A DNA stretch of 64,000 bases from positions 23,064,001-23,128,000 of the forward strand of contig NC_135808.1 in the NCBI RefSeq assembly GCF_964213995.1. Reading direction: 5' to 3'. The position numbers and the translations under genes were made by a program. The DNA is from Mustelus asterias. Taxonomy: Eukaryota. The notes beneath the pieces are model-generated. The model was not told the DNA's origin. It was given only the letters and a program-made list of their open reading frames with translations, and did no database searches. Positions 1-64,000 of this stretch are shown in pieces (position 1 is the stretch's first letter; every line of letters starts with the position of its first letter).

Positions 1-582
1 TTATGTTGCAGTTGCACAGGACGTTGGTGAGGCCGCACTTGGAGTATTGTGTTCAGTTTTGGTCGCCCTGCTACAGGAAATATGTTATTAAACTCGAAAG
101 AGTACAGAAGAGATTTACAAGGATGTTGCCAGGACTGAAGGGACTGTGTTGTAGGGAGAGATTGGACATGCGAGGACTTTTTTCCTTTGGAGCGTAGGAG
201 ACTAAGGGGTGATCTTGTAGAGGTATATAATAAGATCATGAGGGACATGGATAGGGTGAATGCACTCAGTCTTTTTCCCAGGGTTGGGGAATCGAGAACT
301 CGAGAGCATAGGTTTATGTTAAGAGGGGAAAAAATTAATGGAAACCTGAGGAGCAACTGTTTTACACAGAGAATGGTACATATGTGCAAAGAGCTGCCGG
401 AGGAAGTGGTTGAAGCAGGGACATTGACAACATTTAAAAGGCATTTGGACAGATACATGGATCTGAAAGGTTTAGGGGGATATGGGTCAAATACAGGCAA
501 ATGGAGTTAAGTTAGATGGATATTTTGGTCGGCTAGGGCCAGTTTCGGCCAAAGGGCCTGCCTCTGTTCCGTAGATTCTATG
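1..582 (+). mobile_element. CR1 LINE, 3' end of ORF2 and 3' UTR (degenerate)
   Basis: ORFs 3..197 and 187..510 carry CR1 C-terminal motifs (LVRPHLEYCVQFWSP, RRRLRGDL, FTQR); ends in a gattctatga tail. Confidence 0.9.
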
Positions 583-602
583 AAAGCAAAAAATATGAGA
601 GT

Positions 603-2497
603 TGTGATAACCCCCAGCACCTACAAGGGGAATCCCTGATTGACCCCCCAGTCAGACTCATGGGAATCTGAGTTCCAGTGGTGATAGGCAATTGCCTAAC
701 CAGGTGGAACTCGTATCCAGAGCCCTTGATAAGTCAATCCCTTGAGCGTGTCCGGTGTTCTATCATCCTGGATGGGACTCATGTACATGGACCACAAAGT
801 TGTGTTTTAACTTTTACTTTGACAAATACAATATCGAATGATGAAAATGTGAGCTGGAAACTATGTTTGGCAGCCTGGTACAGATGGGGACATAGAGGAA
901 CTGGTTCAAACATGCAAAGCTTGCCAGGATAACCAGGGGGCCCCACCAGTAGCCTCTCTGTTCTCCTGGGAATGGCCGGGAAGTCCTTGGATTGTGCAGG
1001 GCCATTTATGGGCTCAATGATTCTGATATTGATTGATGCCCACCCGAAGTAGATTGGTCTACACCGGGTGGCTTTTACCACTTCATATAACACCATAGAA
1101 AAGCTCGGGCAGTCTTTCAGTACGCATGAGATACCAGAGGTCCTCGTAACAGGCAATGGGACCCGTTTACCAGTGAAGAGTTCAAAACATTCATGACCAC
1201 AAATGGAGTAAGACATGTCTGCACAGCCCCATATCACCTCTCATTGAATGGCTTCACAGGGCGAGCAGTCCAAGTAGAATCATAGAACCTTAGAAACCCT
1301 ACAATGCAGAAAGAGGCCATCTGGCCCATTGAGTCTGCACCGACCACAATCCCACCCAGGCCCTACCCCCATATCCCTACACATTTACCCGCTAATCCCT
1401 CTAACCTACGCATCTCAGGACACTAAGGGGCAATTTTAGCATGGCCAGTCAACCTAACCCGCAGATCTTTGGGTTCAAAAGCAGTTCAAAAAAGTGTTCA
1501 AAAGCAGCATGAAAAAAACAAACTCAGGGCTCCTTGGGCACAAAGTTGGTACAGTTCATTTTAACTCCAGGGCAACCCTGTACATAATGACGGGTTTCGC
1601 CCCAGCAGAATTCCTGATGGGCACACGCCTGCGGGATCAGGCTGAGCCTCACTTTCCTGAATCTAAGTGTAAAAATTGAGGAGAAACAAAAAGCACAAAA
1701 TATGGGCCAAGGGGGGGCATTCGCCTGATTGGAATTTTAAACCAGGAGACACCGTCCACGTGCAAAACTTTGGAGATAGCACCCAATGGACACCACGGGT
1801 TCCTCCCTCAAGGATCGGCCCAGTGTTATACACTGTAAAAACTGAAGACAAGATAGTAAGGAAACATATTGACCCTCTGACGCCGTCCGAAACGTTCGAC
1901 AGAAGCAACTGGCACATCGAACGTGCCATCTTCGGCACCGTGCACATCGACTGGCAGCAAAGAAACTCAACCAACGCTTGGCTTCAAAACAACTGGGGAG
2001 GACTCGGCCTTAGAAATGGAAATTGAGGCAGCGGAATCTCAGCCAGAGGTTGTTGTGGAGAGTGAGCCACCTGCAGTGACACTTCGGCGGTCATCAAGAA
2101 AGAGACGGTCGCCGACTCGATGGACCTCTCCTGACCAGGTGGAGGATGCAATGGAAAGAAAGCCATTGGTCAAAGGATGAAGATGTTCTTGACATCTCAG
2201 GAGTGAGGGAGAGCCCTCAGGCATGGAGGTGGAGGGATGTGATAACCCCGAGTACCTACAAAGGGAATCCCTGGTTGACCTCCCAGTAAGACTCATGGGA
2301 TACGAGTGCCTGGGTGATTGGCAATTGCCTAACCAGGTGGAACCCGTATCCAGAGCCCTTGATAAGGCGGTCCCCTGAGCGTCCGGTATTCTATCATCCA
2401 AATGGAACTCATGTACACGTACCACAGGGTTGTGTTTTAATTTTACTTTGACAAACAAAACATTGTTCCTTTCCAGTCGGCTTCCTGAGTTATTACA
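603..2497 (+). mobile_element. Gypsy-type LTR retrotransposon remnant (5' LTR fused to integrase remnant, then 3' LTR)
   Basis: Direct repeats starting TGTGATAACCCC at 603 and 2238; the second ends TTATTACA at 2497 and is preceded by a PPT-like GGAGGTGGAGGGA; the interior encodes a decayed integrase (PWEWPG...AGPFMGSMILILIDAH, PAEFLMG, IGPVLYTV). Confidence 0.8.
1277..1471 (-). mobile_element. HE1/V-SINE-like SINE, 3' part
   Basis: Matches the 3' half of the other SINE copies in the window; inserted in the Gypsy integrase remnant. Confidence 0.85.
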
Positions 2498-2858
2498 ATA
2501 ATGAATAGTCAGCATGGATCTTGAAATGGAGAGTCTTGTTTTACTCCACTTAGTGGATTTTTTGAGGATGTAACAGGTGATGATAATGTAGTAGATATAA
2601 TTTAATATGATTTTTTCAATGTAATAGATAAGGTGACTGGTGATAGACTAATGGATAAGGTCAGAGAATGTGGAGTTAGGGAAAAGTGACAGAATGGATT
2701 GCTCACTGACTTTGAGACAGAAAGCAGAGAGTGTGAGTAAAGGGAGTTATTCAGAGTTACAGACAGTGGGAAATGGTGTCCCACAAGGATCAGTGCTCGG
2801 CTCACCACTGTTTATAATTTACACTCAATGATTTGGTTATTGGAACCAAGAACACCAT

Positions 2859-3681
2859 GGGTAGAATTTTACGACCTCATAATGCCCATTTTTCAGCATG
2901 AAGATGTACTAAATTGGGGAGTGAGCTGACTGGTGGGAATAGTGCCCCTTTTCCCATCCATTCCTACCTGACCAAAAGAGAATGGGTGAAAATGGGTCAA
3001 TTTGCATTTTTGTGCATTCATCACAATGTAACAAGCGAGCTTCAGTGTTGTCCTGGGAACCACGCAAGACAGGCAATAGCTGGCCCACCTGAAAGCTTTG
3101 GGACTCCTCCCAACAGCCTCACAGTTGGTCCAGTGTTGCTGTCAGCCCTTCCTGCATTCCCTGGCTCAGTTGCTGCATCTCCAGCAGCGGGGATTTGGTC
3201 ATTAGGCACAGCGGTTAGCGCTGCTGCCTCTGTCATGATAGGGTTGGCAGGGGAGAGGGTCATGTCACTTGGCAATTAGGGGCAGGGGGTGATGAGGGGA
3301 TCATGTGCAAGGGGGTGTAAGGAGGGTAAGGCAGTTGGAAAATTGGGCAGAGTCCCTGATGTCCGTGGCGGGGAGGGTGAGGCTGTATCTGGCCGGGGGA
3401 AGGGTCGGGGGGGGGGGGGGGGGGGGGAGTTGTGGCAGGGTAACGGCTGCCTTTTTCGCCTTTTCTGCGAATGTGCAGTTTGTGGCTCCGATCTGAGCTG
3501 CAGGCTGTCTGTCGGGTTATGCCCCAACCACTGCCTCTTTTGGATAGAAACAGTCTAGCCCATATTGTCAATATTTACGTCTGTAAGATTGGGAGTGAAA
3601 ACACGCTCAAAGAAATGGTTCAGGCACTCTCTCGTTTTCACGCCAGCCGGACAATGAAAATAATCTCGGAAAATTCCGCCC
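2859..3681. mobile_element. Non-autonomous TIR DNA element (Harbinger/PIF-like MITE)
   Basis: Imperfect TIRs GGGTAGAATTTTAC / GGAAAATTCCGCCC; 3-bp duplication CAT (2856-2858 and 3682-3684); the host CR1 resumes on both sides. Confidence 0.6.
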
Positions 3682-4238
3682 CATTTCTCAATTTGCAGAG
3701 GACATCAAATTGTGATGAATTAGTCAATATTGAGGAGAACTGCAATACATTAATTGGACATTCATAAACTTTTAGAATGAGCAAATAATTGGTGAATGGA
3801 GTTCAGCACAGATAAACGTGAAGGTAGTTTTCTGTTAAAGATGTATCGGGAGGTCACTTATTACCTGGAAGGTGCCGGTGTGGATGGAGTTGAGGAACAA
3901 AGGGATCTGGGTGTACAAATACACCAATCAGTAACAGGTTAGACAAGGTCATAAACAAAATAAATGGAAAACCAGGTTTTATTTCTCGAGAGATTGAATT
4001 GTAAAGCAGGGATGTTATTGCTAAACCTGTATCAGCCTTCATTATAGGACATTTAGCACGTGTGCAGTTCCGGTCACCATTTCATACAAAGGATATAGAT
4101 TCAGGGGAGAGAGTGCAGAGATGATTTACAAAGATGATTCCAGGAATGAGTGGGTGAACATCTCGGTGAAGGATTGACCGGGTCTCCGCACTCAGGAAAA
4201 CAGAAGGCTGAGGGTTGACCTAGTCGAGGTCTTGAAAA

Positions 4239-4555
4239 TCATAGAACCCTACAGTGCAGAAGGAGGCCATTCGGCCCATCGAGTCTGCACCGACCACAAT
4301 CCCACCCAAGCCCTACCCCCACATATTTACCCGCTAATCCCTCTAACCTACGCATCTCAGGGGCAATTTTTAACCTGGCCAATCAACCTAACCCGCACAT
4401 CTTTGTGGGAGGAAACCGGAGCACCCGGAGGAAACCCACGCAGACACGAGGAGAATGTGCAAACTCCACACAGACAGTGACCCGAGCCGGGAATCGAACC
4501 CAGGACCCTGGAGCTGTGAAGCAGCAGTGCTAACCACTGTGCTACCGTGCCGCCC
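4239..4555 (-). mobile_element. HE1/V-SINE-like tRNA-derived SINE, full length
   Basis: tRNA head (A box gtagcacagtggt, B box ggttcgattcc), V-core and CR1-like tail; AAAAT duplicated at the flanks. Confidence 0.92.
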
Positions 4556-5104
4556 AAAATTATGCAAGGTTTTTATAGACTGGAAACAGAAAGAATGTTT
4601 GCTCTTGTGGGAAGGACAAACTGGAGGCCATCAATGCAGGATAGTCACCAAGAAACGCAATGGGAAATTCAGGAGAGATCTCTTTACCAAAGAATGAAGA
4701 GAATGTGAAGCTCGCTACTGCAGGGAGTGGCTGAACTGAACAGTAGATTAAGAGGAAAATAGACAAGCAAAAGAGAAGGGAATAGAGTTAAAATGGTTGA
4801 ATTAGATGTGGGAAGATGGGAGGAGGCTCAAGTGGAACATAAACACCAGCATCAACTGGATGGGTTGATTGGCTGATTTTTATGTCGTATATCCTGTGTT
4901 TCCTGATTCTCTCTCTCTCTCTGACTCACTCTCTTTCATTTTGTCTCTCTCTCTGATTTCTCTCTCTTTCTGATTCTCTCTCTCTCCCTCCCTTCTTGGC
5001 CTCTTTCATTCTCTCCCACTTTCACGTTCTCTCTCTCCCTCTCTCTGATTCTCACTTTTCCCTCTCCCTGATTCACTCAGTCTCTCTGATTCTCTCTCTA
5101 ACAG

Positions 5105-5209
5105 AACCAAAGTCTCGCTCCCAGGTTGCTGTTACTGTCGGGATTGTGGTCGGGGTCCTCGTGCTCATCGCTCTCATCATTGTGGCTGTCGTCATCTACA
5201 CCAAGAAAG
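5105..5209 (+). CDS. Connecting-peptide/transmembrane exon, probably of an MHC class I-like gene: (E)PKSRSQVAVTVGIVVGVLVLIALIIVAVVIYTKK
   Basis: Long polypyrimidine tract ending ctaacag; phase-1/phase-1 105-nt exon; hydrophobic span followed by YTKK; EPK start resembles class I TM exons; donor is non-canonical AAG|GCAGGA; upstream exons not found in the window. Confidence 0.65.
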
Positions 5210-5457
5210 GCAGGAATTTGAAGGGAAAATAGCAGCTCCTCACTGGGGGGAGGGATTGTGGGAGAGTATTCCAGGTGGGGGTGGCTCAGGCTGTGGGACT
5301 CAGGTTGGTGTGGAGGAGGTCACAGAGTGGGTGGGAGAGCCGCAGGGTTGGGATAGGGAGGGTGAGGGGCTCAAGAAAAAGGGGGAGAGTTTGAGAATTC
5401 TGGGTTCTCATGTTGGATGAGGAGTTGAGGGCATCAGTGAGAGTCCCGGATCCCTGC

Positions 5458-6795
5458 AGGAGTGAGGGGCTCAGGTCAGTGTGGGAGTGGGGGACTCGGG
5501 TCAGTGTGGGAGTGGGGGACTCGGGTCAGTGTGGGAGTGGGGGACTCGGGTCAGTATGGGAGTGGGGGGCTCGGGTCAGTGTGGGAGTGGAGGACTCGGG
5601 TCAGTGTGGGAGTGGGGGACTCGGGTCAGTGTGGGAGTGGGGGACTCGGGTCAGTGTGGGAGTGGGGGACTCGGGTCAGTGTGGGAGTGGGGGACTCGGG
5701 TCAGTGTGGGAGTGGGGGACTCGGGTCAGTGTGGGAGTGGGGGACTCGGGTCAGTGTGGGAGTGGGGGACTCGGGTCAGTGTGGGAGTGGGGGACTCGGG
5801 TCAGTGTGGGAGTGGGGGACTCGGGTCAGTGTGGGAGTGGGGGACTCGGGTCAGTGTGGGAGTGGGGGACTCGGGTCAGTGTGGGAGTGGGGGTCTCGGG
5901 TCAGTGCGGGAGTGAGGGGCTCGGGTCAGTGCGGGAGTGAGGGGCTCGGGTCAGTGTGGGAGTGGGGGACTCGGGTCAGTGTGGGAGTGGGGGGCTCGGG
6001 TCAGTGTGGGAGTGAGGGGCTCAGGTCAGTGTGGGAGTGAGGGGCTCAGGTCAGTGTGGGAGTGAGGGGCTCAGGTCAGTGTGGGAGTGAGGGACTGGGG
6101 TCAGTGTGGGAGTGGGGGACTCGGGTCAGTGTGGGAGTTGGGGACTTGGGTCAGTGTGGGAGTTGGGGACTCGGGTCAGTGTGGGAGTGAGGGGCTCAGG
6201 TCAGTGTGGGAGTGAGGGACTGGGGTCAGTGTGGGAGTGGAGGACTCGGGTCAGTGTGGGAGTGAGGGGGCTCGGGTCAGTGTGGGAGGGGGGACTCGGG
6301 TCAGTGTGGGAGGGGGGACTGGGGTCAGTGTGGGAGTGGGGGACTGGGGTCAGTGTGGGAGTGGGGGACTGGGGTCAGTGTGGGAGTGGGGGACTGGGGT
6401 CAGTGTGGGAGTGGGGGACTCGGGTCAGTGTGGGAGTGGGGGACTCGGGTCAGTGTGGGAGGGGGGACTGGGGTCAGTGTGGGAGTGGGGGACTGGGGTC
6501 AGTGTGGGAGTGGGGGGCTCGGGTCAGTGCGGGAGTGGGGGGCTCGGGTCAGTGTGGGAGTGGGGGGCTCGGGTCAGTGCGGGAGTGGGGGACTGGGGTC
6601 AGTGTGGGAGTGGGGGACTCGGGTCAGTGTGGGAGTGGGGGACTCGGGTCAGTGTGGGAGTGAGGGGCTCGGGTGCGTGTGGGAGTGAGGGGTTTGGGTC
6701 AGTGTGGGAGTGAGGGGCTCGGGTCAGTGTGGGAGTGAGGGACTGGGGTCAGTGTGGGAGTGAGGGGTTTGGGTGAGTGTGGGAGTGAGGGACTC
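5458..6795 (+). repeat. 25-bp G-rich minisatellite (TCGGGTCAGTGTGGGAGTGGGGGAC)n, about 50 units
   Basis: Tandem array visible directly; homogeneous centre with variant units toward both edges. Confidence 0.97.
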
Positions 6796-7373
6796 GTGTT
6801 TGTTGCTCTGATGAATTGTGCTGGTGTTTAGGGGTCTGATGGGTTTGAGCTCATCAAGCCTCCTTCTCCCCTCTTCCAAATTTTCAATGATGAGCTCACC
6901 TTAAATCCACGCTAACTTTCCTTGATTAATCTGTGCCTTTCTAAATGAAGGTTTATACTTCATCACATTGGAATTATTAATTCCAATAATTTTCCCACCA
7001 AGTAAGTTAAACTAACTGGTGTATAATTACTCAGATTGCCCCTTCATCCCTTTTCAATCCATGGTGTAATGCTGTCAGTCCTTTAATCTCCGTTCACTCT
7101 CCTGTGACCGGGAAGAATGATTCTGATTATCGGAGCCTCTGCAATTCCCTCCTTTGCTCCTTTTAACCTGGTGATTTATCTCCTCTCAAACTTGTAAAAT
7201 CCCTGAATACATCATCTCTTACAATGTTTATCTGATGCAGTAATTCACACATTTCCTCCTCAACTGCAATGTCAACATTGCTCCCTGTTTCCCAAACACA
7301 GTGGCAATGTATTTATTGTAAGAAGTTTAACAACACCAGGTTAAAGTCCAACAGGTTTATTTTGTAGCAAAAG

Positions 7374-7418
7374 CCATACGAGCTTTCGGAGCTCCAAGCC
7401 CCTTCTTCAGGTGAGTGG
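7374..7418 (-). ncRNA. Minimal type I hammerhead ribozyme motif in the PLE 3' region (inverted arm)
   Basis: Reverse complement reads CCACTCAC-CTGAAGA-AGGGGC TTGGA GCTCC-GAAA-GCTC-GTATGG. Confidence 0.65.
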
Positions 7419-10274
7419 GAATTCTGTTCACAAACAGGGCATATAAAGACACAAACTCAATTTACATGAATAATGGTTGGAATGCGAATACTTACAGCTA
7501 ATCAAGTCTTTAAGATACAAACAACGTGAGTGGAGAGAGCATCAAGACAGGCTAAAAAGATGTGTATTGTCTCCAGACAAGACAGCCAGTGAAACTTTGC
7601 AGGTTCAGGCAAGCTGTGGGGGTTACAAATAGTGTGACATGAACCCAATATCCCGGTTGAGGCCGTCCTCGTGTGTGCAGAACATGGCTATCAGTTTCTG
7701 CTCAGCGACTCTGCGCCGCCGTGTGTCGTGAAGGCCGCCTTGGAGAATGCTTACCCGAATATCAGAGGCCGAATGCCCGTGACCGCTGAAGTGCTTCCCA
7801 ACAGGAAGAGAACAGTCTTGCCTGGTGATTGTCGAGCGGTGTTCATTCATCCGTTGTCGCAGCGTCTGCATGTTTTCCCCAATGTACCATGCCTCGGAAC
7901 ATCCTTTCCTGCAGCGTATCACGTAGACAACGTTGGCCGAGTTGCAAGAGTATGTGCCGTGTACCTGGTGGATGGTGTTCTCACATGAGATGATGTCATC
8001 TGTGTCAATGATCCAGCATGTCTTGCCGAGGTTGCTGTGGCAGGGTTGTGTGGTGTCGTGGTCACTGTTCTCCTGAAGGCTGGGTAGTTTGCTGCGGACA
8101 ATGGTCTGTTTGAGGTTGTGTGATTGTTTGAAGGCAAGAAATGCGGGTGTGGGGATAGCCTTGGAGAGATGTTCGTCTTCATCAATGACATGTTGAAGGC
8201 TCCGGAGGAGATGCCGTAGCTTCTCCGCTCCGGGGAAGTAATGGACGACGAAGGGTACTCTGTCTATTGTGTCCCATGTTTGTCTTCTGAGGAGGTCGGT
8301 GCGGTTTTTCACTATAGCGCGTTGGAACTGTTGATCAATGAGTCGAGCACTATATCCTGTTCTCATGAGGGCATCTTTCAGCGTCTGGAGGTGTCTGTTG
8401 CGATCCTCCTCATCCGAGCAGATCCTGTGTATACGGGGGGGCTTGTCCGTAGGGGATGGCTTCTTTAACATGTTTAGGGTGGAAGCTAGGGCAGTGGAGC
8501 ATCGTGAGGTTATCCGTGGGCTTGCGGTACGGTGAGGTACTGAGGTGACCATCCTTAATGGAGATGCGTGTGTCCAAGAATGCAACCGATTCCGGAGAGT
8601 CGTCCATGGTGAGTCTGATGGTGGGATGGAACTTGTTGATGTCATCATAGAGTTGTTTCAGTGATTGTTCACCATGAGTCCAAAGGAAGAAAATGTAATC
8701 GATGTATCAGTACACTTCTAAATGACAACTAAACAATGAGGAACACTGCAGACAGTTACCTGCAGATCCGACCAAAGAACACACCCATCAACTCAACACT
8801 CTGATCAAGACCTTTGATCCGGACCTTCAGAGCACCCTCCTTGCTCTCATCCCACGTACTCCACACGTTGGAAATCTCTACTGCCTCCCGAAGATACACA
8901 AGGCAAACACACCTGGCCATCCCATCATATCGGGCAATGGAACCTTGTGCGGGAACCTCTCCGGCTATGTCGAGGGCATCCTGAAACCCATTGTACGAAG
9001 AACTCCCAGCTTTTGTCATGACACTGTGGACTTCCTACAGAAACTCGGCATACATGGAGCAGTTGAACCAGGAGCACTCCTCGTCACAATGGATGTCTCG
9101 GCACTCTACACCAGCATCCCCACGATGATGGCATTGCTGCAATGGCCTCAGTGCTCAGCGCCGACAAATGCCAGTTTCCAGATGCAATTTTACAACTCAT
9201 CCGCTTCATCCTGGACCACAATGTCTTCACCTTCAACAACCAGTTCTTCATCCAGACACACGGAACAGCCATGGGGACCAAATTCGCACCTCAATATGCC
9301 AACATCTTCATGCACAGGTTCGAACAAGACTTCTTCACCGCACGGGACCTTCAACCGATGCTATACACTAGATACATCGATGACATTTTCTTCCTTTGGA
9401 CTCATGGTGAACAATGACTGAAACAACTCTATGATGACATCAACAAGTTCCACCCCACCATCAGACTCACCATGGACTACTCTCCGGAATCGGTTGCATT
9501 CTTGGACACACGCATCTCCATTAAGGACGGTCACCTCAGCACCTCACTGTACCGCAAGCCCACGGATAACCTCATGATGCTCCACTTCCCCAGCTTCCAC
9601 CCTAAACAGTTAAAGAAGCCATCCCCTACGGACAAGCCCTCCATATACACAGGATCTGCTCAGATGAGGAGGATCGCAACAGACACCTCCAGACGCTGAA
9701 AGATGCCCTCATGAGAACAGGATATAGCGCTCGACTCATTGATCAACAGTTCCAACGCGCCACAGCGAAAAACCGTACCGACCTCCTCAGAAGACAAACA
9801 CGGGACACAGTGGACAGAGTACCCTTCGTCGTCCAGTACTTCCCTGGAGTGGAGAAGCTACGGCATCTCCTCCGGAGCCTTCAACATGACATTGATGAAG
9901 ACGAACATCTCGCCAAGGCCATCCCCACACCCCCACTTCTTGCCTTCAAACAACCGTACAACCTCAAACAGACCATTGTCCGCAGAAGACTACTCAGCTT
10001 TCAGGAGAACAGTGACCACGACACCACACAACCCTGTCACAGCGACCTCAGCAAGACGTGCCGGATCATTGACACAGATGCCATCATCTCACGTGAGAAC
10101 ACCATCCACCAGGTACACGGTACATACTCTTGCAACTCGGCCAACGTTGTCTACCTGATACGCTGCAGGAAAGGATGTCCCGAGGCATGGTACATTGGGG
10201 AAACTATGCAGACGCTGCGACAATGGATGAATGAACACCGCTCGACAATCACCAGGCACCTGTGAACAGAATTT

Positions 10275-10319
10275 CCACTCACCTGAAGAAGGGGCTTGGA
10301 GCTCTGAAAGCTTGTGTGG
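10275..10319 (+). ncRNA. Minimal type I hammerhead ribozyme motif in the PLE 3' region
   Basis: CCACTCAC-CTGAAGA-stem II (GGGGC/GCTCT)-GAAA-GCTT-GTGTGG; palindromic AAGCTT stem III typical of PLE minimal HHRs. Confidence 0.7.
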
Positions 10320-10684
10320 CTTTTGCTACCAAATAAACCTGTTGGACTTTCACCTGGTGTTGTTAAACTTCTTAATGTGTTTTACCCCAGTCCAACGCCG
10401 GCATCTCCACATAATGTATTTATTCACAACCTCGCCACATTCTCCACCCTCTCTCACAGGCTATCTTGTTGGTCTCCAAAAAGTTCTCCCCTTTCCTTAT
10501 CCTTTTCTCTTCATGTACTGATACAGCATGTTTGGAGGTTCTTTGATATTTTCTTGGCAGCATTTTTCATGCCCTCTCTTTACTTTTCTGATTTCCTTTT
10601 TAATTTCACCCTGACACTCTCTGTACTATTCCAGGTTTCTGCATTATTAGGCGTGAGGCGTCTGATGGACTTTGCTGTTGGTAT

Positions 10685-11404
10685 ATGTGGGAGTTGGGTG
10701 GATCTGATGTGTTTTGTTGGGGGTGCTCCAGCTCTGCTGGGTTTGCCTCACTCTAAAGTGATGTCTTTCTTTCTCATCCCCAGTGCGGGCCCGGCAGTTT
10801 AATCCAGAGGTACCAGTCCCTGAGAACAGCAGTGGACAAGAGAATGAGGGAAGATGTGATGTCATCAAGCTGACAACCATTAACTGATTCAAGTTCCACA
10901 TTTGTAACTCTGTAACTGGAACTGTGGTCATGGTTTGTCAGGAATTCCCCTATTTGGTGCTGCACTTTTTAAGCTATTCTGATCTGCCCTATCATCCTGC
11001 ACAAATTCTAGGAACTTGTCTCGTTCACTGCAAACTGCAATCTGTAACTTTGCTGCAATGTCTGCAATAAATGATTTATTTTCACTTCCTGCCTCTGCAA
11101 AGTCTTCAATACAAAACTAATATTACTGGGGTAGGGTAACACCACTGCAGTGGAGAACATTTCAAGACATGGGCGTTACGGTGGCACAGTGGTTAGCACT
11201 GCTGCTTCACAGCGCCAGGGACCTGGATTCAATTCCCAGCTTAGGTCACTTTCTGTGTGGAGTTTGCACATTCTCCTCGTGTCTGCATGGGTTGCCTCCG
11301 GGTGCTCCGGTTTCCTCCCACAGTCCAAAGATGTGCGGGTTAGGTGGACTGGCAATGCTAAAATTGCCCCTTAGTGTCAGGGGGACTAGCTAGGGTAAAT
11401 GCAT
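10685..11404 (+). repeat. Local duplication, copy 1 (about 720 bp; partner at 16383-17101)
   Basis: Collinear similarity from ATGTGGGAGTTGGGTGGATCTGATG through the candidate exon into a shared SINE insertion. Confidence 0.92.
10784..10887 (+). CDS. Candidate terminal cytoplasmic-tail exon, copy 1: (V)RARQFNPEVPVPENSSGQENEGRCDVIKLTTIN*
   Basis: Acceptor tctttctttctcatccccag; phase 1 matches the TM exon; frame and stop position are shared with copy 2; AATAAA near 11066. Confidence 0.5.
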
Positions 11405-11493
11405 GGGTTGCGGTGAGAGGGGTCTGGGTGGTATTGTGGTCGGTGCAAACATGATGGGCTGAATGGCCTCCTTCTGCACTGTATGATTCTATG
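11171..11493 (+). mobile_element. HE1/V-SINE-like SINE
   Basis: tRNA head, core and gattctatga tail. Confidence 0.9.
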
Positions 11494-11569
11494 AATTTGA
11501 GAAGAAATGACCAGAAATGTACATCAAGAGGAATTAGTAACAATAAATTAGCAGCAAGAACAGATTTCA

Positions 11570-14500
11570 AAAAGGAAGGTCAGGTACTAGAGAGTACCCC
11601 AGTGGCTGTGCCCCTTAAAAATAAGCACTCCTGTTTGAGTGCTGTTGAGGGGAGCAGCCTACCTGGGGGAAGCAATAGTGGCCGTGCCTCCGGCGCAGAG
11701 TCCGGCCCGGCAGCTCAGAAGGGTAGGGGAAGGGAGGATGAGCAAACTAACCGCCGCACCAAGGTACAGGGAGCTATCCAAGTGGGGGGAGAAACAAGAA
11801 ATGTAGTAGAAATTGGGGACAGTACACTTTTGGATGCCTTTGGGGGGGGGGGGGGGAGACTGAGCAGGGGTAAGCCATAGTGTACAGGTCGCTGACTCAG
11901 AGTCTGTCCTTGTGGCTCAGAAGGGAAGGGGGGAGAGGTGTAGAGGATTAGTCATTGGGGACTCCATAGTTGAAGGGACGGACAAGAGATTCTGCGGGAA
12001 CGAGAGAGACTCGCGGTTGGTGTGTTGCCTCCCAGGAGCCAGAGTCCACGATGTCTCGGATCGTGTTTTCGAAATCCTTAAGGGGGAGGGGGACCTGCCC
12101 CAAGTTGTGGTTCACATAGGTACTCAAGACATAGGTAGGAAAAGGGGTGGGGATGTAAGGCAGAAATTCAGGGAGTTAGGGTGGAAGCTTAGGGCTAGAA
12201 CAAACAAAGTTGTTATCTCTGGTTTGTTACCCGTGCCACGTGATAGTGAGGAGAGGAATAGGGAAAGAGAGCAGTTGAACACGTGGTTACAGGGATGGTG
12301 CAGGAGGGAAGGTTTCAGATCCCTGGACAATTGGGGCTCTTTCTGGGGTAGGTGGGACCTCTACAAACAGGATGGTCTGCACCTGAACCAGAGGTGTACC
12401 AATATCTTGGGGGAGAAAATTTGCTAATGCTCTTCGGGAGGGTTTAAAGTAATTCAGCAGGGGGGTGGGTACCTGAATTGTAGCTCTGGTGTGCAGGAAG
12501 TTATGATGTGGAGATGCCGGCGTTGGACTGGGGTAAACACAATAAGAAGTTTAACAACACCAGGTTAACCTGGTGTTGTTAAACTTCTTACTGTGCAGGA
12601 AGTTGACAGTAGTGAGGTCATGAATGAGGTTTCAGGGTCGCAGGAGTGTACTAGCAGGCAGGAAGGTGGTTTGAAGTGTATATACTTCAACGCCAGGAGA
12701 ATCCGGAATAAGGTGGGTGAACTTGCAGCATGGGTTGCTACCTGGGATTTCGATGTTATGGCCATCTCGGAGACATGGATAGAGCAGGGACAGGAATAGT
12801 TTTTGCAGGTTCCAGGGTTTAGATGTTTCAGTAAGTGCAGGGAAGGTGGTAAAAGAGGGGGAGGTGTGGCATTGTTAGTCAAGGACAGTATTACGGTGGC
12901 AGAAAGGACATTGAGGAGGACTCGTCTACTGAGGTAGTTTGGTCTGAGGTTAGAAACAGGAAAGGAGAGGTCACCCTGTTGGGAGATTTTTATAGATCTC
13001 TGAAAAGTTCCAGAGATGTACAGGAAAAGATTGCAAAGATGATTCTGGATAGGAGCGAAAGTAACAGGGTAGTTGTACTGGGGGACTTTAACTTTACAAA
13101 TATTGACTGGAAAAGCTATAGTTCGAGAATTTTGGAGGGGTCGGTTTTTGTCCAATGTGTGCAGGAAGGCTTCCTGACACAGAATGTAGAAAGACCAACA
13201 AGAGGCGAGGCCACATTGGATTTGGTACTGGGTAATGAAACAGGCCAGGTGTTAGATTTGGAGGTAGGTAAGCACTTTAGTGACAGTGACCGCAATTCGA
13301 TTACGTTTACCTTAGCTATGGAAAAGGATAGGTATATACCAAAGGGCAAGAGTTATAGCTGGGGGAAAGGAAATTATGATGCGGTTTGGGGAGATTTAGC
13401 TGGCATAGGGGAAGGAAACTGCAGGGGATGGGCACAATTGTAATGTGGAACTTGTTCAAGGAACAGCTACTACACGTCCTTGATAAATATGTACCTGTCA
13501 GGCAGGGAGGAAACAGACGTGTGAGGGAACTGTGGTTTACTAAGGAGATTGAATCTCTTGTGAAGAGGAAGAAGGAGACTTATGTTAAGATGAGACATAA
13601 AGGCTCAGTTAGGGAGCTTGAGAGTTACAAGTTAGCCAGGAAGGACCTAAAGAAAGAGTTAAGAAGAGCCAGGAGCGGACATGAGAAGTCTTTGGCAGGT
13701 AGGATCAAGGAAAACCCGAAAGCTTTCTATAGGTATGTCAGGAGTAAAAGAATGACGAGGGTAAGATTAGGGCCAGTCAAGGACAGGAGTGGGAAGTTGT
13801 GCGTGGAGTCTGAAGAGATAGGAGAGGCACTAAATGAATATTTTTCGTCAGTATTCACACTGGAGAGGGACAGTGTCGAGAGGAGTACTGAGATGCAGGC
13901 TGTTGGACTGGATGGGATTGAGGTTCATAAGGAGGAGGTGTTAGCAATTCTGGATAGGGTAAAAATATATAAGTCCCCTGGGCCGGATGGGATTTATCCT
14001 AGGATTCTCTGGGAGGCTAGGGGGGAGATTGCAGAGCCTTTGGCTTTGATCTTTGGGTCGTCATTGTCTACTGGAACAGTGCCAGAAGACTGGAGGATAG
14101 CAAATGTTGTCCCCTTGTTCAAAAAGGGGAGGAGGGACAACCCTGGTAATTATAGACCAGTGAGCCTTACTTCTGTTGTGGGCAAAGTATTGGAAAGGAT
14201 TATAAGAGATAGGATTTATAATCACATAGAAAGGAATAATTTGATTTGGGATAGTCAGCACGGTTTTGTGAAGGGTAGGTCGTGCCTCACAAACCTTATT
14301 GAGTTCTTTGAGAAGGTGACCAAAGAGGTGGATGAGGGTAAAGCGGTTGATGTGGTGTATATGGATTTCAGCAAAGCGTTTGATTAGGTTCCCCATGGTA
14401 AGCTTTTGCAGAAAATACGGACACATGGGATTGAGGGTGATTTACTGGTTTGGATCAGGAATTGGCGAGCTGTAAGAAAACAGAGGGTGGTGGTTGATGG

Positions 14501-15520
14501 GAAATATTCATCCTGGAGTTCAGGTACCAGTGGTGTACCGCAAGGATCTGTTTTGGGGCCACTGTTGTTTGTCATTTTTATTAATGACTTGGATGAGGGT
14601 GCAGAAGGATGGGTTAGTAAATTTGCGGATGACACTAAAGTCGGTGGAGTTGTAGACAGTGTGGAGGGAAGTGGCAGGTTACAAAGGGACATAGATAAGC
14701 TGCAGAGCTGGGCTGAGAGCTGACAAATGCAGTTTAATGCAGAAAAGTGCGAAGTGATTCACTTTGGGAGGAGTAATAGGAATACAGAGTACTGGGCTAA
14801 TGGTAAGATACTTGGTAGTGTGGATGAACAGAGGGATCTGGGTGTCCATGTGCATAGATCCCTGAAAGTTGGCACCCAGGTTGATAGGGTTGTTAAGAAG
14901 GCGTACGGTGTGTTAGCTTTTATTGGGAGAGGGATTGAGTTTCGAAACCAGGAGGTCATGTTGCAATTGCACAAAACTCTGGTGTGGCCGCACTTGGAGT
15001 ATTGCGTACAGTTCTGGTCACTGCATTATAGGAAGGATGTGGAAGTGTTGGAAAGGGTGCAGAGGAGATTTACCAGGATGTTGCCTGGTATGGTGGGAAA
15101 ATCCTATGAGGAAAGGCTGAGGGGCTTGAGGTTGTTTTCGTCAGAGAGAAAAAGGTTAAGAGATGACTTAATAGAGGCATACAAGATGATCAGAGGATTA
15201 GATAGGGTGGATAGTGAGAGCCTTTTTCCTCGGATGGTGATGGCCAACATGAGGGGACATATCTTTAAATTGAGGGGTGAGAGATATAGGACAGATGTTA
15301 GAGGTAGGTTCTTTACTCAGAGAGTAGTAAGGGCGTGGAATGCCCTGCATGTAGCAGTAGTGGACTCGTCAACATTAAGAGCATTCAAATGGTTATTGGA
15401 TAAACATATGGATGATATTGGAATAGTTTAGATTAGAGGGACTTTAGATTGGTTTCACTGGTTGGCGCAACATCGAGGGCCGAAGGGCCTGTACTGTGCT
15501 GTAATTTTCTATGTTCTATG
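11570..15520 (+). mobile_element. Near full-length CR1 LINE (ORF1 SGNH-esterase; ORF2 APE endonuclease + RT), inactivated
   Basis: ORF1 GDS / VVVHIGT / DGLHLN; APE ISETW, GDFN, LDLVL; [42 protein letters not shown]; several stops and frameshifts; (ttctatg)n tail. Confidence 0.96.
12503..12591 (-). mobile_element. Minimal PLE family A fold-back insertion (89 bp)
   Basis: PLE tail plus perfect palindrome TAAGAAGTTTAACAACACCAGGTTAACCTGGTGTTGTTAAACTTCTTA; 13-bp TSD TGTGCAGGAAGTT at 12490-12502 and 12592-12604. Confidence 0.9.
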
Positions 15521-15876
15521 ATGGTGCTTCTCAAAGGTCCGAGTATTCTTTGAGATGGTAACAGACATGATGATGGGAAAACGTGGTGGATATGTGCAGC
15601 TGGATTTTAGAAAAATGTTCCCACACAGGGATTATCAGTTAAGATTAAATGAGTACTTTGCGCATCTCTTTAACTGGATCACAATGTTCTTGTATCATTG
15701 CAGCCTCTCATTCCAGATTAAAACCTGGAAGATGCATGAAGGTGACAATAAGTAACCTTTGCGGTCTTGTCCAGTTCCACCTCCCCAAGCTGTAATTCCT
15801 GATTTTGATAACCCACCACACAGGTGTGTGACGCATGTCCTGTAGTTCCATGTGGAATTTGGGCTGCCAGCTGAGT

Positions 15877-16170
15877 AGAGGTATTGCAACAGGACTAGTA
15901 ATCCAGAGACACAGGATAAATTTCTGGGAACCGAGATTTGAATCCCACCAAGACAGAGGGTGGAATTTGACCTCAAGAAAAAATAAAATCTGGAATTAAA
16001 AGTCTAATGATGACCATGAAACCATTATTAATTGTTGTAAAAACCCATCTTGTTCACTGCTGTCGTTTAGGGAAGGAAATCTGCCATCCTTACCTGGTCT
16101 GGCCTGCATGTGACTCCAGACCCACAGCAATGTGGTTGTCTCTTAAATGTCTTTGGAAATGACCCAGCAG
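15877..16170 (+). mobile_element. Second SINE-like family (tRNA-like head), partial
   Basis: B-box-like gagatttgaatccc; body recurs near 26410-26525 and 62470-62560. Confidence 0.55.
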
Positions 16171-16382
16171 GATCTAGGTGGAGGGCGTGCAATGTTCATC
16201 TACCCACTTCAGCTGCATCACTGTAGCTTGTCACCAGGTGGTTCCACTGCGGCATCCTCTTTGACAGAGCTGCCTTGGGCTCAGCACACTGTGGGGGGAG
16301 CTGATTAAGATCCAGCAGAGGGAGTGTCTGCTGGGTAGTTGTTTATAGAGCTGGCCAATTAAGATGCCGTGTCCAGCACCCA

Positions 16383-17101
16383 ATGTGGGAGTTGGGTGGA
16401 TCTGATGTGTTTTGTTGGGGGTGCTCCAGCTCTGCTGGGTTTGCCTCACTCTAAAGTGATGTATTTCTTTCTCATCCCCAGTGCGGGCCAGGCAGTGTAA
16501 TCCAGAGGTACCAGTCCCTGAGAACAGCAGTGGACAAGAGAATGAGGGAAGATCTGCTGTCATCGAGCTGACAGCGACCAACTGATTCAAGTTCCATATT
16601 TGTGACTCTGTAAATGGAACTGTGGTCATGGTTTGTCAGGAATTCCTCTATCTGGAGCTGCACATTTAAAGCTATTCTGATCTGCCCTATCATCCTGCAC
16701 AAACTTGAGGAACCTGTCTCGTTCACTGCAAACTCAGTCACCTGTTTCTGCAATCTGTCACTTTGCTGCAATGCCTTTCACTTCCTGCCTCTGTGAAGCC
16801 TTCAATACAAAACTAATATTGCTGGGGTAGGGTAACACCACTGCAGTGCAGAACATTTCAAGACATGGGCGGCATGGTGGCACAGTGGTTAGTACTGCTG
16901 CCTCACAGTGCCAGGGTCCTGGGTTCAATTCCCAGCTTGGGTCACTGTCTGTGTGGAGTTTGCACATTCTCCGCGTGTCTGTGTGGGTTTCCTCCGGATG
17001 CTCCAGTTTCCTCCCACAGTCCAAAGATGCGCAGTTGAGATGGATTGGCAATGCTACAATTGCCCCTTAGTGTCAGGGGGACTAGCTAGGGTAAATGCAT
17101 G
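16383..17101 (+). repeat. Local duplication, copy 2 (includes SINE 16867-17101, 3'-truncated)
   Basis: Collinear with 10685-11404. Confidence 0.92.
16482..16585 (+). CDS. Candidate terminal cytoplasmic-tail exon, copy 2: (V)RARQCNPEVPVPENSSGQENEGRSAVIELTATN*
   Basis: Acceptor atttctttctcatccccag; same 104-nt length, phase and stop as copy 1. Confidence 0.45.
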
Positions 17102-18197
17102 TTGAATTCAGAACAGCTTGTGGATGCGGCCCTGTGCGTCCGCTGAGGGGAATGGTCTGGCCCGTTAAGCAATAGCTCTGAGTTGAGTTTGATTGCACTG
17201 TGCAACTGCTGCGATTCGAGCTCCAAGTAGAGTTGACATCAGCAGGTGAATAGTCGATTTTGTGAATCCAGTATTCCATTGTTTAGTGGCGAATTTCCCA
17301 GTTTTTTATTGAGCTGCATTCCTTGTTGACTTGGCTGACTTCCACAGTCAGAGAGAGAGATTTGAGATATACCTGTAAAAGGGCCACTGTAGTGTGTGAT
17401 CACCCCCATGAACATAGAACATAGAACATTTCAGCACAGAAACAGGCCTTTTGGCCCTTTTTGCCTGTGCCGAACCATTTTTGTGCCTAGTCCCACTGAC
17501 CTGCACCTGGACCATATCCCTCCACACCCCTCTCATCCATGTACCTGTCCAAGTTTTTCTTAAATGTTAAAAGTGCATTCACCACCTCATCTGGCAGCTC
17601 ATTCCAAACTCCCACCACTCTGTGCGAAGAAGCCCCCCCTAATATTCCCTTTAAACTTTTCCCCCCTCACTCTTAACCCATGTCCTCTAGTTATTTTCTC
17701 CCCTAGCCTCAGTGGAAAAAACCTGCTTGCATTCACTCTATGGATACCAATCATAATTTTATACACCTCTATCAAATCTCCCCTCATTCCTCTATGCTCC
17801 AGGGAATAAAGTCCTAACCTATTCAACTTTTCTCTGTAACTCAGTTTCTCAAGTCCCGGCAACATCCTTGTAAACCTTCTCTGCACTCTTTCAACCTTAT
17901 TAATATCCTTCCTGTAATTAGGTGACCAAAACTGCACATAATACTCTAAATTCGGCCTCACCAATGTCTTATACAACTTCACCATAACATTCCAACTCCT
18001 ATATTCAATACTTTGATTTATAAAGGCCAATGTACCAAAAGCACTCTTTACGACCCTATCTACCTGTGATGCCACTTTTAGGGAATTATGTATCTGTATT
18101 CCCAGATCTCTCTGTTCTACTGCACTCTTCAGTGTCCTACCATTTACCTTGTATCTTCTACCTTGGTTTGTCCTTCCAAAGTGCAATACCTCACACT

Positions 18198-20593
18198 TAG
18201 AACATAGAACATTACAGCGCAGTACAGGCCCTTCGGCCCTCGATGTTGCGCTGACCAGTGAAACCAATCTAAAGCCCATCTAATCTACACTATTCCAATA
18301 TCATCCATATGTTTATCCAATAACCATTTGAATTCTCTTAATGTTGGCGAGTCCACTACTGCTGCAGGCAGGGCATTCCACGCCCTGACTACTCTCTGAC
18401 TAAAGAACCTACCTCGAAAATATGTCCTATATCTCTCACCCCTCAATTTAAAGCTATGTCCCCTCGTGTTAGCCATCACCACCCGAGGAAAAAGGCTCTC
18501 ACTATCCACCCTATCTAATCCTCTGATCATCTTGTATGCCTCTATTAAGTCACATCTTAACCTTCTTCTCTCTAACAAAAACAACCTCAAGTCCCTCAGT
18601 CTTTCCGCACACGATCTTCCCACCATACCAGGCAACATCCTGGTAAATCTCCTCTGCACACTTTCCAACACTTCCATGTCTTTCCTATAATGTGGCGACC
18701 AGAACTGTACGCAATACTCCAAGTGCGGCCGCACCAGAGTTTTGTATAGTTGCAGCATGACTTCATAGCTCCGAAACTCAATCCCTCTCCCAATAAAAGC
18801 TAACACACCGTACGCCTTCTTAACAACCCTATCAACCTGGGTGCCAACTTTCAGGGATCTATGCAGATGGACACCCAGATCCCTCTGTTCATCCACACTA
18901 CCAAGTATCTTACCATTAGCCCAGTACTCTGTATTCCTGTTACTCCTTCCAAAGTGAATCACCTCACACTTTTCCGCATTAAGCTCCATTTGCCACCTCT
19001 CAGCCCAACTCTGCAGCTTATCCATGTCCCTCTGTAACCTGCCACTTCCCTCCGCACTGTCTACAACTCCACCAACTTTAATGTCATCCGCAAATTTACT
19101 AATCCATCCTTCTACGCCCTCATACAGGTCATTTATAAAAATGACAAACAGCAGTGGCCCCAAAACAGATCCTTGTGGTACACCACTAGTAACTGAACTC
19201 CAGGATGAATATTTCCCATCAACCACCACACTCTGTTTTCTTACAGCAAGCCAATTCCTGATCCAAACCACTAAATCACCCTCAATCCCATGTGTCCGTA
19301 TTTTCTGCAACAGCTTACCATGGGGAACCTTATCATATGCTTTGCTGAAATCCATATACACCACATCAACCACTTTACCCTCATCCACCTCTTTGGTCAC
19401 CTTCTCAAAGAACTCAATAAGGTTTGTGAGGCACGACCTACCCTTCAAAAAATCGTGCTAACTATCCCTCATCAAATTATTCCTTTCTTGGTGATTATAA
19501 ATCCTATCTCTTATAATCCTTTCCAAAACTTTGCCCACAACAGAAGTAAGGCTCACCGGTCTATAATTACCAGGGTTGTCCCTACTCCCCTTCTTGAACA
19601 AGATTTTCTATCCTCCAGTCTTCTGGCACTGTTCCTGTAGACAATGACGACACAAAGATCAAAGCCAAAGGCTCAGCAATCTCCTCTCTAGCCTCCCAGA
19701 GAATCCTAGGATAAATCCCATCTGGCCCAGGGGACTTATTTATTTTTACCCTTTCCAGAATTGCTAACACCTCCTCCTTATGAACCTCAATCCCGTCCAG
19801 GCCAACAACCTGCATCTCAGTACTCCCCTCGACAACACTATCCTTCTCCTGTGTGAATACCGACGAAAAATATTGATTTAGTGCCCCTCCTAGCTCTTCA
19901 GACTCCATGCACAACCTTTGACAAGGTTCCGCATGGGAGGTTAGTCAGGAAGGTTCAGTAGCTAGGTATACATGGAGGGGTAGTAAATTGGATTAGACAT
20001 TGGCTCAATGGAAGAAGCCAGAGAGTGGGAGTGGAGGATTGCGTCTCTGAGTGGAGGCCTGTGACTAGTGGTGTGCCACAGGGATCAGTGCTGGGTCCAT
20101 TGTTGTTTGTCATCTATATCAATGATCTGGATGATAATGTGGTAAATTGGATCAGGACGTTTGCTGATGATACAAAGATTGGCTGTCCTTGACTGGCCCT
20201 AATCTTACCCTAGTCATTTCTTTTACTCCTGACATACCTATAGAAAGCTTTAGGGTTTTCCTTGATCCTACCTGCCAAAGACTTCTTATGTCCCCTCCTG
20301 GCTCCTCTTAACTCTTTTTCTTTAGGTCCTTCCTGTCTAACTTGTAACTCTCAAGCGCCCTAACTGAGCCTTCACGTCTCATCTTAACATAAGTCTCCTT
20401 CTTCCTCTTCACAAGAGATTCAACCTCTTTAGTAAACCACGGTTCCTTCACACGACTGCTTGCTCCCTGCCTGACAGGTACATATTTATCGAGGACGCGT
20501 AGTAGCTGTTCCTCGAACAAGCTCCACATTACAATTGTGCCCATCCCCTGCAGTTTCCTTCCCCAACCTATGCCACCTAAATATTGTCTGATT
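18198..20593 (-). mobile_element. CR1 LINE, subfamily A (nested, 5'-truncated)
   Basis: 387-aa RT ORF 18285..19448 is nearly the same as the CR1 at 11570-15520; tail agaacatagaac at 18198. Confidence 0.92.
19916..20182 (+). repeat. Inverted copy of the neighbouring CR1-B segment (~20700-20967) inserted in CR1-A
   Basis: Reverse complement of ~20700-20967 with few mismatches, sharing ATCAGGACGTTTGCT. Confidence 0.85.
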
Positions 20594-22921
20594 AACTTGT
20601 CTGCATTAAACTGCATCTGCCATTTTTCAGCCCATTTTTCTAGCTGGTCCAAATCCCTCTGCAAGCTTTGAAAGCCTTCTTCACTGTCCACTACACCTCC
20701 AATCTTTGTATCATCAGCAAACGTCCTGATCCAATTTACCACATTATCATCCAGATCATTGATATAGATGACAAACAACAATGGACCCAGCACTTATCCC
20801 TGTGGCACACCACTAGTCACAGACCTCCACTCAGAGAAGCAATCCTCCACTACCACTCTCTGGCTTCTTCCATTGAGCCAATGTCTAATCCAATTTACTA
20901 CCTCTCCATGTACACCTAGCGACTGAACCTTCCTGACTAACCTCCCATGCGGAACCTTGTCAAAGGCCTTGCTGAAATCCAGGTAGACAACATCCACTGC
21001 CTTCCCTTATCCACTTTCTTGGTAACCTCCTCGAAAAACTCTAATAGATTGGTTAAACATGACCTACCACGCACAAAGCCATGTTGCCTCTCCCTAATAA
21101 GTCCCTGTCTATCCAAATATTTGTAGATCCTATCTCTTAATACTCCTTCCAATAATTTACCTGCTACTGACGTCAAACCTACCGGCCTATAATTTCCCGC
21201 ATTACTTTTTGAACCTTTTTTAAACAATGGAACAACATGAGCTATCCTCCAATCATCCGGCACCTCACCTGTGGATACCGACATTTTAAATATATCTGCC
21301 AGGGCCCCTGCAATTTCAACACTAGTCTCCTTCAAGGTCCGAGGGAATACCCTGTCCGGTCCTGGGGATTTATCTACTCTGATTTGTCTCAAGACAGCAA
21401 GCACCTCCTCCCCTTTAATCTGTATAGGTTCCATGACCTCCCTACTTGTTTGCCTTATTTCCATAGACTCCATGCCAGTTTCCTTAGTAAATACGGATGC
21501 AAAAAACCCACTTAATATCTCCCCCATTTCTTTTGGTTCCATACATAGCCGACCACTCTGATCTTCAAGAGGACCAATTTTATCCCTTACTATCCTTTTG
21601 CTCTTAATATACCTGTAGAAGCACTTAGGATTATCCTTCACCTTGTCTGCCAAAGCAACCTCATGTCTTCTTTTAGGCTTCCTGATTTCTTTCTTAAGTA
21701 GTTTCTTGCACTTTTTATACTCCTCAAGCATCTTATTTGCTCCCTGTTGCCTATACATGTCATACATCTCTCTCTTCTTCTTTATCAGAGTTCCAATATC
21801 CCTCGAGAACCAAGGTTCCTTATTCTTATTCACTTTGCCTTTAATCCTGACAGGACCATACAAACTCTGCACTCTCAAAATTTCACCTTTACAGGCCTCC
21901 CACTTACCATTCACATCCTTGCCAGGGAACAGCCTGTCCCAATCCATGACTTGCATGGGGAATCAGTCATTGACCTCCCAGTAGGACTCATTGAATATGA
22001 GCTCCCTGGGAATTGGTAATTAACCAACCAGATTTAATTTACTTAAAGGCTGCTGGTTTAGGTCAGAATCTGGCTTTTACTCTACATTTGAACGTGTAAA
22101 AGATCTATGAGTTGAATTTCCACTTGGACCCACATTCCCTAATTTACTGTCGCACTCAGACTGAAGCCTCACCTGACTGATCATGCATTTCTAACTTCAC
22201 ACATAACAGAATGACACATCCAATCACACTTGCATTAATATCCTAACATTTCTAGCCATGGCGGGGAGGTGGAGGAGGGGGAGTTAGGGGACCTCTTGTG
22301 GAGTCTTTGCTTCCACCCCAATGCACGGTCCCAGGGCCTTTGGTAACGGCCAGCCTGTGACCTGTCATTTTAAAGAAATCAGACTCAAGGGCAAAGACAC
22401 CACCAAGCGTAAGTGAGCAAATTAATCTATATTTTCCTTTCTCTAAAATATACATCAATACCAAATTACACCCATGACGATTTATGCTAATTTGGTGGTG
22501 TGTGTGTTGTGTGTATGTTTCCTAACACTACATCTCATTCTCAATCATTTTCCTCACAAACATCCCATTAGTTTCCATCTGATCCCATCCCTGAGCCCTG
22601 GAGATTATTGACTGTCCAATATAACATTTTCTGTTTTGACATTGAATTTGATTTCTGGCACTAACATGTTTGCTCCTTAACTCAGGTAACATCTCATTAC
22701 TTCAGCAGAAGACTATATGAAACTGATATTTTCCAAATCATCTCAAATTCAGATAGCCCCATGTATCGTTTATTTCTTAACATTCATAGAAAGGAGCTAA
22801 CGTGTATTTTAATTCCCAGCAAATTTCTCCTTGAGCATTTTAAAGTATTAATTCACATGTATTAAATTCATGAATTCCAATTTCTTCTGTTGTTTTTTCA
22901 TGTTTCTTTAAATGAGTGTAT

Positions 22922-23131
22922 GGGGCAGCGTGGTGAACAGCACTGCTGCCTCACAGTGCCAGTTACCCGGGTTCGATTCCCGGCTTGGGTCACTGTCTGC
23001 GCGGAATCTGTGCGTTCTCCCCGTGTGTGCATGGGTTTCCTCTGGGTGTGCAAAAGATGTGCTGGTTAGGTTCATTGGCCATGCTAAATTCCCCCTCAGT
23101 GTCCGCAAACAGGCACTGGAGTGTGGCGACA
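22922..23131 (+). mobile_element. V-SINE-like SINE (variant 3' end), diverged
   Basis: tRNA head with ggttcgattcc, followed by core. Confidence 0.8.
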
Positions 23132-24304
23132 AAGATTCTGATAGTAGATTCTGAAAGCCATGATAGTATTAAATGGTGTAGCAGACTCGAGGGGCTGAAT
23201 AGTCTGCTCCTGCCCCTAATTCTTATGTCATTATGTTTTTATATTATCATCTCACATCTTATCAATTTGATTCTGAGATGTTGCAGTTCTCTTTATTATG
23301 GATGTCAAATCTACTGAGAAGTTTTGGACCCAGCTCATTGCCTTCAGTGTTTTTTCATGCAACGCAAAGGTGAGTGTATTGGGAGGGAGTTGGACTGAAA
23401 TGCAGGAGGATTATGCTTCGCGATACTACCTCCGAGCTATTAGTCCCGATATCTGAGGAAGGATGCTAATGCGAAAGAAGCATTTTAGAAAATGTATGAA
23501 CATGTACTGGAAGCATTAGACTATCCCCTATCCCGATGGACTGGTGGGTTTGAAACAAAATGATTGGCACAATACTGTTCCCTGCTTCTTTTAAAGTATT
23601 AGTGCTGATACAGTATGTGTAGATTTAAGTGATTCCAATAGGTGTTGGGTTGGACATGTGAAGGTATGGGGGCGGAGGATGCTGGGGGCCGAGGCCAGTT
23701 AATATTTCATTCCAAATTCCCGATGTTTTCCACGTTTAAAACTTGGTCAGTGCTCTCATTCCTCACATATTTTAACATAAGTGCATGTGGGATCATAGGA
23801 ACATCGGCACAGCAGTAGGCCATTCGGCCTGCTCCGCCATTCAATAAAACCGGACACGTCAATATATTTTACACGTTATGTCGGTATAGCGCGCAAGAAA
23901 CAATACTTTTCACTGCATACAGATATATGAGTCAAAATCAAATCAAACATACTAACCCCAAACCCTTCCGATATGTTAATGGGAAACATATTCAACTCTT
24001 CCATAAAAATACTCAATTTTCCTGCCCGACTGCAGAATGCGGCCATGACACTATGTCGTTTTGCAATTTTAATTCTGTTACGTTGTTTCCTCGCTCTGTC
24101 AGAGAGGAAATACCGGAACCCATAACACCTTCTTTCTTAACACTGATCCACGCCCAGTATTTTTTTCACATTTCGGTCTTTGCTGTCAGCTGGAACAACA
24201 CAGGCTACTTTGTACAAGCACATCGAGCAGGGCAGATTCTAATCTCGATATTTCACGCTCTTGGACTGTTAGTTGCAGCATTTCCAAACTCCATTCGCAA
24301 CAAT

Positions 24305-24878
24305 GGGCGGCAAGGCGGCACAGTGGTTAGCACTGCTGCGTCACGGTGGTTAGCACTGCTGCGTCACGGTGGTGAGCACTGCTGCGTCACGGTGGTTAGC
24401 ACTGCTGCGTCACGGTGGTTATCACTGCTGCGTCACGGTGGTGAGCACTGCTGCGTCACGGTGGTTAGCACTGCTGCGTCACAGTGGTGAGCACTGCTGC
24501 GTCACGGTGGTGAGCACTGCTGCGTCACGGTGGTGAGCACTGCTGCGTCACGGTGGTTAGCACTGCTGCGTCACGGTGGTTAGGCACTGCTGCGTCACGG
24601 TGCTAGGGACCCGGATTCAAAATCCCGTTTGGGTCACTGTCTGTGTGGGGACTGTACAATCTCCCCGAGCCGGCATCGGTTTCCTCCTGGCGCTCCGGTT
24701 TCCTCCCACAGTCCAACAATGTGCGGGTTAGGTGGATTGGTCATGCTAAATTGCTCCTTAGTGTCAGGGAAACTAGCTAGCTTAAGTGCATGGGTTTAAG
24801 GGAATAGGACCTGGGTAGGATTATGGTCGGTGCAGACTCGATGGGCCGAATGGCCTCCTTTATTATAGGGATTCTATG
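24305..24878 (+). mobile_element. HE1/V-SINE-like SINE with an internal tandem array
   Basis: Normal head, core and tail; 24319-24595 is 12 copies of a 23-bp unit CACGGTGGT[T/G]AGCACTGCTGCGT. Confidence 0.9.
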
Positions 24879-25559
24879 CAATGAACAATGCTTTTAAGCA
24901 TCCAATTGTATTGGGGGGGGGGGGGGGGGATGGGGGGTGGAGTTCACACAGCATTGCAAATGCAGATTTTGGGGGCCTTATATCGTCTTACCATGACTTC
25001 TGTGGACTTCGGTTGTGCAATTTGACTTGGATTCGTATCATTTCTTGCAATTGAGTACGTTCTTCTGCTAAAGTGTGAACCTTTGCCGCTGCCCATCTAA
25101 AATGGCAATTTGCTCCGACAGAGCATTTTTCTCGATGATATTGCTGGTTCAGCTATTACTTATCGATAATTTTGGTGGTTTCTGTTCAACATAGATTAAT
25201 TTGGCTTTAATACATCATGATTTCAACGACTGTCCAGCTCTCCCTTTTCCTGTGTCCATCATGTTTTACGTCTTACTTTATATCATCATCCTTAATTGTC
25301 TCATATTCTTATCATTTCAACTTGATTGTTATTCATTTGGATGTTCGGAAATCAGCTCATGTCTATCCTTATTGTTTGGATGTCACCTTCTCACTGGAAC
25401 ATATGTGAGTGACTTGATGAATTTAGATAACGTCTCATTCTAATGGTCACATTAGCGATGTCATGGATATCGTTTGTCAAATGATTGTGCAGAGCTGAGA
25501 CCCGTGCTTTGGTAAATTCACAAGGCGATTGCACTCGGTACTTGCTCCATACGCACCAA

Positions 25560-25770
25560 ATCATATTTCCACATTCAAAATGGCATCCCAATATTGGAGT
25601 GAATACAAGCCCAGTCAACCCAATCTCTCCTCTATCGACAGTCCTGCCATCCCAGCAATCAACCTGTCGACATTTCGCTGCACGCCCTCTGGTAAGTACG
25701 TCCTTTGTTAGATAAAGAGAACAAGTCCGCACGCAATGCTCCAGGTGTAGTCTCACCAATACCGTTGTAA
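25560..25770 (-). mobile_element. Old CR1 ORF2 fragment
   Basis: MVRLHLEHCVRTCSLYLTKD is a decayed LVRPHLEYC motif. Confidence 0.6.
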
Positions 25771-27560
25771 TGCTGCTTTTTTGTAAAGATGGGGCATGAA
25801 CTGCAGCTGTAAATATTCATGACATCTCCTCATCTTTAGGTGTCTCGAAGAAATTCTGGAGTTCGAAGTGTCGCAAAACTCCTGAAACTCCATCGTGATA
25901 TTGCGCTGTCAGGATCCCGTCCTCCCTGGAGTGGAAGTGGCGGCTTTGGGAGGTGCTGTTGATAAAAGCTGTCGGGAGTTGCTTGGAGATGCTTGGTGTT
26001 GGAGATGACGACTTTGCGAGGTGCTGTTGAAAGAAGCTGTTGCTTTGTGATGCTTAATGTGACAGAGCCCCAACTCGCCAATTGGACTCTGATTATCCAC
26101 AAGCATTTCCCCCAACCTTGCACCGTAACCTCACATCATTCAAGCCAGTGAGTTTCGGGCCAGTAACATAAATAACCCCAACCTTTCGAACAGGCAACAG
26201 TGAAGGAGTTCAACTGAATAATTGCTTTACTTTTGACGTTGATATCTCGTGATGACAAGGAGTATCAACCGTTTGCACAGGTATTTCAGTGTTTTGATTT
26301 CCACAATTTGATCTCAAATCCCGCACTCCATTCAATGGTGAAAAACTCTCTTGTAATGTCAACATTTCCTATTTAAAATTGGAACCATTCTCTATCACTG
26401 AGCCGACGGGTGACTCCCGATCCACAGCAATGTGGTTGATTCTTAGCTGTCTTCGGGGCAATGGGGATGGGCAATAAATGCTGACCAGCCAGTGATGCCC
26501 ATGTCCCACGAATGAATAAACAGAAAATGTGTACCTTATAGAATGCCTTTCGAAAATTAAAATACACCACCTCTACTGTTTCTCCCTTTCGAGCTATAAA
26601 GGCCTATATTACCCTTAACTACCCTATTTATCCGGATATATTATTAATAAACTTTAGTATTGTCCCTGATATTCCTCACGGTGCCACGCCCCCTTCCCTC
26701 CATAGAACTCTCATTGTTCAGCTCTTCCTTTGTGGATGTTTGCATCTTTCCCTCTCTCCCGGATCGTCCCAGTGCCATGCCCTCACATCAGTTTGATGGA
26801 ATTTGTCACTCCCTTTGATGACACCAATGGAAGTTTTTGTATCGTTGGTTTCATTGAGGGTCGGTGATGAATATTTCTATTGATGGTGCATAAAGCTTTG
26901 GCATATTGTAACTTGTGGACTTGTGAGTCGAAGTATTGCTAATCCATGCACAACATCGCTGTACATGTGCCTGTACCACATGGACTACTGTCCTTTAAAA
27001 AAGGCAGCTCACCAAAAACATTTAAAGGGCGAATTTTGGCTTAGCCAGCACACCCACATCCCATTAATGATTTTTTAAAATGATGCAGAATGATATTTAT
27101 TCAGTTGAAGGAGAAGTGGAGAGATGTTTTTAGAGCGAACGATGGGTATTGATGCATTGTCCTATTTGAAATAAAGTGAGCTACTGAATTGGAGTGTGTC
27201 TGAATACATGATGGCATGATTTGCCACAGCGTCAGCACCCTTTGGAAGAAATGAACACAGCACGTGCTGTTTGTGTGTACTACTAAAATGCCCACTAAAA
27301 TGCAACTTGATCAGTTTCTGAGACAACTTTGGCAGATGCCCAGATTTGATAGTTAGTTAAGACTGCAGTGTGCTTTCTTTGCATTCTCATTAATGCATGT
27401 GCAATAACTGATCATTTGGTAACGATATCTCTTCACTACACTTGCTGTTTGGCGTACAGGATATCATGCCTTGCAGTTTCACCAGGCTAACACGGTTGAT
27501 GAAAAGATTGGGATCAATATAATATTTATTCATACAAAGCATGTTGTTCTGCTCACAGAT

Positions 27561-28459
27561 CTATTGTTTATTAATGAAACGGATAATTGATGTAAATGGA
27601 TATTTCAGCGCGCTCTTGAACTGATCCCTGAACTTAGACTGAGTCACTCCATATATAAATGCATTTGTGCAGCAACTTAAATCCACCAGCATAACTCCAA
27701 CTTGATCAAATATATATAAAGAATCGTTATAATTTGCGGGATTAGTTCCTGAAATTATATATAAGAAATTTGTAACATATAAAAACCATAAGAGTATGAA
27801 GCTCCCAGATATGGTGAAGAGTAAAATCATAGACTTCCTTCTGCCCTCCATCTCTGGGTCACTGCGATTATCGCATTTGCTCTGACCCCTCAGTCCCTTC
27901 CGTACTCGACTGGTCACTAAAATATATCTGACTGTAAGAGTGTTGAGCAACAGAATTGAAACATATGGGATCAATGGAGTTGAAACCGTTTCAAACCATT
28001 CAAATGCCACCCATCCTGGGTCAGTATAATAACTTGGTTTTTCATTACAGAACCAGGGGACATTGTCGATTATCTCTCTAGGTTCAAACCTAAAGTAGAT
28101 CGGAATGGCTTTTAAACACATCAGGGTGCAAGTGGTTGATAGTACTGCAGCTGCAGTTTGTTCGGTGCAGTATTTCGTTTTCAGCTTCTGACAACAAATG
28201 GCCACAAATCGATCGAAGGAGAAAGTGACGGTGAACCAGACAGAACAGTTCACAGTTGCATAAAGCAGTACAAAGATAATAGTACATGCAGGGGTGATGT
28301 TCAGTAAAGATCCTGGGAAAAAGTAGCTGATCCGATATAATATGACCGCAGTGATAATCACCAGAAGATCTGCCGCTGCCATGGCCACGAGGTACCGAGT
28401 AGTACAGCTGGAGAGACCGCAGTTTCTCCGGGACAGGATCACGATTGCCATTAAATTAA
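27561..28459 (-). CDS. Class A orphan GPCR, GPR139/GPR142-like (cartilaginous-fish-type paralogue), exon 2
   Basis: Uninterrupted 7TM ORF: NLMAIVIL, YLVAMAAADLL, SVWFTVTFSFDRFVAICC, LLNTLTVRYI, RRKSMILLFTISGSFILLW, CCTNAFIYGVTQSKFR; acceptor ccatacag at 28460; joined to exon 1 gives 320 aa. Confidence 0.93.
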
Positions 28460-29049
28460 CTGTATGGGAGGGATAAAAATGTAGACTGTAAGTTACTGAT
28501 CCAGCATTCTCCATATCGGCTGGGTTGGTGTGGGGCAACAGCTGATTGTTTGAAATAGATCTTTATTTACCCAAAGACAATTTAAACTTGCAAATATCTG
28601 TGCTTAACAGAATTAGGATGGTGGGCTCTGGGAGGGGTTATCATAATTTCTTTTATTTTTTAATAAACTTCAAATAATCTATTGCACATACGTCACAGAC
28701 ACAGTTCTCAGACTTTGGGCAATGTGAAAGGTGAAAGAGGGATGAGCACAACTTCAAGGCTAAGGCAAGTGTCTTCATCACACTGGTTATGTGCAAGGGG
28801 AAAGTAGTAGTTTTCTTGCTTCACCTCCACCTTGCACGCAATACACAAACTCCACCACCGCCTCAACCCCATCCAAACAGAAAGGAACCCGAAGCAGCCA
28901 TCAGTCCCTGCATGTCCAGACAACCACGCCCAGTAACGAAGTTAGAACGGAACAGAACTGCTCCTGAAGAGTGCGATGAAGCCTCGCCCGCCCTACCTCC
29001 GCCGAATGTGGAGAGAGCCCTGACAACTGGGCTACTCTGAGAACAAGAA

Positions 29050-29330
29050 ACTTGTCAGGTATTACAGAAGCATGAAACGAAGTTTATAATATCACGGTAA
29101 TTGGGGAAAGTCTAACTTGTGTTGCCTGCCCGATGCCAAAGTTCAAGACATCTGCTGAAGTCTGGAGAGGAAATTGCAGTGGGATCCACTTACTATGGTC
29201 CAGTATGGATCAGCGACATAGACAGGATAAATAAAGACGTTGTGCAGAGGCAAAACGGGATCCTCGGCAGCAGATTATGAAGTAAAACCTGAACGGTCAT
29301 AACGTCGAGCCACGTGCAAATTAGCATAGG
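29050..29330 (+). mobile_element. Old CR1 ORF1 (esterase) remnant
   Basis: tgttgcctgcccgatgccaaagttcaagacatc corresponds to a decayed CCLPGARVKDI motif. Confidence 0.5.
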
Positions 29331-29454
29331 AAAATCGTATCTGAGGGCTGAAGGCATGGAGCAAACGGTGTGGGCGAACATAGTTCCGGTTCGGGGGCAT
29401 TGGCAGAATAATTGCGGAAAGTTGCACCTTAACCATTGAAACGGTTAACACCTG

Positions 29455-29611
29455 ACTTAGAAACAGATCATTCGGACCATCGAGCCTGCACCGACAATAA
29501 TCCTACCCAGGCCTTATCCCCGGAACACCAAGTATTTATCCTGCTAATCTCGCTGACACAAAGGGGCAATTAAGAATGGCCAATTAAGCTAATCCACACA
29601 AATTCGGACTA
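29455..29611 (-). mobile_element. HE1-like SINE 3' fragment, diverged
   Basis: Similar to the 3' half of the SINE. Confidence 0.6.
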
Positions 29612-29978
29612 TGCTGAGGCTAGTTTTCTTGTGAGGAGTGGAAAGTAGAGAGGTTGTACTTGACCTGGTATTCTGCGATTAAATGGAAATAATTAATCAT
29701 CCAATAGTGCAGGAGCCCCGAGGTAGCAGCGACTAAATTACAATTGAATTTTGCACTCCGTTTCAGGGGTGGAGAAGTGGGTCTGCGAATTTCAACTGAT
29801 CAATGGGATCAAGCCATCGAATCTGGGAAAAGATCGCCAATAAATGAACCGAGACAAGGCAAAAAAGGAAGGTATTTTTAGAGGAACGGAAGAACAATCT
29901 ATGACAGGAAGGGAGAGAGAGCATAAATCCCACAGTGAACCAATGGATGACACCAGTGTTTATGAAAATAATAAGATG

Positions 29979-30277
29979 ATCATAGATTCCCTACAGTGCA
30001 GAAGAAGGTTATTTGGCCGATCGAATCTGTAACGAGCACAATTCTACCCAGCGCCTATCCCGGTAGCCGCACACATCTACCCTGCTAAGTGGAAATTCAG
30101 CATGGCCAATGAACGTGACCTGCACATCTTTGGACCGTGTGGAAACCGGAGCACCCGGAGGAAACCCACATAGACACAGTGAGAACGTACAGACTCCACG
30201 TAGACGCTGGTCCAAGCTGGGAATCGAAACTGGCGCTGTGAGGCAACAGTGCTAACCATTGTGCCACCATGCCACCC
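29979..30277 (-). mobile_element. HE1/V-SINE-like SINE
   Basis: Head, core (ggaaaccggagcacccggaggaaaccca) and tail. Confidence 0.85.
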
Positions 30278-30349
30278 GGAAAAATGATAAAACAAAATGT
30301 TCTGTCTCTGAATGCACATAACATTCAGAGCGAAGCAGATGAAACTGGA

Positions 30350-31850
30350 AATAAACAAGTTATATTTTAGAGCTTTTATGCTGACATGGCTGCAGGAAAT
30401 GTAGTTTGACCTCAATATTATTGGAGTACAAAATGTTTCTGAAGTACAAGAGCGAGGAACAGGTGGAAGGGTGGTTCGTTTAGTTAATAATGGTGTTAGA
30501 ACAACAGTGTGGGATGGCTGAAGTTCAGAGAACATGGATGTTGAAACGGTTAGGATGAAGAATAGAAATGATAACTGCAGGAAGCAAGCTGTGGGATTTG
30601 TGTACAGGCCCCCTAATTGTTATCACTGGTAGGCGATAGCATAACGGCAGAAATAATTAAAGCTAATCAGAAAGGGGTGTTCTTAATCTAAATATAGATT
30701 GGAAATGTCAGAGGGACAGTGAATGTTTTTGGGATAGTTCCTTATAACAGCATGTTGTGCAGCCAACGAGAGAGCAGCCTGTACTTGACCTGGTATTCTG
30801 CGATTAAATGGAAATAATTAATAATCTAACAGTGAAGGAACCCCTAAGTAGCAGCGACTAAATTACAATTGAACATTGCACTCCGTTTGAGGGGTGGAGA
30901 AGTGGATCTGCGACTTAAAAAAATGATAAGTGCAATTGTGAGAGCATGAGAACTGAACTGGCTAAATTGATGTGAGAAATTAGTTGAATGGATCGGCCAA
31001 TAGAGATACAGTGAAAAACATTTAAGGGGATATTACAAAATGCGCAGAACAGATACATACCAACGAGTAAGAAAAACACGAAGGGGCGGACTCACCATCT
31101 ATGGTTAAAGACGGAGATTAAATATACTATCAAACTAAAAGAAAACGCATATAATTGTACAAATAAAGATGACTGATTAGAAGATAGGAGTGAACATAAG
31201 GATCAGCAAAGAATGACCAAATGCCGAGAAGGAGGAAAATTTAGCATAAGAGGGAAAGTTAGCCACATAGCAAATGGTTTACAAGTATTAAAAAAGAAAG
31301 CTTATAACATGATGAACATTGTTTCAATATAATGTGTGTCTGGAGAAATAAAAATGGGAAACAAGGATTTGACACATTTACTGAACAAATATGTTCCATC
31401 GGTTTGCACAAAAGGGGGACACATGTAACATACCAGAAGAAATTATAGTTCAGAAAATAGAAGGGAGGAAGTTAAGAAAGTTAAAGCCACCAGAGAGGTG
31501 GTGCTGCGAAAATTGTTGCAGAGCCAGGCTGATAAGTGCCTGTGTCCTGATGGACTTCATTCTCGGGGCTTAAATAGATGTCTCGTGAGATAATTGATGC
31601 ATTGATTTTAGATTCGAAGATTGCAAATGTAATGAATAAATGAAATTTATTCAAAAAGCAAGGGAGAAAGTAAGCTTGAAACGACAGGCCTCTTCACTGA
31701 AAATCTGCCAGAAGGAAAGACGTTAACGCGAGCCATTTGGATAAGTTTAACGCAGTCAGGCAGATTCAACAAGGTCCTGTGCAAAAAAAAGTTTAACTAG
31801 CTTGTTGGAGTACTTTGTTGAAATAAAAGGTGCAGTGGATAAATGAGAAA
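30350..31850 (+). mobile_element. Old CR1 ORF2 (APE to RT) remnant
   Basis: Decayed acatggctgcagg, gtgtacaggccccctaat, cttgacctggta and cctgatggacttcat motifs in the expected order. Confidence 0.7.
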
Positions 31851-31871
31851 CAGTGTTTGCATTTACAAAAT

Positions 31872-32096
31872 GTGCGGCACGGTAGCACAGTGATTTGCAC
31901 TGCTGCCTCACAGTGCTGGGGACCCAGGTTCAATTCTGGCCACGGGTCACTGTCTGTGTGGAGTTCTCACTTTCTTCTCATGTCTGCGTGGGTTTCCTCC
32001 GGATGCTTCGTTTCTCCCACACTCCAAAGATGTGCATGTTCGGGGGATTGACCATGCTCAATTGACCCTAGTGTCAGGGGGATTAGCAGGGTAAAT
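31872..32096 (+). mobile_element. HE1/V-SINE-like SINE, 3'-truncated
   Basis: tRNA head and core. Confidence 0.8.
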
Positions 32097-33002
32097 GATG
32101 TAAGAAGTCATAGATTATGTCTATCCAGAAATAAGGAAGGAGCTGATTTTTTTTTAGCCTCAGAGAAGATTTAATGCAGAAACTGAATTTATAAGGTCGA
32201 CATACTGAACAGATTTTCAGTTCTTAGGGGCTCCAGAATTAGGGAACATCAATATAAGATCCTCACTGATAAATTCAACAAGATATTCAGGAGAACTGCC
32301 TCAACTCAAATAATTATGTGGCACTCACTGCAAATTGGAACAGTTCATCCATGTAGCTCAGTTTACAAAAAATAAATATTTATATTTGTGGCAAAGACTG
32401 GAAGGTTACTGTGCCCAGGTTAAATGGATGAGATGAGAGAAGGTTCGGCTGGAGCATAACAACTATCAGAAATCAATTGTCTTAAATGGGCTGTTTCGGT
32501 GCTGCAAATTCAATCGTAGAAATAACTTGAGTCATCACAGCCGCAGAATTACAGAATGGTTATGGCGCAGAAGGAGTCCATTCGGCTCATCTTGTGTGCA
32601 CCAGCTCTCTAAATGAGTAGTATGACTGAGTACCATTCCCCTACATTTTCTCCATACTCTTTAACATTGTGTCCATTCAGATAATCATCTAATACCCTCT
32701 CGAGTGCTTCGATTGAAGCTACCTTCACCATAATTCAGGCAGTGCATTTCAGACATGCACACTAGTTTTTTGAAAGCCTCATGTTGGTATTTACTGTGGT
32801 GGAACTGATCCCTTTCTAAATGAAAACCAATATCTATGATCTTCAGTTTCATGTTTGTTTCTTTTCAAGGACTGAGCTAAGAGCAGGGATCAGTGTAGGT
32901 TAAATACATAGAAATTCTGAATCATAGATAATTACTGGTCTGTCAAACATTAGTCGGATACAGAAGTGAGCAATGCAAGAACTACATCCAATACTAAGAT
33001 TG

Positions 33003-34392
33003 AAGCAAAATACTGCAGATGCTGAAACCTGAAACAAAATCAGAAAAGGCTGCAAAATCTCAGCAGGTCTGACAGCATCTGTGGCAAGATAATAGAGCCA
33101 ACGTTTCGAGTTTGGATGAACCTTCTCCAGAGCTCAAGGCAAACAAAATAGAACTAGATTTATGCTGTAAGGGTAGGTGACGGGGTGGGGGTTGCTCTCT
33201 AATTGAAGCGGACAGAATAGACAAAAATATATGCAAAAGGTAATAAAAGCTGAGAATGGTGCTAACATCATCCACTAGTAGATCGGGATGTGGCAGCTTT
33301 CACAATGGTTCATGTGCACCTCCTTCAACCTGATCTATTGTATTTGCTGGACACAATGCGGTCCACTCTACATTAGAGAGACCAACTGCAGGCAGTGTGG
33401 CCGCATTATAGAGAACATTTTATCGTCCACAAGCAGGAGCCAGGCCTTCCTCTCACTTGCCATTTTAACACCTCATCCTTCTCTCATGTGCACATGTCCG
33501 TCCTTTGCCTGTGGCAATGTTTGTGTGAAGCCCTATGCAAATTGGAGGAACAGCACCTCATCTTCCGAGGAGGCACTTTACAGCCTTCCAGACTGAAGAT
33601 AGAGTTGAATAAATTCAGAGAATGAACTCTTTGCTCCACCTCCACTCCATTTATTTCATTTTATTTCATATACTTTTCTCTTATGAATCCATTTTTATTA
33701 CTTAATTTTTTTTATAATCAGTTTGATTTTTAATTTAATCCATCGTTTCATTTGTGTACTCTCTAATCTTCCTTTCCGTCTCCACCTACCCCTTCCCCCC
33801 AAACACACACACACAAACGCACACATCCCACTCAGGTCATCTGCCACATACCTCAGCTTGTCCTTTGACATTTTACACCTGTGTTCTCTTTTTTTAGGTA
33901 TTCAGATCGCTTAGTGGATGTTGCTAGCACGATTCTCAGCATTTATCAAAGCTCACATTCCCTTTTGTCCTTTGTCCATGGAATCCCTATCAGTTCTGTG
34001 CCTCTCTCTCCCCTCACCATTGCACTATACATCTCGTCCTATTTTCTATGTCTTCAGCTCTGAAGGAACGTTATCATTCAGCTCTATTCTGTCTCAACAG
34101 ATGCTGTAAGAAGTCTCACAACACCAGGTTAAAGTCCAACAGGTGTATTTGGTAGCAAATACCATAAGCTTTATATATACGATAAATACGAAAGCTTACG
34201 GTATTTGCTACCAAATAAACCTGTTGGACTTTAACCTGGTCGAAAGCTTATGGTATTTGCTACCAAATAAACCTGTTGGACTTTAACCTGGTGTTGTGAG
34301 CCTTCTTACTGTGTTCACCCCAGTCCAACGCCGGCATCTCCACATCAACAGATGCTGTCAGACTTGTTGAGATTTCCAGCATTTGTGTTTTT
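33003..34392 (+). mobile_element. Penelope-like element, family B (inverted 5' arm + GIY-YIG remnant + 3' end)
   Basis: 33003-33135 is an inverted copy of the 3' end at ~34050-34392; FMCTSFNLIYCI..QCGPLYIRET and CKLEEQHLIFR..TLQP are GIY-YIG remnants; decayed HHR (CTGGAGA...GAAACGTT) on the minus strand near 33095-33135. Confidence 0.8.
34108..34345 (+). mobile_element. PLE family A fold-back (subfamily variant) nested in PLE family B
   Basis: Inverted arm plus tandem 3' units plus tail ...GGCATCTCCACAT; TSD CAACAGATGCTGT at 34095-34107 and 34346-34358. Confidence 0.88.
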
Positions 34393-34544
34393 TTTACGAC
34401 AGTCCTTCATTCAGCACTTGTGATAGGCGGATCGTTAAAAACAGTGACGCATTCTCAGGACTATGTTGGATGAAGTTGATTAATCAGCAGCAAAATAAAT
34501 ATTAAGGGTTTACTGGAAATATTGCAAATACTAGTATTGGTGAC

Positions 34545-34822
34545 CGACCATACCAACCCCATGCCGGTAACCCTTTGCGTTTATCGTGGCTGATCCATCG
34601 AACCTATACATCTTGGGAAACAAAGGCCAATTTAGCATGGCCAATTCACCTAACCTGCACATCTCTGGACTGTGGGAGGAAACCAGAGCACCGAGAGGAC
34701 ACCCACGCCAACGTGGGTGAATGTGCAAACTCCACACGGACAGACATCAAAGGTCGGAATTGAAAGTGGGTCCCTTGCGCTGTGAGGCAGCAATGCTAAT
34801 CATTGTGCCACCGTGCCGCCCA
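34545..34822 (-). mobile_element. HE1/V-SINE-like SINE
   Basis: Head ...gtgccaccgtgccgccc and core. Confidence 0.85.
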
Positions 34823-35213
34823 ATGTCAATGCCAATACAATTCACATTAGAAGTTTATTACCAAACATCTTGAACCAAAAGTAAAATAAATCACTTGGCC
34901 ACAGATAAGCAATAAAATACGAAGGCAAGCACACAGATCAGGGATCAGACAAATAAAACAATGATACAAAAATACAACCAAATTGTTTCATACCAGTTAG
35001 TGACTACAGTCAGTACAATTCTACAGTGACAGCGACTCCCGAAATCTCCCTCTGAGAGTTTCCTGCGCTGAGTCCGATTCAGTTCCACACATAACACAAT
35101 TACTGATCGTGCATCTGTGCAAAATTCAGTATATCACTGTATGAAACGCAGAGCAAGGTCCTGGACCAGCTCTGGCATATCGCCAGACTTACTCAATTGC
35201 CATACTTACTCAC

Positions 35214-35277
35214 TTGGAATGCCAATGACAGCAAGAACCATGTAGTATATTTTCCTGATACTATCAACATATTCCAT
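35214..35277 (-). CDS. GPR139/142-like GPCR exon 1 (MEYVDSIRKIYYMVLAVIGIP)
   Basis: ATG in aaaacATGG context; 64 nt then canonical donor gtgagt; phase 1 joins in frame (A+TT = Ile) to exon 2, completing TM1 (IYY..LAVIGIP-I-NL). Confidence 0.88.
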
Positions 35278-35764
35278 GTTTTTCTATGTGACGTGATCTG
35301 TCCTTCAAGCAATCTTTCTGTCTCCAACTCTGGCATGGTACATTTGTACACGTTTTAATTAATATGGATTCTCCACTGGGACCATGAAGTTGTAAAATCA
35401 TTGACGTAGATTCTTTAAAAAAATCAAACAGATTGTGAGGACCAATTTAATCCCTGCTGTGACAACTATATTTGGAGCTGAGATTGAATTGGAAAACACT
35501 AAAGAATGAACAATTTTGATCACACTATTTTTAAAAAGATGGAAATGTTGATCATTATAAAACCGTCAGGTCCATCTCTAGAATACACACAGTTTCAGTG
35601 ACCACTTCACACTGCTGTTTCCAATCAGCAATTAAAATACAAAGTTGAACTGCTAATTCTGGGCTGCACCATTGAAATATTGGATATGGCTGCAGTCTTT
35701 AACTGTAACCATTCGCTTCGATTATTCCAGTGGAAGTTTTGTGTCTGTGCAGTGGGAAAATAAC

Positions 35765-36250
35765 CCAAACCCTCAAACGAATATAATCCCTCAAATTGAT
35801 AAGAGTGTCGCAAACAAATACAAACCCTCAAACTGATACAATCCCTCAAACAAATACAGACATTCAAACTAATACAGTCCCTCAAACTGATTCAGGCCAT
35901 CAAAGTAATACAATCCCTGAAAATGATACAGTCCCTCAAAATAATAGCCTGTCAAATTAATATATTCACTCAAACTGTTACAGTCCCTCAAACTAATGCA
36001 GCCCATCAATCTAATGAAATCCCCCAAACTAATACAATCCTTCAAACTGATAGTCTTCAACCGAAAAAAGTCCCTCAGACAAATGCTTTCCACATATTAA
36101 TACAATGCTTCCAACGGATACAGTCCTTCAAACGAATACAATCCCTCAAAGTAATACAATCCTTCGAACTGATCAATGGCCGCAAACAAATACAGTCCCT
36201 CAAACTAATACTGTCCACAAACTAAGACAGTCCCTCAACCTAATACAGTG
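35765..36250 (+). repeat. Degenerate ~18-bp tandem repeat (ATACAGTCCCTCAAACTA)n
   Basis: Recurrent ccctcaaa / atacaatc / atacagtc at about 18-bp period. Confidence 0.85.
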
Positions 36251-37249
36251 CCAACTGCGACAGTTTAAAACATTCTTGACATTCAGTGGAGTTACCATCG
36301 CTCAGTGCCTGACTATATCAAACTCCAGGGGTTGTGGAGGAGTCAGGGTTGGGGAGGAACGGGAGAGGAGAATGGCTGTCGGAGTTACCATTGATCAGAA
36401 ACTGAAGTAACTCAACTGTCTAAATGTTTTGCCTGTAATAACAGATCTGATCCTGGGAATGCACTTTCAGCGTCCATAAAGCCAGTCCACCATCTGCAAG
36501 GCACAAGTCAGGAGTGTGACGGAATATTCTCCACTTGGCTGAGCTGGTGCAGCTCCAACAACACTCAAGAATCTTAACAACATCCAGAATAAAGCAACCC
36601 ATCAACATCCACAGTCAACACCATTGATTCAGAGTAACAGTAATGTCTACCATTTACATGATGCCCTTCTGCAACTCACCAAGTCTTAGGCAATATCTTT
36701 CAACCATGCACAGAATAGATCAAAGCATAGAATGTGTACAGTGCAGAAGGAGGCATTCAGCCCATCAAGTCTGCACCGAATCTCTGAAACAGCACCTTAA
36801 CCAGGCCTTGATTTGAACTCTGTGCATCTATTTTTAAAGCCAAGGATTCTGCGTGCTGTTTTAACCAAAATAATAACCTGTCTGCCACATTCAGAGATTT
36901 CTGCATACGCACCTTCAGATGTTGTGCTAATACTGTGCCATTATGAAAAAAATAAAAAAATATATAGTTATATCATGTTTTATTGCAATGGATGTGTTTG
37001 CAATTCAAATCTGTTTTATAGGGTGCCAATTTGTCTAAGAAGAAAATTAAATTGGTAGGTGGTGGAACACCTGTTTTCTCTACTTAAATGCAATGGATTA
37101 AGCAGATAGACTGCTGCTGCGCACAGTAACATTAAGAATTGCAATTCTAAGAACTTGCAGTGCGTTTGCTTGCAGAGGAACATGGAGGGAAATGCTGAAA
37201 TAACATTCCATTCCTCTGATTGTTGTCAAATCAATTCCTAAAAATGTTA

Positions 37250-38460
37250 ATTAGCTTGTTCCAATCGTGAAGGGAGGCAGGTGGGCAGGGCAGACAGGGA
37301 GGGTGCTGGCAGCCATGCCAACCTTGGAGCCACATCTCCCTAATGCCAAATATATCATGCACGTTTATCTGAGCAACAAATTCTTCCATTTTGTTTCGAA
37401 TGCTCCGAGCAGTCAGGTATAACACCTTAAGGTGAGAACTTTTAACATTTATTTTCCTTTTCCTACTATTTTTACTCGGTCTGTATACGACTCTGGCCCT
37501 TGATTTCTCTGCCTATCACGTTCCTTTATTCGCCTTACTGTCTTTTATTCTTGTTCTTAATTCCCCTGCTCTGAATTCTTGCAAAGGTTCCCATCCCCCT
37601 GTCATATTAGTTTAAACCCTCCCTAACCACTCTACTATGTACACTTCCAAGGACATCAGTACAGGTCCTGCCGAGATTTGCACGAGTCCCACCTGCCCCA
37701 GAACTGGTCCCAACGCCCTAGGAATCTGAAACCATCTTTTCAGCCACGTATTCATGCTATGTATCCTGCTGTTTCTACACAGGTTAGCATGCGGCACAGG
37801 TAGTAATCCTGAGATCACCACCTTTGATTCCTTTTCAGCTTGCTCCCTACATCTGTATACTCTCCTTTTAGGACCTCATTCTTTTTTAAATGTATCGTTT
37901 TTACCAATTTCTACTGCAACCACTGGTGGTTCACCCTCCACCTTCAGAATGTCCTGCAGCTGCTCCGATACATCCTTGACCCGAGCACCAGGGAGGCAAC
38001 ATACCTCCCTGAAGTCTCGTTTGCAGCCACATAAACACCTATCAGTTCCCATTATAATTTAATCCCCAATACCTATTGCATTTTCACAAATTTTACTCCT
38101 CCCCTCTGCAGAACCAACAGTGGTACAACGGATTTGGCGGTTGCTGATTTCCCCTGAAAGGCCAATCCCCTCAACATGATCCATAACATTGTCTCTGTTT
38201 TGCATGGCAATAGCCACAGGAGATTCCTGCAATGCCTGCCTAGCTCCCTTGCTTTGCTGTGGCCACCTCTCTATATGTGCTATCAACAATACTCCCCACC
38301 TCGCAGATACTCCATAGTGTCTCCAACCGCGGCTGTATTTCCGGGATGTGTGTTTCCAGGAGTTGCAGTTGGAGACACTCCTGCACACATGCTGGCCCCG
38401 GGCACTGGAAACATGGTGCACCTCCCACATGGAGCACGAAGAGCATACACGGCTTGGAGC
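37250..38460 (-). mobile_element. CR1 LINE 5' part (ORF1 zinc finger + esterase, start of ORF2 APE), decayed
   Basis: MWEV..HVC, IGD, VISGLLPVP, YLTARSIRNK, GIREMWLQ. Confidence 0.8.
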
Positions 38461-39699
38461 TCTCCTGTTATGTCTTACCCCTTTAAATTAAACTTTTGAA
38501 AGATGTTTTGTTTCAGATTATATCTAATTATCTAGGTCTCGTATTTCCTGCTCCTCGTTCCTACCGGATATCAACTTTAAAAACTATAAACCAGAAAATT
38601 ACCTCCGAGACTACAAGCAATAAAATAATTAAATAAATGCCCGAACTTGCTACCTACCAATCAGCTCGTTCCTTATGCCCTCTACTACTTCAGCAGGGCA
38701 AGGCCACACCTTACTTTTCCTCTTCACCTTTTCGCTCGAGGAGGAAGGAGAGAGGGAAACACTAACGTTGTGTCTTAAGCTTAACCGCTCCTTGACACCA
38801 GTTCATCCGCTGTCCACTGTACATTCGAGGTGACCTTGCTGAGCTCTCCCTGAATGCTCATCTACTGCCTCTTTTGGATGATTTTCCTACTGTTTTTCTC
38901 TGGAAAAATCCACTGTACAGTCGAGGTGACTGCACTGACTTCTCCCAAAATGTTCCTCTGCCATTTCTGCTCGATGTTCTTCCTCCTCTTTGTCTATGGA
39001 GGGTTTCTTCTGCCGGCTACTCCCATGAGGACATGACGCTACAGATTTTTGTTGAGCGCAATTCTGTTGCTATCGATTGACCACAGTGGCTCATGGAAGC
39101 CGAGTCCTTGTTGTTCGATCGATTCTATCGTTTTTTTTTCCAACATCGCATGTGCCACAGGAATTGATGTAGCGTTTCTTCACTGTGAAGAGGGGCCTTT
39201 CTCTCCACATGAACACCGCGGTGGTCTCTTCTCCAAATCATGTCATGGATAAAGCAGCTGTGGTCGGCAGGGTGGTTGAAATGAGGTGGAATATGTTTTT
39301 TTCTTCTTAATGTGGGCAGAATTTTCCCATGTGCGCAGTGGGGTGGCTGCTGCTGCGACTCTCCAACTGACCAGAATGGTGGATTCCCACACCACATGCA
39401 TCGCTTTCATTCTCATTAATTGGATCCGTTCTGACTCTCCTGGCAGGACGCCAGCTAATTCGTCCAACCGCCCTCAGCTGGCAGGTGTGAAGCTTCCGGC
39501 GCCACATTTAACGACCAGTGGAACACATCCACCTTCCAGTCTCTCAGCCCACGTGTTTTAATCAGACCATGTAGAATGTCATCAACCCAGAGGGGTATGC
39601 AATAAGCCTGAATTAAGAAATATGTTCCTTGATTCAAGAACCGCCCCCCCCACCCCCAACCCATCATATGCTCCACTTAGACCTCAACCCTAGGTGCAG

Positions 39700-40930
39700 T
39701 ATTGAACCAATACTGTTACGCAGGAGGATCAATGGGTCTAACAGCACTGTGCTGTCCATGAAGACCAACTCAGCATCGAGACAGAGGCAGAAACTAATTT
39801 GTCCCGGCTGAATGGTGAACTGCTCATTCGGACCAGTGCGGCATTACGGCAGAAAGTTTGTTGCACTGACCCCGAAGAACCATGGGGATGAAGGATCGCT
39901 TTGCACTTATTCGCTGTTTGCAGTCAACGTTAACACAATGAAAGGTGATTGTGGGAATTGGAGGTCAGTCATCTCAACTATTGGGACATCACTGCTGCAG
40001 GTACACAAGAAGGTGCCTGAGACGCAATCATCTTCAGCTGCTTCATCAATGACCGTGCCCTATCCGAAAGTCATAAGTGTGGTTTTTCGCTCATTAATGC
40101 ACAATATTCAGCACCGTTCGCATCTCCTCCGGTACTGAAGTAGTAAGAACTGGATCATTACTCAGTCCTGGACTGGCAAGTAGCAAGTAACATTCCCAAC
40201 ACACAAGTACCAGGTAAGGACCATCCTCAAACATAAAGGTGCGAAATATTCTCATTACATTCAATAGAATTGCCATTGCTGAATTCCCATGCTTTCAATA
40301 TCCTAGGCTGGTACGACTAAACTGAAATCGAATTGGACTTGATAGAGAAATACTGTGGCTCGAAGTGCAGATAAAAGGCTGGGAAATCCGTGGGGAGCAA
40401 GACACTTCCTAAAGCCGACATGCTGCCCACAATCTACAAGGCAGAAGTCAGCAGGGTGATGGAATACTCAACATTTGTCTGGATATCTGCAGCTGGAACA
40501 ACACTCAAAACGCTCGAAACCATCCAGGAGAAAGCAATGCGCTTCATTGTCAACACCTCACCCCCCAAAAAAGAAACATTAATACCCTTCACCACTAATA
40601 ACCAATGCCAGGCGTGTATACCATCTACACCATACATTGGATCACCTCGTTTTTTTCTTCGACAGCACTTTGCAAACCCACATCATCTACAATCTAAGAA
40701 AAAGGGAAGAGGCCTCTTGGAAAAATACCAAACTGGAAGTTTCTTCCCATCCGGTCACCATCCTGACTTCAAAATATGACGCTGCTCCTTCACTGTTACC
40801 CAGTCAACATCCAGGAACTCCCTCGCTAACAGGACTGCAGTGCACCAAGAAGAGGGCCCACCACCAGCTTCTTAACGCCAATTAGGGGTGGGCAATAAAT
40901 GCTGGCATTACCACCGATGTGCACAACCTT
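39700..40930 (+). mobile_element. Old CR1/L2-group LINE RT remnant with 3' end
   Basis: PTIYKAEVSRVMEYS..W...TTLKTLETIQEKA; 3' end attaggggtgggcaataaatgctgg also seen near 26460. Confidence 0.6.
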
Positions 40931-40979
40931 TGACAAAAGACCCTGAATGTTTAGTCATTAAACTTAAGGCCGAGCTCTT

Positions 40980-41307
40980 TTTTTAAATACTTTTCCAATT
41001 CAATCAAATCAAATCCAATTCAGAGTCTCAACAAGTTGAGACATTTCAGATCCAGGCTGACAAGACAGGGCGAGCGACCAAATCACCCTGTCCTGGGCCT
41101 GATCTACATGAGCCAAGTTGATTGGAGGAGCAAAGCAACACCTCCTCCAAGACTTGAGCTCATTTGCATCTTAGCCAAAAGGCCGGGATGCCGCTTTTAA
41201 AAATTGCTTCATATGAAACATATGAAGCCTCAATGTAACCCAATGACCTCAACCAAGTGCAGCATCCAATCCATACTACACTTGATCTTCGCCAAAAGGC
41301 CGAGAAG
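40980..41307 (-). mobile_element. U2 snRNA-headed short retroposon (SINE-like or non-autonomous Keno-like)
   Basis: Minus strand begins CTTCTCGGCCTTTTGGCGAAGATCAAGTGTAGTA (U2 nt ~5-38), has a second CCCGGCCTTTTGGCTAAGAT motif and several hairpins, and ends in an A-rich tail; 18-bp TSD ACTTAAGGCCGAGCTCTT at 40962-40979 and 41308-41325. Confidence 0.85.
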
Positions 41308-41969
41308 ACTTAAGGCCGAGCTCTTATATTAATTCAGCATTCCTCCCAGTTCCTATCTCTGCAGCTTGTCCCAAAATGAAATACGGAAACTGGATTTAAG
41401 CACCCCCTTTCAAAGTGCAGCTGTCTCACTTCATTCCTTGCACTAGTATTGTCTATGCAGCATTAGTGCTGTATTTGATGCCCTCTGAGATGGGTTCCAG
41501 ATGGATCTCACTCAGTCTAGCATCCCCCAATAAGGGGTACCTGGGGTGTTACAATGGGCTGTTAATTTTCATGCAAAGCTCCTGTTGAAGCGATAGAATA
41601 GTGAGAAGCTTAAATGAAACAAAAAGAAATGCATTGGGTGACAGTCAGAAAATGTGTTCACGCAATCCAGGAAAAGGGAAAATAATTTTAAAAAAGTAAG
41701 TAAACCAGATGGGAGCAAAAGAAATATGTGATTAATTGTGGACAACGGCCCTGCAGTCATCCGCAAACTGCAGATCTGGTTTGTTGATGGTGGTGAATTA
41801 AATTTTGGCACTGAGGCATCTGAGGTTAAAGAACTTTCCATCCAGAATGGACTTAATAGTTGACTTCTGGTCAGCTGAATAGCCACTTTCAGGTAGATTG
41901 CGAATATTAAGGTGGTTTATCAACCTTGATGGACACAGGTCCACATCTTCACATTAATAACCATGGTAA

Positions 41970-43430
41970 CAGCAAAATACTGCGGATGCTGCTGAAAAAT
42001 CTCATCAGGTCTGACAGCATCTGTGGGGAGAGAATAGAGCCAACGTTTCGAGGCTCGATGATGCTTCGTCAGAGCTGAATGCAAAGAGAATATGCAGAAA
42101 TTTATATTTTAAGGGTCGGAAGATGGGGGTGGAATTGAACAAAAGCAATGGAAACGAGGATACAGAAGGCTGGGAAGATGCTAAGAGTGTCCATTAAGTG
42201 ATGAGAATGCAGGAATGGCAGAACACAGGTACGGATTGTTAAAGGACTGCCTGAGGAATGTGGCAGTTGCAGTGAAGGAGAGCTGGAATGGAGAAGTGAA
42301 AATATATAACTGAAAAAGGATGATTAAATGGATGAATGATAGGACTTGAAATGAAATAAAATAAATTGAAATGGGGTGACGGTGGAGGAGAGAGTTCATC
42401 CTCTGAAGTCGTTGAACTCAATGTTCAGTCCAGAAGGCTGTGAAGTGCCCAATCGCAAGGTGGGGTGCTGTTCCTCCACTTTGTGTTGGGGTTCGATAGA
42501 ACATTGCAAAAGGCCGAGGATGAACATATGGACAGGAGAGCAGGGTGGTGTGTCGAAGTGGCAAGCGACCAGAAGGACTGTGTCCTGTTTGCCGACGGAC
42601 TGAGTGTGTTCAGAAAAGCGGTCACCCTGTCTGCATTTTGTCTCTCCGATATAGAGTTGACTGCATTGGAATCAGCGAATGCAATAGTGCTGTTTGTAGG
42701 AGGTGCATGTGAACCACTGCTTCACCTGAAAGGAATGTTTTGGACCCGTGACGCAGGAAAGAAGTAAAGGAGCAGGTGTTACACCCTCTACGATTCATAG
42801 AAATCATAGAAGAAATCATAGAAGCCCTACAGTACAGAAAGAGACTATTCGGCCCATCGAGTCTGCACCGACCACAATCCCACCCTGGCCCTAGCCCCAC
42901 ATCCCTACATATTTACCCACTAATCCCTCTAACCTACGCATCTCAGGACACTAAGGACAATTTTTAGCATGGCCAATCAACCTCACCCGCAGATCTTTGG
43001 ACTATGGGAGGAAACCGGAGCACCCGGAGGAAACCCACGCAGACACGAGGAGAATGTGCAAACGCCACACAGACAGTGACCCAAGCCGGGAATCGAACCC
43101 AGGTCCCTGGAGCTGTGAAGCAGCAGTGCTAACCACTGTGCTACCGTGCCGCCTGCATGGGAAGATGCCGTGGGCAGTGGGTGAGGAGTTGGGTGTGATG
43201 GAGGAGTGGATCAGCCTATCCCAGAACGAGTGGTCCCTGTGGAATGCTGACAGCGGGGGCGAAGGGAAGCTGTGTTGGGTAGTGGCATCATGCTGGAGTT
43301 GGCAGAAATGGCTGAGGATAGTCCTTTGAATGGGAACAGAAAATACTGGAAAATCTCAGCAGGTCTCACAGCCTCTGTGGGGAGAGAATAGTCCCAACAT
43401 CTCGAGTCTAGATGACCCTTCGACAGAGCG
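41970..43430 (-). mobile_element. Penelope-like element, family B, decayed (SINE inserted at 42796-43153; second terminal repeat at ~43332-43430)
   Basis: Same terminal sequence as 33003; HHR motif CTGACGA...GAAACGTT at ~42037-42076 (-); GIY-YIG remnant on the minus strand. Confidence 0.78.
42796..43153 (-). mobile_element. HE1/V-SINE-like SINE, full length
   Basis: Head, core and (catagaaat)n tail. Confidence 0.9.
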
Positions 43431-43549
43431 GTCTGTATTGCCATTAATGGGTTTACCATGTGAAAACAAACAGATTAAAGAAGGCCAGGGCTATCGCTCA
43501 GCAAGTATGGACCCACTGAAATCCATAAGCACTTGGGGCTCAGTCATTT

Positions 43550-43930
43550 TGGAATAGAACCATAGAAAATTTCAGCTCAGAAACCGGCCTTTTGGCCCTT
43601 CTTGTCTGTGCCGAACCATTTTTTGCCCAGTCCCACTGACCTGCACTTGGAATAGAACCATAGAAAATTTTCTTCAATTTTCTTAAAGGTTTATTTGTTC
43701 GTGTTACAAGTAGGCTTATAGTAACACTACAGTGTGAAAATCCCCTAGTCGCCACACCCCGGCACCTGTTGGGGTACATTGGGGTAGAATGTAGCCTGGC
43801 CAAAGCACTGAACCTTCACGTCTTTTGTCTATGGGAGGAAACCAGCGCATCCGCACAGACAGTCATCCAAGCTGGGAACCAAACCTAGGTCCCTGGCGCT
43901 ATGATTCAGCAGTGCTAACAACTGTGCCAA
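43550..43930 (-). mobile_element. CR1-B 3' tail fragment (43550-43670) plus V-SINE variant (43685-43930)
   Basis: Matches 17411-17510 and the 22922-type SINE. Confidence 0.65.
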
Positions 43931-44278
43931 TTGAAACCTCAACCGTGGAGAATTAATAACAGTGCACAATGACAGATCACAGGACTATACCATACCAATC
44001 CCAATGTATTAGAAAGAATCAGATGAGTATATTGCAGATGTTACAGATATAACCTTCCAATGTTTCACCATGTCGGGAACTACTTGATCAATAAGGTTCT
44101 GTTCACTCAAGTTAAAGAAGTGCACAAAGGCCAACTCCCAGTTCAAGATATGAAAGGTGCAGATATGATGCAGTTGGCTGGCGAGAAGCCAGACATCTTA
44201 AACAATCCTGAGATTGGTGATGGCGTAATACATTCTATTAAGCAGCGTGCTCTGTTGGTGTGGTTGGGTTACCGAGTT

Positions 44279-44436
44279 GTGCAGGTTAGGTGGATTGGCC
44301 GTGCTAAATTGCCCCTTAGTGTCAGGAAGACTAGTTAGGCTAATACAGGGGGTTATGGGGACAGGGCCTGGGTGAGGTTGTGGTCGTTCCAGACGATAGG
44401 CTGAATGGCCTCCTTCTGAACTGTACGATTCTATGA
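44279..44436 (+). mobile_element. HE1-like SINE 3' part
   Basis: gtgcaggttaggtggattggcc...gattctatga. Confidence 0.8.
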
Positions 44437-44851
44437 CTCTCATAAACCTGAGCTGCAAAGGTGTCTGGGAAAGGGGAGCAGAGATTGAATGTGATGGAAG
44501 TGTGGGCCAAGTTTTCCACGCCACAAAGAGGTGAGGGCACCCTGCTTATCCTTATAACTGTGTGCAAGATATTCAGCTGTTCCATTGACCCAGGCCTGCG
44601 AAGAATGACCAGTTAGAGCCATAGCAGTGACGGAAATCAGAGGCTGCTCGGCACTTTAAATAATTGAAGCAGATTGTTTTCTTCCACTTGTAACGTGTCT
44701 CCAATGCAGCCAATAGTGAGCAAGTTTGTGCTATGCGGATATTGGTGAGTGAATTTCGTTTGAATTTTAAACTTTAAATCAACACATGCTGCGTCAGAAG
44801 TTGAATGGTAAACCATAATTTCTAGCTACATTTTCGTTTTCTCTCTTACAG

Positions 44852-45717
44852 TTAAGTGTAGTGGCGATTGCAGTCCTCACCTGGGGGAAGGGCAGCCTTT
44901 CCACTTTCACCACTCGCTACATGGTGGCCATGGCAATGGTAGATCTGCGAGTCATTATCAATGCTGTCATATTCTTAGGAATCAGTTCTTATTATTTGCT
45001 GTCATCTTTTTGGGGCATCGCCCCTGTTTGCAGTGTTAGCTTCATCCTGATTTATGCAGCTACGGAATGTTCTGTCTGGTTCATTGTCGTTTTCTCCTTT
45101 GATAGATTTGAGACCATTTGTTGCTCGAAGATTGAAACAAAATATTGCTCCGAGAAAACGGCAGTTGTTGTTCTTTCGACGACTTGAACTCTACTCTGTT
45201 TAAAAGCCAACCTGGTCAATTCAGACCTGAACCTGGAGAGGTAATTGACAATGTTCCCTTGTTCCGTAATGACAAGCAAAGCTATTATACTGATCTTGGG
45301 TGGCATTTAATTTATTTGATAGCATTTTTACAACATTGCTCCAGTTGACTACAATTATGTTGCTCAATGCTATGACAGTCAGATATATTTTAGTGACGTG
45401 ACGAGTCCTTAAGGGACTGAGGGGTCAGAACCAGGGAGAGAATCGCAGTGACCCAGAGGTGGAGAGCAGAAGGAAGTCTGTGATTTTGCTCTTCCCCTTT
45501 TCTGGCAGTCTCATACTTCAATGGATTTTAAATGGAATCAAGTTGTCGTGTGTTGGAGTGCAGGAGGTAATCACGAATATTACAATGATTCCTTGAAAGT
45601 CTTTGTGAAAATCAGACCGATGCTGGTGGATTTAAATTGCGATACAAACGTATTTATTATGTAGTGGCCCAATGCAAGTTCAAAGAACAGTTCAAAAGTC
45701 TGGTGAAATATTCGGTT
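44852..45717 (+). pseudogene. GPR139/142-like GPCR pseudogene (exon 2), 3' end interrupted by an ERV LTR
   Basis: Acceptor ctctcttacag; paralogous to 27561-28459 (TTRYMVAMA, CSVWFIVVFSFDRF, KGLRGQNQGENRSDPEVESRRKS); in-frame stops and frameshifts. Confidence 0.9.
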
Positions 45718-46899
45718 TGTCGAAATCTCGACTTCTGAGTTTGACTTTAACGCAAACACACATAAACACAATAAACTTAACAGACAGATTGTCTTTATTT
45801 ACTTGCTAGCAAGGGGACGGTCTTGACACAATGGGTCAGAGGCACCACTCCACCGGACGAAAGAAAACCATCCTGGTTTATCCAATTCTGCAGCTCACAG
45901 TCAGTTAGGCACAATCCAATCAAAAGTGTTACGAATGACATACTTTAAGTATTGATCCAATAGAATGAAAGTACTGAACCACGCTGATGTACAAGATCAC
46001 GATACCTCGTGGGATAACCCAATATATCATCCCTAAGCCTGTCTTCTAGTCTTTTAATCAGACATCATGTCTCTATTTTGATAGCAGCCTCACAAAATAT
46101 CTTCACGAAAACAGTCTCACATGGACATTCTTTAATTGAGAAAGGGGGCATTCAAAGGCCATTAGCATTTTAGGGCCTTGTCAGTGAAGTTAACTGAATC
46201 TCTAAGGGATATGGTCAACTCAACTTGGTCTCAGAATATTCCCTGATTATAGCCCTGATATGTTTGTTTATGGCCAACATAATGAAACACGTGTATATAT
46301 TGCTTATCAATTCAATGACTGACCTTTTTATCACTACCTACAATTTCGAGGGGTGTCATCATGTTTCTATTAATCATTGTCAGTTCCCATTAAGTCCCCA
46401 ACCATAACTCTTTCGTTAGCTGTGATACTAATGTCTTTCTGACTCTGTTTTGATTAGAAACTGTGAAGGCAACCTCATTAAAACTCACTCTTGTATCAGT
46501 TGTTTCTGATAAGGGATCTGGTAAGGCAATTAAGTGTCCTTTATGGCCTTGTGATTCCAACAGTTGGATGCTTTAAATGAATGTATCTAACGTATGTTTA
46601 GTATCAAAGGACACTCTAAAACTGTGCATCTAAATTTCTTTGTTTAACTTCTAAAAATGTACAGAAGATATATTTATATTTATAGACTAATTAAAGGTAT
46701 TAAACATATCTTTAAAAGTACAAAGTACTAAAAACACCTAATTACAATTACGAACAAACTTGGTCCCCATTGATAAAATGAATTCTACATCTAAGTTTGA
46801 TTAAACAGAAAACTCGAGCAGAGTCTGGCAATCTCGGAGTAACCCTTTTCTTTTCTATCTTTCTACATGCCCTCCTCTTGTCCTTGTCAAGGACAACAA

Positions 46900-48120
46900 T
46901 TTCAATCTAACTGAATCTTGTAAAGTCTCTTCATTTCCTTGTCTACTGCATTCTCTGAGAGTTCTGGAGTTGTTATTATCATCATAGTGGCTACAGCTCC
47001 TGGTATAACTGCATTTCCAAACCGTGCACGGCAACACTTTATCATGGCAAATACCAGACATAGGGTAACGATAACGGCCAAAAATACGATTAACCCATGT
47101 ACTAGGGACCTACCTATTGCTCCTAAACATCACCCCACCCAACCAAAAATTCTCGAAGAATCTGGTTCCTTAAACATCTTATCCTTCTTTTGGACATGGT
47201 CCACTAAACTACCAATTTCATCAGAATACTTGGGGATGTATGTGCAGCATTCAGACCTTATTATCGCACATGTCCCACCTTTTTCAGCTAACAAATAATC
47301 TAGGGCCATCCTGTTCTGTAAAGTCACTGTCCTAATGGCTCTCATCTCATTGCTTAACCCTTTTATAGCTTTTGTGATTTCATTTGCCACCACTTCTAAT
47401 AATTTAGCTATTTTTATCATTTCGACTGAGGTAAATCCCATTCCAACAGAGGGAAAAAGGGTGGAGAAGAATTGTTGTGTTTCTGTAAGTGCGCGTTTAG
47501 ACCAATAAAGGGGGAGATGTGCTAGGGAGGGCAAATGATGGATATAAGACATTACATAGCCCAGGTAACATGACCCTTCCCAATTTAATGGCAACCAGGG
47601 ATATGCTTGATGTCCATACAACAAAGTATGTTCCATTTAAGGTTCACAAACTGATACCATTTCCTTCAGTTATAGTGTTTGCAAATGTGCGGATCAGTGA
47701 AATGTTACACTTAGTTGTTCCTGCATTCCATCCACCTGTCTGTATGCTGACCAGACAAATTGTCCCATTGGGTCTCCCTTGTTCTGTTGTGTGAGTAAGG
47801 AACAAGACAGGGGGCTTCTGAGAAAGGTTATAATTAGCTTGGAACCTTCCATTAAATTTATTCATATTATGCCCAGCTGATTTCCAATGTTCCCTGCTAT
47901 TCACTCGTCGTTCCTGAAGAAGGACTATTGTTCTGATTTTGGGCGACATTTTCTGATTCAGCCACCATTCTGATTCATTGAAAGGAATTGGACTTAAAGG
48001 AATACCTCCTTCGGGTGCGTCGGTACATGAGTACACACCCAACAGCTGGAAGCGGTGATATCCCTGGCATAGGTGTATCACATGTGCATGAAGGTATTTA
48101 TGTGCAATTCACACAATACA
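46900..48120 (-). pseudogene. env: ERV-1 env (SU-TM), frameshifted
   Basis: WEGSCYLG, SKR cleavage site, immunosuppressive domain LQNRMALDYLLAEKGGTC and CX6CC (CAIIRSECC). Confidence 0.9.
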
Positions 48121-50236
48121 TGTATTATATATGTCACAAGAAAATAGAGTCTTAATGTCCAGTTTCCTATATCGATGAGGCTGATGATTCCTTTTCCTCG
48201 GGACCTGGAGCCCACTTGCAATGCGATGCGTGGATCCATGACGGTCTTTCCTTCACCTTGATCGCAGTGTTGGTGGTCAGCAAGACGTGAGAGGGGCCCT
48301 CAAATCGTGGGTGAAGACTATTCTCTCTTTTAAACACCTTCACATGAAAGACGTCGCCCAGTTCTAAGTTGTGGCACCTCCCTTCTGTGGGATCAGTCTG
48401 AGCTTCCTTTACCTGGGAATGGAAACTAGAAATACATTTTGTTAACGCAATACAATCGTTTAGCACATTTTCTTCCATTCTGTGGATATTCAAATGCTTA
48501 ACAGAAATAAAAAGGCAAATGTTACGGGCTTGTGTGGCAATAGCCCAATTGTTCTGTTTGTTGCTGACCGCATTACCATTACTGCTCAGGGTAACAGTTG
48601 AACCGATTTTATTCCGGTTTCCACACAATGTTTGCCAGCTTGTTCTTCAGCATTCCATTATATCTCTATACCAGTCCAGCTGACTGTGGAGGATAACTGC
48701 AATGAAAATGCTGATTGATTCGCAATGCTTGACACATTTCTTTCATATCTGTCCCGTTAAAATGTGATCCATTATCACTTGAAAGTTGTAGAGGTATGCC
48801 AAATCGTGGCACAATTTATTTTAGGAAATACTTAGCAACAATAGTAGCATCATTATTTTTAAATGGAAAGGCTTCAAGCCATCTAGGAAATACATCAATA
48901 ATTACTAATATACACTTAACTCCCATGCACGGGGGTAATTCAATAAAATCAATTTGCAGATTTATAAAGGGTCCTGTTGGATTTGGGTGGGAGGCAGCCT
49001 ATACCTTTTCTGTTTTTCCCAGATTTATGGTTTGACAGGAAACACATCTTTCAGTAATTTGTTTGTGGTTGCTGAAATATCTGGTGCATACCATTTTTAA
49101 AAATATAGTCTGCCACCCCCCCCCCCCACCCCCACCCCCTTTTTCGAATCTCCAATTTACCTTCTTTTTTTTCCTTCCTCCCGGGATCTCTGTTCAAAAG
49201 GCATTCTTCTAGACAGGATATTCTATCGAGGTTGAATGTATCAAAAGGTGGGAAAGATTTTTTCTTACCCTTGGTCCATTCTACCCATTGTTGCAGGTCA
49301 CTGATTGGTGACTGACCACAATTTTGAAACAAAGAAAGCTGATGTTCCCTTCTGTGAAATTTTATTCGAACTCGCTCCCATTCTCTTAACCGATTGAGTT
49401 GGCACAGGTCACAGTATACAATCCCATTGCATCAACCGGTATTCTCTTCGCTCACTTCACCTGGCCTTCATGTGCCCATTTGGGCTCTTAATTCCGGCTC
49501 AGTCTGGGTGTCTGTGATATTTGTTGGAAGCAAGTCACTCGTTTGCTGATCAACCGATTATCACAGCAACTCAATCAGTTAAGGGTGATTTACTTTGTAT
49601 CTCTCTGTTAATTCCCAGTGATTTGATTCCCAAGGGCTCGATAGGAACATAAAGTACAAAACGCACAACAAAAAATCACTTGCAGTACAATCTTATACTT
49701 TAACTAAACATATAAACAATTCTCTGTCTACGTTGTGTGCCACCACAGACAGAGCCCTTAGCACATTATCTTAAACTCTAACAGTGCACTTTACTTAATC
49801 TCACTTATGATCCTATCACAGAAGGATCGGTCCTATCACACAAGGACTCTATCTGTCCCTTTTAGCTTTTTTGCTCCATCAAACAAGGGCTTATTCCTCT
49901 CACAGATGGAACAGTAACTTTCTCTCTTTCTTCTGACGTCTTTCCTGTAGGCTTACTTACACAACCTGTCCAGTCTGTTCAGGAGTGGATTTTGAACAAT
50001 CTGTCCCTCTTTGTCGTCAAGCTAAAGAAGAGGAAGTGATAAAAATAAGTTACTGAAATCAGTCAAATATCGCAGGACACCCGCCGGGACAAACAGACTG
50101 CACTTTCATCCATCCAAGGGAGGGCCTCTTTAGTGACTGAAGTATCACCCTTTATTTCACTGGCCAGTTGGAGTCATTCCTTGGAGAGCCGCTGTCCTTG
50201 TGTCTGTTTACTCACCAGGTAGGGGCAAGTGATTTT

Positions 50237-50249
50237 GGAGGAACCTCCA
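50237..50249 (-). promoter_or_regulatory. ERV-1 primer-binding site, tRNA-Gln-like
   Basis: Minus strand TGGAGGTTCCTCC versus TGGAGGTTCCACC expected for tRNA-Gln; 8 nt from the LTR end. Confidence 0.6.
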
Positions 50250-51429
50250 AGGAACACTGTCGAAATCTCGACATCCGAGTTAGACTTTAACATAAACACA
50301 TATCAACACAAAATACTTAACCGGGACCCCTCGGCTCCCACCCCTCCTTGTGTCCTTTAATTTATATGTTTGATTCATGTTTTTCCGATCAATATTAATC
50401 ACTTAATCTGCACTTGACCACCAACTCCACCAATTTATCTCAGTCATTTAGAAGTTCTGCACTGTCCACCTCCAAATTCCACAATTTTGCGAATTTGCAT
50501 ATCATCTACAATCTTTGAAAGTCTGCCCTGTACAATAAAGGATGCAATATGAGAAGTTTGATTGATCCGAACTAAGATTTATGGGGACCACTTTCTAACA
50601 ATAACGCCCAATCGGAAAACGCATCAGGTTATAGAAACGTTAACCATTTAGCAGGAAACAAAGTTTAAATGATGAATTCAGAAAGAATATGAACCAATTG
50701 CCAGTAATTAGCAGCATTTAACAAAAAGAGAAGACAGAGCATCGCTCTATCCACTTCTCTCTAATAACACCTTCTCCCAACACCTCTCGCTACATCTTGA
50801 TCTCTATCTCTGTCTGCAATTTCCTCAACGTATCTTCCCATCGCAGTTCTTCTCATCCTTTTATATGCCACAGCACATTTCTTTACTATTTAAGAATAGA
50901 GAGGTAATTCTGCTATTTTCCCAGAACTGCTCTACGGCAAATACTTCTCTGGGCGGATTTTAAGCCTACATTGTCCCGAGTGCACTTTTCGTGCCCCTTA
51001 CATCACATTCTCGAATTGGAGGATACTCTTTCATTTCTTCGTATATCACATCCTGTGTCGCACATTCTGTCATCTTCCCTTACTGGGAACTTTGTTTTGG
51101 AGATGGCGAGCATAGAGCTGAAGACAAAGGTTAGCTTTAGTTTAATTGCCTCAATTTTTAATCATTTCGATTATTTTTTCGGGGATTGGGGGTTGGGAGG
51201 GAGGGGGGGGGGGGTGGTGGTGGTGGCGCGGTGTTCTTCACAATGCACCAGTGTAGCTTTGCAGACCAGCTGGGAACCACTGCTCTAACGTTCTTTTAAC
51301 ATCTCCTTTGGCCCTTCTCTCGACAAGAAGGCTTCTGAGAGTCATTTTTTAAAAATTCCTTAAACTGTTTAAATCTCACCTTTTTTCCAATTTTTGGAAA
51401 TTACCCTGGATAAAATATTCTGAAGAACA

Positions 51430-52880
51430 GCTCATGTGCTCCCACTATTGAAGAAAGGTTGCAGAGACAAGCCAGGGAAAGTCAGACCAGTGAGTCTCAT
51501 GTCTGTAGTTGGAAAACTACTGAAGAAGATTCTGAAGGAGAGAATCTATCTCCATTTGGAGAGGCAAGGTTTGGTCAGGGCTAGTCGGCATAGTTTTGTC
51601 AGTGGGAGGTCATGCCGAACAAATTTGATTTTTTTTGAGCATGTAACGAAGTGAGTGGATGAGGGTAGTGCGGTTGATGTAGTTTACATGGATTTCAGCA
51701 AAGCCTTTGACAACGTCCCACATGGGAGACTTTCTAAGAAGGCCAATGCACATGTGATGCAAGGTGATCTGACAAGGTTGACTCATAATTGTCTGAGCGG
51801 TAGGAGACAGAGGTGACAGATGGCTGCTTTAGTGACTGGAGGCCAATGAGCAATGGTGTACCACAAGGATCTTTGCTGGGTCCACTATTGTTCGTCATTT
51901 ATATAAAAGTCATAGATGACTATGTGGGGCGTAGGATCAGTAAATTTCCCGATGACACAAAGATTGGCCTGGAAGTTAACAATGAGTTTGAGTGTCTTGG
52001 GTTACAGGAAGAGATTGATGCGATGGTCGAATGGACGGAAAAGTGGCAGATGGAACTTAACCCCGAAAAGTGTGAGGTGATGCATTTTGGAAGGAGTAAT
52101 TTTACAAGGAAGTATGTTATGAAAGGTCTGACACTGGGAAGTTCCGAAGAACAAAGGGACCTTGGTGTGTTTGTCCATAGATCTCTGAAGGCCAAAAGGC
52201 AGGTAAATAGGGTGGTAAAAAAGGCACATGGTACACTCGCCTTTATCAACCGGGGCATAGATTACAAAAGCAGAGAGGTCATAATGGAATTGTATAAAAC
52301 TTTGGTGAGGCCACAGCTGGAGTACTGTGTGCCGTTCTGGTCGCCACAGTATAGGAAGGACGTGAACGCACTGGAGGGGGTGCAGAGGAGATTCACCTGG
52401 AAGCTGCCTGGAATGGAACATTTAAGTTATGAAGAGAGGTCGGAAAGGCTTTGGTTGTTTTCGTTGGAGCAGAGAAGACTGAGCGTTGACCTGATTGAGG
52501 TGTTCTATATTATGAGGGGCATGGACAGGATGGATAGGGAGCAGCTGTTTCCCATAGTTGAAGGGTCAGTTACGAGGGGACACAAGTTAAAAGTGAGGGA
52601 TGGGAGTTTTAATGGGGATGTGAGGAAAAATATTTTTACTCAGAGGGTGGTGAGAGCCTGGAATGCACTGACTGGGAGTGTAGTGGAGGTGGGGTGCCTC
52701 ACATCCTTTAAAAAGTACCTGAATGAGTACTTGACACGCCATGACATTCAGGGCGATGGGCCGCGTGCTGGTAAGTGGGATTAGATGGGCAGTTCAGGGC
52801 ATTTCATGCGTCGGTGCAGGCTTAATGGGCCAAAAGGATTCTTCTGCACTGCAGTCTTCTGTGATTCTGTGATTCTGTGA
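51430..52880 (+). mobile_element. CR1 LINE, 5'-truncated RT region
   Basis: RPVSLMSVVGK, GVPQGSLLGP, FPDD, LVRPQLEYC; (gattctgt)n tail. Confidence 0.93.
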
Positions 52881-53690
52881 AAAGCAAATTACTGCGGCTG
52901 CTGGCATCTGGAACCAGAAGGAAAAATGATGGAAAAACTCAGCTTGTCTGGTGAGCATCTGTAGGGAGAGAAAAGAGAGCTGACGTTTCGAGCCAAAACT
53001 CAAAGGGATAGAAAGTGGACGATATTTATACTGCAGGGTAATCAAATGAAAGATGAATAATAGGCATAGAAACAAGGCGAAAAGCTGCTAATGGCAGTCC
53101 ATAGAGAGAACAGAAAGTGTGAATGGCCAAACGGCAGAGAAGCTGAAATCAGAGGCTAAACTGTGATAGATAAAGATGTGGGTGGAGGTGGGAGATGGGT
53201 GGAGGTGGGAGATGGGTGGGAGAGAGGTAAAATTGAGAAAGGGCGAAAGGGGGAGAAAAGGTAAGGAAAATGGGGGAATACATAGGGGTAAAGAGTGGGA
53301 GGGGAAAGAATAACAAAAAAAGACAATGAAGAAATAAAAGGCAGGGAACAGTTAAAGTTAAGTGAAATGAAAACAAAGGGGTCGAGATGGGGTAGAGCTA
53401 ATCACCTGAAGTTTTTGAATTCGATGTTGCGACCGGAAGACTGTAACGTGTCTAGATGGACAATGAGATGCTGTTCCTCCAGTTTGTGTTGAGCTTCACT
53501 GGAACATTGCAGAAGGCCAATGACAAACATATGGGCATGGGAGCAGGGTCGTGCATTAAAATGGCAAGCAACTGGAAGGTCAGGGTCCTGATTGCTGTGC
53601 TGAGCAATGTGATCACCCAGTCTATGTTTGACCTCTCTGATATAGAGGCCACTATATTGCTAGCAGTGAGTGCAACAGACCAGACGGCAC
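52881..53690 (-). mobile_element. Penelope-like element, family B, remnant
   Basis: Terminal aaagcaaattactgcggctgctgg...acgtttcgag and GIY-YIG-like region collinear with 41970-42700. Confidence 0.7.
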
Positions 53691-53869
53691 CCTGACCATC
53701 CCTGTTGGCCGAGGGTTTTCGGAAACAAATGAAAATGGAGGAAAGAGTTCATGCTCCGAAATTATTCCAGTCAGTGTTACGCCCAGCGGTCTGTAGAAAG
53801 TCTACTCAGAAGACGAGGGTTTCTTTCTCCACTTTCCCAATGCAATGTGGGGCACACAGGCACTGAAAG

Positions 53870-54380
53870 AGATCCACACACACACACACGCAAGCACGCA
53901 CATACACACACACACATAGATACACACAATAACGAGCCCACAAATCTAAATATGCAGGCTCACAGAGATACAGGCACACACGCTTACAGGTATACAGACA
54001 CACGCATGCTCGCACAGAGATACCGACTCACACAAACATTCACAGAGATACCACGCAAAAGGTTCACAGAGGCACACACGCTTTCACAGAGATACAGGCA
54101 CACACACACAAATACTCGCAGAGATGCAAACACACACCCTCACATAGATGCACACATGCGTGCTAACATTGATATCGATACAAACGCTCACAGAGATACA
54201 CACGCACACATGCTCACAAAACTGTTCACACACACAGTCCACAGAGGCACAGAATCACACCCACAAGCACACACACATAGAGATACACAAACACACACAG
54301 TCACACACAAAAATAGGCAGGGACACACAAATACACACAGAACTACACATACAAAGAGGCAGACAGACACACATGAACAG
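53870..54380 (+). repeat. Degenerate (CA)/(CAGA)-rich low-complexity tract
   Basis: Visible directly. Confidence 0.9.
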
Positions 54381-54559
54381 TTACACATTATTCCAACTGC
54401 AACAACAAGAAAAGAAGAACGTTGAATGGCAGGGGACAAATGATCCTATCAGAAATTTTCGAATCTTGTCCAGAGTAAGTTCTGCACAGTCCCATTGGCA
54501 GCTTCAGTGAGTTGAATGTGTTCTGCGCCCGTGCTGCTCTTTGCGAGTGTGCAGATGTT

Positions 54560-55003
54560 CTCCTTCTACACTGTCCACATGAATGACTCCCAGCACAGAT
54601 CCAGCACGGGGTTAGATACAGAGTAAAGCTTCCTCTCCACTCTCCCCATTAAACACTGCAAGGACATGTAGAGCACAGGGTTAGATACAGGATAATGCTC
54701 CCTCTGTACTCTGCGCTCAAACAGTCCCAGGGCAGGTAGAGCACGGAGTTAGTTTGAGAGTAAAGCCCATTTAAACTGTCACAATCGAACACTCCTAAGA
54801 CAGGTACAGCACTGAGAAAGAGATATAATAAGTCTCCTTTTACACTGTCCCTATCAAACACTGACAGGACACGTACAAAACGAGATTACATGCAGACTAA
54901 AAGTCCCTCTACACTGTCCGACCAAAAACTCCCAGGGCAGCAGCAACACGGGGGTAAATGCAGAGTATAGCTGCATTTTCAATGAACCATCAAACATTCC
55001 CAG
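54560..55003 (+). repeat. Degenerate ~66-bp satellite (...ctctacactgtccc.atcaaacactcccaggacaggtacagcacgg.gttagatacagagtaaag...)
   Basis: About 6-7 diverged units; ends at the ERV-2 LTR. Confidence 0.8.
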
Positions 55004-55596
55004 TGAAGTGAGGAAAAACATACAGATGAGTACACTTTAAAAATGACTGCCTGGCACATAAAGCGTTAACTGGGAGAGAGACCATAAAAGTGACACTGAC
55101 TCTTAGCCCAGCAACTACTTGTAAATTAAAACATGCATGAATTAGATACTGCAGGAAGCCAGTGGAAATAGGGACAGTCCCAGGACAAAAGGGTCTGTTA
55201 AAGAGATTAGCCACAAATGGGAATGGGAATAAGTAAATGCAGGAAAGCCAATTATTTTATGAATGAGCCGAAACTAAACCACTGATGGTCACTGACGTAG
55301 GAAATGTATCCATTCATAGAACAATGCGATGTTAACATGCTTATGTCTGTATCTGTCTGTATTTGTCTATAACGATGTGTTAACAATCGATCACCGACTT
55401 GATTACAACGATGTGATAATGGCTAAATGTCTGGTCCATCTATTGTGTAAATGGTATAAAGATGGACCGCTCCTGTTGTATCATTGAGAGAAGGTTTGCT
55501 GCTTGTTAGTGCCTTGTCTCCACGAAGCTTCGTTAAAATAATACTGTATTCTTGAAACCTTCATGCCTGACTCAGTGGTACATTTCCCACAAAAAT

Positions 55597-55615
55597 TGAC
55601 TTAGTCGGCTAGGAT
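55597..55615 (+). promoter_or_regulatory. ERV-2 primer-binding site, tRNA-Ser-like
   Basis: TGACTTAGTCGGCTAGGAT versus TGGCGTAGTCGGCAGGAT expected for tRNA-Ser; directly after the 5' LTR. Confidence 0.65.
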
Positions 55616-56303
55616 CCTATTACTGGTGAGATCGATTGGCCACGATCGGAGCCGGGGTAGAGATCACTGAATCTGTGAGAGTCAGACAAGGTCAAGAATA
55701 CAGTTTGCAAGGGGTTAAACTTAACGGGTTAAACTTAAGGGATATTTCTGGCAATAATTATTATTGTATGTGATATCGTGATATGTACTAACTGCTGATA
55801 GTGATAAGTAACTGTTGCTTGTGCTGACCGACAAGAGGACAAGGTAGTGCCTGTCTCAAAACCCTGCCTTAGACTGGCTGTTAAGAGGAGGAACCTCCCA
55901 CGCAAAGGCCAGGAGATTGAAGTGGGAAAAGAGACACCAAGGGCAGTTAAGATTGTGAAGCACAAGTGGCAGAGGTCGGTTAACATCAAACTCTGCAGTG
56001 GTGAACAAATGCAGAGTTGCTATCTGATTGCATGAAAGTTTGAAAAGTTGGGAACTGTACTGTCAATGTTGTGAAAAGCGGGACAGAAAAGGAGCTTCAT
56101 CAACTCTGACCTAAACTGGATCCGGTGGAGAAGCACATTGCCGAGGTGGTAATAGTGGAAGCCGTGAATATAACTTGAAACCCTATAATGGTAGTGAAAC
56201 ACGGTGCTAGAGTAGTATAGTGGCCGGGGATAGTGAAGTCCCTACGGGAGAGAGCACACTTTACGAGGGAATAATCGTGGCCGGGGTTAGTGAAGTCTGT
56301 GAA

Positions 56304-57643
56304 ATGGCAGATAATGAAGTTAAAAGGGGACCTGCAGGATCCTTCATTGAAATTTACATGACAAACAGGAAAGAGTTAATAAAGAGAATGCAAAAGGACG
56401 GCTGGGATACTTCTCAGACCTTAGAACAGCAGAGAAAGTGGATAGATAAAGAAAAGAGAAAGAAGACAAAGAAGATAGGAGTAATATTATCACATCAATT
56501 AGCTGGTCTAATTGAGCAAGTAGTCACCTCGACTAAGAAGTGGAGTGAAGATAAAGAAAGGATTAGAGAATTAGAATCCCGAGTGAGGGAACAGGAGAAG
56601 CAAAATCAGGTTTTAGAAGAAAAGCAATGGAGAGGGGAAACTGTTCCTCTAACTCCTTATGAGTCCACACAGCAGGGACCAACCACTCCTTCAGAGGAGT
56701 GAGAAGCGCTAGAACACAACTTAGCGCCAGTAACCCGAGGGGGAACAAATGCACGACCAAAGGCAACTTATCAACCCTTCACCCCAGGTGAGAGACAGCA
56801 GATAATGGCTTCCCTGGGTAAATTACAACCCAGAAGCGCAAGTACTAAATTCTGGGAATAATTAGACACAATCTGGATAGGACACCAATTACACCTGAGA
56901 GACATATACCAGCTGGACAGGGCAGCCTGTCCAGCGGATAAGTGGAGGCATGTAGCTGGTGGACCAGCAGCTCCTCCAGCACAGCATTATAATGGGGGAC
57001 GGTGGACACATGCAGTCTCCCTAGCATCAGAGATAGATGCCCAACAGGCACCCTTCACCCAGTTCAAAGCAGAGATTCAGAGGGTATTAGGGAATGCTTC
57101 CACTAACTGGAGAAGACTTACCACAACAAAACAGTTAAAAGGGGAAGGAGCTTCTGAATACGGGGAACGATTGTTACAGGTATATCAAGAGTGCTCAGGA
57201 CAAGGGAACCCAGGTCGAGGGGATTGAGCATTCATCCAGGCTTTTAAGGATGGACTCTCTAGCGCTCACCAGGTCATCCTAAAAATGGGAGTGATAATGT
57301 CCCAAGATTACGATGAATTGGTAGCGTGGGCCAGCGGAGTACCAGGAGAAGAAAAATCCCAGGCAAGAACAAGGCCAGAAAGAGTAGCAGCTTACAGTAA
57401 TGGGAATGGAACAAAGTCTAAACTGACTTGACTCAATTGTGGTCGGCAAGGACACTTTGCGAGGGATTGCGGGACTCCACGGAAAGGGAACAGGTTTTGA
57501 ACAGTGGGAAACATTGCAGCCACTGTAATAAATGTGGACACACAGAAGCAGTGTGTTGGAATAAGCATGGAAAACCCTCGACCCGATCCATGACCACAGC
57601 AGAACCAGAGGAACCACAGGACCTCCGGGGTCAGCAAGATTGA
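56304..57643 (+). pseudogene. gag: ERV-2 gag, frameshifted, two CCHC knuckles
   Basis: (C>stop)LNCGRQGHFARDC and CSHCNKCGHTEAVC; MHR-like KQLKGEGASEYGERL; position after the PBS. Confidence 0.8.
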
Positions 57644-59520
57644 CGGTCTGCAGCCCCCATTCACAAGGGTAAGAAGGAGGGAAGAATTTACGTGTCAGCA
57701 CTAGTAGGGGGCAGACAATGTGAGATGCTAGTGGACAAAGCAGCGTCCATATCTGTCACCGACCTACCCTTCCCCACTACAAATAAAATGATTTCCCTGA
57801 CTGGGATAGGAGGGAACAAAACACCCGCCTACCTGAGCGAGACCACGTTAGTAGAGATAAATAATCTGTATATACCAATGAGGTTTTGTGTGTGCAAAAA
57901 TAACGAGGGTACAATAATGGGAAATGATCTGATGAAAGAATATGAGATTCTGCTCGACTGTTGAAAAGGAGAATTAATCTGGCCAAGACAGGACGGTCGG
58001 AAAACTAGAACAGGGAAACTTACAAGTCACCTCGAAACTATTAAGGTAGCCACAGTCACCACCAGAAATTGGGAATTAGAAACAGGAGGGTTCGGAGCCA
58101 TCTGTGCCCCTGTCCCCGGAATATGGTCGAAAACGAAGTTAGATACTGGTTTGACTAAAACAGACCCAATAAAGGTACCGGGACCAGAGCATAAGCCACA
58201 CCGACAATACCCAATCAAACCCGAGGCAGAGAAAGCTGTAGTGGAGATAGTTAAAGGGTTAGTGGAAAGGGGGATTCTGAGAGAAACCACAAGCACCACT
58301 AACTCCCCAACATGGCCAGTGAGCAAGTCTGACGGAAGCTATAGGCTCACGATAGATTACACCGGACTCAATAAAGTCACGTCCAAATTGCACCCCATCG
58401 TAGCAAGCCCTTCGACAATCCTGAATGGACTGAATGGAGCATAAAATATTCACAGTATTGGACATAGCCAACGGATTCTGGTCCTTACCATTTGTTCCTG
58501 AATCCCAAGACAAATTTGCCTTTCCAGTGGGTGAAAAGCAGTACACTTGGACTCGTTTACCACAGGGATTCCACAACAGCCCAGCTATATTCCATAGAGC
58601 AATGAGTGACATCCTGAACAGAGTAGAACTGCCAGAGGGTAGTATGGTCCTACAATATGTAGATGATATCGTGATAGCTTCAGAGTCCAAGTCAGGACAT
58701 CAAGAAGCCTTACATTTAGTACTGAATGAATTAAAAGCTGCAGGGTTAAAGGTGAGCCCCAAAATGGCACAAATCGGGAAAACACAGGTCCTATACCGAG
58801 GACACGTTATATCCCAAGGACTTAAAGAAATGCCAACAGACTGACAGAAGGCAGTACAACAAATGCCGCGACCCGTCACCATAAGAGGGGTCAGAAAGGT
58901 GCAAGGACTATTCAACTATAGCCAGAGTTTCAACCCAGGGTTCACAAAATTAGCAGAACCCATACAGAGACTCGTCAGAGGGGGAAAACCAGCTTAAGAT
59001 CCCGTAGAATGGGGACTCGAGCAGGAAGAGGCTTATCATAGAATCATAGAATTATAGAAACCCGACAGTGCAGAAGGAGGCCATTCGGCCCATCGAGTCT
59101 GCACCGACCACAATCCCACCCAGGCCCTACCCCCACATATTTAGCCTCTAATCCCGCTAACCTACGCATCTCAGGACTCTAAGGGGCAATTTTTAACCTG
59201 GCCAATCAACCTAACCCGCACATCTTTGGACTGTGGGAGGAAACCGGAGCACCCGGAGGAAACCCACGCAGACACGAGGAGAATGTGCAAACTCCACACA
59301 GACAGTGACCCGAGCCGGGAATCGAACCTGGGACCCTGGAGCTGTGAAGCAGCAGTGCTAACCACTGTGCTACCGTGCCGCCCCCTATACTGAACTAAAA
59401 ACTGACATCAGCCCCTGGACGAGGATTACCCAATTCTAATAAGGACTTCCATATCCATTGTAGAAATGAGAGAGGGTTCTATTCCGCCGTGGTAACACAA
59501 GATCATGGCGACAGAAATAG
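57644..59520 (+). pseudogene. pol: ERV-2 pro-RT and start of connection/RNase H region, decayed
   Basis: Protease MLVDKAASIS...IMGNDLM; RT QYPI, NSPTWPV, YRLTIDYTGLN, LDIANGFWSLP, WTRLPQGFHNSPAIF, LQYVDD. Confidence 0.92.
59036..59383 (-). mobile_element. HE1/V-SINE-like SINE inserted in ERV-2 pol
   Basis: Full head, core and tail, close to the 4239 copy. Confidence 0.92.
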
Positions 59521-59775
59521 ATGATGTGGAGATGCCGGCGTTGGACTGGGGTAAACACAGTAAGAAGTTTAACAACACCAGGTTAAAGTCCAACAGGTTT
59601 ATTTGGTAGCAAAAGCCACACAAGCTTTCGGAGCTCCAAGCCCCTTCTTCAGATGAGTGGGACTTCTGAATTCCCACTAACCTGAAGAAGGGGCTTGGAG
59701 GTCCGAAAGCTTGTGTGGCTTTTGCTACCAAATAAACCTGTTGGACTTTAACCTGGTGTTGTTAAACTTCTTACT
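59521..59775 (-). mobile_element. PLE family A fold-back with two opposed hammerhead motifs; no TSD
   Basis: Tail ATGATGTGGAGATGCCGGCG..., then ~105-bp inverted arms centred near 59667. Confidence 0.9.
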
Positions 59776-59792
59776 GTATTTGTGATCCACAG

Positions 59793-60046
59793 GCATCCAT
59801 GTCTTCCAGATGATGACTGGCTGCAACCTGAGGGATGATGGGACTACGAGTGCATTCAACCAGTTTGGGTGGGATGGACAGGATGTTCTCAGCTTCGACA
59901 AGGATCACATGGTGTGGGTGACCCCAGTGCTCTGGGGAGATGTCATCAAAAACTATCTTGATAGGGACACTGCCAACAATGAGCGACTCAAACAATTCCT
60001 GGAGGTGGACTATATTGAGTAACTGAGGTAATTCCTCAAGTTCGGG
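59793..60046 (+). pseudogene. MHC class I alpha-2 domain exon, pseudogenised and 3'-truncated, embedded in ERV-2
   Basis: Acceptor gatccacag, then (G)IHVFQMMTGCNLRDDGTTSAFNQFGWDGQDVLSFDKDHMVWVTPVLWGDVIKNYLDRDTANNERLKQFLEVDYIE*LR*FLKFG, matching the class I alpha-2 pattern (H..Q..GC, GWDG.D..SFD, W, LE..C.EWL..L..G); second Cys is lost and there are two stops. Confidence 0.9.
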
Positions 60047-60156
60047 ACATATGAAGTTATAATTAGTGGAGACACCTGTGCCTGTATAGACATAAGAGGG
60101 AAAGGTGTCTGGAAACACTGGACACAACTAAAATTACACAAGGGAACAAATAAGTA
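60047..60156 (+). pseudogene. ERV-2 integrase C-terminal tip
   Basis: (G)TYEVIISGDTCACIDIRGKGVWKHWTQLK resembles the GPY.V...W.H...K integrase tail. Confidence 0.65.
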
Positions 60157-60399
60157 ATTAAATTGATGAACTAACAGAACTGATTTCCTCAACACAGGCA
60201 AAGACTGCAAACAAGAACGACTGGTGCGCGCGGGTTGATAGATAATATAACTTGTAAAGATTATATGAATTATCGTGTTAGGTTTGATATTTGATCGTTG
60301 TGAATATGTATTTAATCGCGTATGTAACTGTACTACTTTGCATTGCCGCGACTGTAAATTTAACTGGATTGGAGGATAACTTGTTTTACAAAGCTCACA

Positions 60400-61787
60400 T
60401 AAATTAAGACGGGAATCGAACTGTATGTTACCCGTTAGCACAATTGGTAGAAGCCCTATTTGTAGCCACCCCTGGGTGGACCCCTCATGACTTATGTACT
60501 GTAGATACATCAGATACACCCTGCAAGGGACAAATTGGCAAATATAAAAGAGGTATACAGGGGAGACGTGTGGGACTTGTAAATCCCACAGATCCTGTGT
60601 TCAGGGGGTTCCAACAGGTGGGAGGAATAGCTTGTTCAGATACTGCAAGCTATCCGCTTTGTTTTATGGGGCAGGGAGGGGATGTGCCTATGCCTTGGTC
60701 CCAAAGAATTATTCCTGCGTACAGATGCAGTGTGTCCGTCAACATTGTCAGATTAATAAGGGACAGTTTACTTGCACTTGTGATGAACAGAAATGTCTCA
60801 ATATAACTGCGGACAATGCAATGGAACTCACGTAATCTCAGCCAAATGGACATACCCATTTGATACTTACCAGGTGGTGGGGTCAAACGGGGAGTCAAGT
60901 AAACCGAACAATTGGCAATATGAACAAACTCATAATCAAGACACTAAATGTTACCGGGCTAAGAAGGGATATGTGTTCCTCTTCAATGGTACTTACATGA
61001 CAGAAACACCAAACCTCCCAAACCATTTTGCAGTCGGAACAATAGGACCACTGACTGTTCCATGCCCTCAGAAGGGGCATATTCGGAGGAGAATAGTAAC
61101 TCGGGCTATCAGCAAAAATTCTGCGCTGACTGGGAAGCCCCGGGCACAATGGGATCCTCACTGGGATATGGGTTCCTTGGAGCCTTATCCCTGCGGAGGG
61201 GCGGGGGGTGGGCGGGGTGGGGGGGGGGTGGTGGGGGAGGGCAGCAGGAGTGATTAGTGCAAAGAATAGGAATCATATTGTTTGTGGACTAACAGTCCTG
61301 GGAAACAGCACTTCAAAAGCACTGGAGGCTGTTAACCAAGAAATGGCTGAACTGAGATTATATGCACAGCAGACACAATATGCAGTGGACTATCAGTTAG
61401 CACAACAAGGGGGAGTGTGTACAATTATAGGCAATAAATGCATAACCCATGTCACGGACGAGTCCTATAACATTACACAGGTCATCAATAGCAACAGAAA
61501 AACAACTTGATAGCTTCAGACAGGGACCCAAGAAAAGATGTAACTGGCTGGAATGGTTAGTAGGGGGGTTCTGGGAGTCTTACCTATGACATGGATTGGT
61601 CATACTCGTTTCAATTGTAATTGTCTGTTGTCTGACTGTTGGATGCTTTAAAATCTGTTTTAAAATAATGTTGGCTAGAATTGTGCCAGGAGCCAGTGTA
61701 TACATCGAAGAAGAAAACCCGATGAAGATCCCCGAAGACATCAGAAGAAATGAAGAAGGAAAGAAGAACAAAGAATTATACATGTAA
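60400..61787 (+). pseudogene. env: ERV-2 env, frameshifted
   Basis: Cys-rich SU; RRRIVTR cleavage site; heptad IVCGLTVLGNSTSKALEAVNQEMAELR; YAVDYQLAQQGGVCTIIGNKC; TM anchor LVILVSIVIVCCLTVGCF; start position approximate. Confidence 0.88.
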
Positions 61788-62574
61788 AAATTGCTGGTCT
61801 AGGGATTAGTGAAACTCATAATCCGACCAAAAGTGGGGACTGAAGTGGGAAAAATATACAGATGGGTACACATAAAATGGCTGTCTGGCACATAAACAGT
61901 CACCTCGGAAAGAGACATTAAACAGGCACTGACGTTCAGTACAGACAACCACCTGAGATTAAAGGACAGACAGCTATTCAAAGTTCAAGATGCAGGAATC
62001 AAATCCTGCAGGAAGCCAGCCAAGGCTTGAGGCACTCTTTCGGATAAGGACAATAGGGTTGGATAACGAAATTAGCTACAGGTGGGATTGGAATACCTAA
62101 CTGCAGGAAAGCCAATTACTGTAAATTACGATATGAATAGATTGAAACTAAAACCACTGATGGCCACTGACAAAGCAAATGTATCCATTCATAGAACAAT
62201 GTGATGTTAACATGTTGATGTCTGTATCTGTCCGTATTTGTCTACAGCAATGTGTTAACAATCGATCACCTACTTGATTACAACGATGTGATAATGGCTA
62301 GATGTCCGGTCCAGCCATTGTGTAAAGGGTATAAAGATGGACTACTCCTATAGTCTCATTGAGAGAAGGTTTGTTGCTTGTTAGTGCCTTTTCTTCACGA
62401 AGCTTCGTTAAAATAAAACTGTATTCTTGAAACCTTCAAGCCTCACTCAGTGGTACACTTCCCACAACAGTGACCAAGATGAAGATCGTTGTAGAAACAC
62501 GTCTGCTTCATTAATATTCTTTAGGGTAGGAATACAGCCATCCTTACTTGGTCTGGTCCATATGTGCTTCATTT

Positions 62575-63085
62575 ATGGAGTAACATAGGAAGCATCCTTT
62601 CCGGATGTATCACAGCTTGGTCTGGCCCCTTCTCTGATCAAGACCACAATAAATTACAAAGAGTTGTGAATGAAGCCCAATCCATCAGGCAAATAATCCT
62701 CCCACCCATTGACTCCCTCCACGCTTCCCGCTGTCTCAGAAAAACATCAAGCATAATGAAGGACGCCACACACCCCGGATACACTCTCTTCCACCTTCTT
62801 CTGTCAGGAAAAAGACACTAAAGTCTGAGGTCACACACTAACAAATCAAGATAATCTTCTCTCTGCTGCCATCACACTTTTGAATGGACCTAAACAGATC
62901 ATATTAAATTGATCTTTCTCGACACCCCAGCTATGACTTAGCTTTATATTAAGGACCAACTCCTTTCCATCTCCCCTCTGAACTCCAGGAACGCTATGCT
63001 TTTTCTATATGTTACCTCAGAAACAATATTTTCCACTGTATACTAATACACGTGACAATAATAAATCAGGTCAAATCAAATCAAA
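62575..63085 (+). mobile_element. LINE 3' end (Rex1/Babar or L2-group-like)
   Basis: SILSGCITAW...KLQRVV..AQSI...LP.I..L...RC.RK...I.KD.THP...LF.LL.SGKR; (aaatc)n tail. Confidence 0.75.
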
Positions 63086-64000
63086 CACCGGAGAATAACT
63101 AGTCGCAGAATTCAATTAGTAACATGTCCAGATGCTCAGGGTCACACTTTAGGACAGGATGGGAATGTCCATCAAAGCGATCCCTCAAACAGTGTTTGCT
63201 GTTTCCCATATATAAGGGAACACATCATGAGCAGAGAATACAGCTGTTAGAGTGAAAGGAATACAAATAAGTTGTTTCTCCATGTGTATGCATTTTGCGA
63301 AGTAAGAAGGTGAAAGGTTAGGCGATGTATCTGTGTGTATGGATAGTGAGTTGTTTCGGGAACGAGACTGGTTAGAGGGTGTGACGGGAAGAGCGGACCA
63401 ATGTCTTGCAAGGGGCGAAGGCGGGAGAGGAGATGAAGATGAGTTTGGAGGTGGAATTGCGCTGGAACTGGAGGAAAAGCAAAGGGAGGTCTGTTGAATG
63501 TTCAAGGTGAGGAATGTGTCATCATCATCAAAGCTGAATCCGAGACTGAGAAACAGGGAAAAAAAGAAATGACGCATGTCCAGGAAGTCGGGTGGATGAA
63601 AACCTAATCAAGTGAACTGGGGAAATCAGTGCGTAGTAAAGATTGCTGAACAGCCATTCCCCTGAAATGGAGAGAGATAAGTCGGGAAGCAAATGAGATG
63701 AATCATCTGAAGATGGGCCGTGTGGCCTCCTGTGCATTGTAGACATTCTATAAAATACTACTCGGGTTAGATTAAGAGTGATTAAGAGCCATTCGGCCCA
63801 TCGTGTGGGGCATAAATACCGACTGAAACCAATTGGACGGACAATTTCAGAGCTGTAAATGCAATGTTGTTCTATGTTGCTGGATTTTTATTTAAGAAGT
63901 CAACAGTTGTTTCATAATATTGCAGACATTGAAATGACTTACTGATGAAGAAGGGCACTACTATTCATCTCAATATTAACACTATAATTGTATTAATGCT

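Follow-up and report, generated by a model that had tools for sequence, protein, structure and literature searches.

A dead MHC class I alpha-2 exon between two retroviral halves in the shark Mustelus asterias: the likely scar of a local DNA rearrangement

Introduction

In classic retroviral capture, a host exon comes to lie in viral sense, viral genes are replaced, and the 3' join is made by short homology. Capture of host genes by endogenous retroviruses (ERVs) has been described for KIT-ligand in CrocERV29 and for nectin3 in CrocERV31, and these captures, according to the available part of the report, are derived from mRNA, are present in 6-9 copies and have open reading frames (ORFs) under purifying selection (PMC4299795). 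Penelope-like elements (PLEs) are another kind of mobile sequence associated with host genes. In Adineta vaga, host genes are framed by PLE repeats and a target-site duplication (TSD) (PMC3846280, partial text), and a PLE protein studied in vitro cleaves and extends both strands and has an internal start of reverse transcription (PMC11167929, partial text). Retroelements can also bridge loci, as in the L1-mediated deletions and translocations of tumours (bioRxiv 10.1101/2024.08.27.596794, partial text). As for the host genes concerned here, multicopy clusters of non-classical MHC class I genes, UBA, have been described in sharks (PMC10751288, PMC12562908, both in partial text). Here we describe an MHC class I alpha-2 exon of the shark Mustelus asterias that is enclosed by retroviral sequence and adjoins a PLE. 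The window, i.e., the whole stretch of DNA that was analysed, is 64,000 nucleotides long.

Results

Architecture of the composite element

The composite element occupies 55004-62469 of the window. Its parts, together with a longer PLE in the same window, are as follows.

55004-55594, + strand: 5' LTR, U3 subtype A (38/42 diagnostic U3 sites A-like)
55602-59520, + strand: front half of provirus A with leader, gag, protease, RT and connection (Pfam RVP, RVT_1)
59521-59774, no strand assigned: short PLE as a fold-back, with a tailed end and an inverted arm
59775-59792, + strand: MHC class I intron end with AG acceptor, matching the intron ends of paralogs L005-L010
59793-60049, + strand: MHC class I alpha-2 exon, orphan, 3' end missing (Pfam MHC_I)
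60048-61835, + strand: back half of provirus B with integrase tail and env (Pfam Ebola-like_HR1-HR2 in env)
61841-62469, + strand: 3' LTR, U3 subtype B (46/49 diagnostic U3 sites B-like)
7318-10421: longer member of the PLE family, 3.1 kb, composed of two partial copies in inverted arrangement, including RT and endonuclease-like sequence

The preliminary description of this DNA placed the exon in viral sense between pol and the integrase tail, with env and the 3' LTR downstream, and the mapped features bear this out. It had ERV pol run to 59520, which is confirmed, and it considered most of RNase H and integrase to be missing. The viral span absent at the breakpoints indeed measures 1919 nt in the natural copy L133, where it contains RNase_H, Integrase_H2C2 and rve.

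The 5' LTR is inserted in a satellite-like repeat, its 5' flank ends CCAG, and its best matches are L124 (95.4%) and L113 (94.1%). The front half of provirus A is broken by stops and frameshifts, carries a SINE-like repeat inserted at about 59036-59385, and is 92-95% identical to dispersed family copies. The 3' flank of the 3' LTR begins GTGA and is a cluster-specific repeat unit, paralogs of which represent empty sites. The virus family is dispersed over many contigs at 90-94% identity. Its RT matched foamy-type and MLV-type RT structures about equally, and therefore no ERV class was assigned; the foamy label of some of the matched entries is partly our presumption. In a subfamily of copies (L113, L115, L121, L123, L124, L126, L129, L235, L238 and L241), similarity ends at or near window position 57348 in gag. 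These copies lack protease-RT, stand at different loci and include both LTR subtypes, and the subfamily may have spread as a defective element.

A dead class I exon

The exon matches Pfam MHC_I (PF00129, E=1.8e-11, 44.4 bits, cut-off 28.3) over the alpha-2 half, at profile positions 90-164, and among PDB entries the MHC class I chain 6lup_A matches it best (E=1.1e-22). Of the named proteins, those with the label Mustelus asterias class I come closest, followed by horn and nurse shark class I. The class I alpha-2 identity first proposed is borne out by the profile match, and further details of that proposal hold as well. About 17 nt of intron with an AG acceptor had been noticed; 14 nt are unambiguous intron, or 18 nt counting a TGT common to the PLE, and the acceptor AG is at 59791-59792. 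The exon had been called almost complete, and only its last ~17 nt and the donor site are absent. It had been called dead, and in comparison with paralogs its second Cys is replaced by Tyr and two stops, W76* and K79*, interrupt it. The fusion of KFG directly to the integrase tail was also confirmed: the exon frame continues into the integrase-tail frame as KFGTYEV, where other copies have NGPYEV.

No leader, alpha-1 or alpha-3 exon was found beside the fragment in the 104 kb searched, save those of a separate upstream gene. The ordered exons, Cys pair and open frame of a functional MHC class I gene are thus not found in the fragment, and the composite product is predicted to be without function. 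The insert does not resemble spliced mRNA, in that the intron end is kept, no alpha-1 exon is joined to it and its ORF has two stops. In a tree of 30 rows, all from genome G000 and one of them (L016) extracted out of register after an indel, the exon stands on a separate branch within a 100/100 clade that also contains L005-L010. It differs from its nearest paralogs at 24-25 of 249 nt, 14 of the sites being private. Our search found no donor identical to the exon, the nearest paralogs being ~10% away; L005 and L008, two genes of the clade, have a similarity of ~96% across most of their region.

Copies of the chimera are segmental duplicates

Forty candidates were scored per search. All 40 scored exon matches lie on G000:C8 at 21.68-24.75 Mb, which makes 40 alpha-2 matches within 3.1 Mb a lower bound, and only 4 are full length. 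The exon-integrase junction is spanned by 4 of the 40 scored matches, and the PLE-exon junction likewise by 4 matches only among the 40 candidates scored. The exon was found in none of the dispersed virus copies compared, 40 in one set and 10 in another. The four full-length chimeras, spaced by about 406, 418 and 1204 kb, have 40 kb of collinear flank in common at 97.9-99.9% identity, and are therefore segmental duplicates of one event. The duplicated block measures about 410 kb, and each of the four duplicates carries the seam.

The preliminary description had considered propagation as a transduced virus, for which several junction copies with different flanks would be expected. Independent insertions of this kind, the mark of a transducing ERV, were absent among the 40 candidates scored per search; both junctions occur only in the four segmental duplicates, which have one set of flanks. 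These copies bear equally on whether the junctions are real. An assembly artefact joining repeats might be suspected in a repeat-rich region whose junctions were examined in the assembled sequence. Nevertheless, the same junctions occur in four copies with substitutions of their own (the fourth is 98.6% identical) on a 140-Mb contig, and one falls at a natural PLE terminus and the other at a microhomology, which makes an artefact extremely improbable.

Two proviruses rather than one

Reverse transcription produces identical LTRs, and integration produces a TSD. Neither mark of a single integration, as expected of a transducing ERV, is found in the window element. Its 5' U3 is of subtype A (38/42 diagnostic sites) and its 3' U3 of subtype B (46/49), and its LTRs are 86.0% identical (79.2% with gaps), compared with 90.0-98.4% in the 18 other family copies in which both LTR ends were found. 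Among these 18 controls, a TSD of 4-5 bp is perfect in 14 and has one mismatch in 3, and one (L241) is a tandem provirus; the window element has CCAG against GTGA, with 4 mismatches in 5. The mismatched U3 regions and the missing TSD indicate that the element was assembled after integration. The element is thus not a single provirus as integrated, which the first description had supposed.

The same observations weigh on retroviral transduction, in which a virus would have taken up the exon, recombined with a helper genome while being reverse-transcribed, and then either integrated or propagated in defective form. A viral-sense exon that replaces viral genes and has a short-homology join to the 3' part recalls classic capture, and ERV gene capture is known in crocodilians (PMC4299795, partial text). 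We nonetheless consider transduction very improbable, given U3 regions that differ although reverse transcription makes them identical, the lack of a TSD, a dead ORF, the position of the exon ~68 kb from a near paralog within a cluster of ~0.1% of the genome, and the lack of dispersed copies among the 40 candidates scored per search. Retroviral capture, one of the origins first suggested, accordingly fails on LTRs, TSD, position and dispersal.

In five cluster paralogs (L175, L176, L177, L179 and L181) the site of the 3' LTR is empty, and what lies upstream of these five sites differs from the 5' flank in the window. The 3' LTR formerly had another upstream neighbour, which is now gone. An empty site of the 5' LTR was not found in a search that was flooded by satellite copies.

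Private (singleton) substitutions are at 74 of 3343 sites (2.21%) in the 5' half and at 19 of 1596 (1.19%) in the 3' half (P = 0.013, Fisher's exact test, a value that belongs to a second test run after a commonest-letter test), and none of 22 control copies is as uneven. The private excess reaches the PLE, with 3.0% in 58401-59035 (0/36 copies as high) and 0.9-1.3% beyond the exon, and may in part stem from a thinner sampling of close relatives for the 5' half. The first and cruder age test, against the commonest letter of each column, gave 3.93% vs 2.68% (z=1.36, 4/38 copies as uneven). Internal diagnostic sites are few: RT is B-like at 6/6 sites, which only 2 A copies cover, and the env end is A-like at 8/10. 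The shared-allele neighbours of the two halves give a rho of 0.12, within the control range of -0.42 to 0.68. The position of the A/B switch is less certain than the two-provirus origin.

Another family copy, L234 (G000:C64:937634-947187), combines a 5' LTR of type A with a 3' LTR of type B and is without a TSD. It keeps RT, the PLE hot-spot site and the integrase tail, and is an inter-provirus recombinant. As L234 is A/B without a host exon, LTR swaps evidently occur without a host exon.

The junctions and a PLE hot spot in pol

At the left junction, the tailed end of the PLE stands at a recurrent pol site and its inverted arm meets the class I intron. The PLE has the inverted terminal repeat and the optional tail of such elements, which usually also have a TSD of about 9-13 bp. 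Its description as a fold-back without TSD after pol proved accurate: the arms (59553-59666 and 59668-59781) are 96% complementary and no TSD accompanies the copy at 59521. The inverted arm ends at the family's usual CTTCTTAC terminus, and the MHC intron stands where a TSD is expected after it. The CTTCTTAC end followed by MHC intron would be the right-end appearance of a PLE inserted at that acceptor.

Fifty family copies were fetched, and among the 38 other proviruses that cover the pol position at window 59520, 6 carry a PLE there (L118, L122, L130, L143, L145 and L239). Four of these PLEs measure 130, 461, 510 and 983 nt, and both orientations occur; the insertions are likely independent because lengths and orientations vary. 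A TSD of 11-13 bp is present at four (L122, L130, L143 and L145). In L118, about 3.1 kb is missing left of the PLE, and in L239 the ~15 kb right of the PLE contain no viral sequence. The L118 deletion begins at the gag PLE site. Further PLE sites, with two copies each, are in env at ~61580 (L119, L124) and in leader/gag at ~56008 (L116, L240). In the longer PLE member, RVT_1 was matched at E=7.5e-06, under the curated cut-off of Pfam, and the motif VVYLI..YIGET, which we take to be of the GIY-YIG endonuclease type, was seen downstream by eye; Pfam gave no match to an endonuclease domain there. An Rfam scan of the PLE terminal repeat for a hammerhead ribozyme gave 15 matches, all sub-threshold and mostly to miRNA-hairpin models. 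In the literature searched, mostly outside subscription journals and without supplements, neither this locus nor the PLE hot spot was found described.

The left junction may have arisen by a single PLE integration primed on two distant loci, the ERV pol site and the MHC class I acceptor, a tentative reading toward which we are rather reserved. Such two-ended priming is made plausible by the in vitro data on PLE protein. The protein of that study is reportedly of a lizard type. At the right junction, the exon and the virus share 2 exact nt within an imperfect ~12-nt match.

PLE-mediated capture had been suggested at the outset, and a PLE does take part in the left junction. The donor then envisaged, a gene with a PLE just upstream of its alpha-2 exon, did not appear, and such capture, for which no living donor was found, gained no support: a PLE at the alpha-2 acceptor occurs in 0 of the 26 paralog loci compared, 10 further exon matches lying outside this set. 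Nor is the exon framed as a PLE-mobilised host gene would be, by PLE repeats on both sides and a TSD, as there is no PLE at the right end and no TSD.

These junctions could be read differently. The exon might have been copied into provirus B where it was cut at the PLE site, through a DNA template switch or through PLE read-through RNA from a neighbouring class I gene; synthesis would have returned to the same provirus 1.9 kb downstream, and homologous recombination would later have replaced its front half by that of provirus A. This removes the coincidence of two same-family proviruses. It agrees with the microhomology of the right join, the orientation of which suits priming from the integrase-tail side on a sense template, with the inter-provirus swaps that occur in the family (L234), and with the capacity of PLEs to mobilise intron-containing host DNA (PMC3846280, partial text). 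On the other hand, it takes one extra event, with a crossover in about the final 0.6 kb ahead of the PLE because the older-looking signal runs to 59520. It also requires a donor since lost, none being closer than 10%, and it sits poorly with the absence of a PLE at the acceptor in the 26 paralog loci and with an exon that has neither PLE repeats on both sides, nor a TSD, nor poly(A). We regard this course of events as unlikely.

Setting in the class I cluster and most probable origin

The locus lies in a ~3-Mb MHC class I cluster on G000:C8, in a genome of 3.68 Gb. At least 40 alpha-2 matches occur in 3.1 Mb, as in the multicopy class Ib cluster of shark UBA. The neighbouring upstream gene P0003 has 60% pairwise identity to nurse shark O19479, which we take to be UBA, and the cluster is probably UBA. 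Further marks of the UBA lineage would be flanking c4 and rxrb genes and grouping with named UBA sequences. P0003 seems to be without a 3' cytoplasmic exon that is found further on in the L005 region. The repeat unit at window 62484-64000 and beyond has ~19 repeats, which occur only in C8 21.95-24.88 Mb and are interleaved with class I genes. The 3'-flank unit is preceded, at 71-76 kb and in matching orientation, by genes of the clade to which the exon belongs, and the fragment itself is ~68 kb from one of its nearest paralogs. The former arrangement is consistent with an exon that stayed behind when the surrounding parts of its gene were lost. The surroundings are mosaic: the segment at window 23156-34776 is an inverted paralog (90-93%) of G000:C8 25.24-25.25 Mb. 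This segment begins where collinearity with the L005 gene region stops.

We consider it probable that two proviruses of the same family were joined across a local class I gene, through a PLE bridge on the left and a microhomology on the right, and that the seam was later duplicated. The first step would have been a PLE bridge between the pol site in provirus A and the acceptor end of the class I intron that precedes alpha-2. This bridge could have formed in a single integration with two priming sites, or through recombination of two separate PLE insertions, and what remained of provirus A would have been lost together with the beginning of the class I gene. A microhomology join would then have linked the exon end to the integrase tail of provirus B, with removal of the rest of the class I gene and the front of provirus B. 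Both steps may have belonged to one complex repair event. The last step is the duplication of the block of about 410 kb.

This origin by joining of two proviruses is supported by LTRs of different subtypes, the missing TSD, the lost neighbour of the 3' LTR and the orphan state of the exon. It is further supported by the private excess, which runs to the PLE and drops after the exon, and by two other hot-spot PLEs (L118, L239) that are also without one viral flank. Its main weakness is that two non-homologous joins led into same-family proviruses in collinear order, which is unlikely by chance. It is also weakened because internal sites fail to map the switch, because L234 shows a swap without an exon, and because the unrearranged locus was not found in C8 21.86-21.96, 22.06-22.13, 22.20-22.27 and 25.15-25.37 Mb. 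Ectopic rearrangement inside an MHC-I cluster, also among the origins first suggested, gains support from the four copies, all of which are in segmental duplicates there. The dead class I fragment is likely a single-origin scar of local DNA rearrangement, with an ordinary cause.

Discussion

The locus is a well-resolved scar that illustrates how class I genes die in a shark cluster. It also calls for caution, as an exon between two LTRs does not amount to viral capture unless LTRs, TSD and dispersed copies agree. The insertion of PLEs at the same nucleotides of one ERV family, again and again, is the more useful lead, since the hot spot provides countable natural events on PLE target choice and on the formation of inverted ends. 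If two-site priming is true, a site-preferring PLE would directly drive germline rearrangement and the death of genes in the MHC-I cluster of the shark.

The comparisons that follow are with known systems as the available parts of the reports describe them. Like gene-capturing ERVs and acutely transforming retroviruses, the shark element has host coding sequence in viral sense and has lost viral genes. It differs from gene-capturing ERVs in being dead and retaining an intron end, in lacking both matched LTRs and a TSD, and in having multiplied solely by segmental duplication. With the PLEs of Adineta vaga it has in common an intron-containing host sequence beside a PLE, an inverted repeat and an optional tail of ~31 bp, but in the shark a PLE adjoins a single side of the host sequence, and a TSD is lacking. 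The composite element is not a member of the gene-capturing ERVs, nor of the PLE-framed host genes. It resembles the L1-bridged rearrangements in that two loci are joined by a short retroelement piece that has an ordinary insertion end to either side and no common TSD, and differs from these tumour cases in being a germline PLE event in a shark, in which one integration and recombination between two insertions look alike. Its surroundings resemble the shark UBA clusters in being a multicopy class I cluster, of a lineage that is probably UBA, with P0003 compared pairwise to O19479.

Follow-up and report, generated by a model that had tools for sequence, protein, structure and literature searches.

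A decayed env copy of a cartilaginous-fish endogenous retrovirus in Mustelus asterias with a filovirus GP2-like TM subunit

The 64,000-bp stretch of Mustelus asterias DNA analyzed here (the window; NC_135808.1, positions 23,064,001 to 23,128,000) contains a broken env, with SU and TM parts. It is a decayed member of a lineage that published work has already linked to filovirus GP2. We consider it likely that this env is a dead copy from a class I-like cartilaginous-fish endogenous retrovirus (ERV), and that the family encodes a GP2-like class I fusion protein with an internal fusion loop and an SU held non-covalently to TM. Judged from sequence, our analysis would add three points to the published link: a non-covalent variant, a tie of the entire gene to Mab-Env2 and Tapajos GP, and a non-furin junction. 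What we observed for the env family is its sequence anatomy, its conservation, its placement in trees, and its proviral context.

Proviral context and decay of the env copy

The env sits where a provirus carries its env, between an integrase-like tail and the polypurine tract (PPT) plus LTR (Table 1). A tblastn search with P0001, a 497-aa protein and the closest intact relative, returned six env pieces in frames 3, 2, 1, 3, 2, and 3 at 60–92% identity. The five frame changes fall near 60670, 60800–60870, and 61115, in the G-run, and near 61500, and three of the pieces contain in-frame stops; a full protein cannot come from this copy. The motifs listed in the earlier note were confirmed in place once the env was read across three frames of the + strand. 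The G-run insert, which may be real or an assembly error, was left out of the comparison with sequencing contigs as a repeat. The env stretch was covered in all bins by contigs of four sequencing runs, and many of these contigs differ from the window, which is a hint of a multi-copy family and gives no copy number.

The two LTRs are 78.6% identical over 632 columns; identity is uneven, with 63–80% in the first 300 columns and 87–91% in the remainder, and no exact target-site duplication was seen by eye around them. Because of this unevenness and the lack of an exact duplication, the two halves of the provirus may come from two related insertions (a recombinant). The primer-binding-site-like stretch may resemble that for tRNA-Ser. 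ARAGORN found no tRNA. The pro-pol is 72–91% identical to P0193 by tblastn and its end corresponds to residue 432 in a relative of 914 aa, and the RNase H and the integrase core are absent from the pol of the provirus. The RT of P0193 scored 368 bits as MLV-type vs 177 bits as foamy; since the MLV-type RT scored best, the pol is class I-like, and a class III/SnRV-like pol is unsupported. The gag with its two knuckle-like motifs sits in an element whose pol is class I-like; a single Cys-His knuckle is usual in gammaretroviruses. The place of the RNase H and integrase core (59515–60043) is occupied by the palindromic repeat and the MHC exon fragment, which has an upstream AG. One contig of run X1 spans the exon/ERV junction (59932–60077) with zero differences; the exon may reflect capture or local rearrangement. 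The probable integrase tail has no Pfam match.

Elsewhere in the window, an ERV-1 remnant (46962–49061, − strand) consists of an integrase and a standard gamma-type env, with no LTR pair found around it. A 7-TM receptor ORF without introns, 333 aa long, lies at 27561–28562 (− strand; Pfam 7tm_1, E 3.5e-21), and an inverted stretch at 44826–45711 is paralogous to it (72.5%). Positions 7819–8708 and 9371–10258 form an 890-bp inverted repeat (94%), and the long ORFs within 7819–10258 have no Pfam match.

Table 1. Features of the provirus and of the comparator env in the window
Feature	Position	Strand	Evidence
ERV-1 env, ordinary gamma-type (SU CWVC, CX6CC, no Cys loop); comparator	46962..48100	-	Pfam TLV_coat E 2.2e-11
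5' LTR	55004..55594	+	direct repeat of 3' LTR
Primer-binding-site-like stretch	55596..55614	+	adjoins LTR
Broken gag	56304..57640	+	translation; tblastn with P0196, 29% over 419 columns
Two Cys-His-knuckle-like motifs in gag	57438-57470, 57524-57556	+	
Broken pro-pol, RT motif YVDD at 58656	57641..59530	+	Pfam RVT_1 E 2.6e-28
SINE-like repeat interrupting pro-pol	59036-59383		
Palindromic interspersed repeat	59515..59783	.	self inverted match 95%; copies 10267-10421, 34097-34347
MHC class I alpha-2-like exon fragment with stop, inside provirus	59786..60043	+	Pfam MHC_I E 2.8e-11
Probable integrase C-terminal tail	60044..60157	+	position and likeness by eye
Broken env (SU + TM)	60306..61787	+	tblastn pieces, relative P0001
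SU N-terminal single-Cys motif, no CXXC at that site	60417..60434	+	13/14 relatives examined, including Mab-Env2, Tapajos GP
SU C-terminal Cys motif	61057..61068	+	14/14 relatives examined, including Mab-Env2, Tapajos GP
Basic stretch, SU/TM junction	61084-61104	+	translation
SU/TM junction without R-X-X-R	61084..61115	+	motif check
Candidate Cys-bounded internal fusion loop, interrupted by G-run insert	61122..61285	+	
First loop Cys	61122-61124	+	translation
Hydrophobic Gly-rich stretch	61164-61193	+	translation
G-run insert, ~45 G-rich bases inside loop	about 61194-61240	+	
Second loop Cys	61283-61285	+	translation
HR1 with N-glycan sequon (at 61304), ISD-like stretch, CX6C + Ile	61286..61444	+	Pfam PF22307, PDB GP2 matches
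CX6C, then Ile codon ATA	61418-61441	+	
Membrane-spanning stretch	61593..61643	+	translation
3' LTR, polypurine tract ahead of it	61841..62469	+	

Internal loop, cysteine pattern and subunit linkage

At E ≤ 0.001, a profile search of 1.84 billion representatives found 813 proteins, and the listing gave 150 of them; the glycoproteins of Tapajos, Mengla, Marburg, and Lloviu viruses and Mab-Env2 are among the matches listed. The relatives, which include sequences named for sawshark, whale shark, horn shark, manta, epaulette shark, and catshark, are host-genome proteins across sharks and rays and are 55–90% identical. From the matches listed we examined 33 rows of the clade (26 parsed) and 113 control Envs (106 parsed), each row being a member of a cluster and not an independent event. 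Among these, the third Cys was present in 0/26 clade rows vs 102/106 controls, and both loop Cys in 18 of the 19 clade rows long enough to judge vs 0/92 controls. The claim of a CX6C motif without the third Cys is thereby borne out as a trait of the family, and loss of the third Cys through decay of the window copy is ruled out by its absence from all 26 parsed relatives. In the window, the ATA codon after CX6C differs from the Cys codons at three of three or two of three positions.

The loop Cys are separated by 39–43 residues in four intact shark-clade proteins, by 37 in Mab-Env2 and Tapajos GP, and by 44 in three filoviruses. The hydrophobic peak lies 13–20 residues inside the loop, and TM is polar over the first 11 residues past the basic junction (mean KD −0.39). 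An HR1 sequon stands 7 residues past the second Cys in all four shark rows, in Tapajos GP, and in 3/3 filoviruses, and is absent in Mab-Env2. Alignments with GP2, syncytin, and MLV TM take in the ISD-like stretch that precedes the Cys motif; a TLV_coat match was obtained for 17/22 members at E ≤ 1, and the GP41 model matched just 2/22 (E ≥ 0.06). A beta-type Env, defined by CXnC and no ISD, would fit poorly: CX6C is present, yet so is an ISD-like stretch. Strict gamma-type Envs share that stretch and differ in having CX6CC, and the polar TM start, the internal hydrophobic peak, and the single Cys near the SU N-terminus argue against the gammaretrovirus type, with its N-terminal fusion peptide and SU CXXC partner. 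With the avian gamma-type or filovirus GP2-type the family shares the Cys-flanked fusion-peptide candidate and the HR1 sequon, at the offset of 3/3 filoviruses, but not CX6CC with its inter-subunit bond. The AlphaFold2 model of P0001 (22 rows) was of low confidence (mean pLDDT 47.5, pTM 0.23), with the membrane-spanning part as the sole region above pLDDT 70; a Foldseek search with this model gave 0 at E ≤ 0.001 among 28 matches listed, and all Atlas structure rows for it had TM scores < 0.35.

In ASLV and Ebola virus, the third Cys forms the SU–TM bond with the N-terminal SU Cys as partner, and the flanking Cys pair closes the fusion loop (PMC3758190; PMC9967133; bioRxiv 2023.10.07.561363). 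We propose that the env of this family is a class I fusion protein of a GP2-like branch of the gamma-type Envs. In intact relatives the precursor would be cut at the basic junction, which lacks a furin consensus and probably marks the cut position. The TM would then run from a short polar start through a disulfide-closed internal fusion loop, an HR1 bearing a glycan, and an ISD-like stretch to a CX6C chain-reversal loop, HR2, and the membrane anchor, and fusion would be driven by the internal loop. The four Cys of the TM ectodomain presumably pair among themselves, as the loop pair and the CX6C pair. Since there is no third Cys and the four TM Cys would pair off within TM, the SU–TM association is most likely non-covalent. 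The N-terminal SU Cys probably bonds the conserved C-terminal SU Cys rather than TM; both terminal Cys are kept in 13 of 14 rows.

The same family could instead join SU to TM covalently through another Cys pair, formed by an unpaired SU Cys or an internal SU CXXC with a TM Cys. Five of 13 rows have an odd number of SU Cys, so a free thiol is possible, and an internal CXXC occurs in 8 of 14. Against this, the count is even in the other 8/13, the CXXC is missing in six rows (P0008, P0011, P0020, P0179, Mab-Env2, and Tapajos GP), and all 10 full-length rows have exactly four TM ectodomain Cys. We regard such a bond as unlikely and retain the non-covalent arrangement. In the catshark-type proteins P0011, P0179, and P0181, an additional domain of about 170 residues lies at the SU N-terminus, before the shared SU core.

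The junction was checked in 30 rows, 10 of which were not parsed. RXXR was found in 0 of 16 parsed close relatives; it is present in two deeper members, in Mab-Env2, and in Tapajos GP. Of the cleavage site drawn in the earlier note, the basic stretch therefore stands, but a canonical R-X-K/R-R or R-X-X-R furin site does not. The shark-clade junction fits the SKI-1/S1P motif, R-X-aliphatic-Z (PMC8310232), which is short; cleavage by this protease may be taken as a lead. A general basic-site rule (PMC8310232) or a P6/P1 Arg site could serve as alternatives.

An SU-only profile built from 11 shark-clade rows and run against 192 proteins matched Mab-Env2 at E 3.4e-11 and had no match to filovirus GP1. 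Three unrelated rows matched it at least as well as Tapajos GP did (E 0.029). An alignment of Mab-Env2 with Tapajos GP spans 434 columns (28%, E 3e-40), and the tie of the shark SU to Tapajos GP, a weak one, would run through Mab-Env2 as a bridge.

Relationship of the TM subunit to filovirus GP2

The GP2-like architecture that the earlier note had read by eye, with its loop-bounding Cys pair, is matched by profile as well as by the relatives described above: the unbroken piece 61130–61507 matches the Ebola-like HR1-HR2 family of Pfam (PF22307) with 27.4 bits (cut-off 27) and E 3.2e-6. Piece 61241–61507 matched 54 PDB sequences at E ≤ 10, and the top 37 are filovirus-type GP chains, the best GP2 match reaching 48.5 bits (E 8e-12). 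Lower matches were CAS virus GP2 (34.6 bits), syncytins (18–20), and ASLV TM (14, E 0.5). On Marburg GP the TM piece scored 58.9 bits, and 500 shuffles gave a maximum of 24.3. In pairwise BLASTP, the window TM core scored higher on two CX6CC Envs, P0021 and P0042 (67.0 and 65.5 bits), than on filovirus and Tapajos GPs (58.9–59.7 bits); the PDB ranking therefore partly reflects PDB content. By hhalign, Tapajos GP aligned at 99.1% over 208 columns that extend into SU, with the loop sequence aligned; Marburg aligned over 85 columns that start just before the second Cys, with the loop unaligned. Matches to filovirus TM begin about 10–13 residues ahead of the second Cys.

TM trees were built at three levels and contained no ASLV row and no reptarenavirus row. 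The quick tree (144 rows; 12 dropped as too short) placed the window TM in a 30-row group with Mab-Env2, Tapajos, the filoviruses, and four squamate rows (SH-aLRT 91), and the ERV-1 TM in the CX6CC group (SH-aLRT 96). The phylogeny called for in the earlier note thus groups the window with GP2, Tapajos, and Mab-Env2, apart from CX6CC Envs, and the two Envs of the window are distinct, as that note had held. In the careful tree (41 chosen rows, 159 columns, loop included), the shark clade (95/84) was sister to Tapajos plus Mab-Env2 (92/86), followed by the mammalian filoviruses (86/63), and the whole loop-bearing group had only 59/84 against the outgroup. In the trait-free tree (118 columns, loop removed, third-Cys site masked), 15 shark-clade rows, three filoviruses, Tapajos, and Mab-Env2 formed one group at 97/97, which upholds the suggested relevance to the origin of filovirus glycoproteins; the branching order inside this group was not recovered. 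An AU test did not reject shark plus mammalian filoviruses to the exclusion of Tapajos (p-AU 0.152). A single capture by all filoviruses including Tapajos was rejected, with a borderline p-AU of 0.039. All rows without the third Cys as one clade were not rejected (p 0.273), and this clade was not recovered in the trait-free tree. The squamate Envs P0100, P0106, P0139, and P0151, which have a Cys-bounded loop and no third Cys, fall outside the GP2 group when the trait columns are removed; because of this, the combination of loop and missing third Cys may arise more than once.

These results bear on whether an ordinary fish gamma-type Env gained a loop and lost the third Cys independently, its GP2 likeness being convergence or long-branch attraction. 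The BLASTP preference for CX6CC Envs, the weak 59/84 support on short alignments, and the position of the squamate group would all suit such an origin. The 97/97 grouping on columns without either trait argues against it, as do the SU homology to Mab-Env2 and an independent published placement (PMC11521997), and we consider it quite improbable. Still less credible is an integrated filovirus-type glycoprotein gene (a non-retroviral EVE) that landed between the LTRs: the filovirus-type chains that head the PDB matches and the rearranged pol–env interval of the window would allow it, but the env position between integrase-like tail and PPT plus LTR, the 55–90% identical host-genome relatives across sharks and rays, and an SU without a match to filovirus GP1 make it very improbable. 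A retroviral env of the GP2-like branch remains our preferred reading.

Comparison with known Env systems and significance

In the work of Nino Barreat and Katzourakis (2024; PMC11521997), ebola-, marburg-, cueva-, and dianlovirus GP2 has as its sister group the ERV ectodomains found in Chiloscyllium, Scyliorhinus, Amblyraja, and Leucoraja (pp 0.83). Tapajos groups there with ERVs of lizards (pp 1), and reptarenaviruses group with those of tarsiers. The 14 chondrichthyan loci in their table include four from Rhincodon. Our family shares with these filo-like ERVs the retroviral context, the shark and ray hosts (Rhincodon and the genus Scyliorhinus occur in both sets), the best matches (6BP2_B Marburg GP2, Mengla, Lloviu, and Tapajos GP), and the grouping with filovirus GP2. 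Membership of the window env in their shark clade is indirect, resting on these shared features. The accessible text of that paper covers the HR/ISD ectodomain, and the Cys loop, missing third Cys, SU, and cleavage site are undescribed in it. Its grouping of sharks with Ebola and Marburg viruses differs from our full-TM tree, where sharks join Tapajos and Mab-Env2; it is the former arrangement that the AU test did not reject.

Chen et al. (bioRxiv 2021.11.23.469661) listed CXnC as one subtype of the gamma-type Envs of fish and amphibians and scored an "Alpha_FP" feature; like our family, these anamniote Envs include ISD-bearing fish Envs with two Cys in the motif. With both reports in print, the novelty implied by calling this an unusual lineage was overstated. 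CX6CC candidates appear in a shark Env survey (Proudley et al., 2026), and Cys-flanked fusion peptides beyond birds occur in bats and reptiles (PMC13568524), as far as the accessible parts of these sources go. A literature search, with most subscription papers outside it, found neither the loop plus CX6C/CXnC as a family trait, nor SU homology of shark ERVs to Mab-Env2 or Tapajos GP, nor the absence of an RXXR furin site in the shark Env family.

Beyond sharks and rays, the full-length relatives that come nearest are Mab-Env2 of Mabuya (ATY46612.1) and the GP of Tapajos virus (YP_010798909.1); the earlier note named neither. Both share the Cys-bounded loop of 37 residues, the missing third Cys, both terminal SU Cys, a similar length (461–470 aa), and SU homology (weak for Tapajos); they differ in having CX7C instead of CX6C, in keeping RXXR, and in an identity to P0001 of about 24–27%. 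The GP2 of Ebola, Marburg, Lloviu, and Mengla viruses has the two-Cys loop and the HR1 sequon offset and is 36–40% identical over 80–86 residues, but it carries CX6CC and a GP1–GP2 disulfide, its loop is unalignable, and GP1 is unmatched by the shark SU. The likeness to ASLV proposed at the outset holds for layout, i.e., an internal Cys-flanked fusion peptide and no N-terminal CXXC as defined in PMC3758190, but not for TM similarity, which is among the weakest found (14 bits in PDB, 23 bits with the profile); ASLV Env also has CX6CC and a covalent SU–TM bond. An ESM Atlas feature search with SU pointed to Avian_gp85/TLV_coat clusters at 0.92, a lead only. A bearing on reptarenavirus fusogens, also proposed, is weaker, given the CAS virus GP2 score and the published pairing of reptarenaviruses with tarsier ERVs (PMC11521997).

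A broader joint reading, which we hold only tentatively and find somewhat doubtful, would unite the shark and ray ERVs, the lizard Mab-Env2, and the snake filovirus Tapajos GP in one old, unnamed Env type with a GP2-like internal fusion loop, a non-covalent SU–TM association, and SU ends joined by their own disulfide. Tapajos virus would have acquired a whole SU+TM env from that type, and Ebola and Marburg GP2, with CX6CC, would be its sister. Because the junction of the shark sub-branch lacks RXXR and fits R-X-aliphatic-Z, SKI-1/S1P or another non-furin protease may prime this sub-branch, as happens with arenavirus glycoproteins.

Among retroviruses, this env family counts as one of the nearest kin of filovirus GP2, and it would break the textbook pairing in which an ISD means a covalent SU–TM bond and CXnC means beta-type. 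If a GP2-like Env holds SU to TM non-covalently, the disulfide that joins the subunits in filoviruses and ASLV would be dispensable for the fold, and the direction of its gain or loss would become testable. Full-length homology running from shark ERV through Mab-Env2 to Tapajos GP would widen the capture model from the ectodomain only to the whole gene.
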